From Candidatus Kapaibacterium sp. (GTDB lineage Bacteria > Bacteroidota > Ignavibacteria > Kapaibacteriales > UBA2268), in NCBI GenBank assembly GCA_963665665.1, contig OY762428.1:1984001-2048000 (forward strand): a DNA stretch of 64,000 nt, given 5' to 3'. The first letter of the stretch is position 1. Each line of letters opens with the position of its first letter. The notes under the pieces were generated by a model. It saw only the letters and a list, made by a program, of their open reading frames with translations. It ran no database searches and was not told where the DNA came from. Of this stretch, positions 1 to 64,000 are shown in pieces. The position numbers and the translations under genes were made by a program.

Positions 1-1
1 C

Positions 2-2119
2 AATGACAAAGCGGCTTTATTCTATGGCAATGCAGACTTTATAACGAAGTTTGTATTTGCAGATAATGAATGGGAAAATATTTATTTGAATACAGGAATA
101 GATAGAATTTCAAGTATCAGAAACGACGATGAAGGTTTTTTCGGCGTGTTTAACAAACAAAATGTTTTTCGGCTTGACTCCGATGGCTGTTTAGTAGAAA
201 TACAGGAAATTACAGGCGATTCCTTGCTTGTATTGAAAGATATACAAAAGTTTGAAAATAATTATTATATACTAAGCGATAAAAAAATCATCGTCTTAAA
301 TTCAGATCTTCATTTTGAAAATGAAATAACGTTTAACGGGAATATTGGTGTCACTGAGTTTATAATATTTAACAACCAGTTGATTGTAGGCACCGAAAAT
401 GCCCGGCTGATATTATACAATCTTCCATCCCTAAATGATAATAATATTCTTAATCTTTATGAATTAGGGCTTTGCGATCCGGATGTCAAAATCAGCAGTT
501 TTAAAAAATCATCAGGCCTTTTTTATTTTATTGACGGAACTAAAATATACTCTACTGAAGATTTTTCTGATTTTATTGCCCACGAAACAAAAAATCTATT
601 CTACGAAGTTTGCGACGGAAATATTTTTACAATGGCTATCGGAGGAAACAGATTAAACAGGTTGCTTTTTTATGGTTATACCGAACAAGGGCCGTATTCC
701 ATAAGCACTGGTATTTTAGACAGATATACAGGTATGCTCTATACGGTTTGTTTCAATTTTATTGATAAAAGTCAATTATTTGTTGTTGGTAATGACAATT
801 TTATTTCTCGTTCAACAGACGGGGGAATACATTGGGAAGTACAATCCTATTATACCTTGGGAAACTTTAGTTTTTCTTTAAACGATAAATTTGCTTTCCA
901 GATAGAAAAAAATGCGCTTTTTTTTAAAACAACCAACGGCGGAATTACCTGGCTGACCCAACTTGCGAATAGCTATTCATTTGATAATTTCAACGGAGAT
1001 TACGCTTATCACTTTTCTGAAGACGGCAGGGGTGTAATTTTCAGGTCTCATACCCAGGGCAGCAGCCCCCAGGCTTTAATAACAACAGACAGCGGCAATA
1101 CTTATAAAGCAGTTAGAATTGATTCGATTAGATCTTACGGATTTATCGGTAGTTCAGCGCCATTAATCAGAAATAATAGCGAGTATGAACTGTTTTACCC
1201 TGCGATGTTTGGAACAACATATAAATATACTCTGCATTTTACGCTTGATTTGGATCTAAATTGCAAAAGGAAGGAACTTCTTGATTCTATTCAGATATTT
1301 CAAATTTTGAAACGTAAACAAGGCTGGATTGCCCTGTCGCAAAATTATAAAAGCTCCTCCGGAGAAAATAATGTTTACCAATTGCTATGGGCGGAGAAAC
1401 TCGGAATTGATTGGGAGGTTCTTGCAACGATGAATGTTAAAGATACAATTTTACAGGGAATGACAATCATTGACGACAACGCATATCTTAACGGAATTGT
1501 TTGGGATGAACCGGAAGATATAAATATTTATAAAATTTGTTATATAGTTAATCTGAATTCCTACGAATATAAATTGATAAGAAGTGATAATCGAGGATAT
1601 TATAATAGTTTCATCAAATTAAATGATAATATCGTTACCGGAATAAAAGAAGGTTTTTTATATAACGATGATATAAATAATAATCCATATAAATGGGAAG
1701 TTGATTCAATTCCTGATTGTTCTATTACGTGGCTATCAACTTTATTTCAAAATCAATGTTTTGCAATAACAGCCGGAGCCCTTAAAAAATTCACATTCTA
1801 CGAAGATACACCAGTAGAAGAACCAGGGGCAGAAGTAATAAAAATGTACAACTATCCTCCATATCCACAACCTGCAAACAACCATGTTAGTACGGAAATA
1901 TACTGGGATAGCAGGTACGATATGCAAAACGCCGCAATAACAGTACACGACTACACGGGCAAAACAATCAGCAAACCCGGCGAGATAAGCGTAAACAAGA
2001 TGAATGTATATCACGGCGAAATAATCTGGGACTGCTCCTCAGTCTCATCAGGAGTGTATTTTATTAATATCCGTCTTGGCGGCACAACAAGGACTGTGCC
2101 GGTTGTTGTGGGAAGGTAG
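2..2119 (+). CDS. T9SS-secreted beta-propeller (BNR/YCF48-like) protein, 5' truncated by window edge
   Basis: Frame open from base 2 (NDKAALFYGNAD..., aligning with the N-terminal part of the 7940-10174 paralog); SxDGGxxW/TxNGGxTW BNR motifs; C-terminal PYPQPA...SGVYFI...VPVVVGR T9SS type A CTD. Confidence 0.85.
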   Translation, partial: NDKAALFYGNADFITKFVFADNEWENIYLNTGIDRISSIRNDDEGFFGVFNKQNVFRLDSDGCLVEIQEITGDSLLVLKDIQKFENNYYILSDKKIIVLNSDLHFENEITFNGNIGVTEFIIFNNQLIVGTENARLILYNLPSLNDNNILNLYELGLCDPDVKISSFKKSSGLFYFIDGTKIYSTEDFSDFIAHETKNLFYEVCDGNIFTMAIGGNRLNRLLFYGYTEQGPYSISTGILDRYTGMLYTVCFNFIDKSQLFVVGNDNFISRSTDGGIHWEVQSYYTLGNFSFSLNDKFAFQIEKNALFFKTTNGGITWLTQLANSYSFDNFNGDYAYHFSEDGRGVIFRSHTQGSSPQALITTDSGNTYKAVRIDSIRSYGFIGSSAPLIRNNSEYELFYPAMFGTTYKYTLHFTLDLDLNCKRKELLDSIQIFQILKRKQGWIALSQNYKSSSGENNVYQLLWAEKLGIDWEVLATMNVKDTILQGMTIIDDNAYLNGIVWDEPEDINIYKICYIVNLNSYEYKLIRSDNRGYYNSFIKLNDNIVTGIKEGFLYNDDINNNPYKWEVDSIPDCSITWLSTLFQNQCFAITAGALKKFTFYEDTPVEEPGAEVIKMYNYPPYPQPANNHVSTEIYWDSRYDMQNAAITVHDYTGKTISKPGEISVNKMNVYHGEIIWDCSSVSSGVYFINIRLGGTTRTVPVVVGR

Positions 2120-2159
2120 TTGCTTTAATGGGAATTATAATTGTTTATAAAATTAACAA

Positions 2160-2183
2160 AAAAGGCGGGTAATACCCGCCTTT
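2160..2183. terminator. Bidirectional intrinsic terminator
   Basis: AAAGGCGGGT-AAT-ACCCGCCTTT hairpin between convergent genes. Confidence 0.8.
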
Positions 2184-2205
2184 CAGAACAATATATTTAT
2201 CGTTA

Positions 2206-3549
2206 TTATTTTTTTACATTTACTGCCCTGCGTCCAATACAGTAGTATTCAAATCCGAGTTCTTCCATGTCATCGGGTTCGTACAGGTTGCGGCCGTCAA
2301 AGATAAGATTTTCTTTAAGCAGTTCTTTCAGCTTATTAAAATCCGGATTGCGGAATACATTCCATTCCGTTGCTATCACAAGGAAATCGGCTCCGTCTAT
2401 ACATTCATACATGTTTCCGGCATAAGAAATTTTATCACCAAACCTCAGCCTTGTGTTATCAGCAGCTTCCTGGTCGTAGGCAATTACGTTTGCACCTGCT
2501 TCAAGAAATTTATCAATAAGTACAAATGCCGGGGCTTCGCGGGTATCATCAGTATTTGGTTTGAATGCCAGGCCCCATAAAGCGATCTTTTTATCCTTCA
2601 GGTCTCCGTTGAAACGATTATTAATTTTATCAAAGAAACGAAGGATCTGCAAATCATTCACCTCGTGAGCAGCCTGAACGATTTTTACAGGATGGCCTAC
2701 GGACTCGGTGGAATGAATAAGCGCCCTGACATCTTTAGGGAAACAGGAGCCTCCGTAGCCAATGCCTGCAAAGAGAAAACGTTTTCCAATTCTTGAGTCA
2801 GAACCAATACCGCGACGTACCATTTCAATATCTGCTCCAACTTCCTCGCAATATCTTGATAAATCGTTCATAAACGAAATTTTTACTGATAGGAAGGAAT
2901 TTGCAGCATATTTGGTTATCTCGGCACTGTACTCATCCATGATATGGATTGGATTACCGCTTCTTACGAAGGGGGCATACAGGTCGCGCATGATTTCTTT
3001 TACATACTCGCTTTTTGTACCTACAACCACACGTTCCGGTTTCATCGAATCTTCAATAGCAAAGCCTTCCCTCAGGAATTCCGGGTTGCTGACAACCTCA
3101 ATAGGTTTTCCGGGGATAACTTCATCGAAAATTGCCCTTACTTTGTCTGCTGTTCCAACCGGAACCGTACTTTTATTTACAACAATTTTTTTGTCATTTA
3201 TGTCGTTCTCTTTAATAATCTCGCCGATCTGCCTTGCAACATTCATAACATGATGAAGGTCTGCCGAGCCGTCTTCATTTGGCGGTGTAGGCAGGCACAG
3301 GAAGATCAACTGTGATGATTTAACGGCATCCTCAAGCTGTGTTGAGAAGTGCATTCTTTCTTCGGCAATATTATTTTTCAGTAGCCTTTCAAGGCCCGGC
3401 TCAAAGATCGGGGGAATACCCTGACGGAGTTTCTGTACTTTTTCTTCAACGATATCAATGCAGGTTACATTGTTACCAGTTTCGGCAAAACAAGTACCCG
3501 TTACCAGCCCTACGTATCCTGTTCCGATAATTCCAATATCATAAGCCAT
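2206..3549 (-). CDS. ugd: UDP-glucose 6-dehydrogenase
   Basis: GxGYVG Rossmann motif, NKSTVPVG, SNPEFLREG, GYGGSCFPKD catalytic Cys, AFKPNTDDxRE. Confidence 0.95.
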   Translation of the reverse strand: MAYDIGIIGTGYVGLVTGTCFAETGNNVTCIDIVEEKVQKLRQGIPPIFEPGLERLLKNNIAEERMHFSTQLEDAVKSSQLIFLCLPTPPNEDGSADLHHVMNVARQIGEIIKENDINDKKIVVNKSTVPVGTADKVRAIFDEVIPGKPIEVVSNPEFLREGFAIEDSMKPERVVVGTKSEYVKEIMRDLYAPFVRSGNPIHIMDEYSAEITKYAANSFLSVKISFMNDLSRYCEEVGADIEMVRRGIGSDSRIGKRFLFAGIGYGGSCFPKDVRALIHSTESVGHPVKIVQAAHEVNDLQILRFFDKINNRFNGDLKDKKIALWGLAFKPNTDDTREAPAFVLIDKFLEAGANVIAYDQEAADNTRLRFGDKISYAGNMYECIDGADFLVIATEWNVFRNPDFNKLKELLKENLIFDGRNLYEPDDMEELGFEYYCIGRRAVNVKK

Positions 3550-3690
3550 TGAAAATCCTTTATTTTGATAGTCAAAAAAACTACAGTACCAAAATTAGTA
3601 AATTTTATTGATATGAAAGGAAAAAAAATAAAAAAACCTTTCGAAGTTATGAAGCGACGAAAGGTTGGGTAAAAAATATCAATAATTCAA

Positions 3691-5415
3691 TTATCTTAGT
3701 TTTCTGCGATATTTATTCTTTTTGGATTTTTTTCTTTTTCCGTATCCCGATTCTTCTTCGTTATCGTCATTTGCAACAGGTTCCACAAGCAGCATCTCGC
3801 CATTGTATGAAGCCTGCTGGAATGCATCAACAACATCCGATTTATATCGGCTGTCAATCTCGAAAAAGGAAAATTTCTTCATCAGGGATATTTTGCCAAT
3901 CATTGCACGGCTGTTGCCAAGCCCTTCGTTAATTATACCCATGATCTTCTGAGCAGACATGCGGTGGCGCAGCCCCAGGTTGATATAGAATTTGGCAAAA
4001 TCTGTTTCCCTCCTCTGTCCTTTTGATTTTTTTCCATCACGGCGGTCGTTCCTGTCATTTCTGTCCCTTCGGCCTTTTCTGTCCCGATCGGGATTATAAT
4101 TCAGGTCGCGTGAGCCTTTATAATAAGACAGGTAGCGGTCGAATTCCATCCATACAAATTTCTTGATAAATTCCTCGCGACTCATATTTTCAGTTTTTGC
4201 ATAAATGTCATCGAGAAATGGCTTAATCTGTTCTTCATCTACATCCACCTGATCCAGCCTGTCAATAAGATTGAAAAGTCTTTTCTCGCAAACTGCTCTT
4301 CCCCCGGGAACTTCCTTTTTCTCGAATTTTTTACCAATTTTCTTTTCCAGGCTTCTAATTTTACTTTGAGCGCGGGAGTGTACAATCGAAATAGATATCC
4401 CGCTTTTGCCTGCACGGCCTGTTCTGCCACTGCGATGTATATAAACTTCCTGCTCCTCGGGGAGTTTGAAGTTTATAATATGGCTCAGGTCATTTACATC
4501 AAGGCCCCTGGCAGCTACATCAGTAGCAACAAGAAACTGCAGGTGGCGATCGCGGAAGCGGTTCATTACTATATCACGTTGTGCCTGGGACAAATCTCCG
4601 TGAAGGGCATCTGCATTATATCCGTCCTGAATGAGCTTATCAGCGATTTCCTTGGTTTCGCGGCGCGTCCGGCAAAACACGATACCATAAATATCAGGAT
4701 TTATATCGGCAATACGTTTCAGGGCTTCGTACCTGTCTTCCGCCCTGACCATATAATATTCATGCTGAACATTTTTTGCACCAGTATTTTTCTTCCCGAC
4801 GGTTATTTCGTATGGATTGGTCATATATTTCTTTACAATCCCTTTAATTTCTGCGGGCATGGTAGCCGAGAAGAGCATGGTCTGTTTGTCATCCGGCATG
4901 GATTTAAGAATGCCGTCAAGTTCTTCCTTGAACCCCATGGTGAATATTTCGTCAGCCTCGTCGATAACCAGGAATTTTATCTCTGTAATATTAAGTTTTT
5001 TTCTTTTTATCAGGTCAAGGGCCCTGCCAGGAGTACAGGCAACAATCTGTGCGCCCTTGTGTAACTTGTTTATTTGTGTTTCAATTTTAGCTCCGCCGTA
5101 AACAGCTACTGTTCTAATCCCGTCAAGATATTTTGAATAACTGTCAATATCTTTTGTTATCTGCATGCAAAGTTCTCTTGTAGGGCAAATTACAATACCC
5201 TGTGGGATTTTTGAACTGAAATCCACCTGCTGTATCATGGGCAGCCCGTAAGCTGCTGTTTTACCCGTACCTGTTTGTGCCAGGGCTATCATATCCCTAT
5301 TGGAGGCAAGAAGTTCCGGAATGGCTTTTTCCTGTATCGGAGTGGGTGTTTCAAATCCCAAATCACTTATCGCCTTTATTATTTCTTCATCAAGTCCAAT
5401 TTCTTCAAATGTCAT
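3691..5415 (-). CDS. deaD: DEAD-box RNA helicase (DeaD/CsdA type) with C-terminal DbpA-like RNA-binding domain
   Basis: Q motif, AQTGTGKT, PTREL, DEAD, SAT, ARGLD, HRSGRTGRAG; basic/RD-rich C-terminal region. Confidence 0.92.
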   Translation of the reverse strand: MTFEEIGLDEEIIKAISDLGFETPTPIQEKAIPELLASNRDMIALAQTGTGKTAAYGLPMIQQVDFSSKIPQGIVICPTRELCMQITKDIDSYSKYLDGIRTVAVYGGAKIETQINKLHKGAQIVACTPGRALDLIKRKKLNITEIKFLVIDEADEIFTMGFKEELDGILKSMPDDKQTMLFSATMPAEIKGIVKKYMTNPYEITVGKKNTGAKNVQHEYYMVRAEDRYEALKRIADINPDIYGIVFCRTRRETKEIADKLIQDGYNADALHGDLSQAQRDIVMNRFRDRHLQFLVATDVAARGLDVNDLSHIINFKLPEEQEVYIHRSGRTGRAGKSGISISIVHSRAQSKIRSLEKKIGKKFEKKEVPGGRAVCEKRLFNLIDRLDQVDVDEEQIKPFLDDIYAKTENMSREEFIKKFVWMEFDRYLSYYKGSRDLNYNPDRDRKGRRDRNDRNDRRDGKKSKGQRRETDFAKFYINLGLRHRMSAQKIMGIINEGLGNSRAMIGKISLMKKFSFFEIDSRYKSDVVDAFQQASYNGEMLLVEPVANDDNEEESGYGKRKKSKKNKYRRKLR

Positions 5416-5744
5416 TTTATATCAATCCTGTTGTTTCGTAAAGCCAATCCGAAAAGTATCGGCAAAATAATTGTTATTCTTATACTTACAAAGATAAGCA
5501 AATTAATTGAGAATCAGCATAAAGAATTATTTTTGCATTTTATCAATTTCTAAGTAAATTTACTGAAATTACAAATAATTAATACTTTTATGAAACTTTG
5601 TTTTTTTTTCACGTTATAAATAAGTATAATATATGATAGCAGAAGCAGATTCTGCTTTTTAGTGTTTTAAATTATTTAGCGGCAATATCGTCTTAACAGG
5701 AAATTAATTTAAATAGTTTATAAATTAAAGAGGTTCGCAAAATT

Positions 5745-7856
5745 ATGAGTTTCAGGACATTAAAATATTCCGGGGCCCTATTATTAATTATCAGTTCGAT
5801 GTTCTTCTGTTCCAATTCCCCTATGAACGAACTGAAGAAAACCGATGCTATAAAAAATCTAATGATGAGAAATATCAGCCAGGGACATTACAGTACATTA
5901 AATCTGAACGACAGCCTGTCTTCAAAAATATTTGATGAATATATCCGCCGCCTGGATTATGGAAAGCGTTTTCTCCTTCAATCAGATGTTGACCAATTGG
6001 AGAAATACAGGTTTAAAATTGACGACCAACTTAAAAAAGATCCGGTAACAATTTACCAGGAAGCTTCGGAAATAATCAATAAAAGAATAAAAGAAGCTGA
6101 GAAATATTATCTTGATATTATTGATAAGCCCTTCGATTTCACTAAAGAAGAAGTGATACAACTTGATCCGGAAGAACTTACTTTTGCCAAAACAACTGAC
6201 GAGCTTAAAGACTACTGGAGGAAATCACTTAAGTATGATATCATGAACAGAATAGTTGATAAATTAAAAATGCAGGAAGATGCAAAAGAGAAAAATGATA
6301 CAACCGTAAAGCAACTTCCTTATGATTCTGTTTATGCCCAGTCAGTTGAAAAAATTCGCAAGCGCTACCACGACTGGTTCCACAGGATGTACAAAATTGA
6401 AGAAAATGACCGTCGGAATAATTTTTTCAATACTGTAGCAAACGTGATTGACCCCCACACGGGATATTTTCCGCCAAAGGACAAAGAAGATTTTGATATT
6501 AAGATGTCCGGTAAGCTTGAAGGTATAGGGGCATTACTTTCACAGAGTGACGAATACATAAAAGTGGAAAGAATTGTTCCCGGCAGCCCTTCCTACAAGC
6601 AGGGCGAGCTTGAAGCAGGGGATATTATTATGGCCGTTGCCCAGGCTGAAGAAGAACCTGTTGACGTGGTTGATATGAGGCTGGATAAAGCTGTTAGGCT
6701 TATTCGCGGCCCCAAGGGATCTGAAGTAAGGCTGACAGTTAAGAAAATTGACGGCGCTATAAAGATAATCCCGATAATCAGGGATGTTGTTTACCAGGAA
6801 GAAACTTTTGCCAAATCAGCAATTATTGAAGAAGATAACGGAGCTAAAGTCGGCGTTATCAAACTTCCTTCTTTTTATATTGATATGAAAGACCCGCGTG
6901 GCAAAAATTGCTCGAAAGATATGAAAGAAGAAATTCGCAAGCTGAAAGAAGAAAATGTTGACGGAATTATTGTTGACCTGCGTAACAACGGTGGCGGTTC
7001 GCTTCAGTATGCTGTGGAGATTGCAGGCCTCTTCTTTGATAAAGGGCCGGTTGTTCAGGTTCATTCACGCTATGGCCAGCCTTACATTTTCCAGGATCGC
7101 GATCCTTCGGTACAGTATGGCGGCCCGCTGATAGTACTTGTAAACAATTTTAGCGCTTCGGCTTCCGAAATTTTTGCAGCTGCTATGCAGGACTACGGCA
7201 GGGCAATGATAATGGGTACTAAATCCTCTTATGGAAAAGGTACTGTTCAGCGTTTCTTCGATCTGGACGAAAGGCTTCCGAAGATGCTGGATGATGTGAA
7301 ACCGCTTGGTTCGATTAAAATGACTATTCAGAAATTTTACAGGATCAATGGCGATGCCACTCAGCTTAAAGGCGTAATTCCGGATATTATTATGCCTGAT
7401 TACTACAAATATATTGATATTGGCGAGGCCGAATATGACTTTGCTATGCCCTGGGATGAAATACAGCCCTCACAGTATAAACCCCTGAACAGCATTGCGG
7501 ATAAAGATGAAATTATTAAAAATGCTTATGCCAGGATTGAAAAAGATACATTGTTCCGCCTAATTGATGAAAATGCAAAAAGGCTGAAAGAACTTCGCGA
7601 GGACAGAGACTATACGCTGAATATGGAAAATTTCAGAAAATTTAAGGAAGAACGCGAGGAAAGCGGCAAAAAATTCAAGCGCATTGGCAAAGATTCACTC
7701 GGCTTGATTTGCAACGCCCTTGAAGCTGATATTCCTGAGCTTGAAGCCGATTCAACCAAGCTGGCAAGCGCTAAGGAATGGAGAAAATCTCTTGTAAAAG
7801 ATATATATCTTTACGAGGCTTACAACGTTATGCAGGATATGATAAAAAATCCCTGA
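5745..7856 (+). CDS. prc: Carboxy-terminal processing protease (tail-specific protease, S41) with PDZ domain
   Basis: DPHT, LEGIGA, DLRNNGGG, SASASEI, GKGTVQ, TQLKGVIPDI motifs; N-terminal signal peptide. Confidence 0.93.
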   Translation: MSFRTLKYSGALLLIISSMFFCSNSPMNELKKTDAIKNLMMRNISQGHYSTLNLNDSLSSKIFDEYIRRLDYGKRFLLQSDVDQLEKYRFKIDDQLKKDPVTIYQEASEIINKRIKEAEKYYLDIIDKPFDFTKEEVIQLDPEELTFAKTTDELKDYWRKSLKYDIMNRIVDKLKMQEDAKEKNDTTVKQLPYDSVYAQSVEKIRKRYHDWFHRMYKIEENDRRNNFFNTVANVIDPHTGYFPPKDKEDFDIKMSGKLEGIGALLSQSDEYIKVERIVPGSPSYKQGELEAGDIIMAVAQAEEEPVDVVDMRLDKAVRLIRGPKGSEVRLTVKKIDGAIKIIPIIRDVVYQEETFAKSAIIEEDNGAKVGVIKLPSFYIDMKDPRGKNCSKDMKEEIRKLKEENVDGIIVDLRNNGGGSLQYAVEIAGLFFDKGPVVQVHSRYGQPYIFQDRDPSVQYGGPLIVLVNNFSASASEIFAAAMQDYGRAMIMGTKSSYGKGTVQRFFDLDERLPKMLDDVKPLGSIKMTIQKFYRINGDATQLKGVIPDIIMPDYYKYIDIGEAEYDFAMPWDEIQPSQYKPLNSIADKDEIIKNAYARIEKDTLFRLIDENAKRLKELREDRDYTLNMENFRKFKEEREESGKKFKRIGKDSLGLICNALEADIPELEADSTKLASAKEWRKSLVKDIYLYEAYNVMQDMIKNP

Positions 7857-7875
7857 TAATCACTATTGTTAAAAC

Positions 7876-7910
7876 AACTCATCCGATCACTTCAAGTGGT
7901 CGGATGAGTT
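7876..7910. repeat. REP-like palindrome/terminator, family 1 (AACTCATCCGATnACTTnAAGTnnTCnGATGAGTT)
   Basis: 35-bp hairpin followed by a T-run; near-identical copy at 17021-17055. Confidence 0.8.
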
Positions 7911-7939
7911 TTTTTTATAAACAATTCCAAAATGAATAA

Positions 7940-10174
7940 TCACCGCCCTACAACCACCGGCACAGTCCTTGTTGTACCGCCAAGGCGGATATTAATAAAA
8001 TACACTCCTGAAGAGACCGAGGAACAATCCCAGATTATTTCGCCGTGATATACATTCATTTTGTTTACGCTTATCTCTCCGGGTTTGCTGATTGTTTTGC
8101 CCGTGTAGTCGTGCACGGTTATTGTGGCGTTTTGCATATCGTACCTGGCATCCCAGTATATTTCCGTACTAACACGGTTGTTTGCAGGTTGTGGATATGG
8201 AGGATAGTTGTACATTTTTATTACTTCTGCCCCTGGTTCTTCTACTGGTGTATCTTCGTGGAATGTGAATTTTAGAAAATGTCTGTCAAGGGTATAAGCA
8301 TACATTGTATTGTCAAAAAAACCGGTTATTTTCCAAACGAAGTATCCCGGTACCGGTTCTTTCTTCCAATAATAGGGATTGTTTTCAATATCCTCGCAAT
8401 ACAAAAGGCAATTGTCACCTCCGGCTACGATGTTGTTTTCCCATTTTATTAAAAATGCTTTATATCCTGATTCGTTGTCCAATCTTATTCTTTTATATGT
8501 ATTTGTTTTTAGGTCAACTTTGAACAAAGGATGCCTGCTGTTTGTATCTTCACCCGGATACCAAACAATACCACTGAGGAAAATATTATCATCGATTATT
8601 GACATATAATTTATTATTGTATCCATCATGCTCAGATTAACAAGTGTATCCCAGGCAACACCTGGCGCATCTGCCGTAAGTATCTGATATGTGTTAGTAT
8701 CTACCCCATAGCCATCTTCATGTCTTCCGTCAAATGAAAGCGCATAATATTTGCCATTATATTTTTGTATATTAAAAAGCTTAGCTGAATCTATACATTC
8801 AGTACTTTTGCAATTCATATCTAAGTCCAATGTAAAAATAAGTGTATAATACAAAGATTTGAATCTGGAAGGATAAAACACTTTATATTCATCATTTATT
8901 CTGATAATTGGAGCATCAGAGCTAAAACCATATCCGTATATTTCATCAATACAAGTTGTATCCCATGTATCGCCGTAGTCATTTGTGTAAAATGTGGTTG
9001 GATAATTGACCTGTGAATGGCTGCCGAAAATAACACCCCTGCCATCTTCGCTGTAGAAATAAGAATATCCTAATGACCAATTCTTTAGATTATAGTTGCC
9101 TGTTTTTTGTGTTTGCCATGATACTCCTCCATTCCTTGTTTTGTAAACTTCTTCTTTTCTTTCTGTCTGGTATCCTGTATTAACATTTACCCATTGCATA
9201 CTTCCACTCGGGTTTAGGTATGATATTAATTCCCAGTTATACCCGCCGTCAGTTGATCTTAAAATTAAATTTTGGGAACCGTAAGCAAAAATCAAATTCG
9301 AATTAATAAATTCAAAACCTATTATCCTGAGCATTTCGCAATACCTGTCTAATTCCGGGTTGCTGATTTGCTCAACTATAGAATCGCTGCTACGGCAGAA
9401 TTTTACAAGGTTATAATCACTGCTGCCAAAACCTGTATATGAATGAATGGAATAAATATTATCATCATAAATATTGAATACTAATGAACCGCTATTTTTT
9501 TTGGTATAATTTTTTAGATCGTTTGTTTGATAAATTGAACTGCCAACCAAAATGTAAAGATCAGAGTTGTATTTTTTAAAACGATAAATTTTAGCAGCAG
9601 AATCCAGGTAGCCCTTTTCTACAAAATCAAATATTTTCGGCTCGTTATCAATGCCATTAACAAATGAATAAAGCGAACCGTTTGTTGTCCCGACAATCAG
9701 ATTATCGTTGAATAATTCCATTTCAGTTGGTACAATATTTTCATCTAAATAAACGGAATTTATTTTTTCAAAATCATTATCAAGAATATCAATACTGTTC
9801 TCATTAAGAATCAAGAAATTATTATCAAGTTTGATTACATCTTTAAATTTTGAAATCGCATCAAAAGATTTTGTATTCAATGGCCTACCTTCACTGTTCA
9901 ACCTAAAAACAGATTGTTCGGATATACCGTAAAAACCGCTATCTTCATTCCTGATTTTGATAATATCGGTTTCCTCGTTAATGATTTTTATCAATTCCCA
10001 GTTTTCATTATTCAAATCAGTTCTTGCAATAGAATTATTAGCCCCGTAAAAAAATATGTAATTATCATTAAAAACCAAGCCGTCGTAATGCATATCCAGC
10101 CGTTGATAATCAAATTTCAAACCGGCATTGGAAATATATACAATTATTAAGAATAGCGGTAATATCTTTTTCAT
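7940..10174 (-). CDS. T9SS-secreted beta-propeller (BNR/YCF48-like) protein
   Basis: ATG at 10174 after GGAG; signal peptide MKKILPLFLII; RSTDGGYNW and KTRNGGVSW BNR motifs; CTD almost identical to that of 2..2119. Confidence 0.88.
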   Translation of the reverse strand: MKKILPLFLIIVYISNAGLKFDYQRLDMHYDGLVFNDNYIFFYGANNSIARTDLNNENWELIKIINEETDIIKIRNEDSGFYGISEQSVFRLNSEGRPLNTKSFDAISKFKDVIKLDNNFLILNENSIDILDNDFEKINSVYLDENIVPTEMELFNDNLIVGTTNGSLYSFVNGIDNEPKIFDFVEKGYLDSAAKIYRFKKYNSDLYILVGSSIYQTNDLKNYTKKNSGSLVFNIYDDNIYSIHSYTGFGSSDYNLVKFCRSSDSIVEQISNPELDRYCEMLRIIGFEFINSNLIFAYGSQNLILRSTDGGYNWELISYLNPSGSMQWVNVNTGYQTERKEEVYKTRNGGVSWQTQKTGNYNLKNWSLGYSYFYSEDGRGVIFGSHSQVNYPTTFYTNDYGDTWDTTCIDEIYGYGFSSDAPIIRINDEYKVFYPSRFKSLYYTLIFTLDLDMNCKSTECIDSAKLFNIQKYNGKYYALSFDGRHEDGYGVDTNTYQILTADAPGVAWDTLVNLSMMDTIINYMSIIDDNIFLSGIVWYPGEDTNSRHPLFKVDLKTNTYKRIRLDNESGYKAFLIKWENNIVAGGDNCLLYCEDIENNPYYWKKEPVPGYFVWKITGFFDNTMYAYTLDRHFLKFTFHEDTPVEEPGAEVIKMYNYPPYPQPANNRVSTEIYWDARYDMQNATITVHDYTGKTISKPGEISVNKMNVYHGEIIWDCSSVSSGVYFINIRLGGTTRTVPVVVGR

Positions 10175-10266
10175 CTCCAATCCTTTATAATTATGGATAA
10201 TTATTTTCCCCGAATGATTAATATCTAAATCTGATTCTTTATTAATGTAGGAAATATTTTATACAT

Positions 10267-10306
10267 AAGCAAGAAAAAATAAATAACCTTAATTTTTTTT
10301 CACAAG
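10267..10306 (-). promoter_or_regulatory. Conserved upstream element with TTGCTT -35 (TACATT -10 follows after 17 nt)
   Basis: ~40-bp block repeated at 20632-20673 upstream of another T9SS operon. Confidence 0.6.
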
Positions 10307-10614
10307 CGGAAATGCTTCTCCACTAACTGCCTGTCGGGATATTGGTATCCCGCAAAGCAATTTTACAAATATCATTTCTTCATGGGTAAAAGATTGTTTG
10401 ACAGTGCAATCAGAATAATGCTTCAAGACTTTTGAGACATTAGCTTCTACCCCCGTAATTACTATTCAAATAAATTATTCAAAACGGGAAAATACTCAGG
10501 CGATTATTCGTCAATTGTAATTTAAGGGTATAATTTAATATTATTTTTTGGCAATTTACCCGTTCTTTTATTAAATTCAGAAATTATTGAAATATTAATA
10601 TACACGGCAGAGAT

Positions 10615-12954
10615 ATGGAAAACTATAGGAAACAGATCATTAAAGAAAAGAAAACCTGCAATTGCAAACCTGAATGGCAAATAATTCTTGATCACCTTGT
10701 TTATCAGGATCAGATTTTGCTTTTCAGAATTTGCCGGAAAATGATCATTTACCTGAACAGGATAAATGTTCCTGAAATACAGGATATTATGGAAGGACTT
10801 AACCCGACTCTGAATACTCAGGATAATATACAGAGCTACGGCCCGAACTGGCCAAAGCCCAAGGGAGCCCCTTTTGTGGCTGATATAATGTTTGATAAAA
10901 TTTTCGGGATCGCGGACATCTATATCTCTGACAATGATATTTCCCGCCTTCTGCGTCAATGGATACACCAGGAACATCTCGGGGTTCTGTCCCGTGTTTT
11001 AGAAAAGAAAGACGCTCCTTTCAACGAGATCCAGGAAGCCGTTAAAAAGTATCTGAAACTATTCGGACCCAAAAACTACCAGTCAATAGATGAAATTGTC
11101 GGGCTGAGGGTAGGGCTTATTTCAAGGTTCCTGTCGGAAAATTTGAGATATATTAATATTGCAAAGCGCCATCTGCGAATCAAAGTAATGGATGAAATTC
11201 TGAACAGAACTATCGGCCCGGCTGCCGGGTACGGTAAGCTTGGCGGTAAAAGTGCAGGGCTTATACTTGCCAGACAGATACTACTCGATAAGAAAAAATA
11301 TAACCCCCTGCTTGAAAAGGTTGCCACGCCAAAAAGCAGGTTTATCACATCTGACAACCTTTCGGACTTCCTGCATTACAATGCCCTGGAAGAGTTCATT
11401 TATACTAAATACCAGGACGCTGAAGATATTAAAAATGAAGCTGCCTTTGTTGAATATATTTTTAAAAATTCAGTATTCCCGCCGGAAGCTATAAGTGCAT
11501 TCAAAATGATTCTTGATGATTTCGATGGCAAGCCAATAATTGTTCGTAGTTCAAGTTTGCTGGAAGACAGTTTCGATGCCTCATTCAGCGGAAAATACAA
11601 AAGCCTTTTCCTGTCGAATATCGGAACAAAGGAAGAAAGACTAACAGCCCTTGTAAATGCCATATCAGAAGTTTATGCATCTACTTTCGGGCCTGACCCG
11701 ATAGAATACCGCCATGAGCGCGGCCTGATAGATTTCAGGGAGGAAATGGGTATTCTCGTGCAGCAGGTTGTGGGCAGGAAAGTTGGAAAATACTACCTTC
11801 CGACCCATGCCGGCGTAGCATTTTCAAATAACGAGATGAGATGGTCAACAAGGATAAAACGTGAAGACGGAATTATCCGGCTGGTTGCAGGGCTTGGCAC
11901 AAGAGCCGTTGACCGGACGATAGATGATTATCCTTTGCTGGTATCCCCGGGCAAACCGAATATTAAAGCAAATACAAGCTATGAGCATACTGTTATGTAT
12001 TCCCAGAAATATGTGGATGTAATAAATCTGGAAACAAATAATTTCGAGACAATAGAATTCAGCGAACTTGTAAAAGAAGCCAAAGGGCAGATACCGGGAA
12101 TTGGCAAAATAGTATCATTTGATCGCGGTGGAATTATTGTTGATCCGATTACCAACCTGGCGGATTACGAAAAAGAAGACCTGGTGGTTACTTTCAATAA
12201 TCTGATCGGGAAAACCAATTTTATTACACAGATGAAAGAAATGCTTCGCGAATTAAGCGATGCAATAGGAGGGCCGGTGGATATTGAATTTGCTCATGAC
12301 GGAGAAAGGTTATACCTGCTGCAGTGCCGTCCGCAAAGCCAGTCAACTTACACGCGGGTTGAAAAACTTCCAGCCGGATACAAGGACAGGGATGTAATAT
12401 TTTCGGCAAATGAATTTGTAAATTCAGGATACGTTCCTGAAATACAATACCTGGTATATGTTGATCCTATCGAATATTCCAAGCTTCCGTCAGCCGAAGA
12501 TATGAAGGAAGTCGGGGCAATTGTCAGCCGATTAAATACTAATCTGCCGAAAAGAAAATTTGTTCTGATGGGGCCGGGACGCTGGGGCAGCAAAGGCGAT
12601 ATTAAACTCGGAGTACCGATTATTTACAGTGATATCAACAATACCTCTATGCTGATAGAGATTGGCAGGGAAAGCAAGGGCTATGTGCCGGAATTATCTT
12701 TTGGTACTCATTTCTTCCAGGACCTTGTGGAAGCTGATATTAAATACCTGCCTCTTTATCCTGATAAAAACGGTAATAAATTCGACTATGACTTTTTCCA
12801 GAATACCGAGAATTCATTACATAAATTTGTACCCGGTAAAGAAAGTTTCGATAAAGTGGTTCGTGTAATTGATACGGACGATGTAAAAATCGGAAAAGTA
12901 GTTAATGTTTATATGGACGGTGATAAAGGCGAAGCCCTGGCAATACTTGTATAG
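10615..12954 (+). CDS. PEP/pyruvate-binding (PPDK_N ATP-grasp) domain protein
   Basis: GKLGGKSAGL, IVRSSSLLED, FSGKY, EEMGILVQ, GLGTRAV, DIEFA, LLQCRP, GPGRWGS, FGTHFFQDLVE. Confidence 0.85.
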   Translation: MENYRKQIIKEKKTCNCKPEWQIILDHLVYQDQILLFRICRKMIIYLNRINVPEIQDIMEGLNPTLNTQDNIQSYGPNWPKPKGAPFVADIMFDKIFGIADIYISDNDISRLLRQWIHQEHLGVLSRVLEKKDAPFNEIQEAVKKYLKLFGPKNYQSIDEIVGLRVGLISRFLSENLRYINIAKRHLRIKVMDEILNRTIGPAAGYGKLGGKSAGLILARQILLDKKKYNPLLEKVATPKSRFITSDNLSDFLHYNALEEFIYTKYQDAEDIKNEAAFVEYIFKNSVFPPEAISAFKMILDDFDGKPIIVRSSSLLEDSFDASFSGKYKSLFLSNIGTKEERLTALVNAISEVYASTFGPDPIEYRHERGLIDFREEMGILVQQVVGRKVGKYYLPTHAGVAFSNNEMRWSTRIKREDGIIRLVAGLGTRAVDRTIDDYPLLVSPGKPNIKANTSYEHTVMYSQKYVDVINLETNNFETIEFSELVKEAKGQIPGIGKIVSFDRGGIIVDPITNLADYEKEDLVVTFNNLIGKTNFITQMKEMLRELSDAIGGPVDIEFAHDGERLYLLQCRPQSQSTYTRVEKLPAGYKDRDVIFSANEFVNSGYVPEIQYLVYVDPIEYSKLPSAEDMKEVGAIVSRLNTNLPKRKFVLMGPGRWGSKGDIKLGVPIIYSDINNTSMLIEIGRESKGYVPELSFGTHFFQDLVEADIKYLPLYPDKNGNKFDYDFFQNTENSLHKFVPGKESFDKVVRVIDTDDVKIGKVVNVYMDGDKGEALAILV

Positions 12955-13048
12955 TCTTTATCATTGTTTTTAGGTGCTGTCTTATTCGTTTGTAATTATT
13001 ACACCTGGAATGCCTCCCTATAAATCATGGAAGGCCGGGATATTAGTT

Positions 13049-13107
13049 TGAGCACATTGAAGGATCCATTCTTAAGCAATTTCTGATTGGAACGATGGAT
13101 TCTTCAG
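13049..13107. repeat. Degenerate copy of palindrome family 2
   Basis: GAAGGATCCATTCTTAA...TGGATTCTTCAG matches the core of 46775-46866. Confidence 0.55.
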
Positions 13108-13494
13108 TTGTTTTGTTTCGTAAGCCTGCCCGTGGTTTGTATGTGAATAACATCTGCCCTGTAAATTACTTAATGGTTATTAGCCTGTTTTCGTGTTTCA
13201 ACCAATAATGACAAATCGTAAAAATTCAGAATAAGGGTATCTCTCCCAGGGTTGGCCAATTGTAGGCAGAACAAATTGCATATTTTGATTATACACGGAA
13301 TTTATAGGAATTATTCAAAGCCTGAATATTTTTTTCGGATTTTTTAAAATTCAAAATACTATTAACCGTTTAATGTTTCAGTTTAATATGTTATTGCCTA
13401 AAGTTAGGCAAGCTAAAATTATATTCTGATATATTACAAAAATATTTGTAATTTTGTAATTCGTTGGTTTTACTAACTAATTTCTGAAGGTTCT

Positions 13495-14475
13495 ATGAGA
13501 GCAATTATTCCGGTAGCCGGCGCGGGAACAAGACTTAGGCCGCACACCTACACACTCCCGAAAGTATTACTTAATGTAGCAGGCAAACCTATTCTTGCAC
13601 ATATCCTTGATGCCCTGAATATAAGGGGTGTAAAAAAAGCAACGATCATCACCGGATACATGGGGCAACTGGTGGAGGATTTCGTCCGTGAACGTTACGA
13701 TATGGACGTGGAATTTGTTGAACAGCATGAAAGGCTCGGCCTTGGGCATGCTATATGGACTGCCAGGGAAACTTTCGAAGAAGAACCGCTTATGATAATT
13801 CTTGGCGATACAATTTTTGACGCCGATCTTACACTTGCTCTTAAATCAGGGCTTAGCTCCCTTGGTGTGAAGGAAGTTGAAGATCCGAGAAGGTTCGGTG
13901 TTGTGGTTCCCTCCGAGGATGGATATATCTCGAAACTGGTGGAAAAACCCCAGGAAATTATTTCAAAGATGGCGCTTGTAGGTATTTATTATATTAAAAA
14001 TCCTGCTGTTCTTACAGAAAGCCTCGATGAAATGATTAAAAAAGATATCCGCACAAAAAACGAATACCAATTGACTGACGCGCTTCAGCTTATGATAGAT
14101 AAAGGCGAAAAATTCACAACCTTCCCGGTTGACGGATGGTATGACTGCGGTAAGCCGGAAACCCTGCTTTCAACTAACCGCTTTCTTCTTGATCATTCTC
14201 CAAAAGAAAGAAAATTCAAAGATGCTGTTATTATACCGCCGGTTTATATTGCTGACGATGCTAAAGTTGAACGTTCCGTAGTTGGCCCTTATGCTACAGT
14301 AGCCAGTGGAGCCAATGTTTCGGACAGCATTGTAAGGAATTCAATAATCAGCGATAAAGCTCACGTGTCTTCTATGGTATTACAGAATTCAATAATTGGA
14401 AACGGAGCCTCTGTTGAAGGCCATTTCAACAGCTTCAATGTCGGCTCATTAAGCGAGATAAAACAATCAGGTTAA
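13495..14475 (+). CDS. Sugar-phosphate nucleotidyltransferase (glucose-1-phosphate thymidylyltransferase, long form)
   Basis: AGAGTRLRP, LPKVLL, EKP, WYDCGKPE; C-terminal left-handed beta-helix repeats. Confidence 0.88.
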   Translation: MRAIIPVAGAGTRLRPHTYTLPKVLLNVAGKPILAHILDALNIRGVKKATIITGYMGQLVEDFVRERYDMDVEFVEQHERLGLGHAIWTARETFEEEPLMIILGDTIFDADLTLALKSGLSSLGVKEVEDPRRFGVVVPSEDGYISKLVEKPQEIISKMALVGIYYIKNPAVLTESLDEMIKKDIRTKNEYQLTDALQLMIDKGEKFTTFPVDGWYDCGKPETLLSTNRFLLDHSPKERKFKDAVIIPPVYIADDAKVERSVVGPYATVASGANVSDSIVRNSIISDKAHVSSMVLQNSIIGNGASVEGHFNSFNVGSLSEIKQSG

Positions 14476-14499
14476 TTTATAGATTTATATCAGGTTATA

Positions 14500-15645
14500 A
14501 TGGATAAGAACACATATTATTTTACATCGGAATCAGTTTCCGAAGGCCACCCGGATAAAGTTTGTGACCAGGTGTCGGATGCTGTTCTTGATGCGATGCT
14601 AAAGGATGATCCGGCAAGCCGCGTAGCATGCGAATGCTTTGCTACAACAGGAATGATATTGATTGGCGGAGAAATTTCAACACAAACATATTGCGACTTG
14701 CAGCAGCTTACAAGAAATGTTATAAAAGATATTGGTTATACAAGGGGTGTTTACAGGTTCGAAGCGGAATCAGCCGCTGTTGTAAACGTTATTAATCATC
14801 AGAGTCCTGATATTGCCCAGGGCGTTGATATTGGCGGCGCAGGCGATCAGGGTATGATGTTCGGTTATGCATGTACCGAAACTGAGGAACTTATGCCAGC
14901 GCCAATAATGTATGCTCATAAACTCGTTAAGAAACTTGCTGATATCAGGAAAACAACAAAAGATATTTCTTACCTCAGGCCGGATGCAAAATCACAGGTT
15001 ACACTGGAATATTCTGATTCAGGTGAAATTTTAAGAGCTGATACAGTTGTTATTTCCACTCAGCATGACGGCGGGATAACCAACGATACTATCCGTGAAG
15101 ATATGATAGAAAAAGTAATCAAAAACGTGATCCCCTCTAATTTGTTAGATGAAAAAACAAAGTATCATATCAATCCTACCGGTAAATTTGAAATTGGCGG
15201 CCCTCACGGTGATACCGGCCTTACCGGACGCAAGATAATTGTTGATACATACGGTGGACGCGCTCCTCATGGCGGCGGTGCTTTTTCGGGCAAAGATCCT
15301 TCCAAAGTTGATCGCTCGGCTGCTTATGCAGCAAGATACCTTGCCAAGAATATTGTGGCTGCCGGACTTACCAGTGAGTGTACAATTCAGCTTTCTTATG
15401 CTATAGGCGTGGAACAGCCAGTGTCTGTTCACGTTGATACTCATGGGAAAAGCGAAATTCCAGGTTACAAAATTGCTGATTTCATAATGAAAGAAATTGA
15501 CCTTACACCAAAAGGAATTATTACTACGTTAGATCTGCTCAGGCCGGTTTATCGTGCAACGGCAGCTTACGGGCATTTCGGAAGGCAGGAATTCAGTTGG
15601 GAAAAAACTGACCTGGTTGACAAATTCAGAACGATCAATGGTTAA
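14500..15645 (+). CDS. metK: S-adenosylmethionine synthetase
   Basis: [49 protein letters not shown]. Confidence 0.98.
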
Positions 15646-15683
15646 TAATATAGTTTATAGTTTTTTATATCAAGGATTTAGAA

Positions 15684-16997
15684 ATGGCAGAATATCCCCC
15701 AAAAAAAGCACAGGGAAAATTTGACGAAAAACCCGGAGTTTATTGTGTAAAAGACCTCGGGCAGGCAGAAGAAGGAAAAAAATTAATTGACTGGGCAGAA
15801 TCAAGAATGCCTGTTCTGATGTCGCTCAGGGAAAAATACAAAGAAACAAAGCCTTTCAAAGGTTATAAAGTATCCGGTTGCCTTCATGTAACAAAGGAAA
15901 CAGCCGTACTTATCAAAACATTCCAGGAAGCAGGCGCTGAAGTTTCATGGTCAGGATGTAACCCGCTTTCAACAAATGATGCCGTTGCTGCTGCTCTTGC
16001 AGCAGATGGTACTTCAATTTATGCATGGTATGACAATGGCGAGGACTTTTACTGGTGTATCGAACGTACAATCGACACTCCTCCGCACCTGACTCTTGAT
16101 GACGGTTGCGACCTTATCAACACTGTTCATGAAGACCATATTGATATGGCTAAAAACTTTGTAGTTGGCGGTACAGAAGAAACAACAACTGGTATCCAGC
16201 GCCTTCGCGCCAGGGCTTCTGCCGGTAAACTTTACTATCCTGTTTATGCTGTTAACGATGCCGAAACAAAATGGGATTTTGATAATGTATATGGTACAGG
16301 CCAGTCCACTCTTGACGGTATCATGCGTGCTACATCAATCCTTTTTGCAGGTAAAACAGTAGTTGTTGCCGGACACGGCCACTGCGGTTCGGGTGTTGCC
16401 AAAAGGGCAAAGGGCCTTGGAGCAAACACAATCATTACAGAAGTTAAAGCAACTGCCGCTATCAAAGGTACACTTGAAGGCCACGAAGTAATGAAAATGG
16501 ACGAAGCTGCCAAGCACGGCGATGTTTTCGTTACAGCAACCGGCGTGAAAGATGTTATCCGCAAACAGCACTTCGAATCAATGAAAGACGGCGCTATTAT
16601 TTGCAATACAGGCCATTACGATGCGGAAATCAATATTCCCGAACTTGAGGAAGTATCTGTTTCCAAACGTACAATCAGGCCGAATTGCGAAGAATATACT
16701 CTGAAAAACGGCAGAAAAGTTTATCTGCTTGCACAGGGACGCCTTATCAACCTGGCAGCTGCCGAAGGACACCCGTCAGAAGTTATGGATATGAGCTTTG
16801 CTAATCAGTTCATGTCTCACCTCAGGCTGGTAGAAGCACACAAGGCAGGCAACAAACTTCCGAATGAAGTGCTTGATTTACCGGAAGAACAGGATCAGTA
16901 TATTGCAGGAACAAAACTTGATGCAATGCTGATGAACATTGACGAACTTACAGAAGAGCAGAAGAAATATATCACCGACTACAACGCTGGCACATAA
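15684..16997 (+). CDS. ahcY: S-adenosylhomocysteine hydrolase
   Basis: CLHVTKET, CNPLST, EETTTG, VNDAETK, DNVYGTGQS, NLAAAEGHPSEVMDMSF. Confidence 0.96.
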   Translation: MAEYPPKKAQGKFDEKPGVYCVKDLGQAEEGKKLIDWAESRMPVLMSLREKYKETKPFKGYKVSGCLHVTKETAVLIKTFQEAGAEVSWSGCNPLSTNDAVAAALAADGTSIYAWYDNGEDFYWCIERTIDTPPHLTLDDGCDLINTVHEDHIDMAKNFVVGGTEETTTGIQRLRARASAGKLYYPVYAVNDAETKWDFDNVYGTGQSTLDGIMRATSILFAGKTVVVAGHGHCGSGVAKRAKGLGANTIITEVKATAAIKGTLEGHEVMKMDEAAKHGDVFVTATGVKDVIRKQHFESMKDGAIICNTGHYDAEINIPELEEVSVSKRTIRPNCEEYTLKNGRKVYLLAQGRLINLAAAEGHPSEVMDMSFANQFMSHLRLVEAHKAGNKLPNEVLDLPEEQDQYIAGTKLDAMLMNIDELTEEQKKYITDYNAGT

Positions 16998-17020
16998 TTT
17001 CCAATAGCTCGTATTATTTT

Positions 17021-17055
17021 AACTCATCCGATGACTTGAAGTCATCAGATGAGTT
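17021..17055. repeat. REP-like palindrome/terminator, family 1
   Basis: AACTCATCCGATGACTTGAAGTCATCAGATGAGTT between convergent ahcY and a T9SS gene. Confidence 0.8.
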
Positions 17056-17069
17056 TTCTTATTCTCTTT

Positions 17070-19517
17070 CTACTTCTCCACCACTATCGGAATACTGTCC
17101 GTGATGCCGTTGTGACGGACGAGTATGAAATAAATGCCCGAGGGTACTGCCGAGCAGTTCCAGATGAATTCAGCCGAGGCTTTGTTTAGGTGGTTGACTT
17201 TAATATTTTCTTTTCCCTGAACTTTCTCGCCGGATAGATCGTAAACGCCCATAATTGATTCTTCAAGATCGAAGCTCATATCGTAGGATATCAGGGTTTT
17301 TATCAGGTTGCGGCCCGGCAAGGGATATGGATTCCCTGCATAGAAATGATTAGTGTAGTAAAGCTTTTCGGCTTGTATTTCAACCCCGACCGGGGCGTGT
17401 TCTTCTGTCATCATGCGGTAGTAGTTGAAGGGGCGCAGGCTGTCACTTAGCCCGACGAGAGACACATTGCCCTTGCATATAACGGAAGAAAATGTCGGGC
17501 GGCCATAATCCCAAGGGGCGTCCTCCCATTTCGTCAGGTCGTTTCGGTCAGTATTTTCAAGGAAAAGCTCCTCGCCGAGAATGTAGAACTTCCCGCTAAG
17601 TTCCATAAAGAAAATGCTGTCCAGCTCAGCGTTTTCGTAAAGATTATCGAATGTATTGCGTTTCCTGTCGTACATCAGTATTCGCGCGGGATATGTAGCT
17701 GCAAAGAAAACAGAATCCTTGTTCAGTTCGTATATCTGCTTAACGGCTAACGAATCCTCGATTTTGCAAATAGATGTTTTTGTTTTGCCGCTGTCATTAG
17801 TTTCAAAAACCTCGAAACTCGTAAAATTATGATACCTGTCTTCCTTTACCGAGCAAAACATAAGGAAATTCTCAAATTCTTCAGCCAGAATATGATGAAC
17901 ATAGAATAGAGAATCATAAGTTATATACCTGAAATTTTCAAAATTTTTATCAGTAAAGTAAAACATTGTGCCTGATTTTTCATATGAGTCTGTACAAATA
18001 AACATATAATTATTATTTATTTCAATAACATTGCTACCTTTTGCAAGTTTGTTTGAATTGCTGGAATAGAAATTATTTAATGAAAGTAATTTAAAAGTAC
18101 GTCCGGCATCCTGTGTAATTGCTATATTATTTTTATCTGTATCAACAACTTTTTCAAACCCAATAAAACCACTACCATCACTGCTAAAGTGCTTTACAAT
18201 CGGACCTAAATTCCATGATAGTAAACTATTGCTGGTATCTGACAAATAAGTAGGCTTAAATGAATTGCCATAATTGTAGCTGCTGTTTATCTCATTATAA
18301 TTTGATTTCGAATATCCACTTCCAAAATTAATATCATTATAAAATATATAAACAGAATCATTAATAATTTTTTCAGGAACTCCCGATAAAAAGGACAAAA
18401 GAGACCAGTTAGCACCTTTATCTGCCGAAATCATAAGCGAACGACTCATACCTGCTTTTACATATATTCCATTCTTTAATATATTACACTTTTTTGTAAA
18501 CAAGCCTGACGAAAGATCGTAACAACCTTTGTTTTCTGCTCCAATTGTTTGGTATTTATTTATATAATGCTTATTGATTAATTTGAAAGTGTCTTTAGGT
18601 ATTTCGCTATATATTTTTATCAGCATATTTGTTGATCCTTGGTCGTTGCCTTCCAGACTTACTCCATATAGATCTTCGTTATCAGTAAAATAAGTATTGT
18701 CATTAATCCAACGCTTAAGATATATCAATGAATCACTTCGATTCATGAACAGACTGTCCTGGAAAAAGAAATTCCAATTATTGTAATCATCGCTCATTCT
18801 GTATAAATTGCCTCCGATATTAAATATATTTTCATCCTTTATTTTATAAATATCATTCAGATTATAATATTCCGGATTGGTGGTATATACTTTCCCCTTC
18901 ATATTTATCATTTTGAAATTCTCAAGCTCTGATGTTAGTTTTGCAAAACCGTTGTTTTCTGATATAAGGTCTATTAGCAAATCGTTTTTTAATAAAAATA
19001 TATTCGAAACCGAATAATTTTCATAATATACTTTGGGCTTGTAATAGAATGAATCAATTTTGCTCTCAATTATTACGTTTTCAAAATGATTAATCAAATT
19101 CATATCTTTATCATAACGCAGAATACTTTTCAAACTTCTAACATAAACAAAATTGTCAGATATAATAATATTTATTAGTCGGTTTGAAGTATCAATCAAA
19201 ACATTAAACTGTTCCCAATTTAAGCCATTATTAACCGATCTGATAACATTACCGTAATTTACTACTCCCCACAAGGTATCATTATAATTAACAATTTTAT
19301 TAATCTGCCCTCTCTGAGCGATACATTTTTGCCTCCAGCTTTGCCCTTTATCGGTTGAAAGCAGGTAAGCCCCGTTAGTCCCGTAAGAAATAATGTTATC
19401 CCCCGCTCCAACGGCCCCGAGATAATGAATTTTCAGCGGCATCAGGTTGAAAGTTTCGGAATATGAATAAGTAAAGCAATTGAAAGTAATGATTAAAATA
19501 ATAGAAAAATATTTCAT
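17070..19517 (-). CDS. T9SS-secreted beta-propeller-like protein
   Basis: Signal peptide; STDKGQSW, SVNNGLNW, SADKGANW BNR motifs; CTD NPYPLP...SGIYFILV...IPIVVEK. Confidence 0.85.
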   Translation of the reverse strand: MKYFSIILIITFNCFTYSYSETFNLMPLKIHYLGAVGAGDNIISYGTNGAYLLSTDKGQSWRQKCIAQRGQINKIVNYNDTLWGVVNYGNVIRSVNNGLNWEQFNVLIDTSNRLINIIISDNFVYVRSLKSILRYDKDMNLINHFENVIIESKIDSFYYKPKVYYENYSVSNIFLLKNDLLIDLISENNGFAKLTSELENFKMINMKGKVYTTNPEYYNLNDIYKIKDENIFNIGGNLYRMSDDYNNWNFFFQDSLFMNRSDSLIYLKRWINDNTYFTDNEDLYGVSLEGNDQGSTNMLIKIYSEIPKDTFKLINKHYINKYQTIGAENKGCYDLSSGLFTKKCNILKNGIYVKAGMSRSLMISADKGANWSLLSFLSGVPEKIINDSVYIFYNDINFGSGYSKSNYNEINSSYNYGNSFKPTYLSDTSNSLLSWNLGPIVKHFSSDGSGFIGFEKVVDTDKNNIAITQDAGRTFKLLSLNNFYSSNSNKLAKGSNVIEINNNYMFICTDSYEKSGTMFYFTDKNFENFRYITYDSLFYVHHILAEEFENFLMFCSVKEDRYHNFTSFEVFETNDSGKTKTSICKIEDSLAVKQIYELNKDSVFFAATYPARILMYDRKRNTFDNLYENAELDSIFFMELSGKFYILGEELFLENTDRNDLTKWEDAPWDYGRPTFSSVICKGNVSLVGLSDSLRPFNYYRMMTEEHAPVGVEIQAEKLYYTNHFYAGNPYPLPGRNLIKTLISYDMSFDLEESIMGVYDLSGEKVQGKENIKVNHLNKASAEFIWNCSAVPSGIYFILVRHNGITDSIPIVVEK

Positions 19518-19607
19518 GATTAATCCTAAATAAGAATAAAATATTTATTATCAATAAAATTATCGAAGGATTGGAAAAATCCAATCCTCCATATTAAAAA
19601 ATACTAC

Positions 19608-20252
19608 TTATTCACAATGACTTATGACACCACGTACTTTTGAACATAAGATAGACCATGGTTTTGAACTGTATTCATATCCAGGAACTCCATCTCCATA
19701 TGGTTCTTTTACACATTCACCATTACCAGTTAAATAAGTATAATTCCAAGTTATAACGGGATGTGGCACACAATCTGGATCAGTATCGCAATCAGGGGTG
19801 CAATTACACATACATATTGTTAAATTTAAAGTACACCTTAAGTCACATGTTTCGCTTCTTGTATAATTCAAATACGTACCATTCCAAAATATGTCATAAC
19901 AAACGGGATCAGTAATTTCCAGAGTTAGTGAACCCTGATCGCATGGTTGCAACCCACAAAAATCGCCATGATTGTTATAAATGTAATTATACGTCGCATC
20001 CCAAATGGCATCTTCATATCCTGGACATACGTTGTTAACCGCCAAAATTTCAACTTTTGTAAAGAAATTGCCTGTTGGGCTACATGTGTAGCAAACAACT
20101 ACTTCTGCATCAGGACAACCAGGGACAAAATCTCCCACTGGTAAAGTTGTACAAATCCCAGGTGTAAGACAAGCCGCGCATGGATCCTGTGCCTGGCTTA
20201 AACTAAACGAAAATACTAATACTGCTATTACTAAAAATATTGTCTTTTTCAT
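19608..20252 (-). CDS. Secreted cysteine-rich protein (20 Cys), unknown function
   Basis: Sec signal MKKTIFLVIAVLVFSFSLSQA; 20 Cys in ~190 mature residues; co-oriented upstream of the T9SS gene. Confidence 0.8.
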   Translation of the reverse strand: MKKTIFLVIAVLVFSFSLSQAQDPCAACLTPGICTTLPVGDFVPGCPDAEVVVCYTCSPTGNFFTKVEILAVNNVCPGYEDAIWDATYNYIYNNHGDFCGLQPCDQGSLTLEITDPVCYDIFWNGTYLNYTRSETCDLRCTLNLTICMCNCTPDCDTDPDCVPHPVITWNYTYLTGNGECVKEPYGDGVPGYEYSSKPWSILCSKVRGVISHCE

Positions 20253-20482
20253 ATATCACACTATTTTGTTATTTTTACATTTTTTGAAAATTTCATTGCA
20301 TTTACTGCAAAGCAATACAGCAAACGTAAGAGCGTCTGAAAAACAAGGCACATTGTCCTCTAATATTCCTTTGCTTGGACGTAGAGTCAATGTGGGGTCG
20401 GGGCTTTCCCCGGCCTTTTTATTATTGCTGTCATGGGGATAATTTTTGTTACGGGCTTCTGTTCATCTCAACCTCCAATAAT

Positions 20483-20574
20483 ATTGGCTTAATAAAAGCA
20501 TTGGCTTAATAAAAGCATTGGCTTAATAAAAGCATTGGCTTAATAAAAGCATTGGCTTAATAAAAGCATTGGCT
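20483..20574. repeat. Perfect 17-bp tandem repeat (ATTGGCTTAATAAAAGC) x5.4
   Basis: Five exact units at 20483, 20500, 20517, 20534, 20551 plus a partial unit. Confidence 0.97.
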
Positions 20575-20631
20575 CCACTGTTTTCAATTTGAAATATAAC
20601 TTTGGATAAAGTTAATTAAAAGAAAATAAAA

Positions 20632-20673
20632 AAGCAAGAAAAAAAATCAATAATCTTAATTATTTTTCACAAG
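20632..20673 (-). promoter_or_regulatory. Conserved upstream element with TTGCTT -35 (TAACTT -10 follows after 17 nt)
   Basis: Near copy of 10267-10306. Confidence 0.6.
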
Positions 20674-20710
20674 TATTTCTATTTTTATAACTATATTACT
20701 TGTCAGGATA

Positions 20711-21057
20711 TTATAAAAAAACATCCGATGACTTTAAGTCAGGATAGGTGTCGATAAAATCAAATATATCCCTACCGAGCGAAACGTCGTCATTATCGTA
20801 AGTATTAAACGGTTCCGCGTCAAAATCCTGATCATCGTAACAGTCATAGAGATTATGCAACAATCCGGCCATTTGTGATATTTTCGTTTTCCTTATCCAC
20901 TCTGCTTGAGCTTCTGCCGGCGGAAGCGTATTATCATAACCGGCTACTCTTGGAAAACGTCTTCCTTCCTGGTCATACCTGAGTCTTCCCATTCACCGTA
21001 AGAATATGAAAACACTGATAATAGGAATATAAGGCTTAGGGTTAATTGCTTTTTCAT
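20711..21057 (-). pseudogene. Truncated fifth array copy (signal peptide to GEWED, stop at 20944) joined out of frame to an unrelated ~90-codon fragment
   Basis: 21057-20983 matches the sibling signal-peptide sequence; translates MKKQLTLSLIFLLSVFSYSYGEWEDSGMTRKEDVFQE*; another frame (20711-20992) continues RYDQEG...DVFL. Confidence 0.8.
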
Positions 21058-21069
21058 TGGATTGCCTTT

Positions 21070-22416
21070 CTATTTTATAATTATCATTTTCTTGCTGGCA
21101 GCAATTCTGCCGTTTATCTCTATTGCATATACATATACTCCTGTAGGAAATTCCCCGGCGTCAATAGTAATGGCGCAGGGCCTGCCAAAACATGCTTCGG
21201 TTTCTTTTATTATACTTTCGCCCCTTTCGTCGCTGATAATCAACCGGACGCTGCCGCTGTAATTATCGGGAATATAATACATTATCTCGGTTTCATCCGA
21301 AAAGGGGTTGGGGTTGTTCTGGTAAAGGAGGATATCGCTGCCGTTCATTTCCTCTCCTTCTATTCCCATTACTTCGTCAACTATACAATCGGTTAGTTCG
21401 TGGCGAAAATACCTGTTTGTCCAGAATTTCATTGACAGGATGGCATAATTATTATTAAAAATCGGAACATAAGGTTCCATATCTCCCGGTATAATCTTTT
21501 GCCATGTAAATCCCTGGTCTGTTGATAAAAATAATCCAGCCGATGAGTTGATATTATTAACTAAAGCGCTTGCATATAAATTTTTATTGCAACTCGAAAA
21601 TTGATTCAAACAAGTATAATAGTGTTTGCCTTCAATAACACCATTATTGAATTCATGAATCTTTTCCCAGCTCATGCCATTATTTATAGTGGAAAACAGG
21701 TAGGGTCCAATCGATAAAAAAACTTTGTTTTCTATGTTTGTAATTCCGCGTTGAAGATAATGCCTATAAGTATTAAACACATTTCTAATCTCTTGATTTG
21801 TTATAATTTTCCAGTCAAGGCCGTTATATGAAAACAATATTTCCCTTGTTGTAAGTGCGAATAATCCCTTGCCCAGTGCTCCAAAGCCTTTGTTCGTAGC
21901 TAATATCTCGTCCGAATTTCCGGCATTGTTTCCGTAATCTCGGAAAGTCCAGGTAGTTCCGCCATCTGCGGAATAATAATAACCAATATATTTTTCTCGC
22001 AACATATATAATGTATCATTTTGCGCGGTAATCTGCTTTATTCTAAAAAAATAGCAATCCTCGTTATTATCATCTTTCAATACAATTCTTTCGAAAGTAT
22101 TACCCTTATTTTTAGAAACAAAACATCTTCCGCTCGTTGTCTGAACTATCAGGCTTTCGTTAATAAATTGCAAATATTCAAGAGATTTATCATTATATTC
22201 ATTTTTAAATACCAAAAACTGCTCCCATGATTCGCCATTATCAGGGGAATAATATATTGTACTATCCATCGCAATATAAAGAGTATCCGAATAGCTAGCC
22301 ATATTGTAATATAATGGGAATTTCGGAAAATTTAAAGAAAGGTCTTCCCATTCACCGTAAGAATATGAAAACACTGATAATAGGAATATTAGGCTTAATG
22401 TTAATTGCTTTTTCAT
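21070..22416 (-). CDS. T9SS-secreted BNR beta-propeller-like protein, array copy D
   Basis: Signal peptide; SPDNGESW, SADGGTTW, STDQGFTW; CTD LYQNNPNPFS...KKMIIIK. Confidence 0.9.
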   Translation of the reverse strand: MKKQLTLSLIFLLSVFSYSYGEWEDLSLNFPKFPLYYNMASYSDTLYIAMDSTIYYSPDNGESWEQFLVFKNEYNDKSLEYLQFINESLIVQTTSGRCFVSKNKGNTFERIVLKDDNNEDCYFFRIKQITAQNDTLYMLREKYIGYYYSADGGTTWTFRDYGNNAGNSDEILATNKGFGALGKGLFALTTREILFSYNGLDWKIITNQEIRNVFNTYRHYLQRGITNIENKVFLSIGPYLFSTINNGMSWEKIHEFNNGVIEGKHYYTCLNQFSSCNKNLYASALVNNINSSAGLFLSTDQGFTWQKIIPGDMEPYVPIFNNNYAILSMKFWTNRYFRHELTDCIVDEVMGIEGEEMNGSDILLYQNNPNPFSDETEIMYYIPDNYSGSVRLIISDERGESIIKETEACFGRPCAITIDAGEFPTGVYVYAIEINGRIAASKKMIIIK

Positions 22417-22428
22417 TGGATTGCCTTT

Positions 22429-23778
22429 CTATTTAATAATTATCATTTTTTTACTCGCGGCTATTCTGCCGTTTATCTCTATTGCATATACATAAACGCC
22501 TGTAGGAAATTCCCCGGCGTCAATAGTTATAGCGCAGGGCCTGCCAAAGCATGCTTCGGTTTCTTTTATTATACTTTCGCCCCTTTCATTGCTGATAATC
22601 AACCGGACGCTTCCGCTGTAATTATCGGGAATATAATACATTATCTCGGTTTCATCCGAAAAGGGGTTGGGGTTGTTCTGGTAAAGGAGGATATCGCTGC
22701 CGTTCATTTCCTCCCCTTCTATTCCCATTACTTCGTCAACTATACAGTCGGTAAGTTCATAGCGGTAATATCTATTTGTCCATAATCCCATTGCCAAGAT
22801 TGCATAATTGTTACAAAAAATCGGGACAGAAGGGTCCATTTCTTCCGGTATAATTTTCTGCCAGGTAAATCCTTGGTCTGACGAAGAGTAAATTCCGACG
22901 GAATTATGAAAAGTATTAATGCACGCCTTAGCATATAACACATCATTGCAACTTGAAAATTCAGTCAAAATTGTGTCATACTGTATGCCTTCAATTACAG
23001 GCGATTCGAACTCATGAATCTTTTCCCAGCTCATACCATTATTAATGGTGGAAAACAGGTGGGGTCCTATAGATAAAAAGACTTTGTTTTCAATATTAAT
23101 AATTCCGCGTTGTCTATGATGGCCATAAGTATTTAATAAATTTTTAATCTCTTTGTTAGTTATTATTTTCCAGTCCAGGCCGTTAAATGAAAACAATATT
23201 TCCCGTATTGTAAGCGCAAACAAACCCTTGCCCAGGGTTCCAAAGCCTTTGTTAGTAGCTAATATCTCGTCTGAATTTCCGGCATTTATTTTGTAATCTG
23301 CGAAAGTCCAGGTAGTTCCGCCATCTGCAGAATAATAGTAACCATTATAAACGTCTTCTCTTATAAGATATAAAGTATCATTTTGGCTCACAATACTTTT
23401 TATACTAAAATAATACCAATCCTCGTTATATTCATCTTTCAGAATTATCCTTTCATAAGAATTGCCGATATCTTTTGAAATATAACATCTTCTTTTCGTA
23501 GTTTGGATTATCAGGCTTCCATTTATAAATTGAAAGTATTCAATGAATTTATCATCATATTCATTTTCCAAATTTAAAAAATATAGCCAGGAATTGCCAT
23601 TATCTGAACTGTAATATATTGTATCTTCAATTGCAATATAAAGAGTATCTGAGTAACTTATCATATTATATTCTATAGGGAATTCAGAAAAATTATTAGT
23701 GAGGTCTTCCCATTCGCCGTAAGAATATGAAAACACTGATAATATGAATATAAGGCTTAGGGTTAATTGCTTTTTCAT
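22429..23778 (-). CDS. T9SS-secreted BNR beta-propeller-like protein, array copy C
   Basis: Paralog most similar to D; same signal peptide and CTD. Confidence 0.9.
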   Translation of the reverse strand: MKKQLTLSLIFILSVFSYSYGEWEDLTNNFSEFPIEYNMISYSDTLYIAIEDTIYYSSDNGNSWLYFLNLENEYDDKFIEYFQFINGSLIIQTTKRRCYISKDIGNSYERIILKDEYNEDWYYFSIKSIVSQNDTLYLIREDVYNGYYYSADGGTTWTFADYKINAGNSDEILATNKGFGTLGKGLFALTIREILFSFNGLDWKIITNKEIKNLLNTYGHHRQRGIINIENKVFLSIGPHLFSTINNGMSWEKIHEFESPVIEGIQYDTILTEFSSCNDVLYAKACINTFHNSVGIYSSSDQGFTWQKIIPEEMDPSVPIFCNNYAILAMGLWTNRYYRYELTDCIVDEVMGIEGEEMNGSDILLYQNNPNPFSDETEIMYYIPDNYSGSVRLIISNERGESIIKETEACFGRPCAITIDAGEFPTGVYVYAIEINGRIAASKKMIIIK

Positions 23779-23790
23779 TGGATTGCCTTT

Positions 23791-25119
23791 CTATTTTATA
23801 ATTATCATTTTCTTGCTGGCAGCAATTCTGCCGTTTATCTCTATTGCATATACATATACTCCTGTAGGAAATTCCCCGGCGTCAATAGTAATGGCGCAGG
23901 GCCTGCCAAAACATGCTTCGGTTTCTTTTATTATACTTTCGCCCCTTTCGTCGCTGATAATCAACCGGACGCTGCCGCTGTAATTATCGGGAATATAATA
24001 CATTATCTCGGTCTTATCCGAAAAGGGGTTGGGGTTGTTCTGGTAAAGGAGGATATCGCTGCCGTTCATTTCCTCCTCTTCTATTCCCATTACTTCGTCA
24101 ACTATACAATCGGTAAGTTCGTGGCGAAAGAATGAAGAACTATATAAATCCCAGCGTACTGCTACGAAAAGGTAATCATTATTTACTGCAAGATTAAAAG
24201 GTTCTATGATTCCCGGTATAAGGTTCTTCCATGTTTTACCGCTATCGGCAGAGCATAACAAACCGGCAGATTCAGATCTTTGAGCACAATAATCAGCGGT
24301 TGCATAAAGAATGTTATCGCAGGAGGCTAATCTCGTTATTATTGTATCGTAATCGCGGCCTTCAACTGTTTTTGTTTCAAACTTGCTTACAGAATCCAAA
24401 TAATGCCCCTGGGCGATTGTTTTAAATAAGTATGGCCCAACGGAAAGAAAAACCATGTCTCCCATTTTACCCATAGTTACATCATCATTAAAAATATATT
24501 TTTTCCATTTATCATTCAATTCAAGCGAACTGACCAACTTCCAGTTTTCAAGGTCTTCAGACATATATACTTCTTGATATAACAAAGCAAATACGCCGTC
24601 TCCAGTTGTTTCAATATCATAAATAATTGTTTCATATTGTTTAACGGTCTCATTATTCCAGGTTTTTCCCATATTTTCCGAGATATATAATCCATCATTT
24701 GCTGCTAATAAAATATTACCTTCCCAAAAATTTAAACATTTGTAATTATAAAAAAAGTAAACATCATCATTATTATTTTTTGTAATAACTCTTTCAAAAC
24801 TATCTCCCATATCGCGGGTTATAAAAAACCTGTTCAGATTTGTAATTAGAAAGAATACGCCGTCAAAATATTTATAATCTATTATTGCAGTGTCATCAAA
24901 TTCCGTAACTAAAGTAAATAACGTTTCCCAAGTTTCCCCGTTATCCGTACTTTGATATAAGTTCATACCGCCCGTAGTATATAAGTAATTGTTTTCAGGA
25001 GATATATATACTTTGCCGGGATTCTTTTGAAATAATTCCGTTACATTTTCCCATTCACCGTAAGAATATGAAAACACTGATAATAGGAATATTAGGCTTA
25101 GGGTTAATTGCTTTTTCAT
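23791..25119 (-). CDS. T9SS-secreted BNR beta-propeller-like protein, array copy B
   Basis: STDNGETW, SADSGKTW; C-terminal ~270 aa identical to copy A. Confidence 0.9.
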   Translation of the reverse strand: MKKQLTLSLIFLLSVFSYSYGEWENVTELFQKNPGKVYISPENNYLYTTGGMNLYQSTDNGETWETLFTLVTEFDDTAIIDYKYFDGVFFLITNLNRFFITRDMGDSFERVITKNNNDDVYFFYNYKCLNFWEGNILLAANDGLYISENMGKTWNNETVKQYETIIYDIETTGDGVFALLYQEVYMSEDLENWKLVSSLELNDKWKKYIFNDDVTMGKMGDMVFLSVGPYLFKTIAQGHYLDSVSKFETKTVEGRDYDTIITRLASCDNILYATADYCAQRSESAGLLCSADSGKTWKNLIPGIIEPFNLAVNNDYLFVAVRWDLYSSSFFRHELTDCIVDEVMGIEEEEMNGSDILLYQNNPNPFSDKTEIMYYIPDNYSGSVRLIISDERGESIIKETEACFGRPCAITIDAGEFPTGVYVYAIEINGRIAASKKMIIIK

Positions 25120-25131
25120 TGGATTGCCTTT

Positions 25132-26460
25132 CTATTTTATAATTATCATTTTCTTGCTGGCGGCTATTCTGCCGTTTATTTCAATTGCATATACATATAC
25201 GCCTGTAGGAAATTCCCCGGCGTCAATAGTTATGGCGCAGGGCCTGCCAAAACATGCTTCGGTTTCTTTTATTATACTTTCGCCCCTTTCGTCGCTGATA
25301 ATCAACCGGACGCTGCCGCTGTAATTATCGGGAATATAATACATTATCTCGGTCTTATCCGAAAAGGGGTTGGGGTTGTTCTGGTAAAGGAGGATATCGC
25401 TGCCGTTCATTTCCTCCTCTTCTATTCCCATTACTTCGTCAACTATACAATCGGTAAGTTCGTGGCGAAAGAATGAAGAACTATATAAATCCCAGCGTAC
25501 TGCTACGAAAAGGTAATCATTATTTACTGCAAGATTAAAAGGTTCTATGATTCCCGGTATAAGGTTCTTCCATGTTTTACCGCTATCGGCAGAGCATAAC
25601 AAACCGGCAGATTCAGATCTTTGAGCACAATAATCAGCGGTTGCATAAAGAATGTTATCGCAGGAGGCTAATCTCGTTATTATTGTATCGTAATCGCGGC
25701 CTTCAACTGTTTTTGTTTCAAACTTGCTTACAGAATCCAAATAATGCCCCTGGGCGATTGTTTTAAATAAGTATGGCCCAACGGAAAGAAAAACCATGTC
25801 TCCCATTTTACCCATAGTTACATCATCATTAAAAATATATTTTTTCCATTTATCATTCAATTCAAGCGAACTGACCAACTTCCAGTTTTCAAGGTCTTCA
25901 GACATATATACTTCTTGATATAACAAAGCAAAAACGCCGTCGCTTGTTGTTTCAATATCAAAAATATTTGAATTAAATTCCTTAACATTTATATAATACC
26001 AGTTTTTTCCCAAGTCATCAGATACAAATATTCCATAGTATGTTGATAAAAGAATATGATTATTCCAAAAATCAATTTTATTATGATAATTTAAAAAATA
26101 AATATCTTCATTGTTTTTATTTAATACAACTCTCTCAAAACTATTACCCATATTTCTGGTTATATATAAACTGCTTCTGTCAGTAATTAGAAAGAAAATA
26201 TCTTGATATACTTGAATATAAATAATTGCATAATCATCATATTCAGTTTCTAAGGAAAACAGATTGTTCCAACTTTCTCCGTTATCTGTACTTTGATAAA
26301 TATCAAGGCCATCGGAATGATACATATAATTATTATCTGTATCAATGGCTATTCTTCCCGGATGAACCTGGTTTAATTCAGAAACATTTTCCCATTCCCC
26401 GTAAGAATATGAAAACACTGATAATAGGAATATTAGGCTTAGGATTAATTGCTTTTTCAT
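25132..26460 (-). CDS. T9SS-secreted BNR beta-propeller-like protein, array copy A
   Basis: Start at 26460 (MKKQL) after GGGAG; same architecture as siblings. Confidence 0.9.
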   Translation of the reverse strand: MKKQLILSLIFLLSVFSYSYGEWENVSELNQVHPGRIAIDTDNNYMYHSDGLDIYQSTDNGESWNNLFSLETEYDDYAIIYIQVYQDIFFLITDRSSLYITRNMGNSFERVVLNKNNEDIYFLNYHNKIDFWNNHILLSTYYGIFVSDDLGKNWYYINVKEFNSNIFDIETTSDGVFALLYQEVYMSEDLENWKLVSSLELNDKWKKYIFNDDVTMGKMGDMVFLSVGPYLFKTIAQGHYLDSVSKFETKTVEGRDYDTIITRLASCDNILYATADYCAQRSESAGLLCSADSGKTWKNLIPGIIEPFNLAVNNDYLFVAVRWDLYSSSFFRHELTDCIVDEVMGIEEEEMNGSDILLYQNNPNPFSDKTEIMYYIPDNYSGSVRLIISDERGESIIKETEACFGRPCAITIDAGEFPTGVYVYAIEINGRIAASKKMIIIK

Positions 26461-26820
26461 AAATACTCCCATAAATTATGTTGTTTGTATTTATCCGGAA
26501 AAATGAAATAACCGGATAAATCATCTAACTGCCGCGCATACAATACACAACAGTTGTGAACTAATTAAGTTTCAATTCTTTCAATATCAATTAAAAAGCA
26601 AATGATGCGGCAATTATCCAAAGCCTGTAATCAATAACCCTTTATCAATCCTCAATTTCCAAATTCCAAAAATATTCTCCTTTTTCCCCCGTAGTGTCGT
26701 AAAGGCATTTTCGGGAGCAGTAATACGCATCAACCATAAAGTAAATAAAAGAATTGATATTTGCAAGTAAATATACAAAGAATATATATTCATAAAACAC
26801 AGCTCACCGTTTGCTTAAAA

Positions 26821-28650
26821 TCACTTCTTATTTACCATCATCATGCTCTGCAGGGCAAGCTGATAGTCCGGTTTTACTTTCAGCGCCATACCGAATGCTT
26901 CCCTGGCGGTTGTTGTGTCCTGAACAAACATGGCATAGCGGCCAATATTTGTCAGGTTCATAGCGGCGGTTTCCGTTATGCCTTCGTCAAGGTATGATTT
27001 TTCCTCAGGAATTGAAGCAATGAACTTATCAAGATTAATATTCTTACAGGAGGCTTTATAAACGCCTTTCTTTTCCAGCCTGAAAGCAAATCCCTGGGGG
27101 ATTTTTTCATAATTTTGCGCCACCTGCTGTTCGGATTGCAATACATCCATTGTGATATAAACCGGACGCGTTTCAATATTTTTATCGATAAAGGAATTCA
27201 GCATCCTGACAAAATTAGCCTGAATGCTGGCAGGATTGTAAGGTTTATCCGCCTCGAACAGTTCAAGGTCCCGCGAGAAAGCATCAATTTCCGGACGGCT
27301 CTTGTCTGTTATTTCCGGGTACCAACGGGACAACTGCGGCAAAAACCATGTGCGGCGCAGGAGTTCTTTCTCAATCAGCGCCACGTCCGGCCTAAGGCCT
27401 TCCACTCTTTGCTTATACCAGAAAGCCGAACACCAGAAGTCCCACTGGGCGGATATAATAATAGCATTCTCATCTAAGTTGTCGACAAGTATATTTGTGT
27501 ATTCGGAAACAAGGTAGTCTCCGGATTCATCGTTTTCTGTATAATTCATTACTGCTGAAAGCAGCGGTATAACAAATAAGGCAGGCAGCAAAGCTTTTTT
27601 CTTTTGCCAGATAAAGTAAAACCCGGCGCTCATGAAAAGAAGCAAAGCAATTATTGCAAGCGAGAAATAAGCATCAATATCATGGATGGAATAATTCATA
27701 GTATAGAAAAGGCATGTAAGAACCAGCAGAAGCATGAATAGAAACAGTTGCTTTGACTTCTTCCATACCTGCCAGAAACCGGCAAGTAAGGGCAGAATGC
27801 CTATCCAGCCGAACTGCAATGGCAGAGCACTGAAAAATTTACCAAGATTTTTTCCCCATACTGAGCTGTCCGAAAACATCCATACCTGGTACTGCTTGCC
27901 CTGCACGTGATACATAAATTTATCAAATCCCCGGGAAACCCATCCCCAGTTGAACTCGGGCTGCGAAGCACTACGCAGCGGCAGGTAGATATATAGGCTG
28001 ATGCCGATAAGCAGGGGGATGAATAACAAAAGCAATAACTTAATATTTGCCGTGCTGAAATCTGCTTTCTCTCCCGGTTTGAAGAAAAATATAAACAGCA
28101 GGGCAGGAACAAGAAGAATTGCCGTCATGTGGTTGGCAAATGTAAGGCCGAGCATTAGAGCCGCAACAAAAAGCATATTGACGGATTTTTCAAATAATCC
28201 CCTGAAAAGAAAATATAATACAAGGTTGAACATGAGGAGCTGGAGGCTGTAAACTTCGAGAGAAACGCCCTGCGCCCATATCGTAAGCGCGAATGAATAC
28301 GCAAGCGACGATGCCAGCGCAATGATGCTGTGATCGTCATCTTTGCCAGAAATATACTTTATCAAATTTCCGGAAAGCAGGTAGAACACCAGCCCCGAGG
28401 CTGCAGTAACAAACGCGGCGAATATATTCAGCGCAAAGATCTGCGATCCGGGCAATGGCAGATAAGTCCATAAATGACCAAGGATGGTAAACAGCGGATA
28501 GCCCGTGGGGTGAGCTATGCCAAGAGTGGAACATACAGCCGCAAGTTCGCCGCTGTCGGTATATTGCACGTCCGGCGCAAGCGTCAGCAAATAAATAATA
28601 AAAGGCAAAATAAACGAAAGGCTCAAAAATATAGGTTTTAGCTTCTTCAT
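26821..28650 (-). CDS. DUF2723/TMEM260-like membrane glycosyltransferase (GT-C) with C-terminal TPR-like region
   Basis: DSGEL...GIAHPTGYPLF, EVYSL, YLPLRS motifs; multiple TM segments. Confidence 0.85.
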   Translation of the reverse strand: MKKLKPIFLSLSFILPFIIYLLTLAPDVQYTDSGELAAVCSTLGIAHPTGYPLFTILGHLWTYLPLPGSQIFALNIFAAFVTAASGLVFYLLSGNLIKYISGKDDDHSIIALASSLAYSFALTIWAQGVSLEVYSLQLLMFNLVLYFLFRGLFEKSVNMLFVAALMLGLTFANHMTAILLVPALLFIFFFKPGEKADFSTANIKLLLLLFIPLLIGISLYIYLPLRSASQPEFNWGWVSRGFDKFMYHVQGKQYQVWMFSDSSVWGKNLGKFFSALPLQFGWIGILPLLAGFWQVWKKSKQLFLFMLLLVLTCLFYTMNYSIHDIDAYFSLAIIALLLFMSAGFYFIWQKKKALLPALFVIPLLSAVMNYTENDESGDYLVSEYTNILVDNLDENAIIISAQWDFWCSAFWYKQRVEGLRPDVALIEKELLRRTWFLPQLSRWYPEITDKSRPEIDAFSRDLELFEADKPYNPASIQANFVRMLNSFIDKNIETRPVYITMDVLQSEQQVAQNYEKIPQGFAFRLEKKGVYKASCKNINLDKFIASIPEEKSYLDEGITETAAMNLTNIGRYAMFVQDTTTAREAFGMALKVKPDYQLALQSMMMVNKK

Positions 28651-29024
28651 GCCAATTCCTGAATAATAGGGAATAATCAATTAACACAACATGGCAAAAA
28701 TAACAAAGCTGATGGATATATGAAACTTATTTAGGAATTTTGAAATTTTCCGAAATTTTCACTCAGGTATTTAATTAAAAAGAAATTTGGATAATTCTAT
28801 CCGGTTGAAATTATCGCTTCTCTTCTGAAATATTCAAAGAATTAAACTATTATTGAAATAAAGTCTGTTGTTAATTGTCTGTCTGACATAATTTTGTGAG
28901 TGTTTTTCTGAGTTAAAGTCTGATTTAACTTTGTTTAGATTAGTTAGTTAAAAACCTCAGATGATTACTTTGCATTTAACAAAATCATTACAAGTAATGA
29001 AAATATCAGGATAAAGAGATTAAC

Positions 29025-29405
29025 ATGACAGCAACAACGGCAGCAATAATTTTCGCAATTTTTTCAGGAGTAATCATGGTGTTCCAGGCATGCCTTGCAG
29101 CGGGACTGCCATGGGGAGCAGCATCAATGGGAGGAAAATACCCCGGAAAATATCCGCCTAAAATGAGATTTGTAGCTGTTTTAAATATATTTATTCTTGG
29201 ATTTATGGCACTTATTGTTTTATCAAGAGCCGAAGTGATACTTTCCGCAATGAGGGGCTTTTCGGAAATTGCAATATGGGTTGTTGTTGTATTCTATTTT
29301 GTCAGTACAATATTGAATACCATCACACCAAGCAGAATAGAAAGAATATGGGCGCCGGTAGCTTTCATATTATTGGTATCAGGTATTATTGTTGCACTGA
29401 GTTAA
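29025..29405 (+). CDS. Small 4-TM membrane protein
   Basis: Four hydrophobic segments; GLPWG..MGGKYPG loop. Confidence 0.75.
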   Translation: MTATTAAIIFAIFSGVIMVFQACLAAGLPWGAASMGGKYPGKYPPKMRFVAVLNIFILGFMALIVLSRAEVILSAMRGFSEIAIWVVVVFYFVSTILNTITPSRIERIWAPVAFILLVSGIIVALS

Positions 29406-29520
29406 CGCCTTCAAACCTGGAAAATTTGTTTTATTAACTGTTAATCAGTACGTAAATTAAAATAAATGATTTCTGTTATCGTTGTTTCGCATTAATAATT
29501 AATGTTATAATGAGGCTATA

Positions 29521-29979
29521 ATGTATCAGAAAATTATTCCACTATTAATTTTTGTGGTTGCCATATTTCTTTCCTCATGTTCGGAAGATGATCCCGTCGA
29601 ACATCATGAGGAGCATTTCGAAGCTGACGGTATTATCCTGTATCTGGATAACGAGGAGTACCTGAGAATCTACCAGGGGCAGATTGAATCCGAACGAACA
29701 TCATTCGAGATGACAAACAGCGAAACACTGGGAATCTTTACATTGAAATTTATTGATGATCACGGAGATTTGATTGATCCCCCGGATGATTTGGATAAAA
29801 ATCTTTCCATTCAGATTGATGATGAAGGCATTGCAAGCTATACTATCGACAGTAATAACCGTTGGGGATTTAGCATTACAGCTATTAGCATTGGTGTCAC
29901 ACAGATTGAAATAAGGGTGCAGCACGAAGACCACTTTGGTTTCCGTACTCCAAAAATAGATCTGAATGTGAGCGAGTAA
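29521..29979 (+). CDS. His-rich lipoprotein, putative metal-binding partner of the TonB receptor
   Basis: Lipobox LSSC; EHHEEH and QHEDH motifs; 1 bp upstream of the TBDR gene. Confidence 0.75.
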   Translation: MYQKIIPLLIFVVAIFLSSCSEDDPVEHHEEHFEADGIILYLDNEEYLRIYQGQIESERTSFEMTNSETLGIFTLKFIDDHGDLIDPPDDLDKNLSIQIDDEGIASYTIDSNNRWGFSITAISIGVTQIEIRVQHEDHFGFRTPKIDLNVSE

Positions 29980-29980
29980 G

Positions 29981-32197
29981 ATGCCGAAATTGTTGAATGG
30001 CCTGGTAGCGATAGTTGTCTTTATAATTACAGTTACTGCCGATCTATACTCCGGCGTTATAACTGTTGAAGGGCAGATCGTTGACTCTGAAAGCGGAAAT
30101 CCTGTTGATAATGCTGTCATCAGGATACCTTCCGCTAAAAAGACGATTATCACTGATGCTGACGGCTTTTTCACAATTGACAGCATTAGCCCCGGAGAAT
30201 ACCACGTGAATTTTTCCCGGCTGGGATATAAAAGTTTCCAGAAACATTGTATAATAAGCGCCGATTCTCTTTGCGGTATGGCGATAAAAATGACACCGAT
30301 GGGTGTTAGTTTTCCAACCGTTGTGGTATCAGGAAAAAAAGGAGAGCTTAAATTTGTTGAAGTCAGCGGAAATAAAACCGACCTGTCCGGCAGGAAACTT
30401 CAGAAAGTAATGGGGCAAAGCCTTGCCTCTACCTTGAAGAACGAAGCCGGAGTATCAGTCAGAAGCCTCGGGCCGGCACCTTCAAGGCCGGTTATTCGGG
30501 GGCTTGGCGGCAGCAGGGTGGTCATTGCCGAGGATGGCGTTCAGTCAACCGATCTTTCAGCAACTTCACCTGATCATGCCGTTACAGTAGATCCGTTCAC
30601 TCTTGATGAAATCTCTATCATGAGGGGTCCTGAAGCTGTTCAGTATTCCACTTCTCTTGCCGGGGGAGTTGTGAACGCCACGAGGAATGAAATACCCATG
30701 GATATTCCCGAGAAAATACTTCTCGGTTTGGGAGGTTTTTACGAATCTGCTAATCAGGGCAAGCTTCTCGCTGCTTCTATTGAAGGGCCTTACAATAAAT
30801 TTGCTTATAATACTGATATATCATACCGGAATACCGCTGATATGACCTCGCCGGATAAAAAGCTGGATAATACATCGATCAGGACTCTTAATTATAATGC
30901 CGGGATTGGGTTTGAAGGAGATGGCTGGGTAATAGGTGCAGGATTCAGGGAGTTCGATTCCGAGTATGGTATTCCCGGAGGATTTGTTGGTAGTCACCCG
31001 AACGGCGTTGATATTAAAATGCTGAAAAGAGCTGCCGGGATAAAGGGCATTTATCATTTCCACGGATCATTTATCGACAACCTTAAGTTCAGCGCCGAAA
31101 GGTCTTATTACAAGCATACGGAATATGAATCGGATTCGACTATCGGCGCGGAATTTGTGATCAGGGATTACATTGCAAATATCAGTTTGCATCAGAGAAA
31201 AGGAAATATTTTTGAAAACGGAAGTATGGGATTATTCTTTAATTATAAAGACCACAAAATGGGAGGCTATGTTTTCACTCCCCCGACCGAGGCATTTACT
31301 GCTGCAGCTTTCATTTTCGAAGAATATAAATTCGGAGATAATTTCATTCAGTCTGGCCTGCGCTATAGTTTTGATACATATATCCCAAATAAAAATTCCC
31401 TGATAACCGAGAAAGAAAGCCTGGAACAGAGGGATTTCCATTCATTCGCTTTTTCAATTTCCGCAGCGCGTGAACTATTCGATGACTATTTCTTCGGTAT
31501 AAATCTTTCCAGGTCTGTACGTCCGCCTTCTATCGAAGAACTATTCAATAAAGGGCCGCACCTTGCCGCATATTCCTACGAGAGAGGAAATCCTGATCTG
31601 GATGGGGAAAATGGCATGTCTTACGAAATATTTACAGGCTATCGCACGGATAAGTTCAGTCTGAACCTAAACGCCTTTTATAATCATTTTGATTATTATA
31701 TAATTCCCAGGAATACTGGTGATACTAATTATTCTGTACTCCTGCCAATTTATATGTCCGAAGGAGTCGAGGCTGAGTTCATGGGTTTCGAACTTGAAGG
31801 TTCTTTGTCTGTCGGTGGTTTTGATATCAGCGCCGACGCCGCTTACACCCGGGGTGAAATAGTTGATGAAAATTCTCCGCTGCCAATGATTCCGCCGTTT
31901 AAATCAAATCTTGAGATGGAATACAATATAAGCAGGATGAAATTCGGCGTACGCTTCGAATATGCCGCCCAACAGGACAGGGTTGACCGTTTCGAGGAAA
32001 AAACAGATTCTTATTTCCTGACAGGTCTTTTTGGGCAATATACCTTTACATCCGGTGGATTTATTCATAATGTTTCGCTGAATATCGACAATCTTTTCAA
32101 CAGGGAATACCGTAACCACTTGTCCAGGATAAAATCTATCATGCCGGAGCCGGGATTCAACATCAGGTTTGTGTACCGGGCACTCGTGGAATTATAA
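29981..32197 (+). CDS. TonB-dependent receptor (ZnuD-like) with N-terminal CarboxypepD_reg-like domain
   Basis: RPVIRGLGG...SPDHA plug, RGPEA, EELFNKGPHLA, NLFNREYRNHLSR...PG.N C-terminus. Confidence 0.88.
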   Translation: MPKLLNGLVAIVVFIITVTADLYSGVITVEGQIVDSESGNPVDNAVIRIPSAKKTIITDADGFFTIDSISPGEYHVNFSRLGYKSFQKHCIISADSLCGMAIKMTPMGVSFPTVVVSGKKGELKFVEVSGNKTDLSGRKLQKVMGQSLASTLKNEAGVSVRSLGPAPSRPVIRGLGGSRVVIAEDGVQSTDLSATSPDHAVTVDPFTLDEISIMRGPEAVQYSTSLAGGVVNATRNEIPMDIPEKILLGLGGFYESANQGKLLAASIEGPYNKFAYNTDISYRNTADMTSPDKKLDNTSIRTLNYNAGIGFEGDGWVIGAGFREFDSEYGIPGGFVGSHPNGVDIKMLKRAAGIKGIYHFHGSFIDNLKFSAERSYYKHTEYESDSTIGAEFVIRDYIANISLHQRKGNIFENGSMGLFFNYKDHKMGGYVFTPPTEAFTAAAFIFEEYKFGDNFIQSGLRYSFDTYIPNKNSLITEKESLEQRDFHSFAFSISAARELFDDYFFGINLSRSVRPPSIEELFNKGPHLAAYSYERGNPDLDGENGMSYEIFTGYRTDKFSLNLNAFYNHFDYYIIPRNTGDTNYSVLLPIYMSEGVEAEFMGFELEGSLSVGGFDISADAAYTRGEIVDENSPLPMIPPFKSNLEMEYNISRMKFGVRFEYAAQQDRVDRFEEKTDSYFLTGLFGQYTFTSGGFIHNVSLNIDNLFNREYRNHLSRIKSIMPEPGFNIRFVYRALVEL

Positions 32198-32209
32198 TAT
32201 CCTGATATC

Positions 32210-32226
32210 TTAACATATTCTTAACA
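32210..32226 (+). promoter_or_regulatory. Putative Pho box (TTAACA-N5-TTAACA)
   Basis: 11-bp-spaced direct repeat ~200 bp upstream of the alkaline phosphatase. Confidence 0.5.
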
Positions 32227-32422
32227 TTTTAATTAAAAGTTTTATCAAAATATTTATAATATTCTTTGAATATTGGAATTATAAAATTTTGTCTGATCTG
32301 TTTAAAATTAATCACTACTTAAAATTAATGTGTTAACTTTATATTAAGTAATAAGAGCAAACTGATAGATTTTCATCAATGCTTTTATAATGTTAATGAT
32401 TCAATATGGCAGGAAGAAATAA

Positions 32423-35281
32423 ATGATGAATATTACAAAAGCCGGAAAAACGTATCTCAGCGTTTTATTGCTTTCTTTCGTCTTTGTACCATATATAAAC
32501 GCGCAAACCAAATACGCACCTAAAACACCGAAAAATATAATAATTGTAATCAGTGACGGTTGCGGTATAAACCACATAGAAGCAACAAACTATTATAATA
32601 ACGGCAAGGCGGAAAGTTCTGTTTATCAGTCTTTTCCTCATTCTTACTGGATGGCTACATTCCCGCAGAAAGGCCCCTACCACGATGGTGACCCGCTTTG
32701 GGATAACGGCTATAATTCCTACAAAGCATGGACGGATTTCGAATACGTTAAACAGAGGCCTACAGGTTCGGCTCCTGCTGCAACAGCTATGGCTACCGGA
32801 AAGAAAACATATATGCGTTCGATAGGTATAGGAGTTAACGGTGAAGCGCTGTATAATATTACTCAGCGTGCAAAAGACCTTGGTAAAAGTGCCGGGGTAG
32901 TAACATCTGTTCAACTATCCCATGCAACACCAGCAGGATACGTTGCTCATAATGCCGATCGGGGAAATTATTCTGAAATTGCTAGGGAAATGATTCTTGA
33001 CAGCAGGCTGGATGTAATTATGGGCTGCGGCCATCCCCTGTATGATAATGACAATCAGTTGACTGACTCGATTAATTATAAGTATGTTGGCGGTAAGGAA
33101 AGCTGGGAAGGCCTTGAATCAGGCAGTATCAGCTATAAAATTGCATCAAACAGCGGTAATGAAAAGGTCAGGGATTGTGACGGCGACGGAAGGCCTGATC
33201 CCTGGAGGTTGATTGATGATAGAGCAGATTTCGAAAAACTTACCGACGGGGAAACACCAAAAAGGGTTTTCGGGGTGGCACGTTGCTTCGAAACTCTGCA
33301 ATACGACAGAAGCGGCGACACTAAAGCCGATGCATATACTGTTCCATTCAATGATGGAGTTCCTTCTTTGAAAATCATGGCTAAGGCTGCATTGAACGTA
33401 CTTGACAACAATGAAAAAGGCTTCTTCCTGATGGTTGAAGGCGGAGCTGTTGACTGGGCAGGACATGACAATAATTCGGGGAGGCTTATCGAAGAACAGT
33501 CTGATTTGAATGAAACTGTTGAAGCTATTATTGAATGGGTTGACACACATGGAGGCTGGGATGAAACTCTTCTTGTTGTTACAGCCGACCACGAAACCGG
33601 ATATCTTACAGGCCCGGGTTCTGGCCCCGGCGCTATACCTTTTGATACTGCTCATCCACCGGTCTGGAATGATATTGTGAATAATGGCAAAGGCAAAATG
33701 CCGGGTATGGAATGGCATAGCGACGGCCATACAAACCAGCTCGTACCTTTCTATGCCAAAGGCTGCGGTAGTGAAATATTTGAAAAATATCTTGACGAGT
33801 TTGATCACAAGCGCGGCGCATATCTACAAAATACCGAACTTGGTATGGCTCAGTTTGAATTATGGCCTTTGCCCGAGGAATTTATTATACCTGAAAATAT
33901 TATTGTGTTTATATCCGACGGCTGGGGTATTAATAAAATTAATGCTGCTAATTATTTCCATGGTGAAACCCAGGCTTACCAGGAATTTCCTTTAAGCATA
34001 TACATGAGTACATATCCGGCATACAGTAACAGGATTATTAACCCGCAAACGGATATAACATTGACAAACAACGGATGGGATGTATGGTATAATCCTTATG
34101 TGAACTGGAATAGCAATTGGAATGCCATGAGTAAGGGAGCAACAGGTTCGGGAGCCGCGGCCACAGCCATGGCCTGCGGAGTTAAATCATCATATAAATC
34201 TATTGGAGTTAATATTTATCATGATTTACTACCGAATATTACAGAACGTGCGAAATCACTTGGTAAATCGGCAGGTGTAGTAACTTCTGTTCAGTTCTCA
34301 CATGCAACCCCGGCTGCTTATGTAGCACATAATACATACAGGAATAATTACTCAGCAATTGCACAGGAAATGATACTCGACAGCAGGCTTGATTTGATAA
34401 TGGGCTGCGGACATCCCTTGTATGATAATGAAAGGAGGCTTATTGATACTCCTGATTATAATTATGTGGGCGGAAAAGCTATGTGGGAGCACCTTACCGC
34501 AGGAAATATTGAATTTTCCGGGCTAAACAGAGATAACAGAGGGCGTATAGCTCCATCACAAAATACGACAGTTAAAGATTGTGACGGCGACGAAAATCCC
34601 GACGCCTGGAAACTGCTTCAGAGTGTTGAAGATTTTAGAAAACTAATGAATGGCGAAACGCCGAAAAGAGTTATCGGAGTGCCGCAGGTGTATAAAACAC
34701 TACAATTTGACAGAAGCGGGGAAAAACACAATGCGAAATCTTATGACATCCCATTTACTGATAGTGTACCGACACTTGAAGAAATGACACGCGGGGCACT
34801 GAATGTTCTCGACAACAACGAAAAAGGCTTTTTCCTGATGGTGGAAGGTGGAGCAGTTGACTGGGCCGGGCATGACAATTCTTCGCCCCGTGTTATTGAG
34901 GAGCAGCAGGACTTTAATAAAGCTGTGAATGCTGCAATAGAATGGGTTAATGAAAACGGAGGATGGGAGAAAACACTGATAATAGTTACCGGTGATCACG
35001 AAACAGGCTACCTGACTGGTAAAAGCGCAAACCCGAATGGCTGGAATCCGGTTATTAATAACGGCAAAGGCAATATGCCAACTATGACATGGAACAGCGG
35101 CAGCCATACCAACCAGCTTATTCCATTCTTTGCCAAAGGCGCAGGTTTTGAAATTTTCAAACGCTATGCAGACCAGACAGATGAACGCCGGGGCGAATAT
35201 CTCACAAACTCAGAACTGGGGCAGGCCTGTTTTTATCTTTGGGGCAGGCTTATTACTAAAGGTCAAAAAGTTAAAAATTAA
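32423..35281 (+). CDS. Alkaline phosphatase with two tandem PhoA-family domains
   Basis: Each half has ISDG, TGS(A/G)xAATA nucleophile Ser, SHATPA, GFFLMVEGGAVDWAGH, DHETG, HTNQ; signal peptide. Confidence 0.92.
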   Translation: MMNITKAGKTYLSVLLLSFVFVPYINAQTKYAPKTPKNIIIVISDGCGINHIEATNYYNNGKAESSVYQSFPHSYWMATFPQKGPYHDGDPLWDNGYNSYKAWTDFEYVKQRPTGSAPAATAMATGKKTYMRSIGIGVNGEALYNITQRAKDLGKSAGVVTSVQLSHATPAGYVAHNADRGNYSEIAREMILDSRLDVIMGCGHPLYDNDNQLTDSINYKYVGGKESWEGLESGSISYKIASNSGNEKVRDCDGDGRPDPWRLIDDRADFEKLTDGETPKRVFGVARCFETLQYDRSGDTKADAYTVPFNDGVPSLKIMAKAALNVLDNNEKGFFLMVEGGAVDWAGHDNNSGRLIEEQSDLNETVEAIIEWVDTHGGWDETLLVVTADHETGYLTGPGSGPGAIPFDTAHPPVWNDIVNNGKGKMPGMEWHSDGHTNQLVPFYAKGCGSEIFEKYLDEFDHKRGAYLQNTELGMAQFELWPLPEEFIIPENIIVFISDGWGINKINAANYFHGETQAYQEFPLSIYMSTYPAYSNRIINPQTDITLTNNGWDVWYNPYVNWNSNWNAMSKGATGSGAAATAMACGVKSSYKSIGVNIYHDLLPNITERAKSLGKSAGVVTSVQFSHATPAAYVAHNTYRNNYSAIAQEMILDSRLDLIMGCGHPLYDNERRLIDTPDYNYVGGKAMWEHLTAGNIEFSGLNRDNRGRIAPSQNTTVKDCDGDENPDAWKLLQSVEDFRKLMNGETPKRVIGVPQVYKTLQFDRSGEKHNAKSYDIPFTDSVPTLEEMTRGALNVLDNNEKGFFLMVEGGAVDWAGHDNSSPRVIEEQQDFNKAVNAAIEWVNENGGWEKTLIIVTGDHETGYLTGKSANPNGWNPVINNGKGNMPTMTWNSGSHTNQLIPFFAKGAGFEIFKRYADQTDERRGEYLTNSELGQACFYLWGRLITKGQKVKN

Positions 35282-35534
35282 AATTATCAAAAATCAGATC
35301 TCGAAATTACAGGTAATTATACAACCTGCCAAGGTAAGTTGCCAGAATTTGCTGAGTTTGTAGGGGTTTTAATTATAAATGGAATGAAAATTGATATTTT
35401 GAATCCGAATAATTTTATACTACTGTGTGAGAATATCAGCTAAACAAAAATTAATTTTCATTTTATTTGAATATTAATTATTTTATAAGGTTGTGAAAAC
35501 AACTCTTTTATAAAACATTTTTTTGGGGTTTTTT

Positions 35535-36767
35535 ATGATAAAAATTAAATTATTACTTTTTGCCACTTTGCTGATTGCTGCAAGCATGAATATGCTTGCC
35601 TCCGGGCATCCCATATCTGCTACCAACGACAACGGTGCAATATGCTTTGACGGAACTGATAATTATGCAAAGGTTTGTACTACTTCTGTCTTAAACGACA
35701 TGTCATCTTTCACAATTGAAGCATGGGTTTACTGGACAGGAAGCGACTTTGAATTTCTTTTCGGAGCAGGCTCTTCGGACTTTGCTTCTGAATTTTTAGA
35801 AGTTCAAACTACTAGTTTAAACAGCCTGAGATTTATTCCTGCCAAATCAATTTATATTGATACAGAGCAAAATACTTTTAATCCGAATGTATGGAACCAT
35901 ATTGCCGTTGTATATGACCCTGCAATTTCAAAGGCTGAAATTTATATCAACGGAGTTTTTCTACATGTGGGCGTAATGGCACCATCTTTTATGAACTGGA
36001 CGGCAGTACACAGTACCTGCGTCGGGATGAATATTGGTTGCAGATATAACTCAGATACACCTGTTAATTTCTTCCATGGTAAAATGGACGAATTTCGCTT
36101 ATGGAAGTCTGTCCGCACTGCAACTCAGATCAGGGAAAACATGTTCAGGGAGCTTCCTTCCCCCGGAACAGAATCGGATTTAGTTTTATACTACAAATTT
36201 AACCAGGGCAATCCCGGAGGCAATAATGCCGGCCTGATTAATGTAACCGATAGCAAAGGTAATTCTCACGCACAATTAAAGAACTTTAACCTAAGCGGTG
36301 ATTGCTCCAACTGGATAAATTCGGGAACCATATTCGCAAATTATTCCGAAATTGTTTCGGATCAGGCTCTTGGTTCAGTAACTTATTCTGTTTCAGGTAC
36401 TGCCGCAAATATTGGCAGCGATATTTTTACCGGTATCGACAGGGTTATTTCGATTGAACCAACCAACAACAGCGGCCTGAATGCCACTTATATTTTCCAT
36501 TACGAAGACGCAGACCTGAACGGAATGCCTGAAGATCAGCTTCAACTTTACCGCTCTACTGACGGTGGTGCTACATGGGTTGCAATGGGCGGTGTAGTCG
36601 ATCCTGTTAATAATACTATCACAGTTACAGGAGTAGATCACTTCTCGCACTGGACTGCCGCTACAATACCTTACGGGATACCAACACTTCCGGAATGGGG
36701 ACTTATCATCCTCGGAACATTGTTCGTTCTTGGAACTTCACTGATAATTTTCCGTAAATTTGCATAA
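35535..36767 (+). CDS. LamG/concanavalin-like protein with IPTL-CTERM sorting signal (paralog 1)
   Basis: FTIEAWV, WNHIAVVYD, G.MDEFRLW; C-terminus IPTLPEWGLIILG...RK. Confidence 0.88.
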   Translation: MIKIKLLLFATLLIAASMNMLASGHPISATNDNGAICFDGTDNYAKVCTTSVLNDMSSFTIEAWVYWTGSDFEFLFGAGSSDFASEFLEVQTTSLNSLRFIPAKSIYIDTEQNTFNPNVWNHIAVVYDPAISKAEIYINGVFLHVGVMAPSFMNWTAVHSTCVGMNIGCRYNSDTPVNFFHGKMDEFRLWKSVRTATQIRENMFRELPSPGTESDLVLYYKFNQGNPGGNNAGLINVTDSKGNSHAQLKNFNLSGDCSNWINSGTIFANYSEIVSDQALGSVTYSVSGTAANIGSDIFTGIDRVISIEPTNNSGLNATYIFHYEDADLNGMPEDQLQLYRSTDGGATWVAMGGVVDPVNNTITVTGVDHFSHWTAATIPYGIPTLPEWGLIILGTLFVLGTSLIIFRKFA

Positions 36768-36921
36768 TTTGGCTTTAAAATTGCTTTAATCACAACCGGG
36801 TAGTTCATTCTTCCCGGTTTTTTTATTAATAAACAAAAAAATGTTTTACATATTATTGAATTTGATTAACTTGTGTAACTAATGAAAATACACATACTTC
36901 TTTACAATTTCAGAGGTCTTT

Positions 36922-38163
36922 ATGAAAAAAATCAATCTTGCTTTATTGTCAGTAATGTTACTGGCTTTTTCTTTTGATTTTGCTTATGGAAAAAACCCCT
37001 CGATGAACGAGAGCGGTGCTATATGTCTTGACGGAACTAAAGATTATGCAAGGATTTGCACTACATCTGTTTTTGATGATATGTCTGCTTTTACAATTGA
37101 AACATGGGCTTATTGGACAGGTAATGACATCGATTTTCTTTTCGCCGCAGGCTCTTCAGAGTTTGCCTATGAGTTTATGGAAGTCCACACTAATAGTAAT
37201 AACAGTCTGCGATTTATTCCTGTAAGAAATATGGGAACTGCTCAGGGCTGCTATTTTGATACTGATGCTAATTCGTTCAATCCAAACTTATGGAATCACG
37301 TTGCTGTTGTTTATGATCCATCTGCTCAAATTGCTAAAGTTTATATCAACGGAGTTGATGTTCATGTAACAAGAGCCGGATACACAGCCGGATGGCCGGC
37401 AGTTCATTCCTCATGTACTGGTATGGATATTGGTTGCAGATATAACACAAATAGTCCTACTTATTTCTTTCAGGGAAAAATTGATGAATTCCGCCTATGG
37501 AATACTGCCCGCACTGCAACTCAGATCAGGGAAAATATGCACTGGGAACTGCCTTCCCCGGGAACAGAGTCAAACCTAATTGTATATTACAAATTTAACC
37601 AGGGCAATCCTGGCGGTAACAATGCCGGCCTGATTAATGCAACCGATACCAAAGGAAATTCCCATGCACAATTAATGAGCTTTGACCTAAGCGGTGATTG
37701 CTCCAACTGGATAAATTCGGGAACTATGTTCGCAAATTATTCCGAAATTGTTTCGGACCAGGCTCTTGGTTCAGTTACTTATTCTGTTTCAGGTACTGCT
37801 GCAAATATTGGCAGCGATATTTTTACCGGTATCGACAGGGTAATATCTATTGAACCAACAAATAACAGCGGCCTGAATGCCACTTATATATTCCATTACG
37901 AAGACGCAGACCTGAACGGAATGCCCGAAGATCAGCTACAGCTTTACCGCTCTACTGACGGTGGTGCTACATGGGTTGCAATGGGCGGTGTAGTCGATCC
38001 TGTTAATAATACTATTACAGTTACAGGCGTTGATCACTTCTCGCACTGGACTGCCGCTACAATTCCTTACGGGATACCAACACTTCCGGAATGGGGACTT
38101 ATTATCCTTGGTACATTGTTTGTTCTTGGAACATCACTTATAATATTCCGTAAGTTTGCATAA
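36922..38163 (+). CDS. LamG/concanavalin-like protein with IPTL-CTERM sorting signal (paralog 2)
   Basis: Same architecture; last ~160 aa essentially identical to paralog 1. Confidence 0.88.
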   Translation: MKKINLALLSVMLLAFSFDFAYGKNPSMNESGAICLDGTKDYARICTTSVFDDMSAFTIETWAYWTGNDIDFLFAAGSSEFAYEFMEVHTNSNNSLRFIPVRNMGTAQGCYFDTDANSFNPNLWNHVAVVYDPSAQIAKVYINGVDVHVTRAGYTAGWPAVHSSCTGMDIGCRYNTNSPTYFFQGKIDEFRLWNTARTATQIRENMHWELPSPGTESNLIVYYKFNQGNPGGNNAGLINATDTKGNSHAQLMSFDLSGDCSNWINSGTMFANYSEIVSDQALGSVTYSVSGTAANIGSDIFTGIDRVISIEPTNNSGLNATYIFHYEDADLNGMPEDQLQLYRSTDGGATWVAMGGVVDPVNNTITVTGVDHFSHWTAATIPYGIPTLPEWGLIILGTLFVLGTSLIIFRKFA

Positions 38164-38185
38164 TTTTATTCAAAAATTTTCAATA

Positions 38186-38220
38186 AAAAAACCGGGATGC
38201 TAATATATCCCGGTTTTTTT
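38186..38220. terminator. Bidirectional intrinsic terminator
   Basis: AAAAAACCGGGAT...ATCCCGGTTTTTT between convergent genes. Confidence 0.8.
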
Positions 38221-38245
38221 ATACCATCACATTTATATGCAAAGT

Positions 38246-40438
38246 CTATTCTTCAATTTCCAGGTTAGTGAATTCTTCTGTGATATTAAAATCATACTCC
38301 GGATATTCATAAATCGGCATCCGTGGCTCAGTTGATCCCATTGAATAGCCCCAGATATTTTCATATTCTGCCCTGTTCTCGCCGATTTCCTCTAATTGAT
38401 TCAGGTATTCACTGATTGATTTCGATTCAATAATAATCACTTTACCCATCTTGTTAATTATCGGGCTGTGGTTTCTGGTTGAGTCATGATCGAATTCAAG
38501 AATCCTGCGGCCATATCTTGTAATTCCTATTGTACGGAAAGTAAGGCTTTTACCCACGCCCGGCAGGTTCAGGACGTTTCTGTCCGTAGCAAGGAAAGGA
38601 ATGCCGGCCTCAATTCTTATTTTATCAATATTATTTATACTATTCTCGGGGTCATCGGGAATTGTAACCAGTTTGTCGATAAGTCCGTCAGGTACAACGC
38701 CGAATTTCTTTTCTTCCATTTGCTCCTGTACAGCCCTGGCATTGGTAGCAAAGTTAAACTGATTTTCCATGTAACCCTTAACACTGAAGGTATAGTAGTT
38801 CAGGATGCCAATGTCGTTTAATACTTTCCTTAGCTGAGCAGTGTGGCCTCTTCTTGATGATGCAGTAGTAAATACATGCTGGTTCGTAACTGTCCAGCCT
38901 GCTTCGTGAAGCATTTTAACTGCTTCCAGAACTTCGGGTGTTACTTCCATGGGGGATTCGAAATGGGTTTGAATTACGAACTGGCGGATACCGACAGCCG
39001 CGGCTTTTTCCCTGAAATCTGAAAGCACGCCGATAAGGCTGTCTGTTATTCTTTGCGGAAGGTAAACAGGAAGCCGCGAACCAAGCCTTACCCTTAATAA
39101 CTCGGCATATTTTTCGTTCTCGGGCCTTGCTTCGTTGGCTTCTTTTTTCCTGACGGCCATTTCATAAATAGCATCAAGTATACGGGCAAGAGATTTATCC
39201 GAGCTCATCAGTGCATCTCCGCCGGTAATCAGTATATCCCGTAGCTGTGAATCATTTTCAAAATAATCCATATACTTGCGCAGGCGTTCAGGCCATGTTT
39301 CCGTAGGCTTCAGCTTTTTCAGGTTGAAATTCAGGTTGCCCCGCTGGAAGTCGTACATCCTCTGGCAGGATGCACAAAGTCCTCCGCACGCACGCCCCAT
39401 GGTATCGGGAATAAGAATAGCCACTTCCGGGTATCGGCGGTGTACATTATGCTGCGAAGGAAGTATCCATCCGGCGGCATTGGGTTTGCCTTCTTCTACT
39501 TTGTCCTCTTTCTCCCAGGCAACTATTTCTCCGTATTCATCAATAAGCTGTTTGCTATAAAGAATATAATATCTTATACCAAGGTCAGCTCCGATTGCAA
39601 AATAAGGAACGCGAACATGCAGCAAAGACAGGTAATATGGATTGATAAAGAAAGGAATACCAAGTGATTCAGCTTCGTAAAGTATTTTCATAGTATCGGG
39701 ATCAAGTGAATTCCCGAGCAGTTCATTCAGCAATTTTGGCGAGCGAACTGCAAAACGAAGATGGAAACGGGACTCGTTCCACCATTCCATTGCCCTGATG
39801 ATTTTCTGAGATTTGGACATTCCCGGATCGAAGTTATAGATAGAATCATTTATTTCGCCGCTGTCTATTTTCTCAATCAGAATTTTAATAATTCTTTCCC
39901 GGTTCTCTTCCCTTAGCTTAATAATTCGTGGGTCCAGGCCGGACGGGTAGCGTTCCATCCACTTTTCAAGCTTGTTTTTATCAGGCATTTCAGGAGTAAA
40001 CTTACCGCTGAACTGGCGGAAAAGCTGTAGCATATCTTCAAAGAAGAATGGTTTGGCACCGCCGGTACCATAATTCACCGCCAGCCATATCAACTGTATG
40101 GGATTGCTAACTGCTATTTCACCGCGAATATTAAGGTCGTCGAATTCACGCCCGGCATTATCAACATAATCCAGGAGCCTTATCGTGGCGTAATCTTTCC
40201 ATGTCAGTTTTTCGAAGAATTCTCTTGTTGCCTTGCCGCTTTTATAGAATTCATAAGCATCTTTATTCTTTTTCAGCTCGGCTACCACCCAGTTCCTCAT
40301 TCCGACAAGAGCCTCGGTTTCATTTCGCGAGTTTCTCATCAGTTCTTCAAGGTAAGGATTTTCCTTTAGCAGAATTTTCAGCAGCCTGTGCGATTTTACG
40401 GTAATGGCAATTTGGTCAAGTTGATGAGTATTTTCCAT
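38246..40438 (-). CDS. Long KamA-family radical SAM/PLP aminomutase-like protein
   Basis: HRRYP, CGGLCASCQR (CxxxCxxC), ITGGDAL, RLGSRLPVYLPQRI, THFE, LPGVGK (putative PLP lysine); ~330-aa N-terminal extension. Confidence 0.88.
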   Translation of the reverse strand: MENTHQLDQIAITVKSHRLLKILLKENPYLEELMRNSRNETEALVGMRNWVVAELKKNKDAYEFYKSGKATREFFEKLTWKDYATIRLLDYVDNAGREFDDLNIRGEIAVSNPIQLIWLAVNYGTGGAKPFFFEDMLQLFRQFSGKFTPEMPDKNKLEKWMERYPSGLDPRIIKLREENRERIIKILIEKIDSGEINDSIYNFDPGMSKSQKIIRAMEWWNESRFHLRFAVRSPKLLNELLGNSLDPDTMKILYEAESLGIPFFINPYYLSLLHVRVPYFAIGADLGIRYYILYSKQLIDEYGEIVAWEKEDKVEEGKPNAAGWILPSQHNVHRRYPEVAILIPDTMGRACGGLCASCQRMYDFQRGNLNFNLKKLKPTETWPERLRKYMDYFENDSQLRDILITGGDALMSSDKSLARILDAIYEMAVRKKEANEARPENEKYAELLRVRLGSRLPVYLPQRITDSLIGVLSDFREKAAAVGIRQFVIQTHFESPMEVTPEVLEAVKMLHEAGWTVTNQHVFTTASSRRGHTAQLRKVLNDIGILNYYTFSVKGYMENQFNFATNARAVQEQMEEKKFGVVPDGLIDKLVTIPDDPENSINNIDKIRIEAGIPFLATDRNVLNLPGVGKSLTFRTIGITRYGRRILEFDHDSTRNHSPIINKMGKVIIIESKSISEYLNQLEEIGENRAEYENIWGYSMGSTEPRMPIYEYPEYDFNITEEFTNLEIEE

Positions 40439-40786
40439 GATATCCTCGAAGTAGATTTAATATGATAACATATTATAACAAATAACCGTTAAATTTTCAA
40501 GGATGAAATCAGAAATATTGACTTTTTTTATAAATACAATTGATTTATATCTAAAATTACTAACATAATTCTTTACAATCTTTATACTGTTCCGGGCAGG
40601 ATAGGTTTGTATTTAAAAGCATTTATTTTCTCCAATTTGGGGATAATTGCTTAGAATTCAAATTAACTCCCCCCCTGCTTTTATCTTTCAACAATAATAT
40701 CAGCCTTCATTCTTTTCTGTATAAGTTGTGACTAATTATTATTAATTTTGCTTATAATTACAGATAGTATTTAGAAACATATAAAT

Positions 40787-41560
40787 ATGTCAGAAAACAA
40801 AGAGAAGAAGACAAAGGAATCCGAAGAAGAAAGTGAAGAAAAAGAACTAAGCTTTCTGGATCACCTTGGTGAATTAAGGAAAAGAATAATATATGCTGTA
40901 ATCGGAATTTTCGTCGGTGCAGGCGTGTCTGCACTTTTTATTGATTTTATTATGGATACTGCTCTGCTGGGGCCTGCCGTTGATAACGGCCTTGTTCTAC
41001 AAAACCTGAGGACTTTCGGCCAGCCGATTGTATTTTTCAAAGTGGTAGCTATTGTTGGTGTTATCATATCATTTCCTCACACTCTGTATCAGCTTTGGAA
41101 ATTTATTGCGCCGGGCCTTTACGAGAACGAGAAAAGCTGGGTAAGGGTGATAACTTTCTTTACTTCCCTTTGCTTTATGGTAGGCATTGCTTTCGCGTAT
41201 TTTGTAATGATACCCTCGATGCTTTCGTTTGCTGCATCTTTTGGAACAGAGCAGATAAAGAATAATATTGATATAAATGAATACTTCAGCTTCATTTCCA
41301 CAATACTACTTGCTGCGGGGCTGTTTTTTGAGCTTCCCATGGTTAGCTTCGTGCTTTCAAGGTTCGGTATGCTTAAAGCCAAAACTATGCGTAAATTCAG
41401 AAGGCACGGAATAATTGTAATATTGCTCCTTGCAGCAATTCTTACTCCGACACCCGACCCTGTAAGCCAGCTGATATTTGCCATACCGCTTTTCTTTCTT
41501 TACGAACTCAGCGTATTAATTGCTGTATTTGGTGAAAAGAAATATAATAGTAAGAATTAA
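40787..41560 (+). CDS. tatC: Twin-arginine translocase subunit TatC
   Basis: HLxELRKR, FIAPGLYENE, FELP, AILTPTPDP. Confidence 0.95.
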   Translation: MSENKEKKTKESEEESEEKELSFLDHLGELRKRIIYAVIGIFVGAGVSALFIDFIMDTALLGPAVDNGLVLQNLRTFGQPIVFFKVVAIVGVIISFPHTLYQLWKFIAPGLYENEKSWVRVITFFTSLCFMVGIAFAYFVMIPSMLSFAASFGTEQIKNNIDINEYFSFISTILLAAGLFFELPMVSFVLSRFGMLKAKTMRKFRRHGIIVILLLAAILTPTPDPVSQLIFAIPLFFLYELSVLIAVFGEKKYNSKN

Positions 41561-41644
41561 ATTATTCAAAAAAAGCTTGTTATTCGCCAACTTTAATTAT
41601 TTTTGTATATTCTTATTTATTCTTTGGATTAATAATGGAATTAA

Positions 41645-42619
41645 ATGGCATTAAAAGAAATCAGTAAGCCTGTTCATAAGGAACTTGAAACATTCAATAA
41701 AGTTTTCAAAGACTCAATGAAATCCGATGTTTCACTTCTGAACCTGATAATTGCATACCTTACAAGGAAACGCGGGAAACAAATCAGGCCTACCCTTGTT
41801 CTCCTTGCTGCAAAGGCATGCGGGGGAATTACGGACAGATCTTATACCGGTGCTGCTATGACTGAACTTCTGCATAATGCTACTTTGATTCATGATGACG
41901 TTGTTGATGAGGCAACCGAACGCCGCGGGATGGCTTCGATAAATGAAAAATGGAATAACAAGATTTCTGTACTTATTGGCGACTACCTTCTTGGAAAAGG
42001 ATTATTAACAGCTATTGACACTGATGAATTTGATTTCCTTCGTGCTCTATCAACAGCTGTTAAAAGAATGAGCGAGGGGGAATTGCTGCAAATCCAGAAA
42101 AGTAAGGATTTTGATACCGACGAGGATACTTATTTCAGGATAATCGGAGATAAAACCGCGTCGCTCCTTTCTGCCTGCTGCGAAATAGGAGCTATAAGCG
42201 CCGATGCCGACATGGATACCAGAGAGATATTCCGGCAGTTCGGGGAAAACATAGGCCTTGCATTCCAGATACGCGATGATGTTTTTGATTACCAGGGATC
42301 AAGCTCACTAATTGGAAAACCCGTTGGCAACGACCTGAAAGAAAAAAAACTTACTCTGCCATTGATCTATTCTTTCCGTCATTCCGAGAAAAGAGATTCA
42401 AAAAAAATACTCGGGTATATCAAGTCCGGAAATCTTAGCAAGGATAAAATCAAAGAGATAGCAAATTTTGTTAACACCAGGGGCGGTATAAAGTATTCAG
42501 AGGAAAAATCTTCAGAATTATCCCGGAAAGCAGTTGATTTACTATCACCTGTAAAGGATAGCGATGCTAAGGAATCGCTTATCAGCCTTGCCGAATATGT
42601 GATTAACAGAAAAAGATAG
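41645..42619 (+). CDS. ispB: Polyprenyl diphosphate synthase (octaprenyl/heptaprenyl type)
   Basis: GKQIRP, LIHDDVVD...RRG, GDYL, KTASL, FQIRDD, GKPVGNDL. Confidence 0.88.
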   Translation: MALKEISKPVHKELETFNKVFKDSMKSDVSLLNLIIAYLTRKRGKQIRPTLVLLAAKACGGITDRSYTGAAMTELLHNATLIHDDVVDEATERRGMASINEKWNNKISVLIGDYLLGKGLLTAIDTDEFDFLRALSTAVKRMSEGELLQIQKSKDFDTDEDTYFRIIGDKTASLLSACCEIGAISADADMDTREIFRQFGENIGLAFQIRDDVFDYQGSSSLIGKPVGNDLKEKKLTLPLIYSFRHSEKRDSKKILGYIKSGNLSKDKIKEIANFVNTRGGIKYSEEKSSELSRKAVDLLSPVKDSDAKESLISLAEYVINRKR

Positions 42620-42693
42620 TTTTTTTTCAATATTTTGCCTTAAACTTAGTCATTAAAATAAAATTTAATTAGAATAATCATGGAGAGCTTCTA

Positions 42694-43398
42694 ATGGAAA
42701 AAGAAGTTTATTACAAAGAATTAAGCAACGAACAGGTAGCTGATGCTCAGCGTGCATTTCTTACAAAAGTATATTCCTGGATGGTTGGTGGGCTTGGAAT
42801 TACTACCCTTACGGCATGGTGGGCAAATTCAAGCGGGCTTGACGTTAGTATAGCGCTTGGCGGATACTCACTGTTCCTGATAATACTTCAATTCGGATTG
42901 GTATTTGCACTTAGCGCAGCAATTAATAAAATGAGCCAGACAGTAGCAATGATCTCATTTATTGCCTATTCATTTCTTACAGGGCTTACTTTTTCTGTAA
43001 TTTTGATGGCCTATACCACAGAAGCAATATATAATACATTTTTAGTTACTGCATCTATGTTTGGCGCCTTAAGTTTATACGGATTCGTGACGAAAAAGAA
43101 CCTGTCGGGCCTCGGGTCATTTATGTTCATGGGGCTAATCGGCATCATTATTGCTGCTGTATTGAATATGTTCATTGCCTCATCGGCATTGGGCTTTGTA
43201 ATTAATGTGATTGGCGTCGTCGTTTTCGCGGGCCTTACCGCTTACGACACTCAGCGGCTTAAAGAAATGCACTACCTTATGTTGCAAGGAGAAGAAATTG
43301 CAACAAAAGGGGCTATTCTCGGCGCTCTGAGGCTTTATCTTGATTTTATTAATTTATTCCTGCTCCTGCTCTCATTCTTCGGAGGCAGCAGGGATTAA
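42694..43398 (+). CDS. Bax inhibitor-1/YccA family membrane protein
   Basis: 7 TM segments; YDTQ and LYLDFINLF motifs. Confidence 0.92.
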   Translation: MEKEVYYKELSNEQVADAQRAFLTKVYSWMVGGLGITTLTAWWANSSGLDVSIALGGYSLFLIILQFGLVFALSAAINKMSQTVAMISFIAYSFLTGLTFSVILMAYTTEAIYNTFLVTASMFGALSLYGFVTKKNLSGLGSFMFMGLIGIIIAAVLNMFIASSALGFVINVIGVVVFAGLTAYDTQRLKEMHYLMLQGEEIATKGAILGALRLYLDFINLFLLLLSFFGGSRD

Positions 43399-43415
43399 AA
43401 ACAAACGAATAATAT

Positions 43416-44543
43416 ATGAGTGAAATTTCTCCTTTGTTTGCCGTGGAAGCCGAACAGCTTATGCTGGCCGGTGAAGTTGACGAGGCAGTGCGATTATGCC
43501 TTGAAGGCCTTGATGTGTACCCGGGATATTCGGCAGCCTACCTGATACTGATCAGATCCTTCAGGGAAAAAGGCAAATATGATGATGCGATGGATATTAT
43601 TCGCAAGGCAGAGGAGAAATTTCCACGAAACCCCGGTATTATTGCCCTGAAATCCGAACTAAGATCTGCAAGTAAAGAAATATCAACACCAGCTCTTGAC
43701 CCGGAAAATGCTTCTGAAACCAGCAATAATACAAATAAAGAAAATATTAGTCTATCTGAAGGAATTGAAGAAAACCAGAATTCCGAAAGTTTTAAAAAAG
43801 TAAAAAATCAATCTTCTGATGAAATCATCCCAGTCATTGATGAAGATACGGCCAAAACTGATGAAGATGTAATTGCTGAAACGGATAATGAAAAAGAAGA
43901 GCCCGTTGATTTTGAGGATAAGGTGATTGAAAACGATGCCGATTTTGATGTTGATGCCATTAGTAAAAAATTTGAAACCCAAAAAGAATCCGATAAAACA
44001 ACCAAAGGCCTGCCACTTTCGATACTTCTTGATATTGATCCCGGGGAACAATACGAAAGTTCGAAAACAATTAAACATGATGATCCCAACCTGATACCGG
44101 GAATTGATTTCTCTCCCCTTGGAATTAGTACAGATAATATTACAATACCCGAGCTAAAAAGCACTCCTGTGTTTTTTCCTCCTTTCCCTGAGTTTTCAAG
44201 GGGTGATTTTGATCTTGGGGGCGTGGATACTCTTTCTACTGTTAAAAGGGCGGATAATGAAGACAGCATTCCTACCACCCTTTCCGGTCCTTCACAAACA
44301 ATTGAAGAATTGGCCCGCAGGCTGGAAAGCCTGAAAAAAGAAGGCAGCTCCGATATTAAACTACCTGAATCCGAATTGAAAAAACCTGTTGTTACTGAAA
44401 CCATTGCTGATATATTTATCAGCCAGGGGCTTTATGATGCTGCAATAGATGCTTTCAATGAATTGATAACAAGTTACCCGGACAAAAAAGAATATTTCAT
44501 AAGCAGAATATCTGAAACAAGAGAATTGCAAAATCCTTGCTGA
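43416..44543 (+). CDS. TPR-containing protein with acidic linker
   Basis: N-terminal TPR helices; C-terminal VTETIADIFISQG...YP..KEYF. Confidence 0.75.
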   Translation: MSEISPLFAVEAEQLMLAGEVDEAVRLCLEGLDVYPGYSAAYLILIRSFREKGKYDDAMDIIRKAEEKFPRNPGIIALKSELRSASKEISTPALDPENASETSNNTNKENISLSEGIEENQNSESFKKVKNQSSDEIIPVIDEDTAKTDEDVIAETDNEKEEPVDFEDKVIENDADFDVDAISKKFETQKESDKTTKGLPLSILLDIDPGEQYESSKTIKHDDPNLIPGIDFSPLGISTDNITIPELKSTPVFFPPFPEFSRGDFDLGGVDTLSTVKRADNEDSIPTTLSGPSQTIEELARRLESLKKEGSSDIKLPESELKKPVVTETIADIFISQGLYDAAIDAFNELITSYPDKKEYFISRISETRELQNPC

Positions 44544-44547
44544 GCAA

Positions 44548-45474
44548 TTATTTCCCGAGTATCATTCTGCCGTCTGTTACAGGTTTATCATCACCGGCAA
44601 AATACAATTCCAGATTATAGCCTATTTTATCAACAATTCCTGATCTTATTAATTCCCTGTCCCCGCCGGACGGATCGGTATAAATACTGGCAAATTTACC
44701 AGGGGCAACGGACATATCCCGGTATTTGCCTAACATATTCTTATACCCGTTCTGAAGCAGTGCCTGATAATTTTGTTCAAGTTTATTCAGAAGTATCCTA
44801 AGCGATGTTGATACATTAGTTTTTTCTTTCATAAAATCATTTATACAGGCTGCTGCAGGCACATAGCTGTCGGTAATAACCTCCGGCGCCATTTCCACAT
44901 TAACTCCTATCCCGAGTATCGCGGCATTTACAATATTTCCCATAAGTTTTGCCTGTGCCAGTACCCCGCTTACTTTATTTCCTTCTATCAGAACATCGTT
45001 TACCCATTTGATGCCGGCATTTTTTTCCATCCCGGGAAAATCATTTATCATTTCAGCCACGGAAACAGCAGACAGCATAATAAATCCGAGGCTTAAATTT
45101 TCAATTTCACGGTTCGGGGCAAGATAAGCAGATAAGTGTATATTGCCTCCGAGGCTTTCCCAGTACCTGTTCCTGTAACCGTGAAATTCCCTGCCCTTGT
45201 CTGCAAGGCAAATAATATTACCGGGAAATTCCGTTTTTGATGATTCTTCTATCAGGATATCATATTGCGATCTTTCAGCAAAATCTGTTATGAAAGCATA
45301 ATCCCATATACCAGGAAATTCAATGTCTGAATTATATATTTTGTCCGAATCAAGCAATCCCGAACACAAAGAAGCAATGGGATTATCGATCATATCCGGG
45401 TTTGTTCCTGCCCATTTTGTTCTAAGGCCAAGAATTTTTTCTGCGTATATGCGGCTGTCTGTGTAAACTATCAT
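44548..45474 (-). CDS. Divergent biotin-protein-ligase (BPL/BirA catalytic fold) family protein
   Basis: KWVNDV...KVSGVL, GIGVNV; GRGRxGR loop replaced by EFHGYRNR. Confidence 0.8.
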   Translation of the reverse strand: MIVYTDSRIYAEKILGLRTKWAGTNPDMIDNPIASLCSGLLDSDKIYNSDIEFPGIWDYAFITDFAERSQYDILIEESSKTEFPGNIICLADKGREFHGYRNRYWESLGGNIHLSAYLAPNREIENLSLGFIMLSAVSVAEMINDFPGMEKNAGIKWVNDVLIEGNKVSGVLAQAKLMGNIVNAAILGIGVNVEMAPEVITDSYVPAAACINDFMKEKTNVSTSLRILLNKLEQNYQALLQNGYKNMLGKYRDMSVAPGKFASIYTDPSGGDRELIRSGIVDKIGYNLELYFAGDDKPVTDGRMILGK

Positions 45475-45595
45475 TATTTCAATCCATGGAAATTATCAAA
45501 ATTAAATAATTTCATTATAAAAAATGCTTTTGATTTTTCATTTTAAATATTTATTATTACAAACCGTGAAAAAGAAAACGATTGGAGTTTTTAAG

Positions 45596-46717
45596 ATGGC
45601 AAAGCAAAAGACCGATTTTCTTCCTGCAGAAAGAACAGACAACGCATTGTTGGATATTCAGGCCAAAGATATGTCAAATATCAAAAACCTGAAGGAAATA
45701 TCCAAAGCAATACCGGATGTATTCATGATACTTAACCAGGAAAGGCAAATAGTGTTTTCGAACCAGGCTATGTTTGACTTTCTTAATGTAAAAGATGAAA
45801 AAGAAGTTTGCGGCCTCAGGCCAGGAGAAGCTTTTTCCTGCGAGAAAGCTTTTATCGACAAAGGCGGGTGCGGAACAACAGAATTCTGCCGGACATGCGG
45901 GGCAGCACAGGCAATTGTTAACAGCATGAAGGGAAAAGCCGATGTGCAGGAATGCAGGATTATACGTAAAGAAAACGGAGACCCCCTTGACCTTAGGGTT
46001 TGGACTACTCCTTTCAAACATGAAGGTAATGACTATACCATATTTTCTATAAAAGATATAAGTAATGAAAAGCGCAGGCGTGTTCTGGAAAGGCTGTTCT
46101 TCCATGATATTATCAATACGGCAGGAGGCCTGAAAGGCTTTGCTTCACTTCTTAAGGATTTCCCCGAGGATGTTGCCGAATACAAAGATATTATTTTTAT
46201 GCTCTCGGAAAAGATAATTGATGAAATTCAAATGCAGAAATTGATTTCATCTGCCGAGAACGGAGACCTGGTGCTTTCACTGCTTACTGTAAATACCAAA
46301 ATGCTGCTTTCCGAATTAGAAGATACTTACAGAAAACACGAAGTTGCAGACGGGAAATATATACACTTAGACAGATCCACTGCTGATGTGAGTTTTGAAT
46401 CCGACCCTACCCTGTTGCGAAGAGTTCTTGGCAATATGATTAAAAATGCCCTGGAAGCATCCGAGTATGGTGATACCGTAACAATTAAAGCTGATAATAC
46501 CGACGGCGCTGTCCTGTTCTCTGTTAACAATCCGGCCGTGATGCCGAGAAATGTTCAGCTCCAGGTATTCCAGAGGTCATTTTCAACAAAAGGAGGAGAC
46601 AGGGGGCTGGGAACCTACAGCATGAAATTACTTGGCGAAAAATTCCTGAAAGGCAAAGTCTGGTTTGATACCGAAGAAGGAAAAGGAACCACTTTCTACC
46701 TGCATTTGGATATTTAA
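45596..46717 (+). CDS. Soluble PAS-domain sensor histidine kinase with 4-Cys motif
   Basis: FFHDIIN (H box), NMIKNALEA, FSTKG..RGLG; PAS with C-x9-C-x5-C-x2-C; ATG 45596 after GGAG. Confidence 0.88.
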   Translation: MAKQKTDFLPAERTDNALLDIQAKDMSNIKNLKEISKAIPDVFMILNQERQIVFSNQAMFDFLNVKDEKEVCGLRPGEAFSCEKAFIDKGGCGTTEFCRTCGAAQAIVNSMKGKADVQECRIIRKENGDPLDLRVWTTPFKHEGNDYTIFSIKDISNEKRRRVLERLFFHDIINTAGGLKGFASLLKDFPEDVAEYKDIIFMLSEKIIDEIQMQKLISSAENGDLVLSLLTVNTKMLLSELEDTYRKHEVADGKYIHLDRSTADVSFESDPTLLRRVLGNMIKNALEASEYGDTVTIKADNTDGAVLFSVNNPAVMPRNVQLQVFQRSFSTKGGDRGLGTYSMKLLGEKFLKGKVWFDTEEGKGTTFYLHLDI

Positions 46718-46774
46718 TTTGTTTATACTCCGTTTAAAGGAAAAATATGTTAAATATTTTAAAAAATAAAAAAA

Positions 46775-46866
46775 TGTCATTCTGAGCGCCAGCGAAGAAT
46801 CCATTCTTAATATTTTTATACTAAAACAAGTGGATTCTTCAGTCGCTTCGCTCCGTCAGAATGACA
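46775..46866. repeat. REP/MITE-like palindrome family 2 (GTCATTCTGAGC..GCGAAGAATCC...GGATTCTTC..TCAGAATGAC)
   Basis: Terminal inverted repeats TGTCATTCTGA/TCAGAATGACA; copies at 53425 and 13049. Confidence 0.85.
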
Positions 46867-46957
46867 ATTTTACAATTATTCTTTTCAAAACAGAATAATA
46901 TCATCTTAGCTGAGTAGTAACTTTAATTTTATTCCATACTCAAAAACAATAAAAAAC

Positions 46958-46997
46958 AGCGCTGCTGTCTTCACCTGTAAAAGAAGACAGCAGCGCT
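46958..46997 (-). terminator. Intrinsic terminator of adk
   Basis: AGCGCTGCTGTCTTC...GAAGACAGCAGCGCT hairpin with a minus-strand T tract. Confidence 0.8.
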
Positions 46998-47018
46998 TTA
47001 GTAAATCAGGCCGGAATA

Positions 47019-47669
47019 TTATTTGAATTTATCCAGCACTTCGCAAAATCGGTTGAATACATCATCAAGAGCACCAACTCCGTCAACTTTTACAGCAATA
47101 CCTTTATCTGTGTAATAACCTATAAGCGGCATTGTTTGCTTTTCGTATACTTCCAGCCTGTTCCTGATAGGGCCTTCGTGGTCGTCATCCCTTTGGATAA
47201 GCGCAGACCCGCAGGCATCGCAGATGTTTTCCTTTTGCGGCGGCTTAAATATCAGGTGATATGATTTCCCACAGTTCGTGCAAGTACGGCGTGCAGTAAG
47301 CCTGCTGACAAGTTCCTCGTTCGGAACTTCAAGCACCAGTGTAGAATCTAATTTCTGGCCCATTTCTTCAAGAAGTTTATCCAAAGCTTCTGCCTGCGGG
47401 ATAGTACGCGGGAAACCATCAAGGATATAACCGTTTGCCATTTCGGGTTTTCCCAGTTCATCCCTTATCATATTGATGATCACTTCATCGGGAACAAGAT
47501 TTCCGCCATCAATATATTTTTTGGCGAGTGCTCCCAGTTGAGTTCCTCCCTTGATATTTGCCCTTAGTATATCGCCTGTGGAAAGCTGGATAATACCATA
47601 TTTTTGGGTAATTCGTTCTGCCTGTGTTCCTTTGCCGGCACCCGGAGGGCCTAAAAAAATCAACCTCAT
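47019..47669 (-). CDS. adk: Adenylate kinase with zinc-finger LID
   Basis: GPPGAGKGTQ, STGDILR, LDGFPRT, CxxC...CxxC LID, QRDDD. Confidence 0.97.
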   Translation of the reverse strand: MRLIFLGPPGAGKGTQAERITQKYGIIQLSTGDILRANIKGGTQLGALAKKYIDGGNLVPDEVIINMIRDELGKPEMANGYILDGFPRTIPQAEALDKLLEEMGQKLDSTLVLEVPNEELVSRLTARRTCTNCGKSYHLIFKPPQKENICDACGSALIQRDDDHEGPIRNRLEVYEKQTMPLIGYYTDKGIAVKVDGVGALDDVFNRFCEVLDKFK

Positions 47670-48787
47670 GCCAATTCCTCATTGTATTATTAATAATTCA
47701 ATTGTCCGCTCTCTTTTTCGGCGGTTTAGTCCTGAGGCCACAGCTCTTGGTCTCTTCAAAAAAGCTTTAACTGTCTTTTCCGTCTTCTCGATTTCAAGTG
47801 ATTAAACAAATAAAAAAAAACAATAAAGGCAATATTTATTTTCATTCATACTGGAAAAAAATATTTGGCTGTAACCAGTATGTGGATTATTTCACGGCAA
47901 TTCCTTATAAATCGAAATATTATTACAATTGTATTATGCCCGCCCCGCCCCGATGCATTTTAAGATCACGCAGTGATATGGAAAATCCGGCTCAGGTTAG
48001 GCCGGATTCATAACAGAAAATCCATCCTGAAGTATAATTTACGGAATTTCCTGCTCAGGAATGAAAGATCACCAAGCCTTATATCCCCAACCCGCCCTGA
48101 TCTATCATTCTTTGGCCTCAGGCAATAGTTGTGCCTTATCACTTCAAAGAAGTTCAGCATCATAAACACGAATATTTTGATAAATATATTGATTACATGG
48201 AATTATACATCCATAGCCGGATATATTGAAGCAATCTCAGGCCACATTAAACCGACATCGGACCACGCTATACGCTTCATGGACATCATTGAAAGATTCC
48301 CTGACCGTATAATAGCAAAGGTTTGCCATAAAATCAGAATATTTTGCCTAACTGCCTGCTTGCTTAGCCCATAAGAAAACCCGTTTTGCCTAATTAATTG
48401 CATTTTTTAAATAAAACCCCGGAAGGTAAGCCTGAAAACCACCTATAGATTATATTAATAATTAAATATCTAATCCAATATATTATATATTATACTAATA
48501 TTATTAAATATCAAGTATTTATAATTAAATATATAATATATTCAAGCCTTGATATAGTTTATCTAACAAAACTTTTAATATATCTTATTAAATATTTTAT
48601 ATAACTAATAATTTATCCTTTATATTCAATAAATTCAATTTTATAAACTAATAAATATATGCCGTAAAGTATTAAATAATCAGTTTGTCTATTTAATTAG
48701 CCGGACTGATTGAACGGCTTCCTTTAAAAAAAACAGCGATTTAAGGTGAAATAATCTTAACTTGCAAAAAATCAAAAGGAGCATCAA

Positions 48788-49075
48788 ATGGCAAACAAAC
48801 GAAGAAATTACAGTTCAAAATTCAAAATGCAGGTAGCCCTGGAGGCAGTCCAAGAGAGAAAAACAATAACCGAGCTGGCATCGGAGTACGGGGTTCATCC
48901 AAACCAGATAAGCATGTGGAAAAAGCATTTAAAAGAAAGTGAAAAGGAAGTATTTGAAAACAAGCGTGGGCCAGGGAAGAATAAAAAAGAAAAAGACGAA
49001 TCAGTATTATATGAAGAAATAGGCCGGCTAAAAATTGAATTAGACTGGTTAAAAAAAAAATTGGGACGTGAGTAA
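48788..49075 (+). CDS. IS3 OrfA (HTH)
   Basis: RRNYSSKFKMQVALE...ELASEYGVHPNQISMWKK; A10 slippery tract at 49051-49060. Confidence 0.92.
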   Translation: MANKRRNYSSKFKMQVALEAVQERKTITELASEYGVHPNQISMWKKHLKESEKEVFENKRGPGKNKKEKDESVLYEEIGRLKIELDWLKKKLGRE

Positions 49076-49913
49076 AGAAGAACGCAGGAAGATGGTAGAT
49101 GCTGATAATAAAGAAATTAGCATAAGCCGGCAGTGCGAGCTTTTGGGTATTAGCAGGAGCTGTTATTATTACAAACCCAAGGGTGAAAGTGAAGCAAATA
49201 TTCTATATATGAAGCTGATCAAAGAACAATTCGCGATTACTCCATTTTATGGAGCCAGAAAAATGACAGCACACTTACGTTCTTTGGGATACCATGTTAA
49301 CTATAAACGAATCAGGCGATTAATGAAATTATTGGGACTTCGGGCAATATATCCCCAACCGGACACGAGCAAACCGAACAAGGAGCACAAAATTTATCCA
49401 TACCTGTTGAGGGATATGAAAATAAGTCGTCCGGATCAGGTTTGGAGCCTGGATATAACATATATTCCGATGCGTAAAGGATTTATGTATCTTATAGCAA
49501 TTATAGATGTTTATAGCAGGTATATCGTCGACTGGGAATTATCGAATAACCTTGAGAAGGAGTTCTGCATAGATACAATAAAAAGGTCTTTGAAAACCAG
49601 GAAACCGGAAATAACAAACACGGATCAGGGCAGTCAGTTCACGAGCAATGATTTTGTGAAAACGATTCTGGATGCTGATGTTAAGGTAAGCATGGACGGC
49701 AAGGGCCGCGCCTTGGACAATGTTTACATAGAACGCTTCTGGCGGAGCTTTAAATACGAAGACCTGTATCTGAAGTCTTACGAAGACGGAAAAGAGCTCT
49801 ATGGCGGTATAAAGGCTTATGTCGATTGGTATAACAACACGAGGCCGCACGCAGGAATTGAATACCAGATTCCGGCTGAAAAATATATGAACGAACAGCG
49901 GTTCGTTAATTGA
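49068..49913 (+). CDS. IS3 OrfB DDE transposase (likely fused to OrfA by -1 frameshift)
   Basis: WSLDITY, TDQGSQF, DNVYIERFWRS, YNxxRPH. Confidence 0.93.
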   Translation: MSKEERRKMVDADNKEISISRQCELLGISRSCYYYKPKGESEANILYMKLIKEQFAITPFYGARKMTAHLRSLGYHVNYKRIRRLMKLLGLRAIYPQPDTSKPNKEHKIYPYLLRDMKISRPDQVWSLDITYIPMRKGFMYLIAIIDVYSRYIVDWELSNNLEKEFCIDTIKRSLKTRKPEITNTDQGSQFTSNDFVKTILDADVKVSMDGKGRALDNVYIERFWRSFKYEDLYLKSYEDGKELYGGIKAYVDWYNNTRPHAGIEYQIPAEKYMNEQRFVN

Positions 49914-50402
49914 AAACTTTGTTGGAAAAGTGAAAAAATGCAATCCGGTAAGCAATTGATAAAAAAAGAAATAGAAAGGAGAGTGAAAGTTATCCACAAT
50001 TTCCAGGTTGTTAACAAAAAGAAAAAAAAGTAGCAAAAAAAAGAAAAATTAATATTATTACATATTTTTTTCTTATTTTATTAGAGAAGAAGTATAGATT
50101 AATAAACACCATAAACTATACTTTTATTTGTCTAAGCAATAGGGAGCATTTCAGATTATTTGCTTAGAAGCTTAATATATTCTATAATTCGATCTTGATA
50201 TTTTATAAAATCTAAAGAAGAATTGATAAAAAGCTTAGAATTATCGTTTGGATAAAGTGATATTTTAATTGATTATATTATTAATTTTATTAATCGATAT
50301 GATTATTTAGTATTTCAATAAATATATTTAATACAAATACTTATTTTATTAATAATTTTAATAATGTATTTTATTAATTGTCTTTGTTAAATAAAATATT
50401 AA

Positions 50403-50666
50403 GGCAGGCATTCCGAATTCTGATGCAGAATAAGAAAATAACACAACAGAAATTCCGGATTCTGATGCAGACAAAGCAGATAATATGGCAGGTATTCCCT
50501 ATTCTGATGCCGAATAAGAAAATAATATAACGGACATTCCATATTCTGATACAAACAAAGCAGGTAATATGGCAGGCATTCCGGATTCTGATGCCGAATA
50601 AGAAAATAATACACCGGACATTCCTCATTCTGATGCAGACAAAGCAGATAAATAGGCAAGAGTTCC
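50403..50666. repeat. Degenerate 42-bp tandem repeat x6 with alternating A/B units (84-bp higher-order period)
   Basis: ATTCCnnATTCTGAT core at 50410, 50452, 50494, 50536, 50578, 50620. Confidence 0.92.
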
Positions 50667-50949
50667 GTAATAGAAACTGCCGCTTTCTTGAAATTCCGCC
50701 ACTTAATATTTCCACAACATAAAACATATTGATTTTCATCCGTATCAGGCTTCTCCCGGGAAGGAATTTCCCTGTAAGCTTATACTTTTGGATTATTCTT
50801 GTTTTGTGAAATAATTTAATTTCGCGGCCTGTCCAAAATATTATACATCAATGCATTATTCCCAACTAAGAATCCCGTTTTTGAAAAAAAATCCTTAAAT
50901 TGCAAAAAATCTATATTAGGCATTTTTAACGAATTAGAGATTTTCATCT

Positions 50950-53370
50950 ATGTACGTTTCATATAATTGGCTTAGAGAATTAACCGAGATAAAACAATCG
51001 CCCGCTGAACTGGATCATGCAATGACTATGCTGGGCCTTGAAGTTGAAGGTATTGTTGATTATAAAGAAAAATATAAGAATTTTTTCACCGGCGAAGTGA
51101 CAAAAGCCGAAAAGCACCCCGACGCGGATAAACTAACTATCTGCGAAGTAAGTACGGGAGCTGAAAATTATAATGTTATTTGCGGCGCTCCGAATGTGGC
51201 GCAGGGACAAAAAATAATATTTGCCGCCCCGGGCGCCCTGATACCTTCGGCAGGTTTTAAAATTGAGAAAAGAAAGATTCGCGGAGTTGAATCCAACGGT
51301 ATGATATGCAGCGAAACCGAACTTGAAATCGGCGATGACGGAAGCGGTATTGTTGTACTGCCGGAAGAAACGGAACCCGGTATCCCCCTTTCCGATTACC
51401 TGGAACTCAATGATATTGTTTTTGATGTCAGCCTGACACCGAATAAATCCGATTGTAACAGCCATATAGGTGTTGCCCGTGAAGTAGCCGCTTATAATAA
51501 AACAAGCGTTAACTATCCCGACACAAATCCTGTGGAAGGCGGAAACGACGTTAATGATGAAATTAAAATAGAAATTGAAGATACTGAAAACTGCTACAGG
51601 TATATTGGCCGGGTGGTAAAAGGCATTAAAGCAGGGCCGTCCCCCGAATGGCTGAAACAAAGGCTTACCGCAATTGGCCAAAGGCCTGTTAACGTGGTGG
51701 TGGACGTTACCAATTACGTGCTGATGGAATACGGCCAGCCTCTGCATGCTTTCGACCTGAAAGAGGTTCAGGGCAGGAAAATAATTGTGAAAAGGGCTGC
51801 AAAAGGCGATAAATTCACTACATTGGACAGCAAGGAACGCGAGCTTGATGATAATATGCTGATGATCTGCGACGCTGAAAGACAGATTGCCGTTGCCGGA
51901 GTTATGGGCGGCGAAAACAGTGAAGTGAGCGATGAAACTACTGATATTCTTATCGAGTCGGCTTATTTCTTCCCTACTTCTGTTCGTAAAACATCCAAGA
52001 AACTTGGAATACAAAGCGAAGCTTCCTACCGCTTCGAGCGCGGCGTGGATATTGAAAATGTGGAAGCTGCTGCCGACAGGGCTGCAAAACTTATTGCCGA
52101 ACTTGCCGGTGGAACTGTTTGCAAGGGCAAAGTTGACGCTTATCCCGTGAAACAGGAGAAATTGAAACTGAATCTCCGCTACGCCAAAGCAAGAAGAGTT
52201 ACGGGTATTGACGTCAGCGACAGTGAAATAAAAGAGATATTTGAAAATCTGAACTTCCCGATTATCGAGGAAAATGATGAAGGCCTTACCCTTGAAATTC
52301 CGCCATACAGAGTTGATATCAGCTACGAGATTGATCTGATCGAAGAAGTTGCCAGGATGTATAACTATGATAATATTCAGCCGGATTACTCATCCGTGAT
52401 TAATTTCGGTGCTGTGAAAGTTCCTGAGCACCTTGCCGTACCGGCGCTTCGCGGAAGAATCAGAGATTATCTTATTCCCCGTGGTTTCAAGGAAATAATC
52501 ACACAAAACATCACCGATCCGACATCGGCATCAATATTTACCGACAACCCGATAAAGATTTCCAACCCGCTTGGCGAGGAACTATCGGTAATGAGGCCCT
52601 CGCTGATACCGTCAATGCTTAAAACAATCGAAAGAAATATCAGGTTTGGCAATCATGACCTCTGCTTCTTTGAATTGGGAAAAGCATTCAGCCATGTTGA
52701 CGACAGGGAAGATACTTTTATAAAAGGACACAAAGAGCAGGAATATCTGCTTATTGCCATGACGGGTAATAAAGCTCCTGTAAACTGGAATTCCGAGCGG
52801 GGAAACGCTGATTTTTATGATATAAAAGGCGTTTTCGAGGAAATGATAAGCTTCTTCAGGCTTCGCTCGTTTAAACTTCAGGCAAAAGCCGATGAAAATG
52901 GAATTTTTGGCGGAAATTCCCTTGCTGTTAAATACCGCAAGGATATAATTGGAAGACTTGGCGAGCTGTCCGGTAAACTTTTGAAAAAATTTGATATTGA
53001 CGTGCCCGTTTTTGTATGCCTGCTGGATATGGAACAGCTTTATGCAACAGATATCAAGCATCCGCAGTACAGTCCGGTTGCTCCCTTCCCCGGCAGCAAG
53101 CGCGACCTTGGCTTTATTGTTGATAAGGAAGTCAATTCGGGCGAGATAAAAACTATGATAGATAACAAGGGCGGTAAATACCTTCAGAACACAACAATAT
53201 TTGATGTTTACGAGGGTAAAAACATTGGAGAAGACAAGAAAAGCGTGGCGTTTTCACTTCTCTTTGCTTCGCCGAAGAAAACCCTGACGGACAATGAAGT
53301 TGATGCAGCCGTTAATGGGATAGTTAAAGCCGTGGAAAAGAAATTCCAGGCTGAGCTTCGCAAGTTCTAA
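50950..53370 (+). CDS. pheT: Phenylalanine-tRNA ligase beta subunit
   Basis: HPDADKL, CGAPNV, RGVESNGMICS, GQPLHAFD, RFERG, DLIEEVAR, C-terminal FDX-ACB. Confidence 0.97.
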   Translation: MYVSYNWLRELTEIKQSPAELDHAMTMLGLEVEGIVDYKEKYKNFFTGEVTKAEKHPDADKLTICEVSTGAENYNVICGAPNVAQGQKIIFAAPGALIPSAGFKIEKRKIRGVESNGMICSETELEIGDDGSGIVVLPEETEPGIPLSDYLELNDIVFDVSLTPNKSDCNSHIGVAREVAAYNKTSVNYPDTNPVEGGNDVNDEIKIEIEDTENCYRYIGRVVKGIKAGPSPEWLKQRLTAIGQRPVNVVVDVTNYVLMEYGQPLHAFDLKEVQGRKIIVKRAAKGDKFTTLDSKERELDDNMLMICDAERQIAVAGVMGGENSEVSDETTDILIESAYFFPTSVRKTSKKLGIQSEASYRFERGVDIENVEAAADRAAKLIAELAGGTVCKGKVDAYPVKQEKLKLNLRYAKARRVTGIDVSDSEIKEIFENLNFPIIEENDEGLTLEIPPYRVDISYEIDLIEEVARMYNYDNIQPDYSSVINFGAVKVPEHLAVPALRGRIRDYLIPRGFKEIITQNITDPTSASIFTDNPIKISNPLGEELSVMRPSLIPSMLKTIERNIRFGNHDLCFFELGKAFSHVDDREDTFIKGHKEQEYLLIAMTGNKAPVNWNSERGNADFYDIKGVFEEMISFFRLRSFKLQAKADENGIFGGNSLAVKYRKDIIGRLGELSGKLLKKFDIDVPVFVCLLDMEQLYATDIKHPQYSPVAPFPGSKRDLGFIVDKEVNSGEIKTMIDNKGGKYLQNTTIFDVYEGKNIGEDKKSVAFSLLFASPKKTLTDNEVDAAVNGIVKAVEKKFQAELRKF

Positions 53371-53424
53371 AGCAGGATTTGAAATGGGACTAATTCATGA
53401 GTTTGTCTCAAAGATTTGACAAAC

Positions 53425-53496
53425 GGTCATCCTGAGCACAGCGAAGGATCCGGAACATGTATGAAAACTGGATTCTTCACTTCGTTCAGAATGACC
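53425..53496. repeat. Palindrome family 2 copy
   Basis: GGTCATCCTGAGCACAGCGAAGGATCC...GGATTCTTCACTTCGTTCAGAATGACC. Confidence 0.85.
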
Positions 53497-53596
53497 ACTT
53501 GGCAAAAAAAGAACACGAGTCATTCTCATGATTAATTTAAACAATATAGCCGTTTAATGATCATTTAATGATTAAAAACTACCTCTCAGGTGAATT

Positions 53597-55639
53597 ATGG
53601 CAGCAGATGAAAACAAAATGATATCCGGTAAACCGGGAGAAGATATTCAGGAAACTATTATAAACCTGTGGGATATGATATATCGCCTAAGCGATAAATA
53701 TGATAGTATCCGTAAGCAAAATGCTTCAAAAAATGAAGAAATTGAAAACCTGAATGCCAGGCTGGACGCGGAAAGAAGTTCACGTGACGAACTAAGCGGC
53801 GCTGCAGGCAATATGGAGCAGAAGATAGAAATTGCCGAACAGGAAATTCACGAAAAAAACCTTGCTATTGTGGCCCTGGAGGAAAAGCTGGCAAAAGCAA
53901 GGGAGTTTGAAGATAAATACAATCGTATAAATTCGGAATACGAAGCGCTTTTGTCTGAAAACAATGATTACAAAAACAGGGCTTCCGGTATTCCCGAACT
54001 GACAAGACAACTGAATGAGGAAAGGGAGTTACATTCCGGGCTGAAGATCAGAACTGATGAGCTGACTGCAGAAATTGAAAAACTCAGAAATACAGGCAAA
54101 GACCTGGAATTCACGAAAAAAGAAATTGCCAGGAAGAACGTGGAATTGCATTCCAAGAGCGAAAAACTATTGGAGCAAAAGAATCGATTATCATACCTTG
54201 AAAGCCGCCAAAGGGAATATGATGAAGTTGTTAGTAATAATGCCAGGTTGACACTGGAAAACACTTCCCTGAAAGATAAAATATGGGAACTGGAAAACAA
54301 GCTTGACAATTCCACCGGGGAAATTTATGATCTGAATAGAACTATCGAAAATATTGAATATAAAGCAGAATCAGAGAAAGCCGCTTCCGGTAAAATCATA
54401 AGCCAAAAGAATGCAACTATTGACAAATATTCAAATATTATCATTGATAATAAACTAAAAATTATAAAATTACGCAGGCAGGCCGCTGATGCAGGGCAGC
54501 AAAATTCATTTCTTTCGGATAAATTGAAAAAAGCTCTGGAAAGCAAAAAGGATATACTTTTCTGGAAGGATAAATATTATAAGCTGATGAAAGAATACGA
54601 GGAAGCCGAAGAAAAAATATTTACAATCCATGAACAAAGTCAGGCGATAAAGCTTGAATTAAGAGGTAAAGAAGAAGTTATTAATAATTTAAACAGCGAA
54701 CTTTCTGTGTTAAAAAGCAGATATGAGGCATTGAAGGAAAATACCGAAAAAGCTGAAAACATTATAAAAGACCTTAAAAACGAGAAATTTATACTCGAAG
54801 GCCGTATCGATCAGATGAAGAAGGAATTGGATGAATCCGGAAGCAGAATAAAAACTGCAGAGGGTCGGCAGGATGAGATTAAAAACCTGATATCTGAAAA
54901 CGAGAACCTGAAAATGGCTATCATAAATAAAGATATGCAGGCCGACGAATCCGAAGGCCTGCTGAAGAATCTCAGGAATGAAAAAATATTACTCGAGTCC
55001 CGAATATCAGAAAAAGAAAAAGACCTGGAAACCTTTAAGGATAAGATCAGGTCTCTTGATAACGAAATTAACAGGTACAAAGCCCTGCTGGAATCGGATA
55101 ATGACAAAGGTGAAAAACTTGAAAAACTCAACCAGGTAATAAGCAGCCAGGCATTCGATATTGATGAGCTTAGAAGTGAAAACAAAAATTTGAGAACACT
55201 CAATGACGAGTTCCGATCATTGAAAAACAATGCTGAACAGAAAAGAAAAGACCTTCTGGAAGAAAAACAGGAAATTGAAGCGAAACTTGTTGCTCTTATG
55301 AAAGAAAAAGAAATAAACGAACTGAAACTGAATAACAGTCTGAACCTGGCAGAAGAAGAAAAACTTATGCTTGAAGCCCGGATAAAAAATATTGAATCCG
55401 GGAGCCGGAAAATATCCGAAGAAAAGCAGATTCTTGAATCGGACTTGAAAGCCCGGGACATAAATTTGCAGGAGTTCAAAACTGCAAAGGAATTACTTGA
55501 GATGGAAATCAAGAAGAAGGAAGAGGAAATTTCTGATTCTATTGCCAAAATCCAGGAACTGGAATCAAGGCTGGGGCAGATAGAGCAAAAACTTGTAAAT
55601 TCAATTGATTTGGCTGATAAATTGCTAAGCGGTAATTAA
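53597..55639 (+). CDS. 680-aa all-coiled-coil protein in the usual ZapB-like position
   Basis: E/K/L-rich heptads over its length; no TM segment or signal peptide; between pheT and zapA. Confidence 0.8.
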   Translation: MAADENKMISGKPGEDIQETIINLWDMIYRLSDKYDSIRKQNASKNEEIENLNARLDAERSSRDELSGAAGNMEQKIEIAEQEIHEKNLAIVALEEKLAKAREFEDKYNRINSEYEALLSENNDYKNRASGIPELTRQLNEERELHSGLKIRTDELTAEIEKLRNTGKDLEFTKKEIARKNVELHSKSEKLLEQKNRLSYLESRQREYDEVVSNNARLTLENTSLKDKIWELENKLDNSTGEIYDLNRTIENIEYKAESEKAASGKIISQKNATIDKYSNIIIDNKLKIIKLRRQAADAGQQNSFLSDKLKKALESKKDILFWKDKYYKLMKEYEEAEEKIFTIHEQSQAIKLELRGKEEVINNLNSELSVLKSRYEALKENTEKAENIIKDLKNEKFILEGRIDQMKKELDESGSRIKTAEGRQDEIKNLISENENLKMAIINKDMQADESEGLLKNLRNEKILLESRISEKEKDLETFKDKIRSLDNEINRYKALLESDNDKGEKLEKLNQVISSQAFDIDELRSENKNLRTLNDEFRSLKNNAEQKRKDLLEEKQEIEAKLVALMKEKEINELKLNNSLNLAEEEKLMLEARIKNIESGSRKISEEKQILESDLKARDINLQEFKTAKELLEMEIKKKEEEISDSIAKIQELESRLGQIEQKLVNSIDLADKLLSGN

Positions 55640-55794
55640 GAATTAATAAATATCTTATTGATTCGTTAATATTTTTACGAATAAAAAATTTGTTTGTTGA
55701 CAATTTAAAAGTTAATTTAACCTTGAATTTTATTAAATTTTTACTATTATTAATATAAGTTAGTGAATTCTTCTGAAGTATAACCGGAAATGAA

Positions 55795-56076
55795 ATGGCA
55801 GAAACTGTAAGAGTAACAATCGGTGGCAGGGAATACTCCCTGGTAGGGGAAGATTCGAATCTTACCCGAAATGCTGCGGAAGAAGTAAATAAACAAATAA
55901 AGGAGCTGAAAAAGAACTACGGGGATGAGTCCTCGAATACTTTATCCGTGCTGGCAGCGCTAAATATAGCCGAAGGTTCCTTACGGGACCGGCAGCAAAA
56001 TGACACAGATATGAAATTCGCTAATATTGAATTAAATAAAATGGCGGAATTTTTAAAATCGACCATAGATAGATAG
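55795..56076 (+). CDS. zapA: Cell division protein ZapA
   Basis: VRVTIGGREYSL...AAEEVNKQI...VLAALNIA; pheT-zapA-rny context. Confidence 0.9.
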   Translation: MAETVRVTIGGREYSLVGEDSNLTRNAAEEVNKQIKELKKNYGDESSNTLSVLAALNIAEGSLRDRQQNDTDMKFANIELNKMAEFLKSTIDR

Positions 56077-56229
56077 GATTAAAAGCGGAGCAATTATTTT
56101 TGTAATTTTAAATACAACCGAGGTTTAATGGGTATTTGATATACTGTTTTAATAAAATCATATTATAATTATATCATTTTATATGACCGCTTTTCTACGC
56201 GTTCTTTGAATTTGTTCAGATTATTTCAG

Positions 56230-56436
56230 CCGCATTTGGTTTCATTGTCACACGGATAAAGAACATATAATTTTTATAAAATGGGAGGTAGGCTCCGTTT
56301 TTTAACAGCAGGCCTCATACCGCAACCCGGTAAGTCCTTCACGGGGCTCAGTGGAAACTGGAGATTGACGGGATGCCACCCACTGTGTCAGAGAGAGTTC
56401 TTTCTCTCGTGCACTTTAAAATGATACTAAATGCGG
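56230..56436 (+). ncRNA. ssrS: 6S RNA
   Basis: Terminal pairing CCGCATTTGGTTTCATT / AATGATACTAAATGCGG and inner CACG..AAAGAAC / GTTCTTT..CGTG; ~200 nt, T tract after; canonical position between zapA and rny. Confidence 0.8.
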
Positions 56437-56610
56437 TTTTTTTATTTTTTTAATTTAGAATTTTCGAGGAAAGCAGGCTGACTTTCCGCGCCCGTGTTAT
56501 CAGGGGGTGATAAGGGCGTTTAAGTGTTAAAGCCATCTTTTTAGTTAAACCCGATGGGATTGTTTAATTATTAATCCGGTTAATCCCGGAAGCGATAGGA
56601 GATTGAACTA

Positions 56611-58173
56611 ATGAGCGAATTATTTATCGTGCTGGCCTCCCTGGCCGGCCTGATTGTCAGTTTCTTCCTTGGCTATACAGCCGTGAAGAAAATATCTACG
56701 GCAAAGCTTGAGGACGCCGAGAAGAATGCCAAAAAAATCCTTCTTGATGCCGAAAAGGATGCTAAGAATGCAAAAAAAGAGAAGATGCTTGAAGTTAAAG
56801 AAGAATGGCATCGGAAAAAACAGGAATTTGAAAGCGAAACGCAATCCAAACGAGCAAAGATACAAGTGCTTGAAAAACAAATCAAAGCTCGCGAAGAAGG
56901 TATAGAAAACAAGCTTGATATCATCCTGAAAAAAGAAAAGCACCTTCAGATATTCGAAGAAGACCTGCACAAGAAAGAAGACAAAATAAAAGAGAAGGTA
57001 GCCAAAGCCGACGAAATTATCGATGACCAGATGAAAAAACTTGAACAGATCAGCGATCTGAGCAAGGAAGATGCAAAAAAGATGCTTATCGATAACATGG
57101 TTAACGACGCAAGAGTGGAAGCCGCGCAGCTGGTAAAACAAATAAAAGACGAAGCACAGTCGCAGGCTAATCGCGAAGCGCAGAAAATAATTGTTCAGGC
57201 AATACAAAGAACTGCTTCCGACCACAGTGTTGAAACTACAGTATCTGTTGTAAGCCTTGACAGCGACGAAATGAAAGGCCGCATTATCGGACGCGAGGGA
57301 AGGAATATCCGTGCGTTTGAATCTGCAACCGGAATTGACCTGATTATTGACGACACCCCCGAAGCCGTTGTTATATCCGGGTTTGATCCTTTCCGCAGAG
57401 AAGTGGCTAAGATGTCGCTTGAACGCCTTATGCTTGACGGACGTATTCACCCGGCAAGAATAGAAGAAGTGGTTAATAAAACCCGTAAAGAACTGGAAGA
57501 AGAGATTTCCCGCGTTGGCGAGAACACGGTTCTTGACCTCGGACTGCACAGAATGCACCCGGAACTGGTAAGAATGATCGGTAAAATGAAATACCGTTCC
57601 AGCTACGGCCAGAACCTGCTTAACCACTCGATAGAGGTTTCTTACCTTTGTGGTATTATGGCAGCCGAACTTGGAATGGATACAAGCCTTGCCAAGAGGG
57701 CAGGCCTGCTTCATGACGTAGGTAAATGCGTTGACAGGGAAACAGAAGGCCCGCACGCCCTTATCGGACTTGAGCTTGCTAAAAAATTCAAGGAACACCC
57801 GATTGTATCAAATGCTATCGGCGCCCACCACGAAGACATCGAAATGGAATCAACCATTGCCGTTCTCGTTCAGTCTGCTGACTCGATCAGCGGCGCAAGG
57901 CCCGGAGCAAGGCGTGAGTCTCTCGAAAATTATATCAAGCGCCTTGAAAAGCTGGAATCTCTTGCAAACGGTTTCGAAGGAGTTGCCAAAACATTTGCAA
58001 TCCAGGCAGGCCGTGAAGTCAGGGTTATTGTTGAACCTGAAAGAGTTGACGATCCTTCGGCAGACAATATGGCTTCATCCATTGCCGAAAGGATTGAACA
58101 GGAAATGGAATATCCGGGCCAGATAAAGGTTACGGTAATCAGGGAACGCAGGAGCGTTTCTATAGCCAAATAA
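56611..58173 (+). CDS. rny: Ribonuclease Y
   Basis: N-terminal TM, coiled coil, KH (MKGRIIGREGRNIR), HD (LLHDVGK), SGARPGARRE. Confidence 0.97.
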   Translation: MSELFIVLASLAGLIVSFFLGYTAVKKISTAKLEDAEKNAKKILLDAEKDAKNAKKEKMLEVKEEWHRKKQEFESETQSKRAKIQVLEKQIKAREEGIENKLDIILKKEKHLQIFEEDLHKKEDKIKEKVAKADEIIDDQMKKLEQISDLSKEDAKKMLIDNMVNDARVEAAQLVKQIKDEAQSQANREAQKIIVQAIQRTASDHSVETTVSVVSLDSDEMKGRIIGREGRNIRAFESATGIDLIIDDTPEAVVISGFDPFRREVAKMSLERLMLDGRIHPARIEEVVNKTRKELEEEISRVGENTVLDLGLHRMHPELVRMIGKMKYRSSYGQNLLNHSIEVSYLCGIMAAELGMDTSLAKRAGLLHDVGKCVDRETEGPHALIGLELAKKFKEHPIVSNAIGAHHEDIEMESTIAVLVQSADSISGARPGARRESLENYIKRLEKLESLANGFEGVAKTFAIQAGREVRVIVEPERVDDPSADNMASSIAERIEQEMEYPGQIKVTVIRERRSVSIAK

Positions 58174-58207
58174 ATTCAGCAAATTTGATTTTTGCATTGT
58201 ATATATG

Positions 58208-58236
58208 GTCCGGTGCGTAAGCTCCGGACTTTTTTT
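58208..58236 (+). terminator. Intrinsic terminator after rny
   Basis: GTCCGG-TGCGTAAGCT-CCGGAC followed by T-run. Confidence 0.8.
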
Positions 58237-58348
58237 AAATAAAAATTTGCTGTATCTCCTGGTGGAAGTTTATCATGAAAAGCCATCTACCTGGATAAAT
58301 TAAGTAAGAAAGCATCAGGAATGTTTGTTTGTTAGTTTTTTAGTTCAA

Positions 58349-58396
58349 CCCTTCCGAAGGAGGGGCTTACTGCAAAGCCCTCTGCTTCGAGGAGGG
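58349..58396. repeat. Degenerate CCCTCC..GGAGGG double-hairpin REP-like element (family 3)
   Basis: CCCTTCCGAAGGAGGGG and CCCTCTGCTTCGAGGAGGG adjacent hairpins; single copy in window. Confidence 0.45.
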
Positions 58397-58592
58397 TTTC
58401 ACACTGCGTGTGTTTGGGAGGGATCGCAAACTGAATTAGAATAATCAATAATTGCAATTTCAAAAAACACGTTGGTTCCGGATGTGTGAAATTAATATTA
58501 TGACTTTACCTGATAATTTCCTGCTTTTCTCTTCGGCTCAATATGATTATTTTTGCCCGAATAGTGATTTATAACAACGATCATGAAATAAA

Positions 58593-59588
58593 ATGCCGAA
58601 AAAAATTATCAGAGACGAATATACTGCCAGAATAAACCGCGTGTTAGATTTTATTCAGGATAATCTGACAGAAAAGATGAACCTGAAACAACTTGCCGGA
58701 ATAGCAAATTTTTCGCCATATCATTTCCATAGAATATTCAGCGCTATCACAGGCGAGCCGTTAAATAAATTTATTCAGCGCGTTAGAATCGAAAAAGCGG
58801 CAATATTGCTGCTTACTAACCGCGACAGGCCGGTAACTGATATAGCGTTTGATTGTGGTTTTTCCGGATCGGCAGCTTTTGCAAGAACCTTCAGGGATTT
58901 TTATGGTATGTCGGCATCTGAATGGCGCAGCGGGGGTTACGAAGAATATAGCAAGAATCGTAAATCATATAGCAATTTCAGCAAACAGGATGGCAAGCAT
59001 TGTAAAGATTCCGATCAACACTTCAGGTATATTTGCAGCGTAGTTGATATTAATAATAACAAAATCAAATGGAGAGTTGAAATGGAAAACAACAAAAACA
59101 TGACAGCAGATGTTGAAGTTATTGATATTCCGGATATGACTGTAGCTTACGTTCGTCATATCGGCCCATATAAGGGAGACAGCGAGCTGTTTGGCAGGTT
59201 GATCGATAAACTGATGAAATGGATTTGCCCCCGGGGGCTTTTCATGCCGCCAAAAAGTCAGCTTATGGCAGTATATCACGACGACCCTGAACTGACTGAT
59301 GAAGATAAGCTCAGGATGAGTATAGCAGTAAATGTGCCTGAAGATACCGAGGTAAGTGGTGAAATTGGTAAAATGAAATTGGAAGGCGGACAATTTGCGG
59401 TTGGACGTTTCGAACTTGCCGGTGATGAGTATCCAAATGCCTGGGCTGCTATGTACGGCGGTTGGCTGCCGGAAAGCGGCTACCAACCGGAGGACAAACC
59501 ACCCTATGAGATATACAGGAATGACCCTAAGGAACATCCCGAAAACAAGTGTATTGTTGATATTTGTATTCCGGTTAAACCTTTATAG
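58593..59588 (+). CDS. AraC-family regulator with C-terminal GyrI-like ligand-binding domain
   Basis: FSPYHFHRIF, IAFDCGFS..AFARTFR; VAYVRHIGPY, WLPESGY, DICIPV. Confidence 0.92.
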   Translation: MPKKIIRDEYTARINRVLDFIQDNLTEKMNLKQLAGIANFSPYHFHRIFSAITGEPLNKFIQRVRIEKAAILLLTNRDRPVTDIAFDCGFSGSAAFARTFRDFYGMSASEWRSGGYEEYSKNRKSYSNFSKQDGKHCKDSDQHFRYICSVVDINNNKIKWRVEMENNKNMTADVEVIDIPDMTVAYVRHIGPYKGDSELFGRLIDKLMKWICPRGLFMPPKSQLMAVYHDDPELTDEDKLRMSIAVNVPEDTEVSGEIGKMKLEGGQFAVGRFELAGDEYPNAWAAMYGGWLPESGYQPEDKPPYEIYRNDPKEHPENKCIVDICIPVKPL

Positions 59589-59758
59589 ATCATTATTATT
59601 GCAATAACTATGCAAATCACTCCTTTGCCGTTTCAGGTGGTAAAGGAGTTTTTTTTCCGGCTGACTTAAATTGTCCGGAGAAGTAGGATATGATTATTCT
59701 TCAAATCATAGTACCACAGTATCAGACGAACATTAACATCATTTATATGTCTGGAAAT

Positions 59759-59845
59759 AAAAAAACCGCGAGTCAGGTGCCGGAAGCTCGCGGTAGGTCG
59801 TATGTACTTGGATTGAGAAGGAGTATATACAATTTATACTACGGG
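59759..59845 (-). ncRNA. Candidate small RNA (~85 nt)
   Basis: Minus-strand TAATTTTG promoter (59850-59857), 5' hairpin, CU-rich loop-free tract, terminator ACCGCGAG/CTCGCGGT + U-run; no minus-strand gene needs this terminator. Confidence 0.45.
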
Positions 59846-59928
59846 CACACAAAATTAAAGTTTCATTATATTATCATTTTTTTTATTTTATGTTCAAACA
59901 GTTGAACTATTCTCGGACAGAGGTTATT

Positions 59929-60579
59929 ATGAATTCAGATAAATCGCAATATTTCCCAATACTGGTGAATCTTGGAAAATTCAAATCACTTGTTATAGGC
60001 GGGGGCCCCATTGCTTTCAGGAAAGCTATGAACCTGCTTAATTTTGGTGGCCAGGTAACTGTTCTTACCCCTGAAATGTGCCCGTCAATGCAGGCTCTTG
60101 CAGATGAGAAAAAAATTGAACTAATGCAGAAATCTTATGAAAAAGGAGATGTTAACGGCTATTCCTTTGTATTTGCCGCTACGGATAATGAAGAAGTTGA
60201 CAATATGATAAAAGATGATTGCGATAAACTCGGAATTCTGCTGAATGTTGCTGATGTTCCCGATCTTTGTAACTTCATCATGCCTGCAACGATCAAAAGA
60301 GGACGCTTTATTGCAGCAATATCAACCCAGGGTGATGCCCCGTTCTTTGCAAAAGAAATGAAGCAGCATATCAGCAAAATATTATCCCCAATGGTTGCCG
60401 ATGTTACCGATCTTGCCGGAGAGTTTCGTATCCGATTGATGAACGATCCGCGATATGGCAACCCTGAATTGAGATATGAGCTTTTCCATAAATTCCTGGA
60501 AATTAACTGGGAAAAAGTTCTCTACGAATACGGCAAAACCGGCGCTGATAAAAAAATGGATGAGCTTTTTGCTGAATAG
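59929..60579 (+). CDS. Precorrin-2 dehydrogenase / sirohydrochlorin ferrochelatase (SirC/Met8p, CysG N-terminal type)
   Basis: YFPI, VIGGGPIA.RK, AATDN, NVADVPDLCNF.MPA, ISTQG..P. Confidence 0.88.
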   Translation: MNSDKSQYFPILVNLGKFKSLVIGGGPIAFRKAMNLLNFGGQVTVLTPEMCPSMQALADEKKIELMQKSYEKGDVNGYSFVFAATDNEEVDNMIKDDCDKLGILLNVADVPDLCNFIMPATIKRGRFIAAISTQGDAPFFAKEMKQHISKILSPMVADVTDLAGEFRIRLMNDPRYGNPELRYELFHKFLEINWEKVLYEYGKTGADKKMDELFAE

Positions 60580-60767
60580 TGTTACTTGTACTAAATGAAT
60601 TTTTAAAAAGCACCGGTATTATTTCTGGTGCTTTTATTATTTTTTTTGATTAACCTATCAGCTTCAACAATTTGTGGAAAAAGATATTTCATTTTCAGTT
60701 AATTTATGAGTAGCTTTGCATAATAATTTATATTATGAAATAAAATATTGATTCTGAAAAACTGAAT

Positions 60768-61730
60768 ATGAAAAATTTTGCCATTACAGGGGTGGCCGGA
60801 TATATTGCCCCAAGACACCTAAAAGCAATTCATGATACGGGGAACCGGCTAATTGCAGCAGTCGATCCGCATGATTCCGTAGGAATATTGGACAGGGATT
60901 TCAAAGATGTAAGTTTTTTTACTGAATTTGAAAGATTCGATCGTCACCTGGAAAAACTGAGAAGATACGACCAGGAAAATAAAATTGATTTTCTGACAAT
61001 TTGCTCCCCCAATCATCTTCATGATGCTCACATCAGGCTGGCTTTAAGGCTCGGGGCCGATGCAATATGCGAAAAACCACTCGTATTGAAGGCTTCCAAT
61101 CTTGATACTCTTCAGGAACTGGAGGATGAAACAGGAAGAAAAGTATATAATGTACTTCAGCTGAGGGTTCATCCTGCAATAATGGCATTGAAAGAAAAAT
61201 TTTCTGCTAAGCCCAAAAATGGCAAACATGAAATATTACTTACATATATCACTTCCCGAGGCCCGTGGTATCATTATTCATGGAAGGGTAATATTGAAAA
61301 ATCCGGTGGTGTTGCCACTAATATCGGCATACATTTCTATGATATGCTTATGTGGATTTTCGGCCCTGTTATTGGTACTGAACTTCATATTTCCGAAAAC
61401 AGCAAAATGGGCGGATATATAGAATTAGAAAATGCAAATGTACGCTGGTTCCTTTCGATTGACAGGAACGACCTTCCCAAGGAAGTAACAGAAAAAGGGC
61501 AGACTACATTCAGGTCAATTACTATCGACAGCGAAGAAATCGATTTTACTCACGGATTTACAGACCTTCATACAGAGGTTTACAGGGATATACTCAAAGG
61601 TGGCGGATATGGCCTGAAGGATGCCCGCCCATCGATTGAACTGGTAGAAAAGATCAGGAACCTGGATATTGTTTCTGATACGGCAAAAACTCATCCCTAT
61701 ATACTGGAACTAATTAAAGGAAATAAATAA
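60768..61730 (+). CDS. wbpB: UDP-GlcNAcA 3-dehydrogenase (WbpB/WlbA, Gfo/Idh/MocA family)
   Basis: GVAGYIAPRH, CSPNHLHDAH, CEKPLV, GGVATNIGIHF, GFTDLHT. Confidence 0.88.
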   Translation: MKNFAITGVAGYIAPRHLKAIHDTGNRLIAAVDPHDSVGILDRDFKDVSFFTEFERFDRHLEKLRRYDQENKIDFLTICSPNHLHDAHIRLALRLGADAICEKPLVLKASNLDTLQELEDETGRKVYNVLQLRVHPAIMALKEKFSAKPKNGKHEILLTYITSRGPWYHYSWKGNIEKSGGVATNIGIHFYDMLMWIFGPVIGTELHISENSKMGGYIELENANVRWFLSIDRNDLPKEVTEKGQTTFRSITIDSEEIDFTHGFTDLHTEVYRDILKGGGYGLKDARPSIELVEKIRNLDIVSDTAKTHPYILELIKGNK

Positions 61731-62309
61731 ATGGATTATTTTGTTCATGAATCATCCTATGTTGATGATAATGTTGAAATTGGCGAAGGTACAAAGATAT
61801 GGCATTTTTCCCACGTGCAAAGCGGAACTAAAATCGGAGAGAAGTGTGTATTCGGGCAGAATGTTAACGTTGGTAACAATGTTAAAATCGGTAGTTTTGT
61901 GAAAGTACAAAACAATGTTTCTATTTATGAGGGTGTCGAGCTTGAAGATTATGTTTTCTGCGGCCCGTCGATGGTATTTACAAATGTTATCGACCCGAAA
62001 TGCCTTTACCCGCAGCGCGGTTCGGAATTCTATTATAAAACTCTGGTAAAATTTAATGCATCTATCGGCGCTAATGCAACTATAGTCTGCGGAAATACAA
62101 TTGGCCGCCATGCTATGATAGGCGCCGGTTCCGTTGTTACAAAGGATATTCCTGATTATGCTCTGGTTGTTGGCGTGCCGGGCAAAATAATCGGCTGGGT
62201 TAGCGAGGCAGGCAAAAGGCTTGAATTCAACGAAGATGGAATTGCATTTTGTGATAAATCCGGTAAAAAATATAAGTTAACTGATAATATCTGCAAAGAA
62301 GTTGATTGA
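61731..62309 (+). CDS. wbpD: UDP-GlcNAc3NA N-acetyltransferase (WbpD/WlbB)
   Basis: KIWHFSH, GQNV, KVQNNVSIY, FCGPSMVFTNV hexapeptide repeats. Confidence 0.88.
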   Translation: MDYFVHESSYVDDNVEIGEGTKIWHFSHVQSGTKIGEKCVFGQNVNVGNNVKIGSFVKVQNNVSIYEGVELEDYVFCGPSMVFTNVIDPKCLYPQRGSEFYYKTLVKFNASIGANATIVCGNTIGRHAMIGAGSVVTKDIPDYALVVGVPGKIIGWVSEAGKRLEFNEDGIAFCDKSGKKYKLTDNICKEVD

Positions 62310-62417
62310 TTAATACTTAAGTAATGATTTATTTTGACATTGAATTAAAAATATTTTATCTTTGTATGTGTAATTTGTGAAATACTTCACGTGATAATTT
62401 CGGGGGACACTTTATAG

Positions 62418-63518
62418 ATGCTTCATAACAAAACAGTTGCAGTTGTAGTTCCGGCTTACAATGAAGAAAGCCAGATTGGTATGGTTATCGATACCATGCC
62501 TGAATTTGTTGACAGGATTGTTATCGTTAACGATAAATCCAAAGACAAAACTGCCGAAGTTGTTATGGAATATATCAAGAAAGAGAAAAAAGGCAAAACA
62601 ATTATAGATAAAGCCCTTAGCAAGATAAAGCAAAACAAATTCAACCGAGCGGAAGTTGTTCTCCAGGAAGCAAATAAAAAAGAAATAGAGCTTTTTACAC
62701 CTTTTGAAGTTGCCAACGAAGACCCTGATAATTGCAGGATAATTCTTGTAAACCACATTGAAAACGGAGGTGTTGGAGCGGCAATAGCCACCGGGTACAA
62801 GTGGTGCAAAGATCACGATATAGACTGTACTGCCGTTATGGCAGGTGACGGACAGATGGACCCCGGTGAACTTGAAAGAATTTGTGAACCGGTTGTAAAA
62901 GAAGGGATTGATTATGTGAAAGGTAACCGCCTGATTCACCGCAGCGCTTTGCTGGTAATCCCGAAAGTCAGGTATATTGGTAACTCAATGCTTTCCATTC
63001 TTACAAAAATAGCTTCCGGATATTGGCACGTTTCCGATACTCAAACCGGTTATACTGCCATATCCAAAAGCGCCCTGAATGCAATCAGGCTTCACCAGAT
63101 ATTTAAAAGATACGGAATGCCAAATGATATGCTGGTTAAATTGAATATTTCCATGTGCAGCCTCAGGGAAATTGAGATCAAACCGGTATACGATGTGGGC
63201 GAACAAAGTAAAATGAAGATAGGCAAAGTTATTCCAACCGTATCATGGCTTCTTGTAAAATCCTTCTTCAAGCGTTTATGGTTCAAGTATCTTTTCAGGG
63301 ATTTTCACCCTCTGTTTCTCCTTTATCACCTGGCGCTGATTCTTGCAGTTATATGTCTTCCTGTAGGATTGAACATGCTCTATGCCATATTCGATCATGG
63401 AAATATGATAGCTGATCAAACCCTTCTGATTTTCATCTTTCTTGCTACCAGCAGTTTCCAGTCTTTCCTGTTTGCGATGTGGATGGATATACAGGATAAT
63501 GAGCGGCTCTATAAGTAG
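62418..63518 (+). CDS. GT2 glycosyltransferase (DPM/GtrB-like) with C-terminal TM helices
   Basis: VVVPAYNEE, VNDKSKD, NGGVG.A, GDGQMDP, DTQTGY. Confidence 0.88.
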   Translation: MLHNKTVAVVVPAYNEESQIGMVIDTMPEFVDRIVIVNDKSKDKTAEVVMEYIKKEKKGKTIIDKALSKIKQNKFNRAEVVLQEANKKEIELFTPFEVANEDPDNCRIILVNHIENGGVGAAIATGYKWCKDHDIDCTAVMAGDGQMDPGELERICEPVVKEGIDYVKGNRLIHRSALLVIPKVRYIGNSMLSILTKIASGYWHVSDTQTGYTAISKSALNAIRLHQIFKRYGMPNDMLVKLNISMCSLREIEIKPVYDVGEQSKMKIGKVIPTVSWLLVKSFFKRLWFKYLFRDFHPLFLLYHLALILAVICLPVGLNMLYAIFDHGNMIADQTLLIFIFLATSSFQSFLFAMWMDIQDNERLYK

Positions 63519-63530
63519 CTGTAAATCTGA

Positions 63531-63998
63531 TTATTCCTCAAAGAAATAGCCTTCATTTTTAATTACCAGATCAATTTTCCATTTCATTACAATGAATAGC
63601 TGGTCGGATTTCGATGATTTCACGTACCATTTATCTTTACCGGCCTCATAGAAATACAGGCATGTTTCGTTTATTATTAACGATCTCCACAAGGGAGGCA
63701 ATTCTGCAGGCGGATTGTCTTCGAAAAGATCGGTCTTGTAGTCAGCAAGATATTTAAGCAAAGCATCAAGGGCTTCCTTATTAACTTCCTTATTATTCAG
63801 AAGCCAGTTCCCGGCATGTTGTTCTAAAACAAAATTGTTCCCTTCGCCCGAGTATGCAATACTTCTAATAGCATCTTTAGCAATTTTAAATATCGTTTTG
63901 TCTCTCCAGTCCGACAGTGGAGCGCTGAAAACACCTGCAAGAGCACCTTTAATTAATTTTACTTCGTTGCTGCCGGGTTCGCGGACATAGGAATCCAG
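63531..63998 (-). CDS. DUF4340-like protein, 5' truncated by window edge
   Basis: Frame open to the window end: YVREPGSNEV...DWRDKTIF...W motif. Confidence 0.65.
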   Translation of the reverse strand: MDSYVREPGSNEVKLIKGALAGVFSAPLSDWRDKTIFKIAKDAIRSIAYSGEGNNFVLEQHAGNWLLNNKEVNKEALDALLKYLADYKTDLFEDNPPAELPPLWRSLIINETCLYFYEAGKDKWYVKSSKSDQLFIVMKWKIDLVIKNEGYFFEE

Positions 63999-64000
63999 AC

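Follow-up and report, generated by a model that had tools for sequence, protein, structure and literature searches.

Are four neighbouring genes with nearly identical ends and differing middles a device for shuffling protein cassettes, or paralogues exchanging sequence as duplicated genes ordinarily do? The genes in question lie in the window, that is, the whole 64,000-nt stretch of contig OY762428.1 (Candidatus Kapaibacterium sp.) that was analysed. Our results make concerted evolution of tandem paralogues, an ordinary process, the probable explanation, rather than a dedicated cassette-shuffling system.

A tandem array joined by a 423-nt repeat

Four genes coding for 442 to 449 aa were found head-to-tail on the minus strand, in line with the original prediction of four ~445-aa genes, which had not given the strand.

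25132-26460, minus strand: G1, first gene of the array, 442 aa from the start common to the units (ORF map)
23791-25119, minus strand: G2, 442 aa, subfamily of G1 (ORF map)
22429-23778, minus strand: G3, 449 aa, second subfamily (ORF map)
21070-22416, minus strand: G4, 448 aa, second subfamily (ORF map)
26473-26820, minus strand: intergenic DNA upstream of G1, no other non-coding gap of the array being sizeable (ORF map and sequence)

Each gene begins with a common signal peptide and ends with a 111-codon C-terminal tail. The near-identical signal peptides and constant 12-bp spacer reported earlier were both recovered, the spacer being identical after G1, G2, G3, and G4. The open frame of G1 extends to 26472, and the protein collection holds the 442-aa form only. 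The four paralogues probably constitute one operon, with 26473-26820 as its presumed promoter region. At the protein level, G1 and G2 are 81% identical and G3 and G4 79%, compared with 49 to 52% across these pairs. The two payload subfamilies proposed earlier are thus real, but the accompanying description of divergent middles fails for G1 and G2, which have 701 identical nucleotides over payload and tail.

Since the genes are spaced by 12 nt, the sorting domain of one and the signal peptide of the next form a continuous 423-nt homology block. It takes in the whole conserved tail (111 codons plus stop), the spacer, and codons 1-25 of the following gene. This agrees with the predicted ~420-bp repeat over gene end and next start. 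The block is present in four copies with six pairwise identities of 94.1 to 98.3%, and a repeat listing gave spacings of 1359, 1362, and 1341 in the same register as the alignment.

26386-26460, minus strand: signal-peptide segment of G1 (J0; junction alignment and repeat family D3)
25045-25467, minus strand: J1, G1 tail, stop, 12-nt spacer, and G2 codons 1-25, 423 nt
23704-24126, minus strand: J2, G2 tail, spacer, and G3 signal peptide, 423 nt, 98.3% identical to J4
22342-22764, minus strand: J3, G3 tail, spacer, and G4 signal peptide, 423 nt
20983-21405, minus strand: J4, G4 tail, spacer, and a fifth signal-peptide copy, 423 nt

J3 diverges most from the other copies, and 15 sites are private to it. 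In G1, likeness to the other units begins exactly at the ATG, and the DNA upstream is unrelated to spacer or tail. Divergence along the genes, set beforehand as a test, was far from uniform: across subfamilies, payload nucleotide identity in 30-codon windows was 38 to 62%, rising to 94-100% from alignment column ~346.

The downstream end of the array holds two further elements, of which the fifth signal peptide had not been noted before.

20944-21057, minus strand: fifth unit, 37-aa ORF with an intact signal peptide, then 12 unrelated codons and a stop
20723-20983, minus strand: cargo-gene fragment, out of frame with the fifth signal peptide

The fifth signal-peptide copy (20983-21057) follows G4, has a broken frame behind it, and its unit is 89% identical to G4 residues 1-28; it is a dead gene start. 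The fragment matches aa 461-541 of an 807-aa protein encoded elsewhere in the genome (G000:C1:3194048-3196471) at 48 of 87 residues. That protein bears a CTD (3194108-3194305) and an HExxH-type motif. The fragment is a piece of a different, non-propeller cargo gene; its 93-aa ORF matched no Pfam or NCBIfam family.

Gene conversion among the units

Pairwise dS and dN/dS (NG86) separated payloads from tails. Between subfamilies, dS was 1.7 to 3.9 in the payloads (one pair not computable) against 0.05 to 0.29 in the tails; within subfamilies, the values were 0.68 to 1.18 and 0.10 to 0.31, respectively. Homogenisation was uneven, as the tail dS of G3-G4 (0.31) is just ~2.5-fold under their payload dS (0.76). 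Payload dN/dS ranged from 0.19 to 0.46; the payloads are under purifying selection, and no sign of positive or diversifying selection on them was seen at the whole-gene level. Informative sites in the 423-nt junction group J1 with J2 and J3 with J4 at three sites (positions 50-114), and J1 with J3 and J2 with J4 at five others (positions 237-375). These incompatible groupings amount to a four-gamete conflict. One identical stretch is shared within the first subfamily.

G1 25232-25932 (codons 177-410) and G2 23891-24591, minus strand: identical tract, 701 nt

This tract spans half of the payload, the linker, and most of the tail, whereas 79 of 150 aligned codons differ in the N-terminal payload of the two genes (34% nucleotide differences). 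It is a recent gene-conversion tract, and the sequences taken together demonstrate that exchange between units has occurred. Tracts of this kind reach deep into the payload, hence unit borders are not respected.

Under concerted evolution, the array would have grown by tandem duplication of a unit in which a Sec signal peptide precedes a ~7-bladed BNR/Ycf48-like beta-propeller; a short acidic linker then leads to a predicted, divergent T9SS-type sorting domain. The sorting domain and signal peptide, needed by every copy, would offer a 423-nt substrate for ordinary homologous recombination. Non-reciprocal gene conversion would hold this block near-identical and at times run into the payload, as in the G1/G2 tract, while unequal crossover between blocks would add or remove whole units. 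Payloads of different subfamilies would by now be too diverged to recombine; purifying selection would keep them as separate modules, at the surface or secreted, that bind putative ligands. Such homogenisation of signals by DNA copying is nothing unusual for duplicated genes in bacteria, and the same genome offers examples. Four of five other tandem pairs compared have a Por_Secre_tail above cut-off and a mosaic of conserved ends and diverged middle (e.g., payload 39-60% and tail 93-97%; or start 96/94%, middle 47-85%, and tail 96%). These four T9SS cargo pairs show the mosaic without a compact junction, and it occurs in tandem pairs with intergenic gaps of 125 to 217 nt.

Related sequences and the fate of whole units

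G1-like and G4-like proteins, both full-length, are on record from a second assembly. Its G1 orthologue (P0004) differs from G1 at 29 residues, two in residues 1-193 and 27 in 194-369 (binomial P = 2.5e-9 for this clustering), which shows that the 3' half of G1 has been replaced. The G4 orthologue (P0154) has three differences over 448 residues, every one of them in the tail. Neighbouring orthologues (MetK 3/381, TonB receptor 16/738, 815-aa protein 16/815) put the range, G4 included, at 0.7 to 2.2%. Among the protein clusters, only those of G1 and G4 have a second member; those of G2 and G3 have one each. When 5.8 billion proteins were searched, the G4 payload gave three matches and the G2 payload eight, at most 31% identical outside the array's own clusters, and no fragment of 30-170 aa turned up among 128 candidates. 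These protein records would point to a two-gene array, which fits the loss or gain of two whole units. Array content would then differ among relatives, the opposite of the identical content named beforehand as refuting the cassette idea. Collapse of four units by the assembler could also give such records. There, the 214-aa and 815-aa neighbours are on a contig of length 111,494, and MetK, the TonB receptor, and the two array genes on one of length 131,851, so the arrangement of the locus may differ, or the records may come from more than one assembly.

According to the original prediction, the junction is kept as a recombination module that excises, duplicates, or swaps payloads within or between strains, diversifying secreted binding, inhibitor, or immunity-type proteins. 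The contiguous 423-nt block and the completeness of each unit as a gene favour this, and an assembly with only G1-like and G4-like proteins on record is what one junction crossover would give. Contigs of the public runs X5/X6 likewise include one G1-like and one G4-like form together with both ends of the array: the G1-type upstream flank and the same joint of fifth signal peptide and fragment. This joint suggests that a different payload class may once have followed the junction. In a marine-metagenome run, one piece of 346 nt is 97% identical to G3, and a start of the G1/G2 type is identical to neither gene. However, a genome-wide search of the 5.46 Mb found no other copy of junction or payloads, which leaves no silent-cassette store. 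Neither 41 related genomes nor the contigs of species-representative genomes or JGI metagenomes (one distant CTD match in the latter) showed the junction next to other payloads. No recombinase was detected among 18 neighbouring or array proteins scanned, as the prediction had itself remarked. The payload dN/dS, the tracts crossing the supposed cassette border, and the mosaic in tandem pairs with 125-217-nt gaps also argue against a dedicated system, which we therefore consider unlikely. The original prediction is partly supported: exchange between units stands, whereas a dedicated cassette system for immunity-type proteins is not supported.

Programmed cassette systems such as pilE/pilS, vlsE, and integron cassettes also place repeated borders around variable coding segments, and they depend on silent donor cassettes or on attachment sites served by a site-specific recombinase, neither of which was found here. 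In contrast, every unit here is a complete gene.

If concerted evolution shaped the array, the change between two and four units could have run in either direction. G2 and G3 might have arrived jointly, with homologous recombination at the junctions bringing them in from another strain. The two genes are adjacent, so one event is enough for import as for loss, and the metagenomic G3-like and G1/G2-type sequences mean that other carriers exist. On the other hand, G1/G2 and G3/G4 are mutually closest, suggesting old duplications in place. P0004 is 85% identical to G2 in its C-terminal half and 47% in its N-terminal half, which implies that this lineage, too, had met a G2-like donor before. Import therefore seems improbable.

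Strong purifying selection alone, acting on signal peptide and sorting domain in copies that do not recombine, would account for tail dN/dS values of 0-0.16 and nearly all tail differences being synonymous (6 of 6 for G1-G2). Yet protein-level selection cannot hold synonymous sites (tail dS 0.05-0.31 against 0.68 to >3 in payloads) or an identical non-coding spacer, nor does it explain the incompatible junction sites or the replaced half of G1; this very unlikely reading is already contradicted. Weakest of all is misassembly: repeats of 423-701 nt are well known to provoke it, and the KLIKK loci of Tannerella forsythia were misassembled in the first deposited genome (PMC4404884), but the genome is a single 5.46-Mb contig, the second assembly has its own full-length proteins, and the independently built contigs of run X2 hold all four payload-specific parts separately, at similar depths. 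These depths (40.5, 41.1, 46.6, and 46.8), like those of the shared G1/G2 piece (79.2) and the tail piece (115), are not copy numbers. All four joints in X2 are explained by the paralogues G1, G3, and G4, and no within-culture length variants or new joints were seen in the run contigs.

Known systems and the payload fold

That no example had been described, as first stated, was too strong. The KLIKK protease arrays of T. forsythia also consist of T9SS cargo genes whose CTDs are nearly identical; a close relative lacks the array, and the repeats caused assembly trouble (PMC4404884; potempin context, PMC9890683). KLIKK payloads are proteases of several catalytic classes in genes that alternate with inhibitor-lipoprotein genes, whereas our four payloads share one propeller fold, the 12-nt abutment merges tail and next signal peptide, and the tail ends differently and scores below the Pfam cut-off. 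Interlocus gene conversion has been modelled as "mosaic divergence" (bioRxiv 10.1101/2025.10.29.685298), and the array resembles such concerted evolution in its homogenised and diverged mosaic, in the dS drop of converted parts, and in paralogues within a genome being more alike over the tract than orthologues between genomes. We see no essential difference, the special feature being that a 3' end and the next 5' end are homogenised contiguously. Surface virulence factors of Porphyromonas gingivalis are likewise T9SS cargo; rearranged domains and exchanged alleles diversify them, with modules exchanged by homologous recombination or gene conversion leading to strain differences (PMC5266723). 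Those genes are dispersed, large, and multi-adhesin, exchanging adhesin domains or alleles between strains (PMC5266723), in contrast to a compact four-gene tandem array exchanging sorting-signal ends.

All four payloads are Ycf48/sortilin-like BNR beta-propellers. G1 matched Pfam Sortilin-Vps10 with 42.0 bits (cut-off 33), and the AF2 model of its aa 25-442 (pLDDT 79.9) gave Foldseek matches to PorZ, Ycf48, and sortilin. One fold under purifying selection speaks against a dedicated system for diversifying immunity-type proteins. The predicted T9SS CTD of ~107 aa is conserved as a tail of 111 codons, but profile scores are below curated cut-offs in all four genes: 19.1 to 20.5 bits for Por_Secre_tail (PF18962, cut-off 27; G1 20.5) and 13.3 to 14.9 for TIGR04183 (cut-off 23). 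The tail is thus a putative divergent T9SS-type sorting domain, and we infer export by this route. The genome encodes T9SS machinery (SprA_N match, 162.7 bits) and has at least 150 Por_Secre_tail matches above cut-off. The array payloads have close sequence relatives only in this genome and one other assembly, unlike the single-propeller "BNR/Ycf48-like + Por_Secre_tail" proteins of ~410-475 aa that are common in Ignavibacteriota, Bacteroidota, and Cloacimonadota (Atlas clusters). These clusters match the array in length and architecture (Atlas feature scores of 0.96-0.97), with PF18962 in 93 to 100% of members and PSII_BNR or Sortilin-Vps10 in many.

Four tandem genes and the repeat at their borders

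The array spans window positions 21070-26460 on the minus strand and consists of four complete genes in a row, G1 to G4, past which lies a further copy of the signal peptide.

Features of the array (window coordinates)
25132-26460, minus strand: G1, complete gene, 442 aa
23791-25119, minus strand: G2, complete gene, 442 aa
22429-23778, minus strand: G3, complete gene, 449 aa
21070-22416, minus strand: G4, complete gene, 448 aa
20983-21057, minus strand: fifth signal-peptide segment, intact, past G4 after another spacer

Coordinates and alignments confirmed the original prediction of head-to-tail genes with a shared signal peptide and tail, the same 12-bp spacer and two payload subfamilies (G1/G2 and G3/G4). 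A signal peptide of 24-25 residues and a tail of 111 codons are common to the four genes, and the 12-nt spacer is identical after all four stop codons, with no genes in between. The repeat unit measures 423 nt and is contiguous across gene borders, running from the first tail codon through the stop codon and the spacer as far as codon 25 of the gene that follows. Its four copies (J1 to J4, following G1 to G4) share 94.1-98.3% pairwise identity, and the tail protein differs between copies at 0-4 of 111 residues. On the 5' side of G1, likeness to the other units starts exactly at the ATG. Overall protein identity was 81% for G1/G2, 79% for G3/G4 and 49-52% across subfamilies. At the nucleotide level, identity across subfamilies was 38-62% (30-codon windows) in the payload versus 94-100% from alignment column ~346 onwards. 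Divergence is thus not uniform along the genes; it is uniform divergence that had been named as speaking against the predicted array.

We infer that G1 to G4 are transcribed together from the 348-nt region upstream of G1. A promoter and terminator scan gave 45 promoter-like sites against 30.2 expected, an uninformative figure given that promoters of the sigma-70 type may not be in use here. A search of positions 19500-27000 against Rfam returned two matches, both far under the gathering score and taken as chance.

Propeller payloads and their putative export signals

All four genes matched the Pfam family PF15902 (Sortilin-Vps10) above its cut-off (41.3-44.1 bits; cut-off 33). Three of the four also matched PSII_BNR at E-values up to 0.1, with scores (16.8-21.4 bits) below the cut-off of 27. 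Invariant columns of the S-x-D-x-G-x-x-W type (Asp-box) were found at no fewer than three places across the four payloads. An AF2 model of G1 residues 25-442, built from a 21-row alignment, reached a pLDDT of 79.9 and a pTM of 0.67 and predicts an all-beta body, a disordered linker (residues 313-328) and then a small beta-sandwich; a single-sequence model of G4 reached a pLDDT of 40.8. The top Foldseek matches of the G1 model in the PDB were PorZ (5m11), Ycf48 and the sortilin Vps10 domain, the Ycf48 match having a TM-score of 0.61-0.67 (normalised to the target) and an rmsd of 4.5-5.5 A. By sequence, the PDB matches fell on BNR repeats of Ycf48, sialidases and GH74 enzymes, those to the two enzyme groups covering repeat stretches only. 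According to Atlas clusters, Ignavibacteriota, Bacteroidota and Cloacimonadota commonly have proteins alike in length and architecture. Because of these Pfam, AF2/Foldseek, PDB and Atlas matches, we take the payload to be a single predicted BNR propeller of the Ycf48/sortilin type. A profile search of 1.84 billion representatives gave 16,871 matches at E-values up to 0.001, with no functional lead among the matches listed; among the 150 listed, all but the array's own cluster were large multi-propeller proteins matched in repeat stretches.

The tail scored below the cut-offs of both curated families of T9SS sorting domains in all four genes (PF18962 Por_Secre_tail, 19.1-20.5 bits against 27; TIGR04183, 13.3-14.9 bits against 23). 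With E-values of ~6e-4 to 6e-2, the similarity is weak, and by the curated criterion the tail is a member of neither family. In the AF2 model, it forms six to seven strands from the linker to the C-terminus (pLDDT 78-88), and the best Foldseek match, PorZ, is itself a CTD-bearing T9SS protein. Tails 44-55% identical to it close unrelated proteins of 115-1224 aa in three genomes of the same family (G011, G018 and G020). The genome also encodes SprA, the sole component of the T9SS machinery searched for (SprA_N, 162.7 bits in a 2323-aa frame), and contains at least 150 Por_Secre_tail matches over the cut-off. The position and predicted fold of the tail, the kindred tails on unrelated proteins, the presence of SprA and the 150 or more CTDs together make it likely that the tail works as a T9SS sorting domain. 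At the other end of the proteins, the signal peptides, which were judged by eye, show the same Sec layout in all units: each begins with basic residues, continues with a hydrophobic core and ends in small residues ahead of a conserved acidic/aromatic motif. The proteins would be exported by Sec and then sorted by the T9SS.

The G+C content of the payloads was 0.23-0.39, that of the tails 0.44 and the genome mean 0.386. Foreign origin of the low-GC payloads was considered and dropped, as the difference is modest and the flanks carry housekeeping genes; MetK, AdoHcy hydrolase, a TonB-dependent receptor and a TMEM260-like glycosyltransferase are encoded there. Positions 17800-26700, which hold the array and two downstream genes, are mostly of low GC (~0.23-0.40, tails 0.44) between flanks of 0.42-0.50. 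The glycosyltransferase gene (26821-28680, minus strand) lies directly upstream of the array and codes for a membrane protein of 619 aa (TMEM260-like/PMT_2, 108.7 bits). We offer only as a speculation that it might modify the propellers once they are secreted.

Exchange between units and copy number across strains

Between the subfamilies, payload dS was saturated at 1.7-3.9 (one pair was not computable) versus 0.05-0.29 in the tail; within the subfamilies, it was 0.68-1.18 versus 0.10-0.31. Selection on the protein was rejected as the cause of the low tail dS, since it cannot act in this way on synonymous sites and the non-coding spacer is identical too. The informative sites of the 423-nt block conflict with one another: three (positions 50-114) group J1 with J2 and J3 with J4, five (positions 237-375) group J1 with J3 and J2 with J4, and none groups J1 with J4 and J2 with J3. 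In addition, 701 consecutive nt (codons 177-410) are identical between G1 and G2. This stretch extends over one half of the payload, across the linker and through most of the tail, and it adjoins an N-terminal payload with 34% nucleotide differences.

One of these exchanges could be placed in time using the proteins of a related strain (hereafter the second assembly). Its G4-like protein (P0154) differs from G4 at 3 of 448 residues, and neighbouring proteins differ by 0.8-2.2% between the assemblies. Its G1-like protein (P0004) differs from G1 at 27 of the 176 residues from 194 to 369 and at two in residues 1-193, with no difference among the ~180 payload residues that precede the tract (binomial P = 2.5e-9 for the clustering). 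The cluster coincides with the tract where G1 equals G2 in our genome. As the differences between the two G1 forms pile up where G1 has become G2, this comparison of sequences demonstrates that, in this genome, G2 sequence replaced the 3' half of G1 once the two strains had separated. The tract reaches deep into the payload, and conversion therefore ignores the border of the supposed cassette. All three signatures of interlocus gene conversion were found, namely the collapse of dS, conflicting site patterns and paralogues closer than orthologues over a tract. Judged from these alignments, recombination between units has occurred, and the locus comprises tandem paralogues with a homogenised 423-nt block, conflicting site patterns and at least one dated conversion tract. 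RecA-type homologous recombination would be the acting agent, and unequal crossover would lead to the loss or gain of whole units. The parts that every copy must keep would then offer a shared recombination substrate, which homogenises itself and permits gain and loss in unit-sized steps.

Comparison of copy number rested on protein records and on the contigs of public sequencing runs. In 90%-identity clusters, a second member was found for G1 and G4 only, and G2 and G3 had one member each. Among 5.8 billion proteins, the G4 payload gave three matches (G4, G3 and one at 21% identity) and the G2 payload eight (G2, the G1 cluster and six at 20-31% identity). In a search for array fragments that covered lengths of 30-170 aa, none of 128 candidates was one. 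The G1- and G4-like genes of the second assembly share a single 131,851-nt contig with MetK and the TonB receptor. In two runs from a differently labelled organism (X5 and X6), contigs carried a G1-like form, a G4-like form and a G1-type upstream flank with a few changes. No contig there covered 22753-23007 or 23369-23599 (G3) or ~24756-25047 (N-terminal part of G2) at 85% likeness or more, at a depth of 3-7 at which holes are uninformative. A further run sharing the species label (X7) contains next to none of the sequence words and carries no weight as an absence. These results suggest that the related strain has an orthologous array with the same two ends and two units versus four here; one J1 x J3 crossover would turn four units into two. 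Alternatively, the two-unit array may possibly be a four-unit array collapsed by the assembler. As a warning for annotation, near-identical gene ends in T9SS-rich genomes can break or collapse short-read assemblies. A hybrid G1/G3 tail is what a J1 x J3 deletion would predict; at the protein level, the tail of P0004 shares one G3-only residue and two G3/G4 residues, and another G3-only residue is absent.

Over window positions 14500-32197, the second assembly also differs in contig placement: the 214-aa and 815-aa genes that lie here between MetK and the array are there on a 111,494-nt contig. Their separation from the MetK contig could reflect a rearrangement, absence of the module at this site or two different assemblies.

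The four-payload array itself is not an assembly artefact, the outcome that had been named as a threat to the original prediction. A run containing 0.86 of the sequence words (X2) has separate contigs for each of the four payload-specific parts (per-contig depth 40.5-46.8), so that the payloads are present independently of the finished assembly. Depth in X2 was 79.2 for the shared G1/G2 piece and 115 for a tail piece, values that do not equal copy number. A marine metagenome (X1) contained a fragment of 346 nt with 97% identity to G3, together with the start of a G1/G2-type gene that equals neither G1 nor G2. Beyond these runs, nothing was found in the contigs of species-representative genomes, and JGI metagenome contigs gave one distant, tail-only match (44% identity). 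Matches in 41 related genomes were at the level of tail or repeat only, the best that cover payload being 33% identical over residues 241-448, 27% over 8-250 and 26% over 7-337.

Past G4, the frame that follows the fifth signal peptide runs through 12 unrelated codons to a stop. A 93-aa ORF in another frame starts within a few bases of the repeat end, and 48 of 87 of its residues match amino acids 461-541 of a CTD-bearing protein (807 aa, HExxH-type motif) encoded elsewhere in the genome. By sequence comparison, the array closes with a defunct gene start to which part of a different cargo gene is joined. This fifth unit is a scar left by a deletion, or else what is left of a fifth gene whose payload was not a propeller. 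The same joint is present in X5 and X6 and therefore predates the strain split.

Tandem cargo genes across the genome and beside the array

We counted 174 pairs of local direct repeats in the genome (length of 120 nt or more, identity of 88% or more, separation of 300-8000 nt), many of them in rows of three to six CTD-bearing genes, e.g., at ~1.37-1.386, 3.952-3.959 and 0.637-0.652 Mb. Among the 77 pairs of junction-like size, those spanning a stop and the next start are the three at the array locus; the pair 3419346/3421112 does so in one copy only. We examined five other tandem pairs, picked because only their gene ends are repeated. In four of them, both members carry a Por_Secre_tail over the cut-off, and all four show mosaic identity, for instance 39-60% in the payload versus 93-97% in the tail of one pair, or 96/94% at the start, 47-85% in the middle and 96% in the tail of another. 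Tandem expansion with partial homogenisation is a habit of the whole genome. Since the other mosaic pairs have intergenic gaps of 125-217 nt, the compact junction seen here results from the close spacing of the genes and is no separate device. Inside the window, two adjacent Laminin_G_3 genes (35523-36767 and 36922-38163, plus strand; 414 and 413 aa) form another mosaic tandem pair, with a 747-nt stretch at 90% identity (2020024-2020770 and 2021420-2022166 in the same genome).

We consider it improbable that the 423-nt block serves as a population-level exchange module through which strains gain, lose or swap whole payload genes, including non-propeller ones such as that of the fifth unit. If it did, strains would differ in their sets of T9SS surface propellers, which might serve, e.g., as variable receptors or decoys, and selection would favour the 12-nt spacing for leaving every exchanged unit export-competent. 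The dedicated cassette system of the original prediction was not upheld, given that no silent donors or extra junction copies were found in the genome and no recombinase among the 18 proteins scanned, that conversion tracts cross the cassette border and that payload dN/dS is 0.19-0.46. The payloads are under purifying selection, with no whole-gene signal of diversifying selection. A genome-wide search (5.46 Mb) with the junction DNA, which had been proposed as a check, gave five matches, all inside the array. Payload relatives in the genome were limited to the four genes and the fifth signal peptide; the 12 other matches were weak (E-values of 2.5e-6 to 1e-3), ten falling on the tail region and two on BNR repeats. 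The statement that no recombinase is nearby held, as none of the 18 proteins scanned between 5.7 and 38.2 kb (ORFs under 150 aa being included at 17-30 kb only) was a recombinase, invertase or reverse transcriptase.

The array is a further case of a known process, with four units and an orthologue that places one conversion event later than the separation of two closely related strains. Interlocus conversion, as a general process that has been modelled, gives tandem paralogues a mosaic pattern of divergence (bioRxiv 10.1101/2025.10.29.685298), and module exchange has been described for T9SS cargo of P. gingivalis (PMC5266723). Among described gene arrangements, the nearest to ours is the KLIKK protease array of Tannerella forsythia, a cluster of T9SS cargo genes with a nearly identical CTD; a close relative lacks the array, which was initially misassembled (PMC4404884). 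Its payloads belong to disparate classes, each paired with an upstream gene for an inhibitor lipoprotein (PMC9890683). Our array likewise clusters T9SS-type cargo genes with a nearly identical tail but differs from KLIKK in having one fold in all four payloads, 12-nt spacers and no inhibitor genes. Our limited literature search found no description of a contiguous tail-spacer-signal repeat, which may exist elsewhere. The array opens no new mechanism; it is a tidy case in which to follow how duplicated cargo genes evolve under the influence of their secretion signals, and a warning that trees of tails and of payloads will conflict. The role of this class of single-propeller T9SS cargo is a more interesting question than the array mechanism itself.

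Beside the array, a conserved non-coding element of ~450 nt (20300-20751, minus strand) lies directly upstream of a two-gene module, one of five paralogous modules that each code for a Cys-rich secreted protein of ~200-214 aa and then a BNR-type protein of 570-815 aa. The other copies of the element (3011217-3011724, 1268376-1268749, 1913111-1913500 and 1982794-1983172) are 75-85% identical over its full length. It contains a GC-rich hairpin and a 17-nt tandem repeat, present in ~1 to 8 full or partial copies among the five elements, and matched no Rfam family. The element may represent a long and structured leader or else a promoter that carries a variable-number repeat. The Cys-rich protein of this module (19608-20252, minus strand; 214 aa) matched no Pfam or NCBIfam family. 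It differs from its counterpart in the second assembly at nine residues, all within positions 4-18 of the signal peptide, a pattern that resembles an exchange of signal peptides between members of the five-module family.
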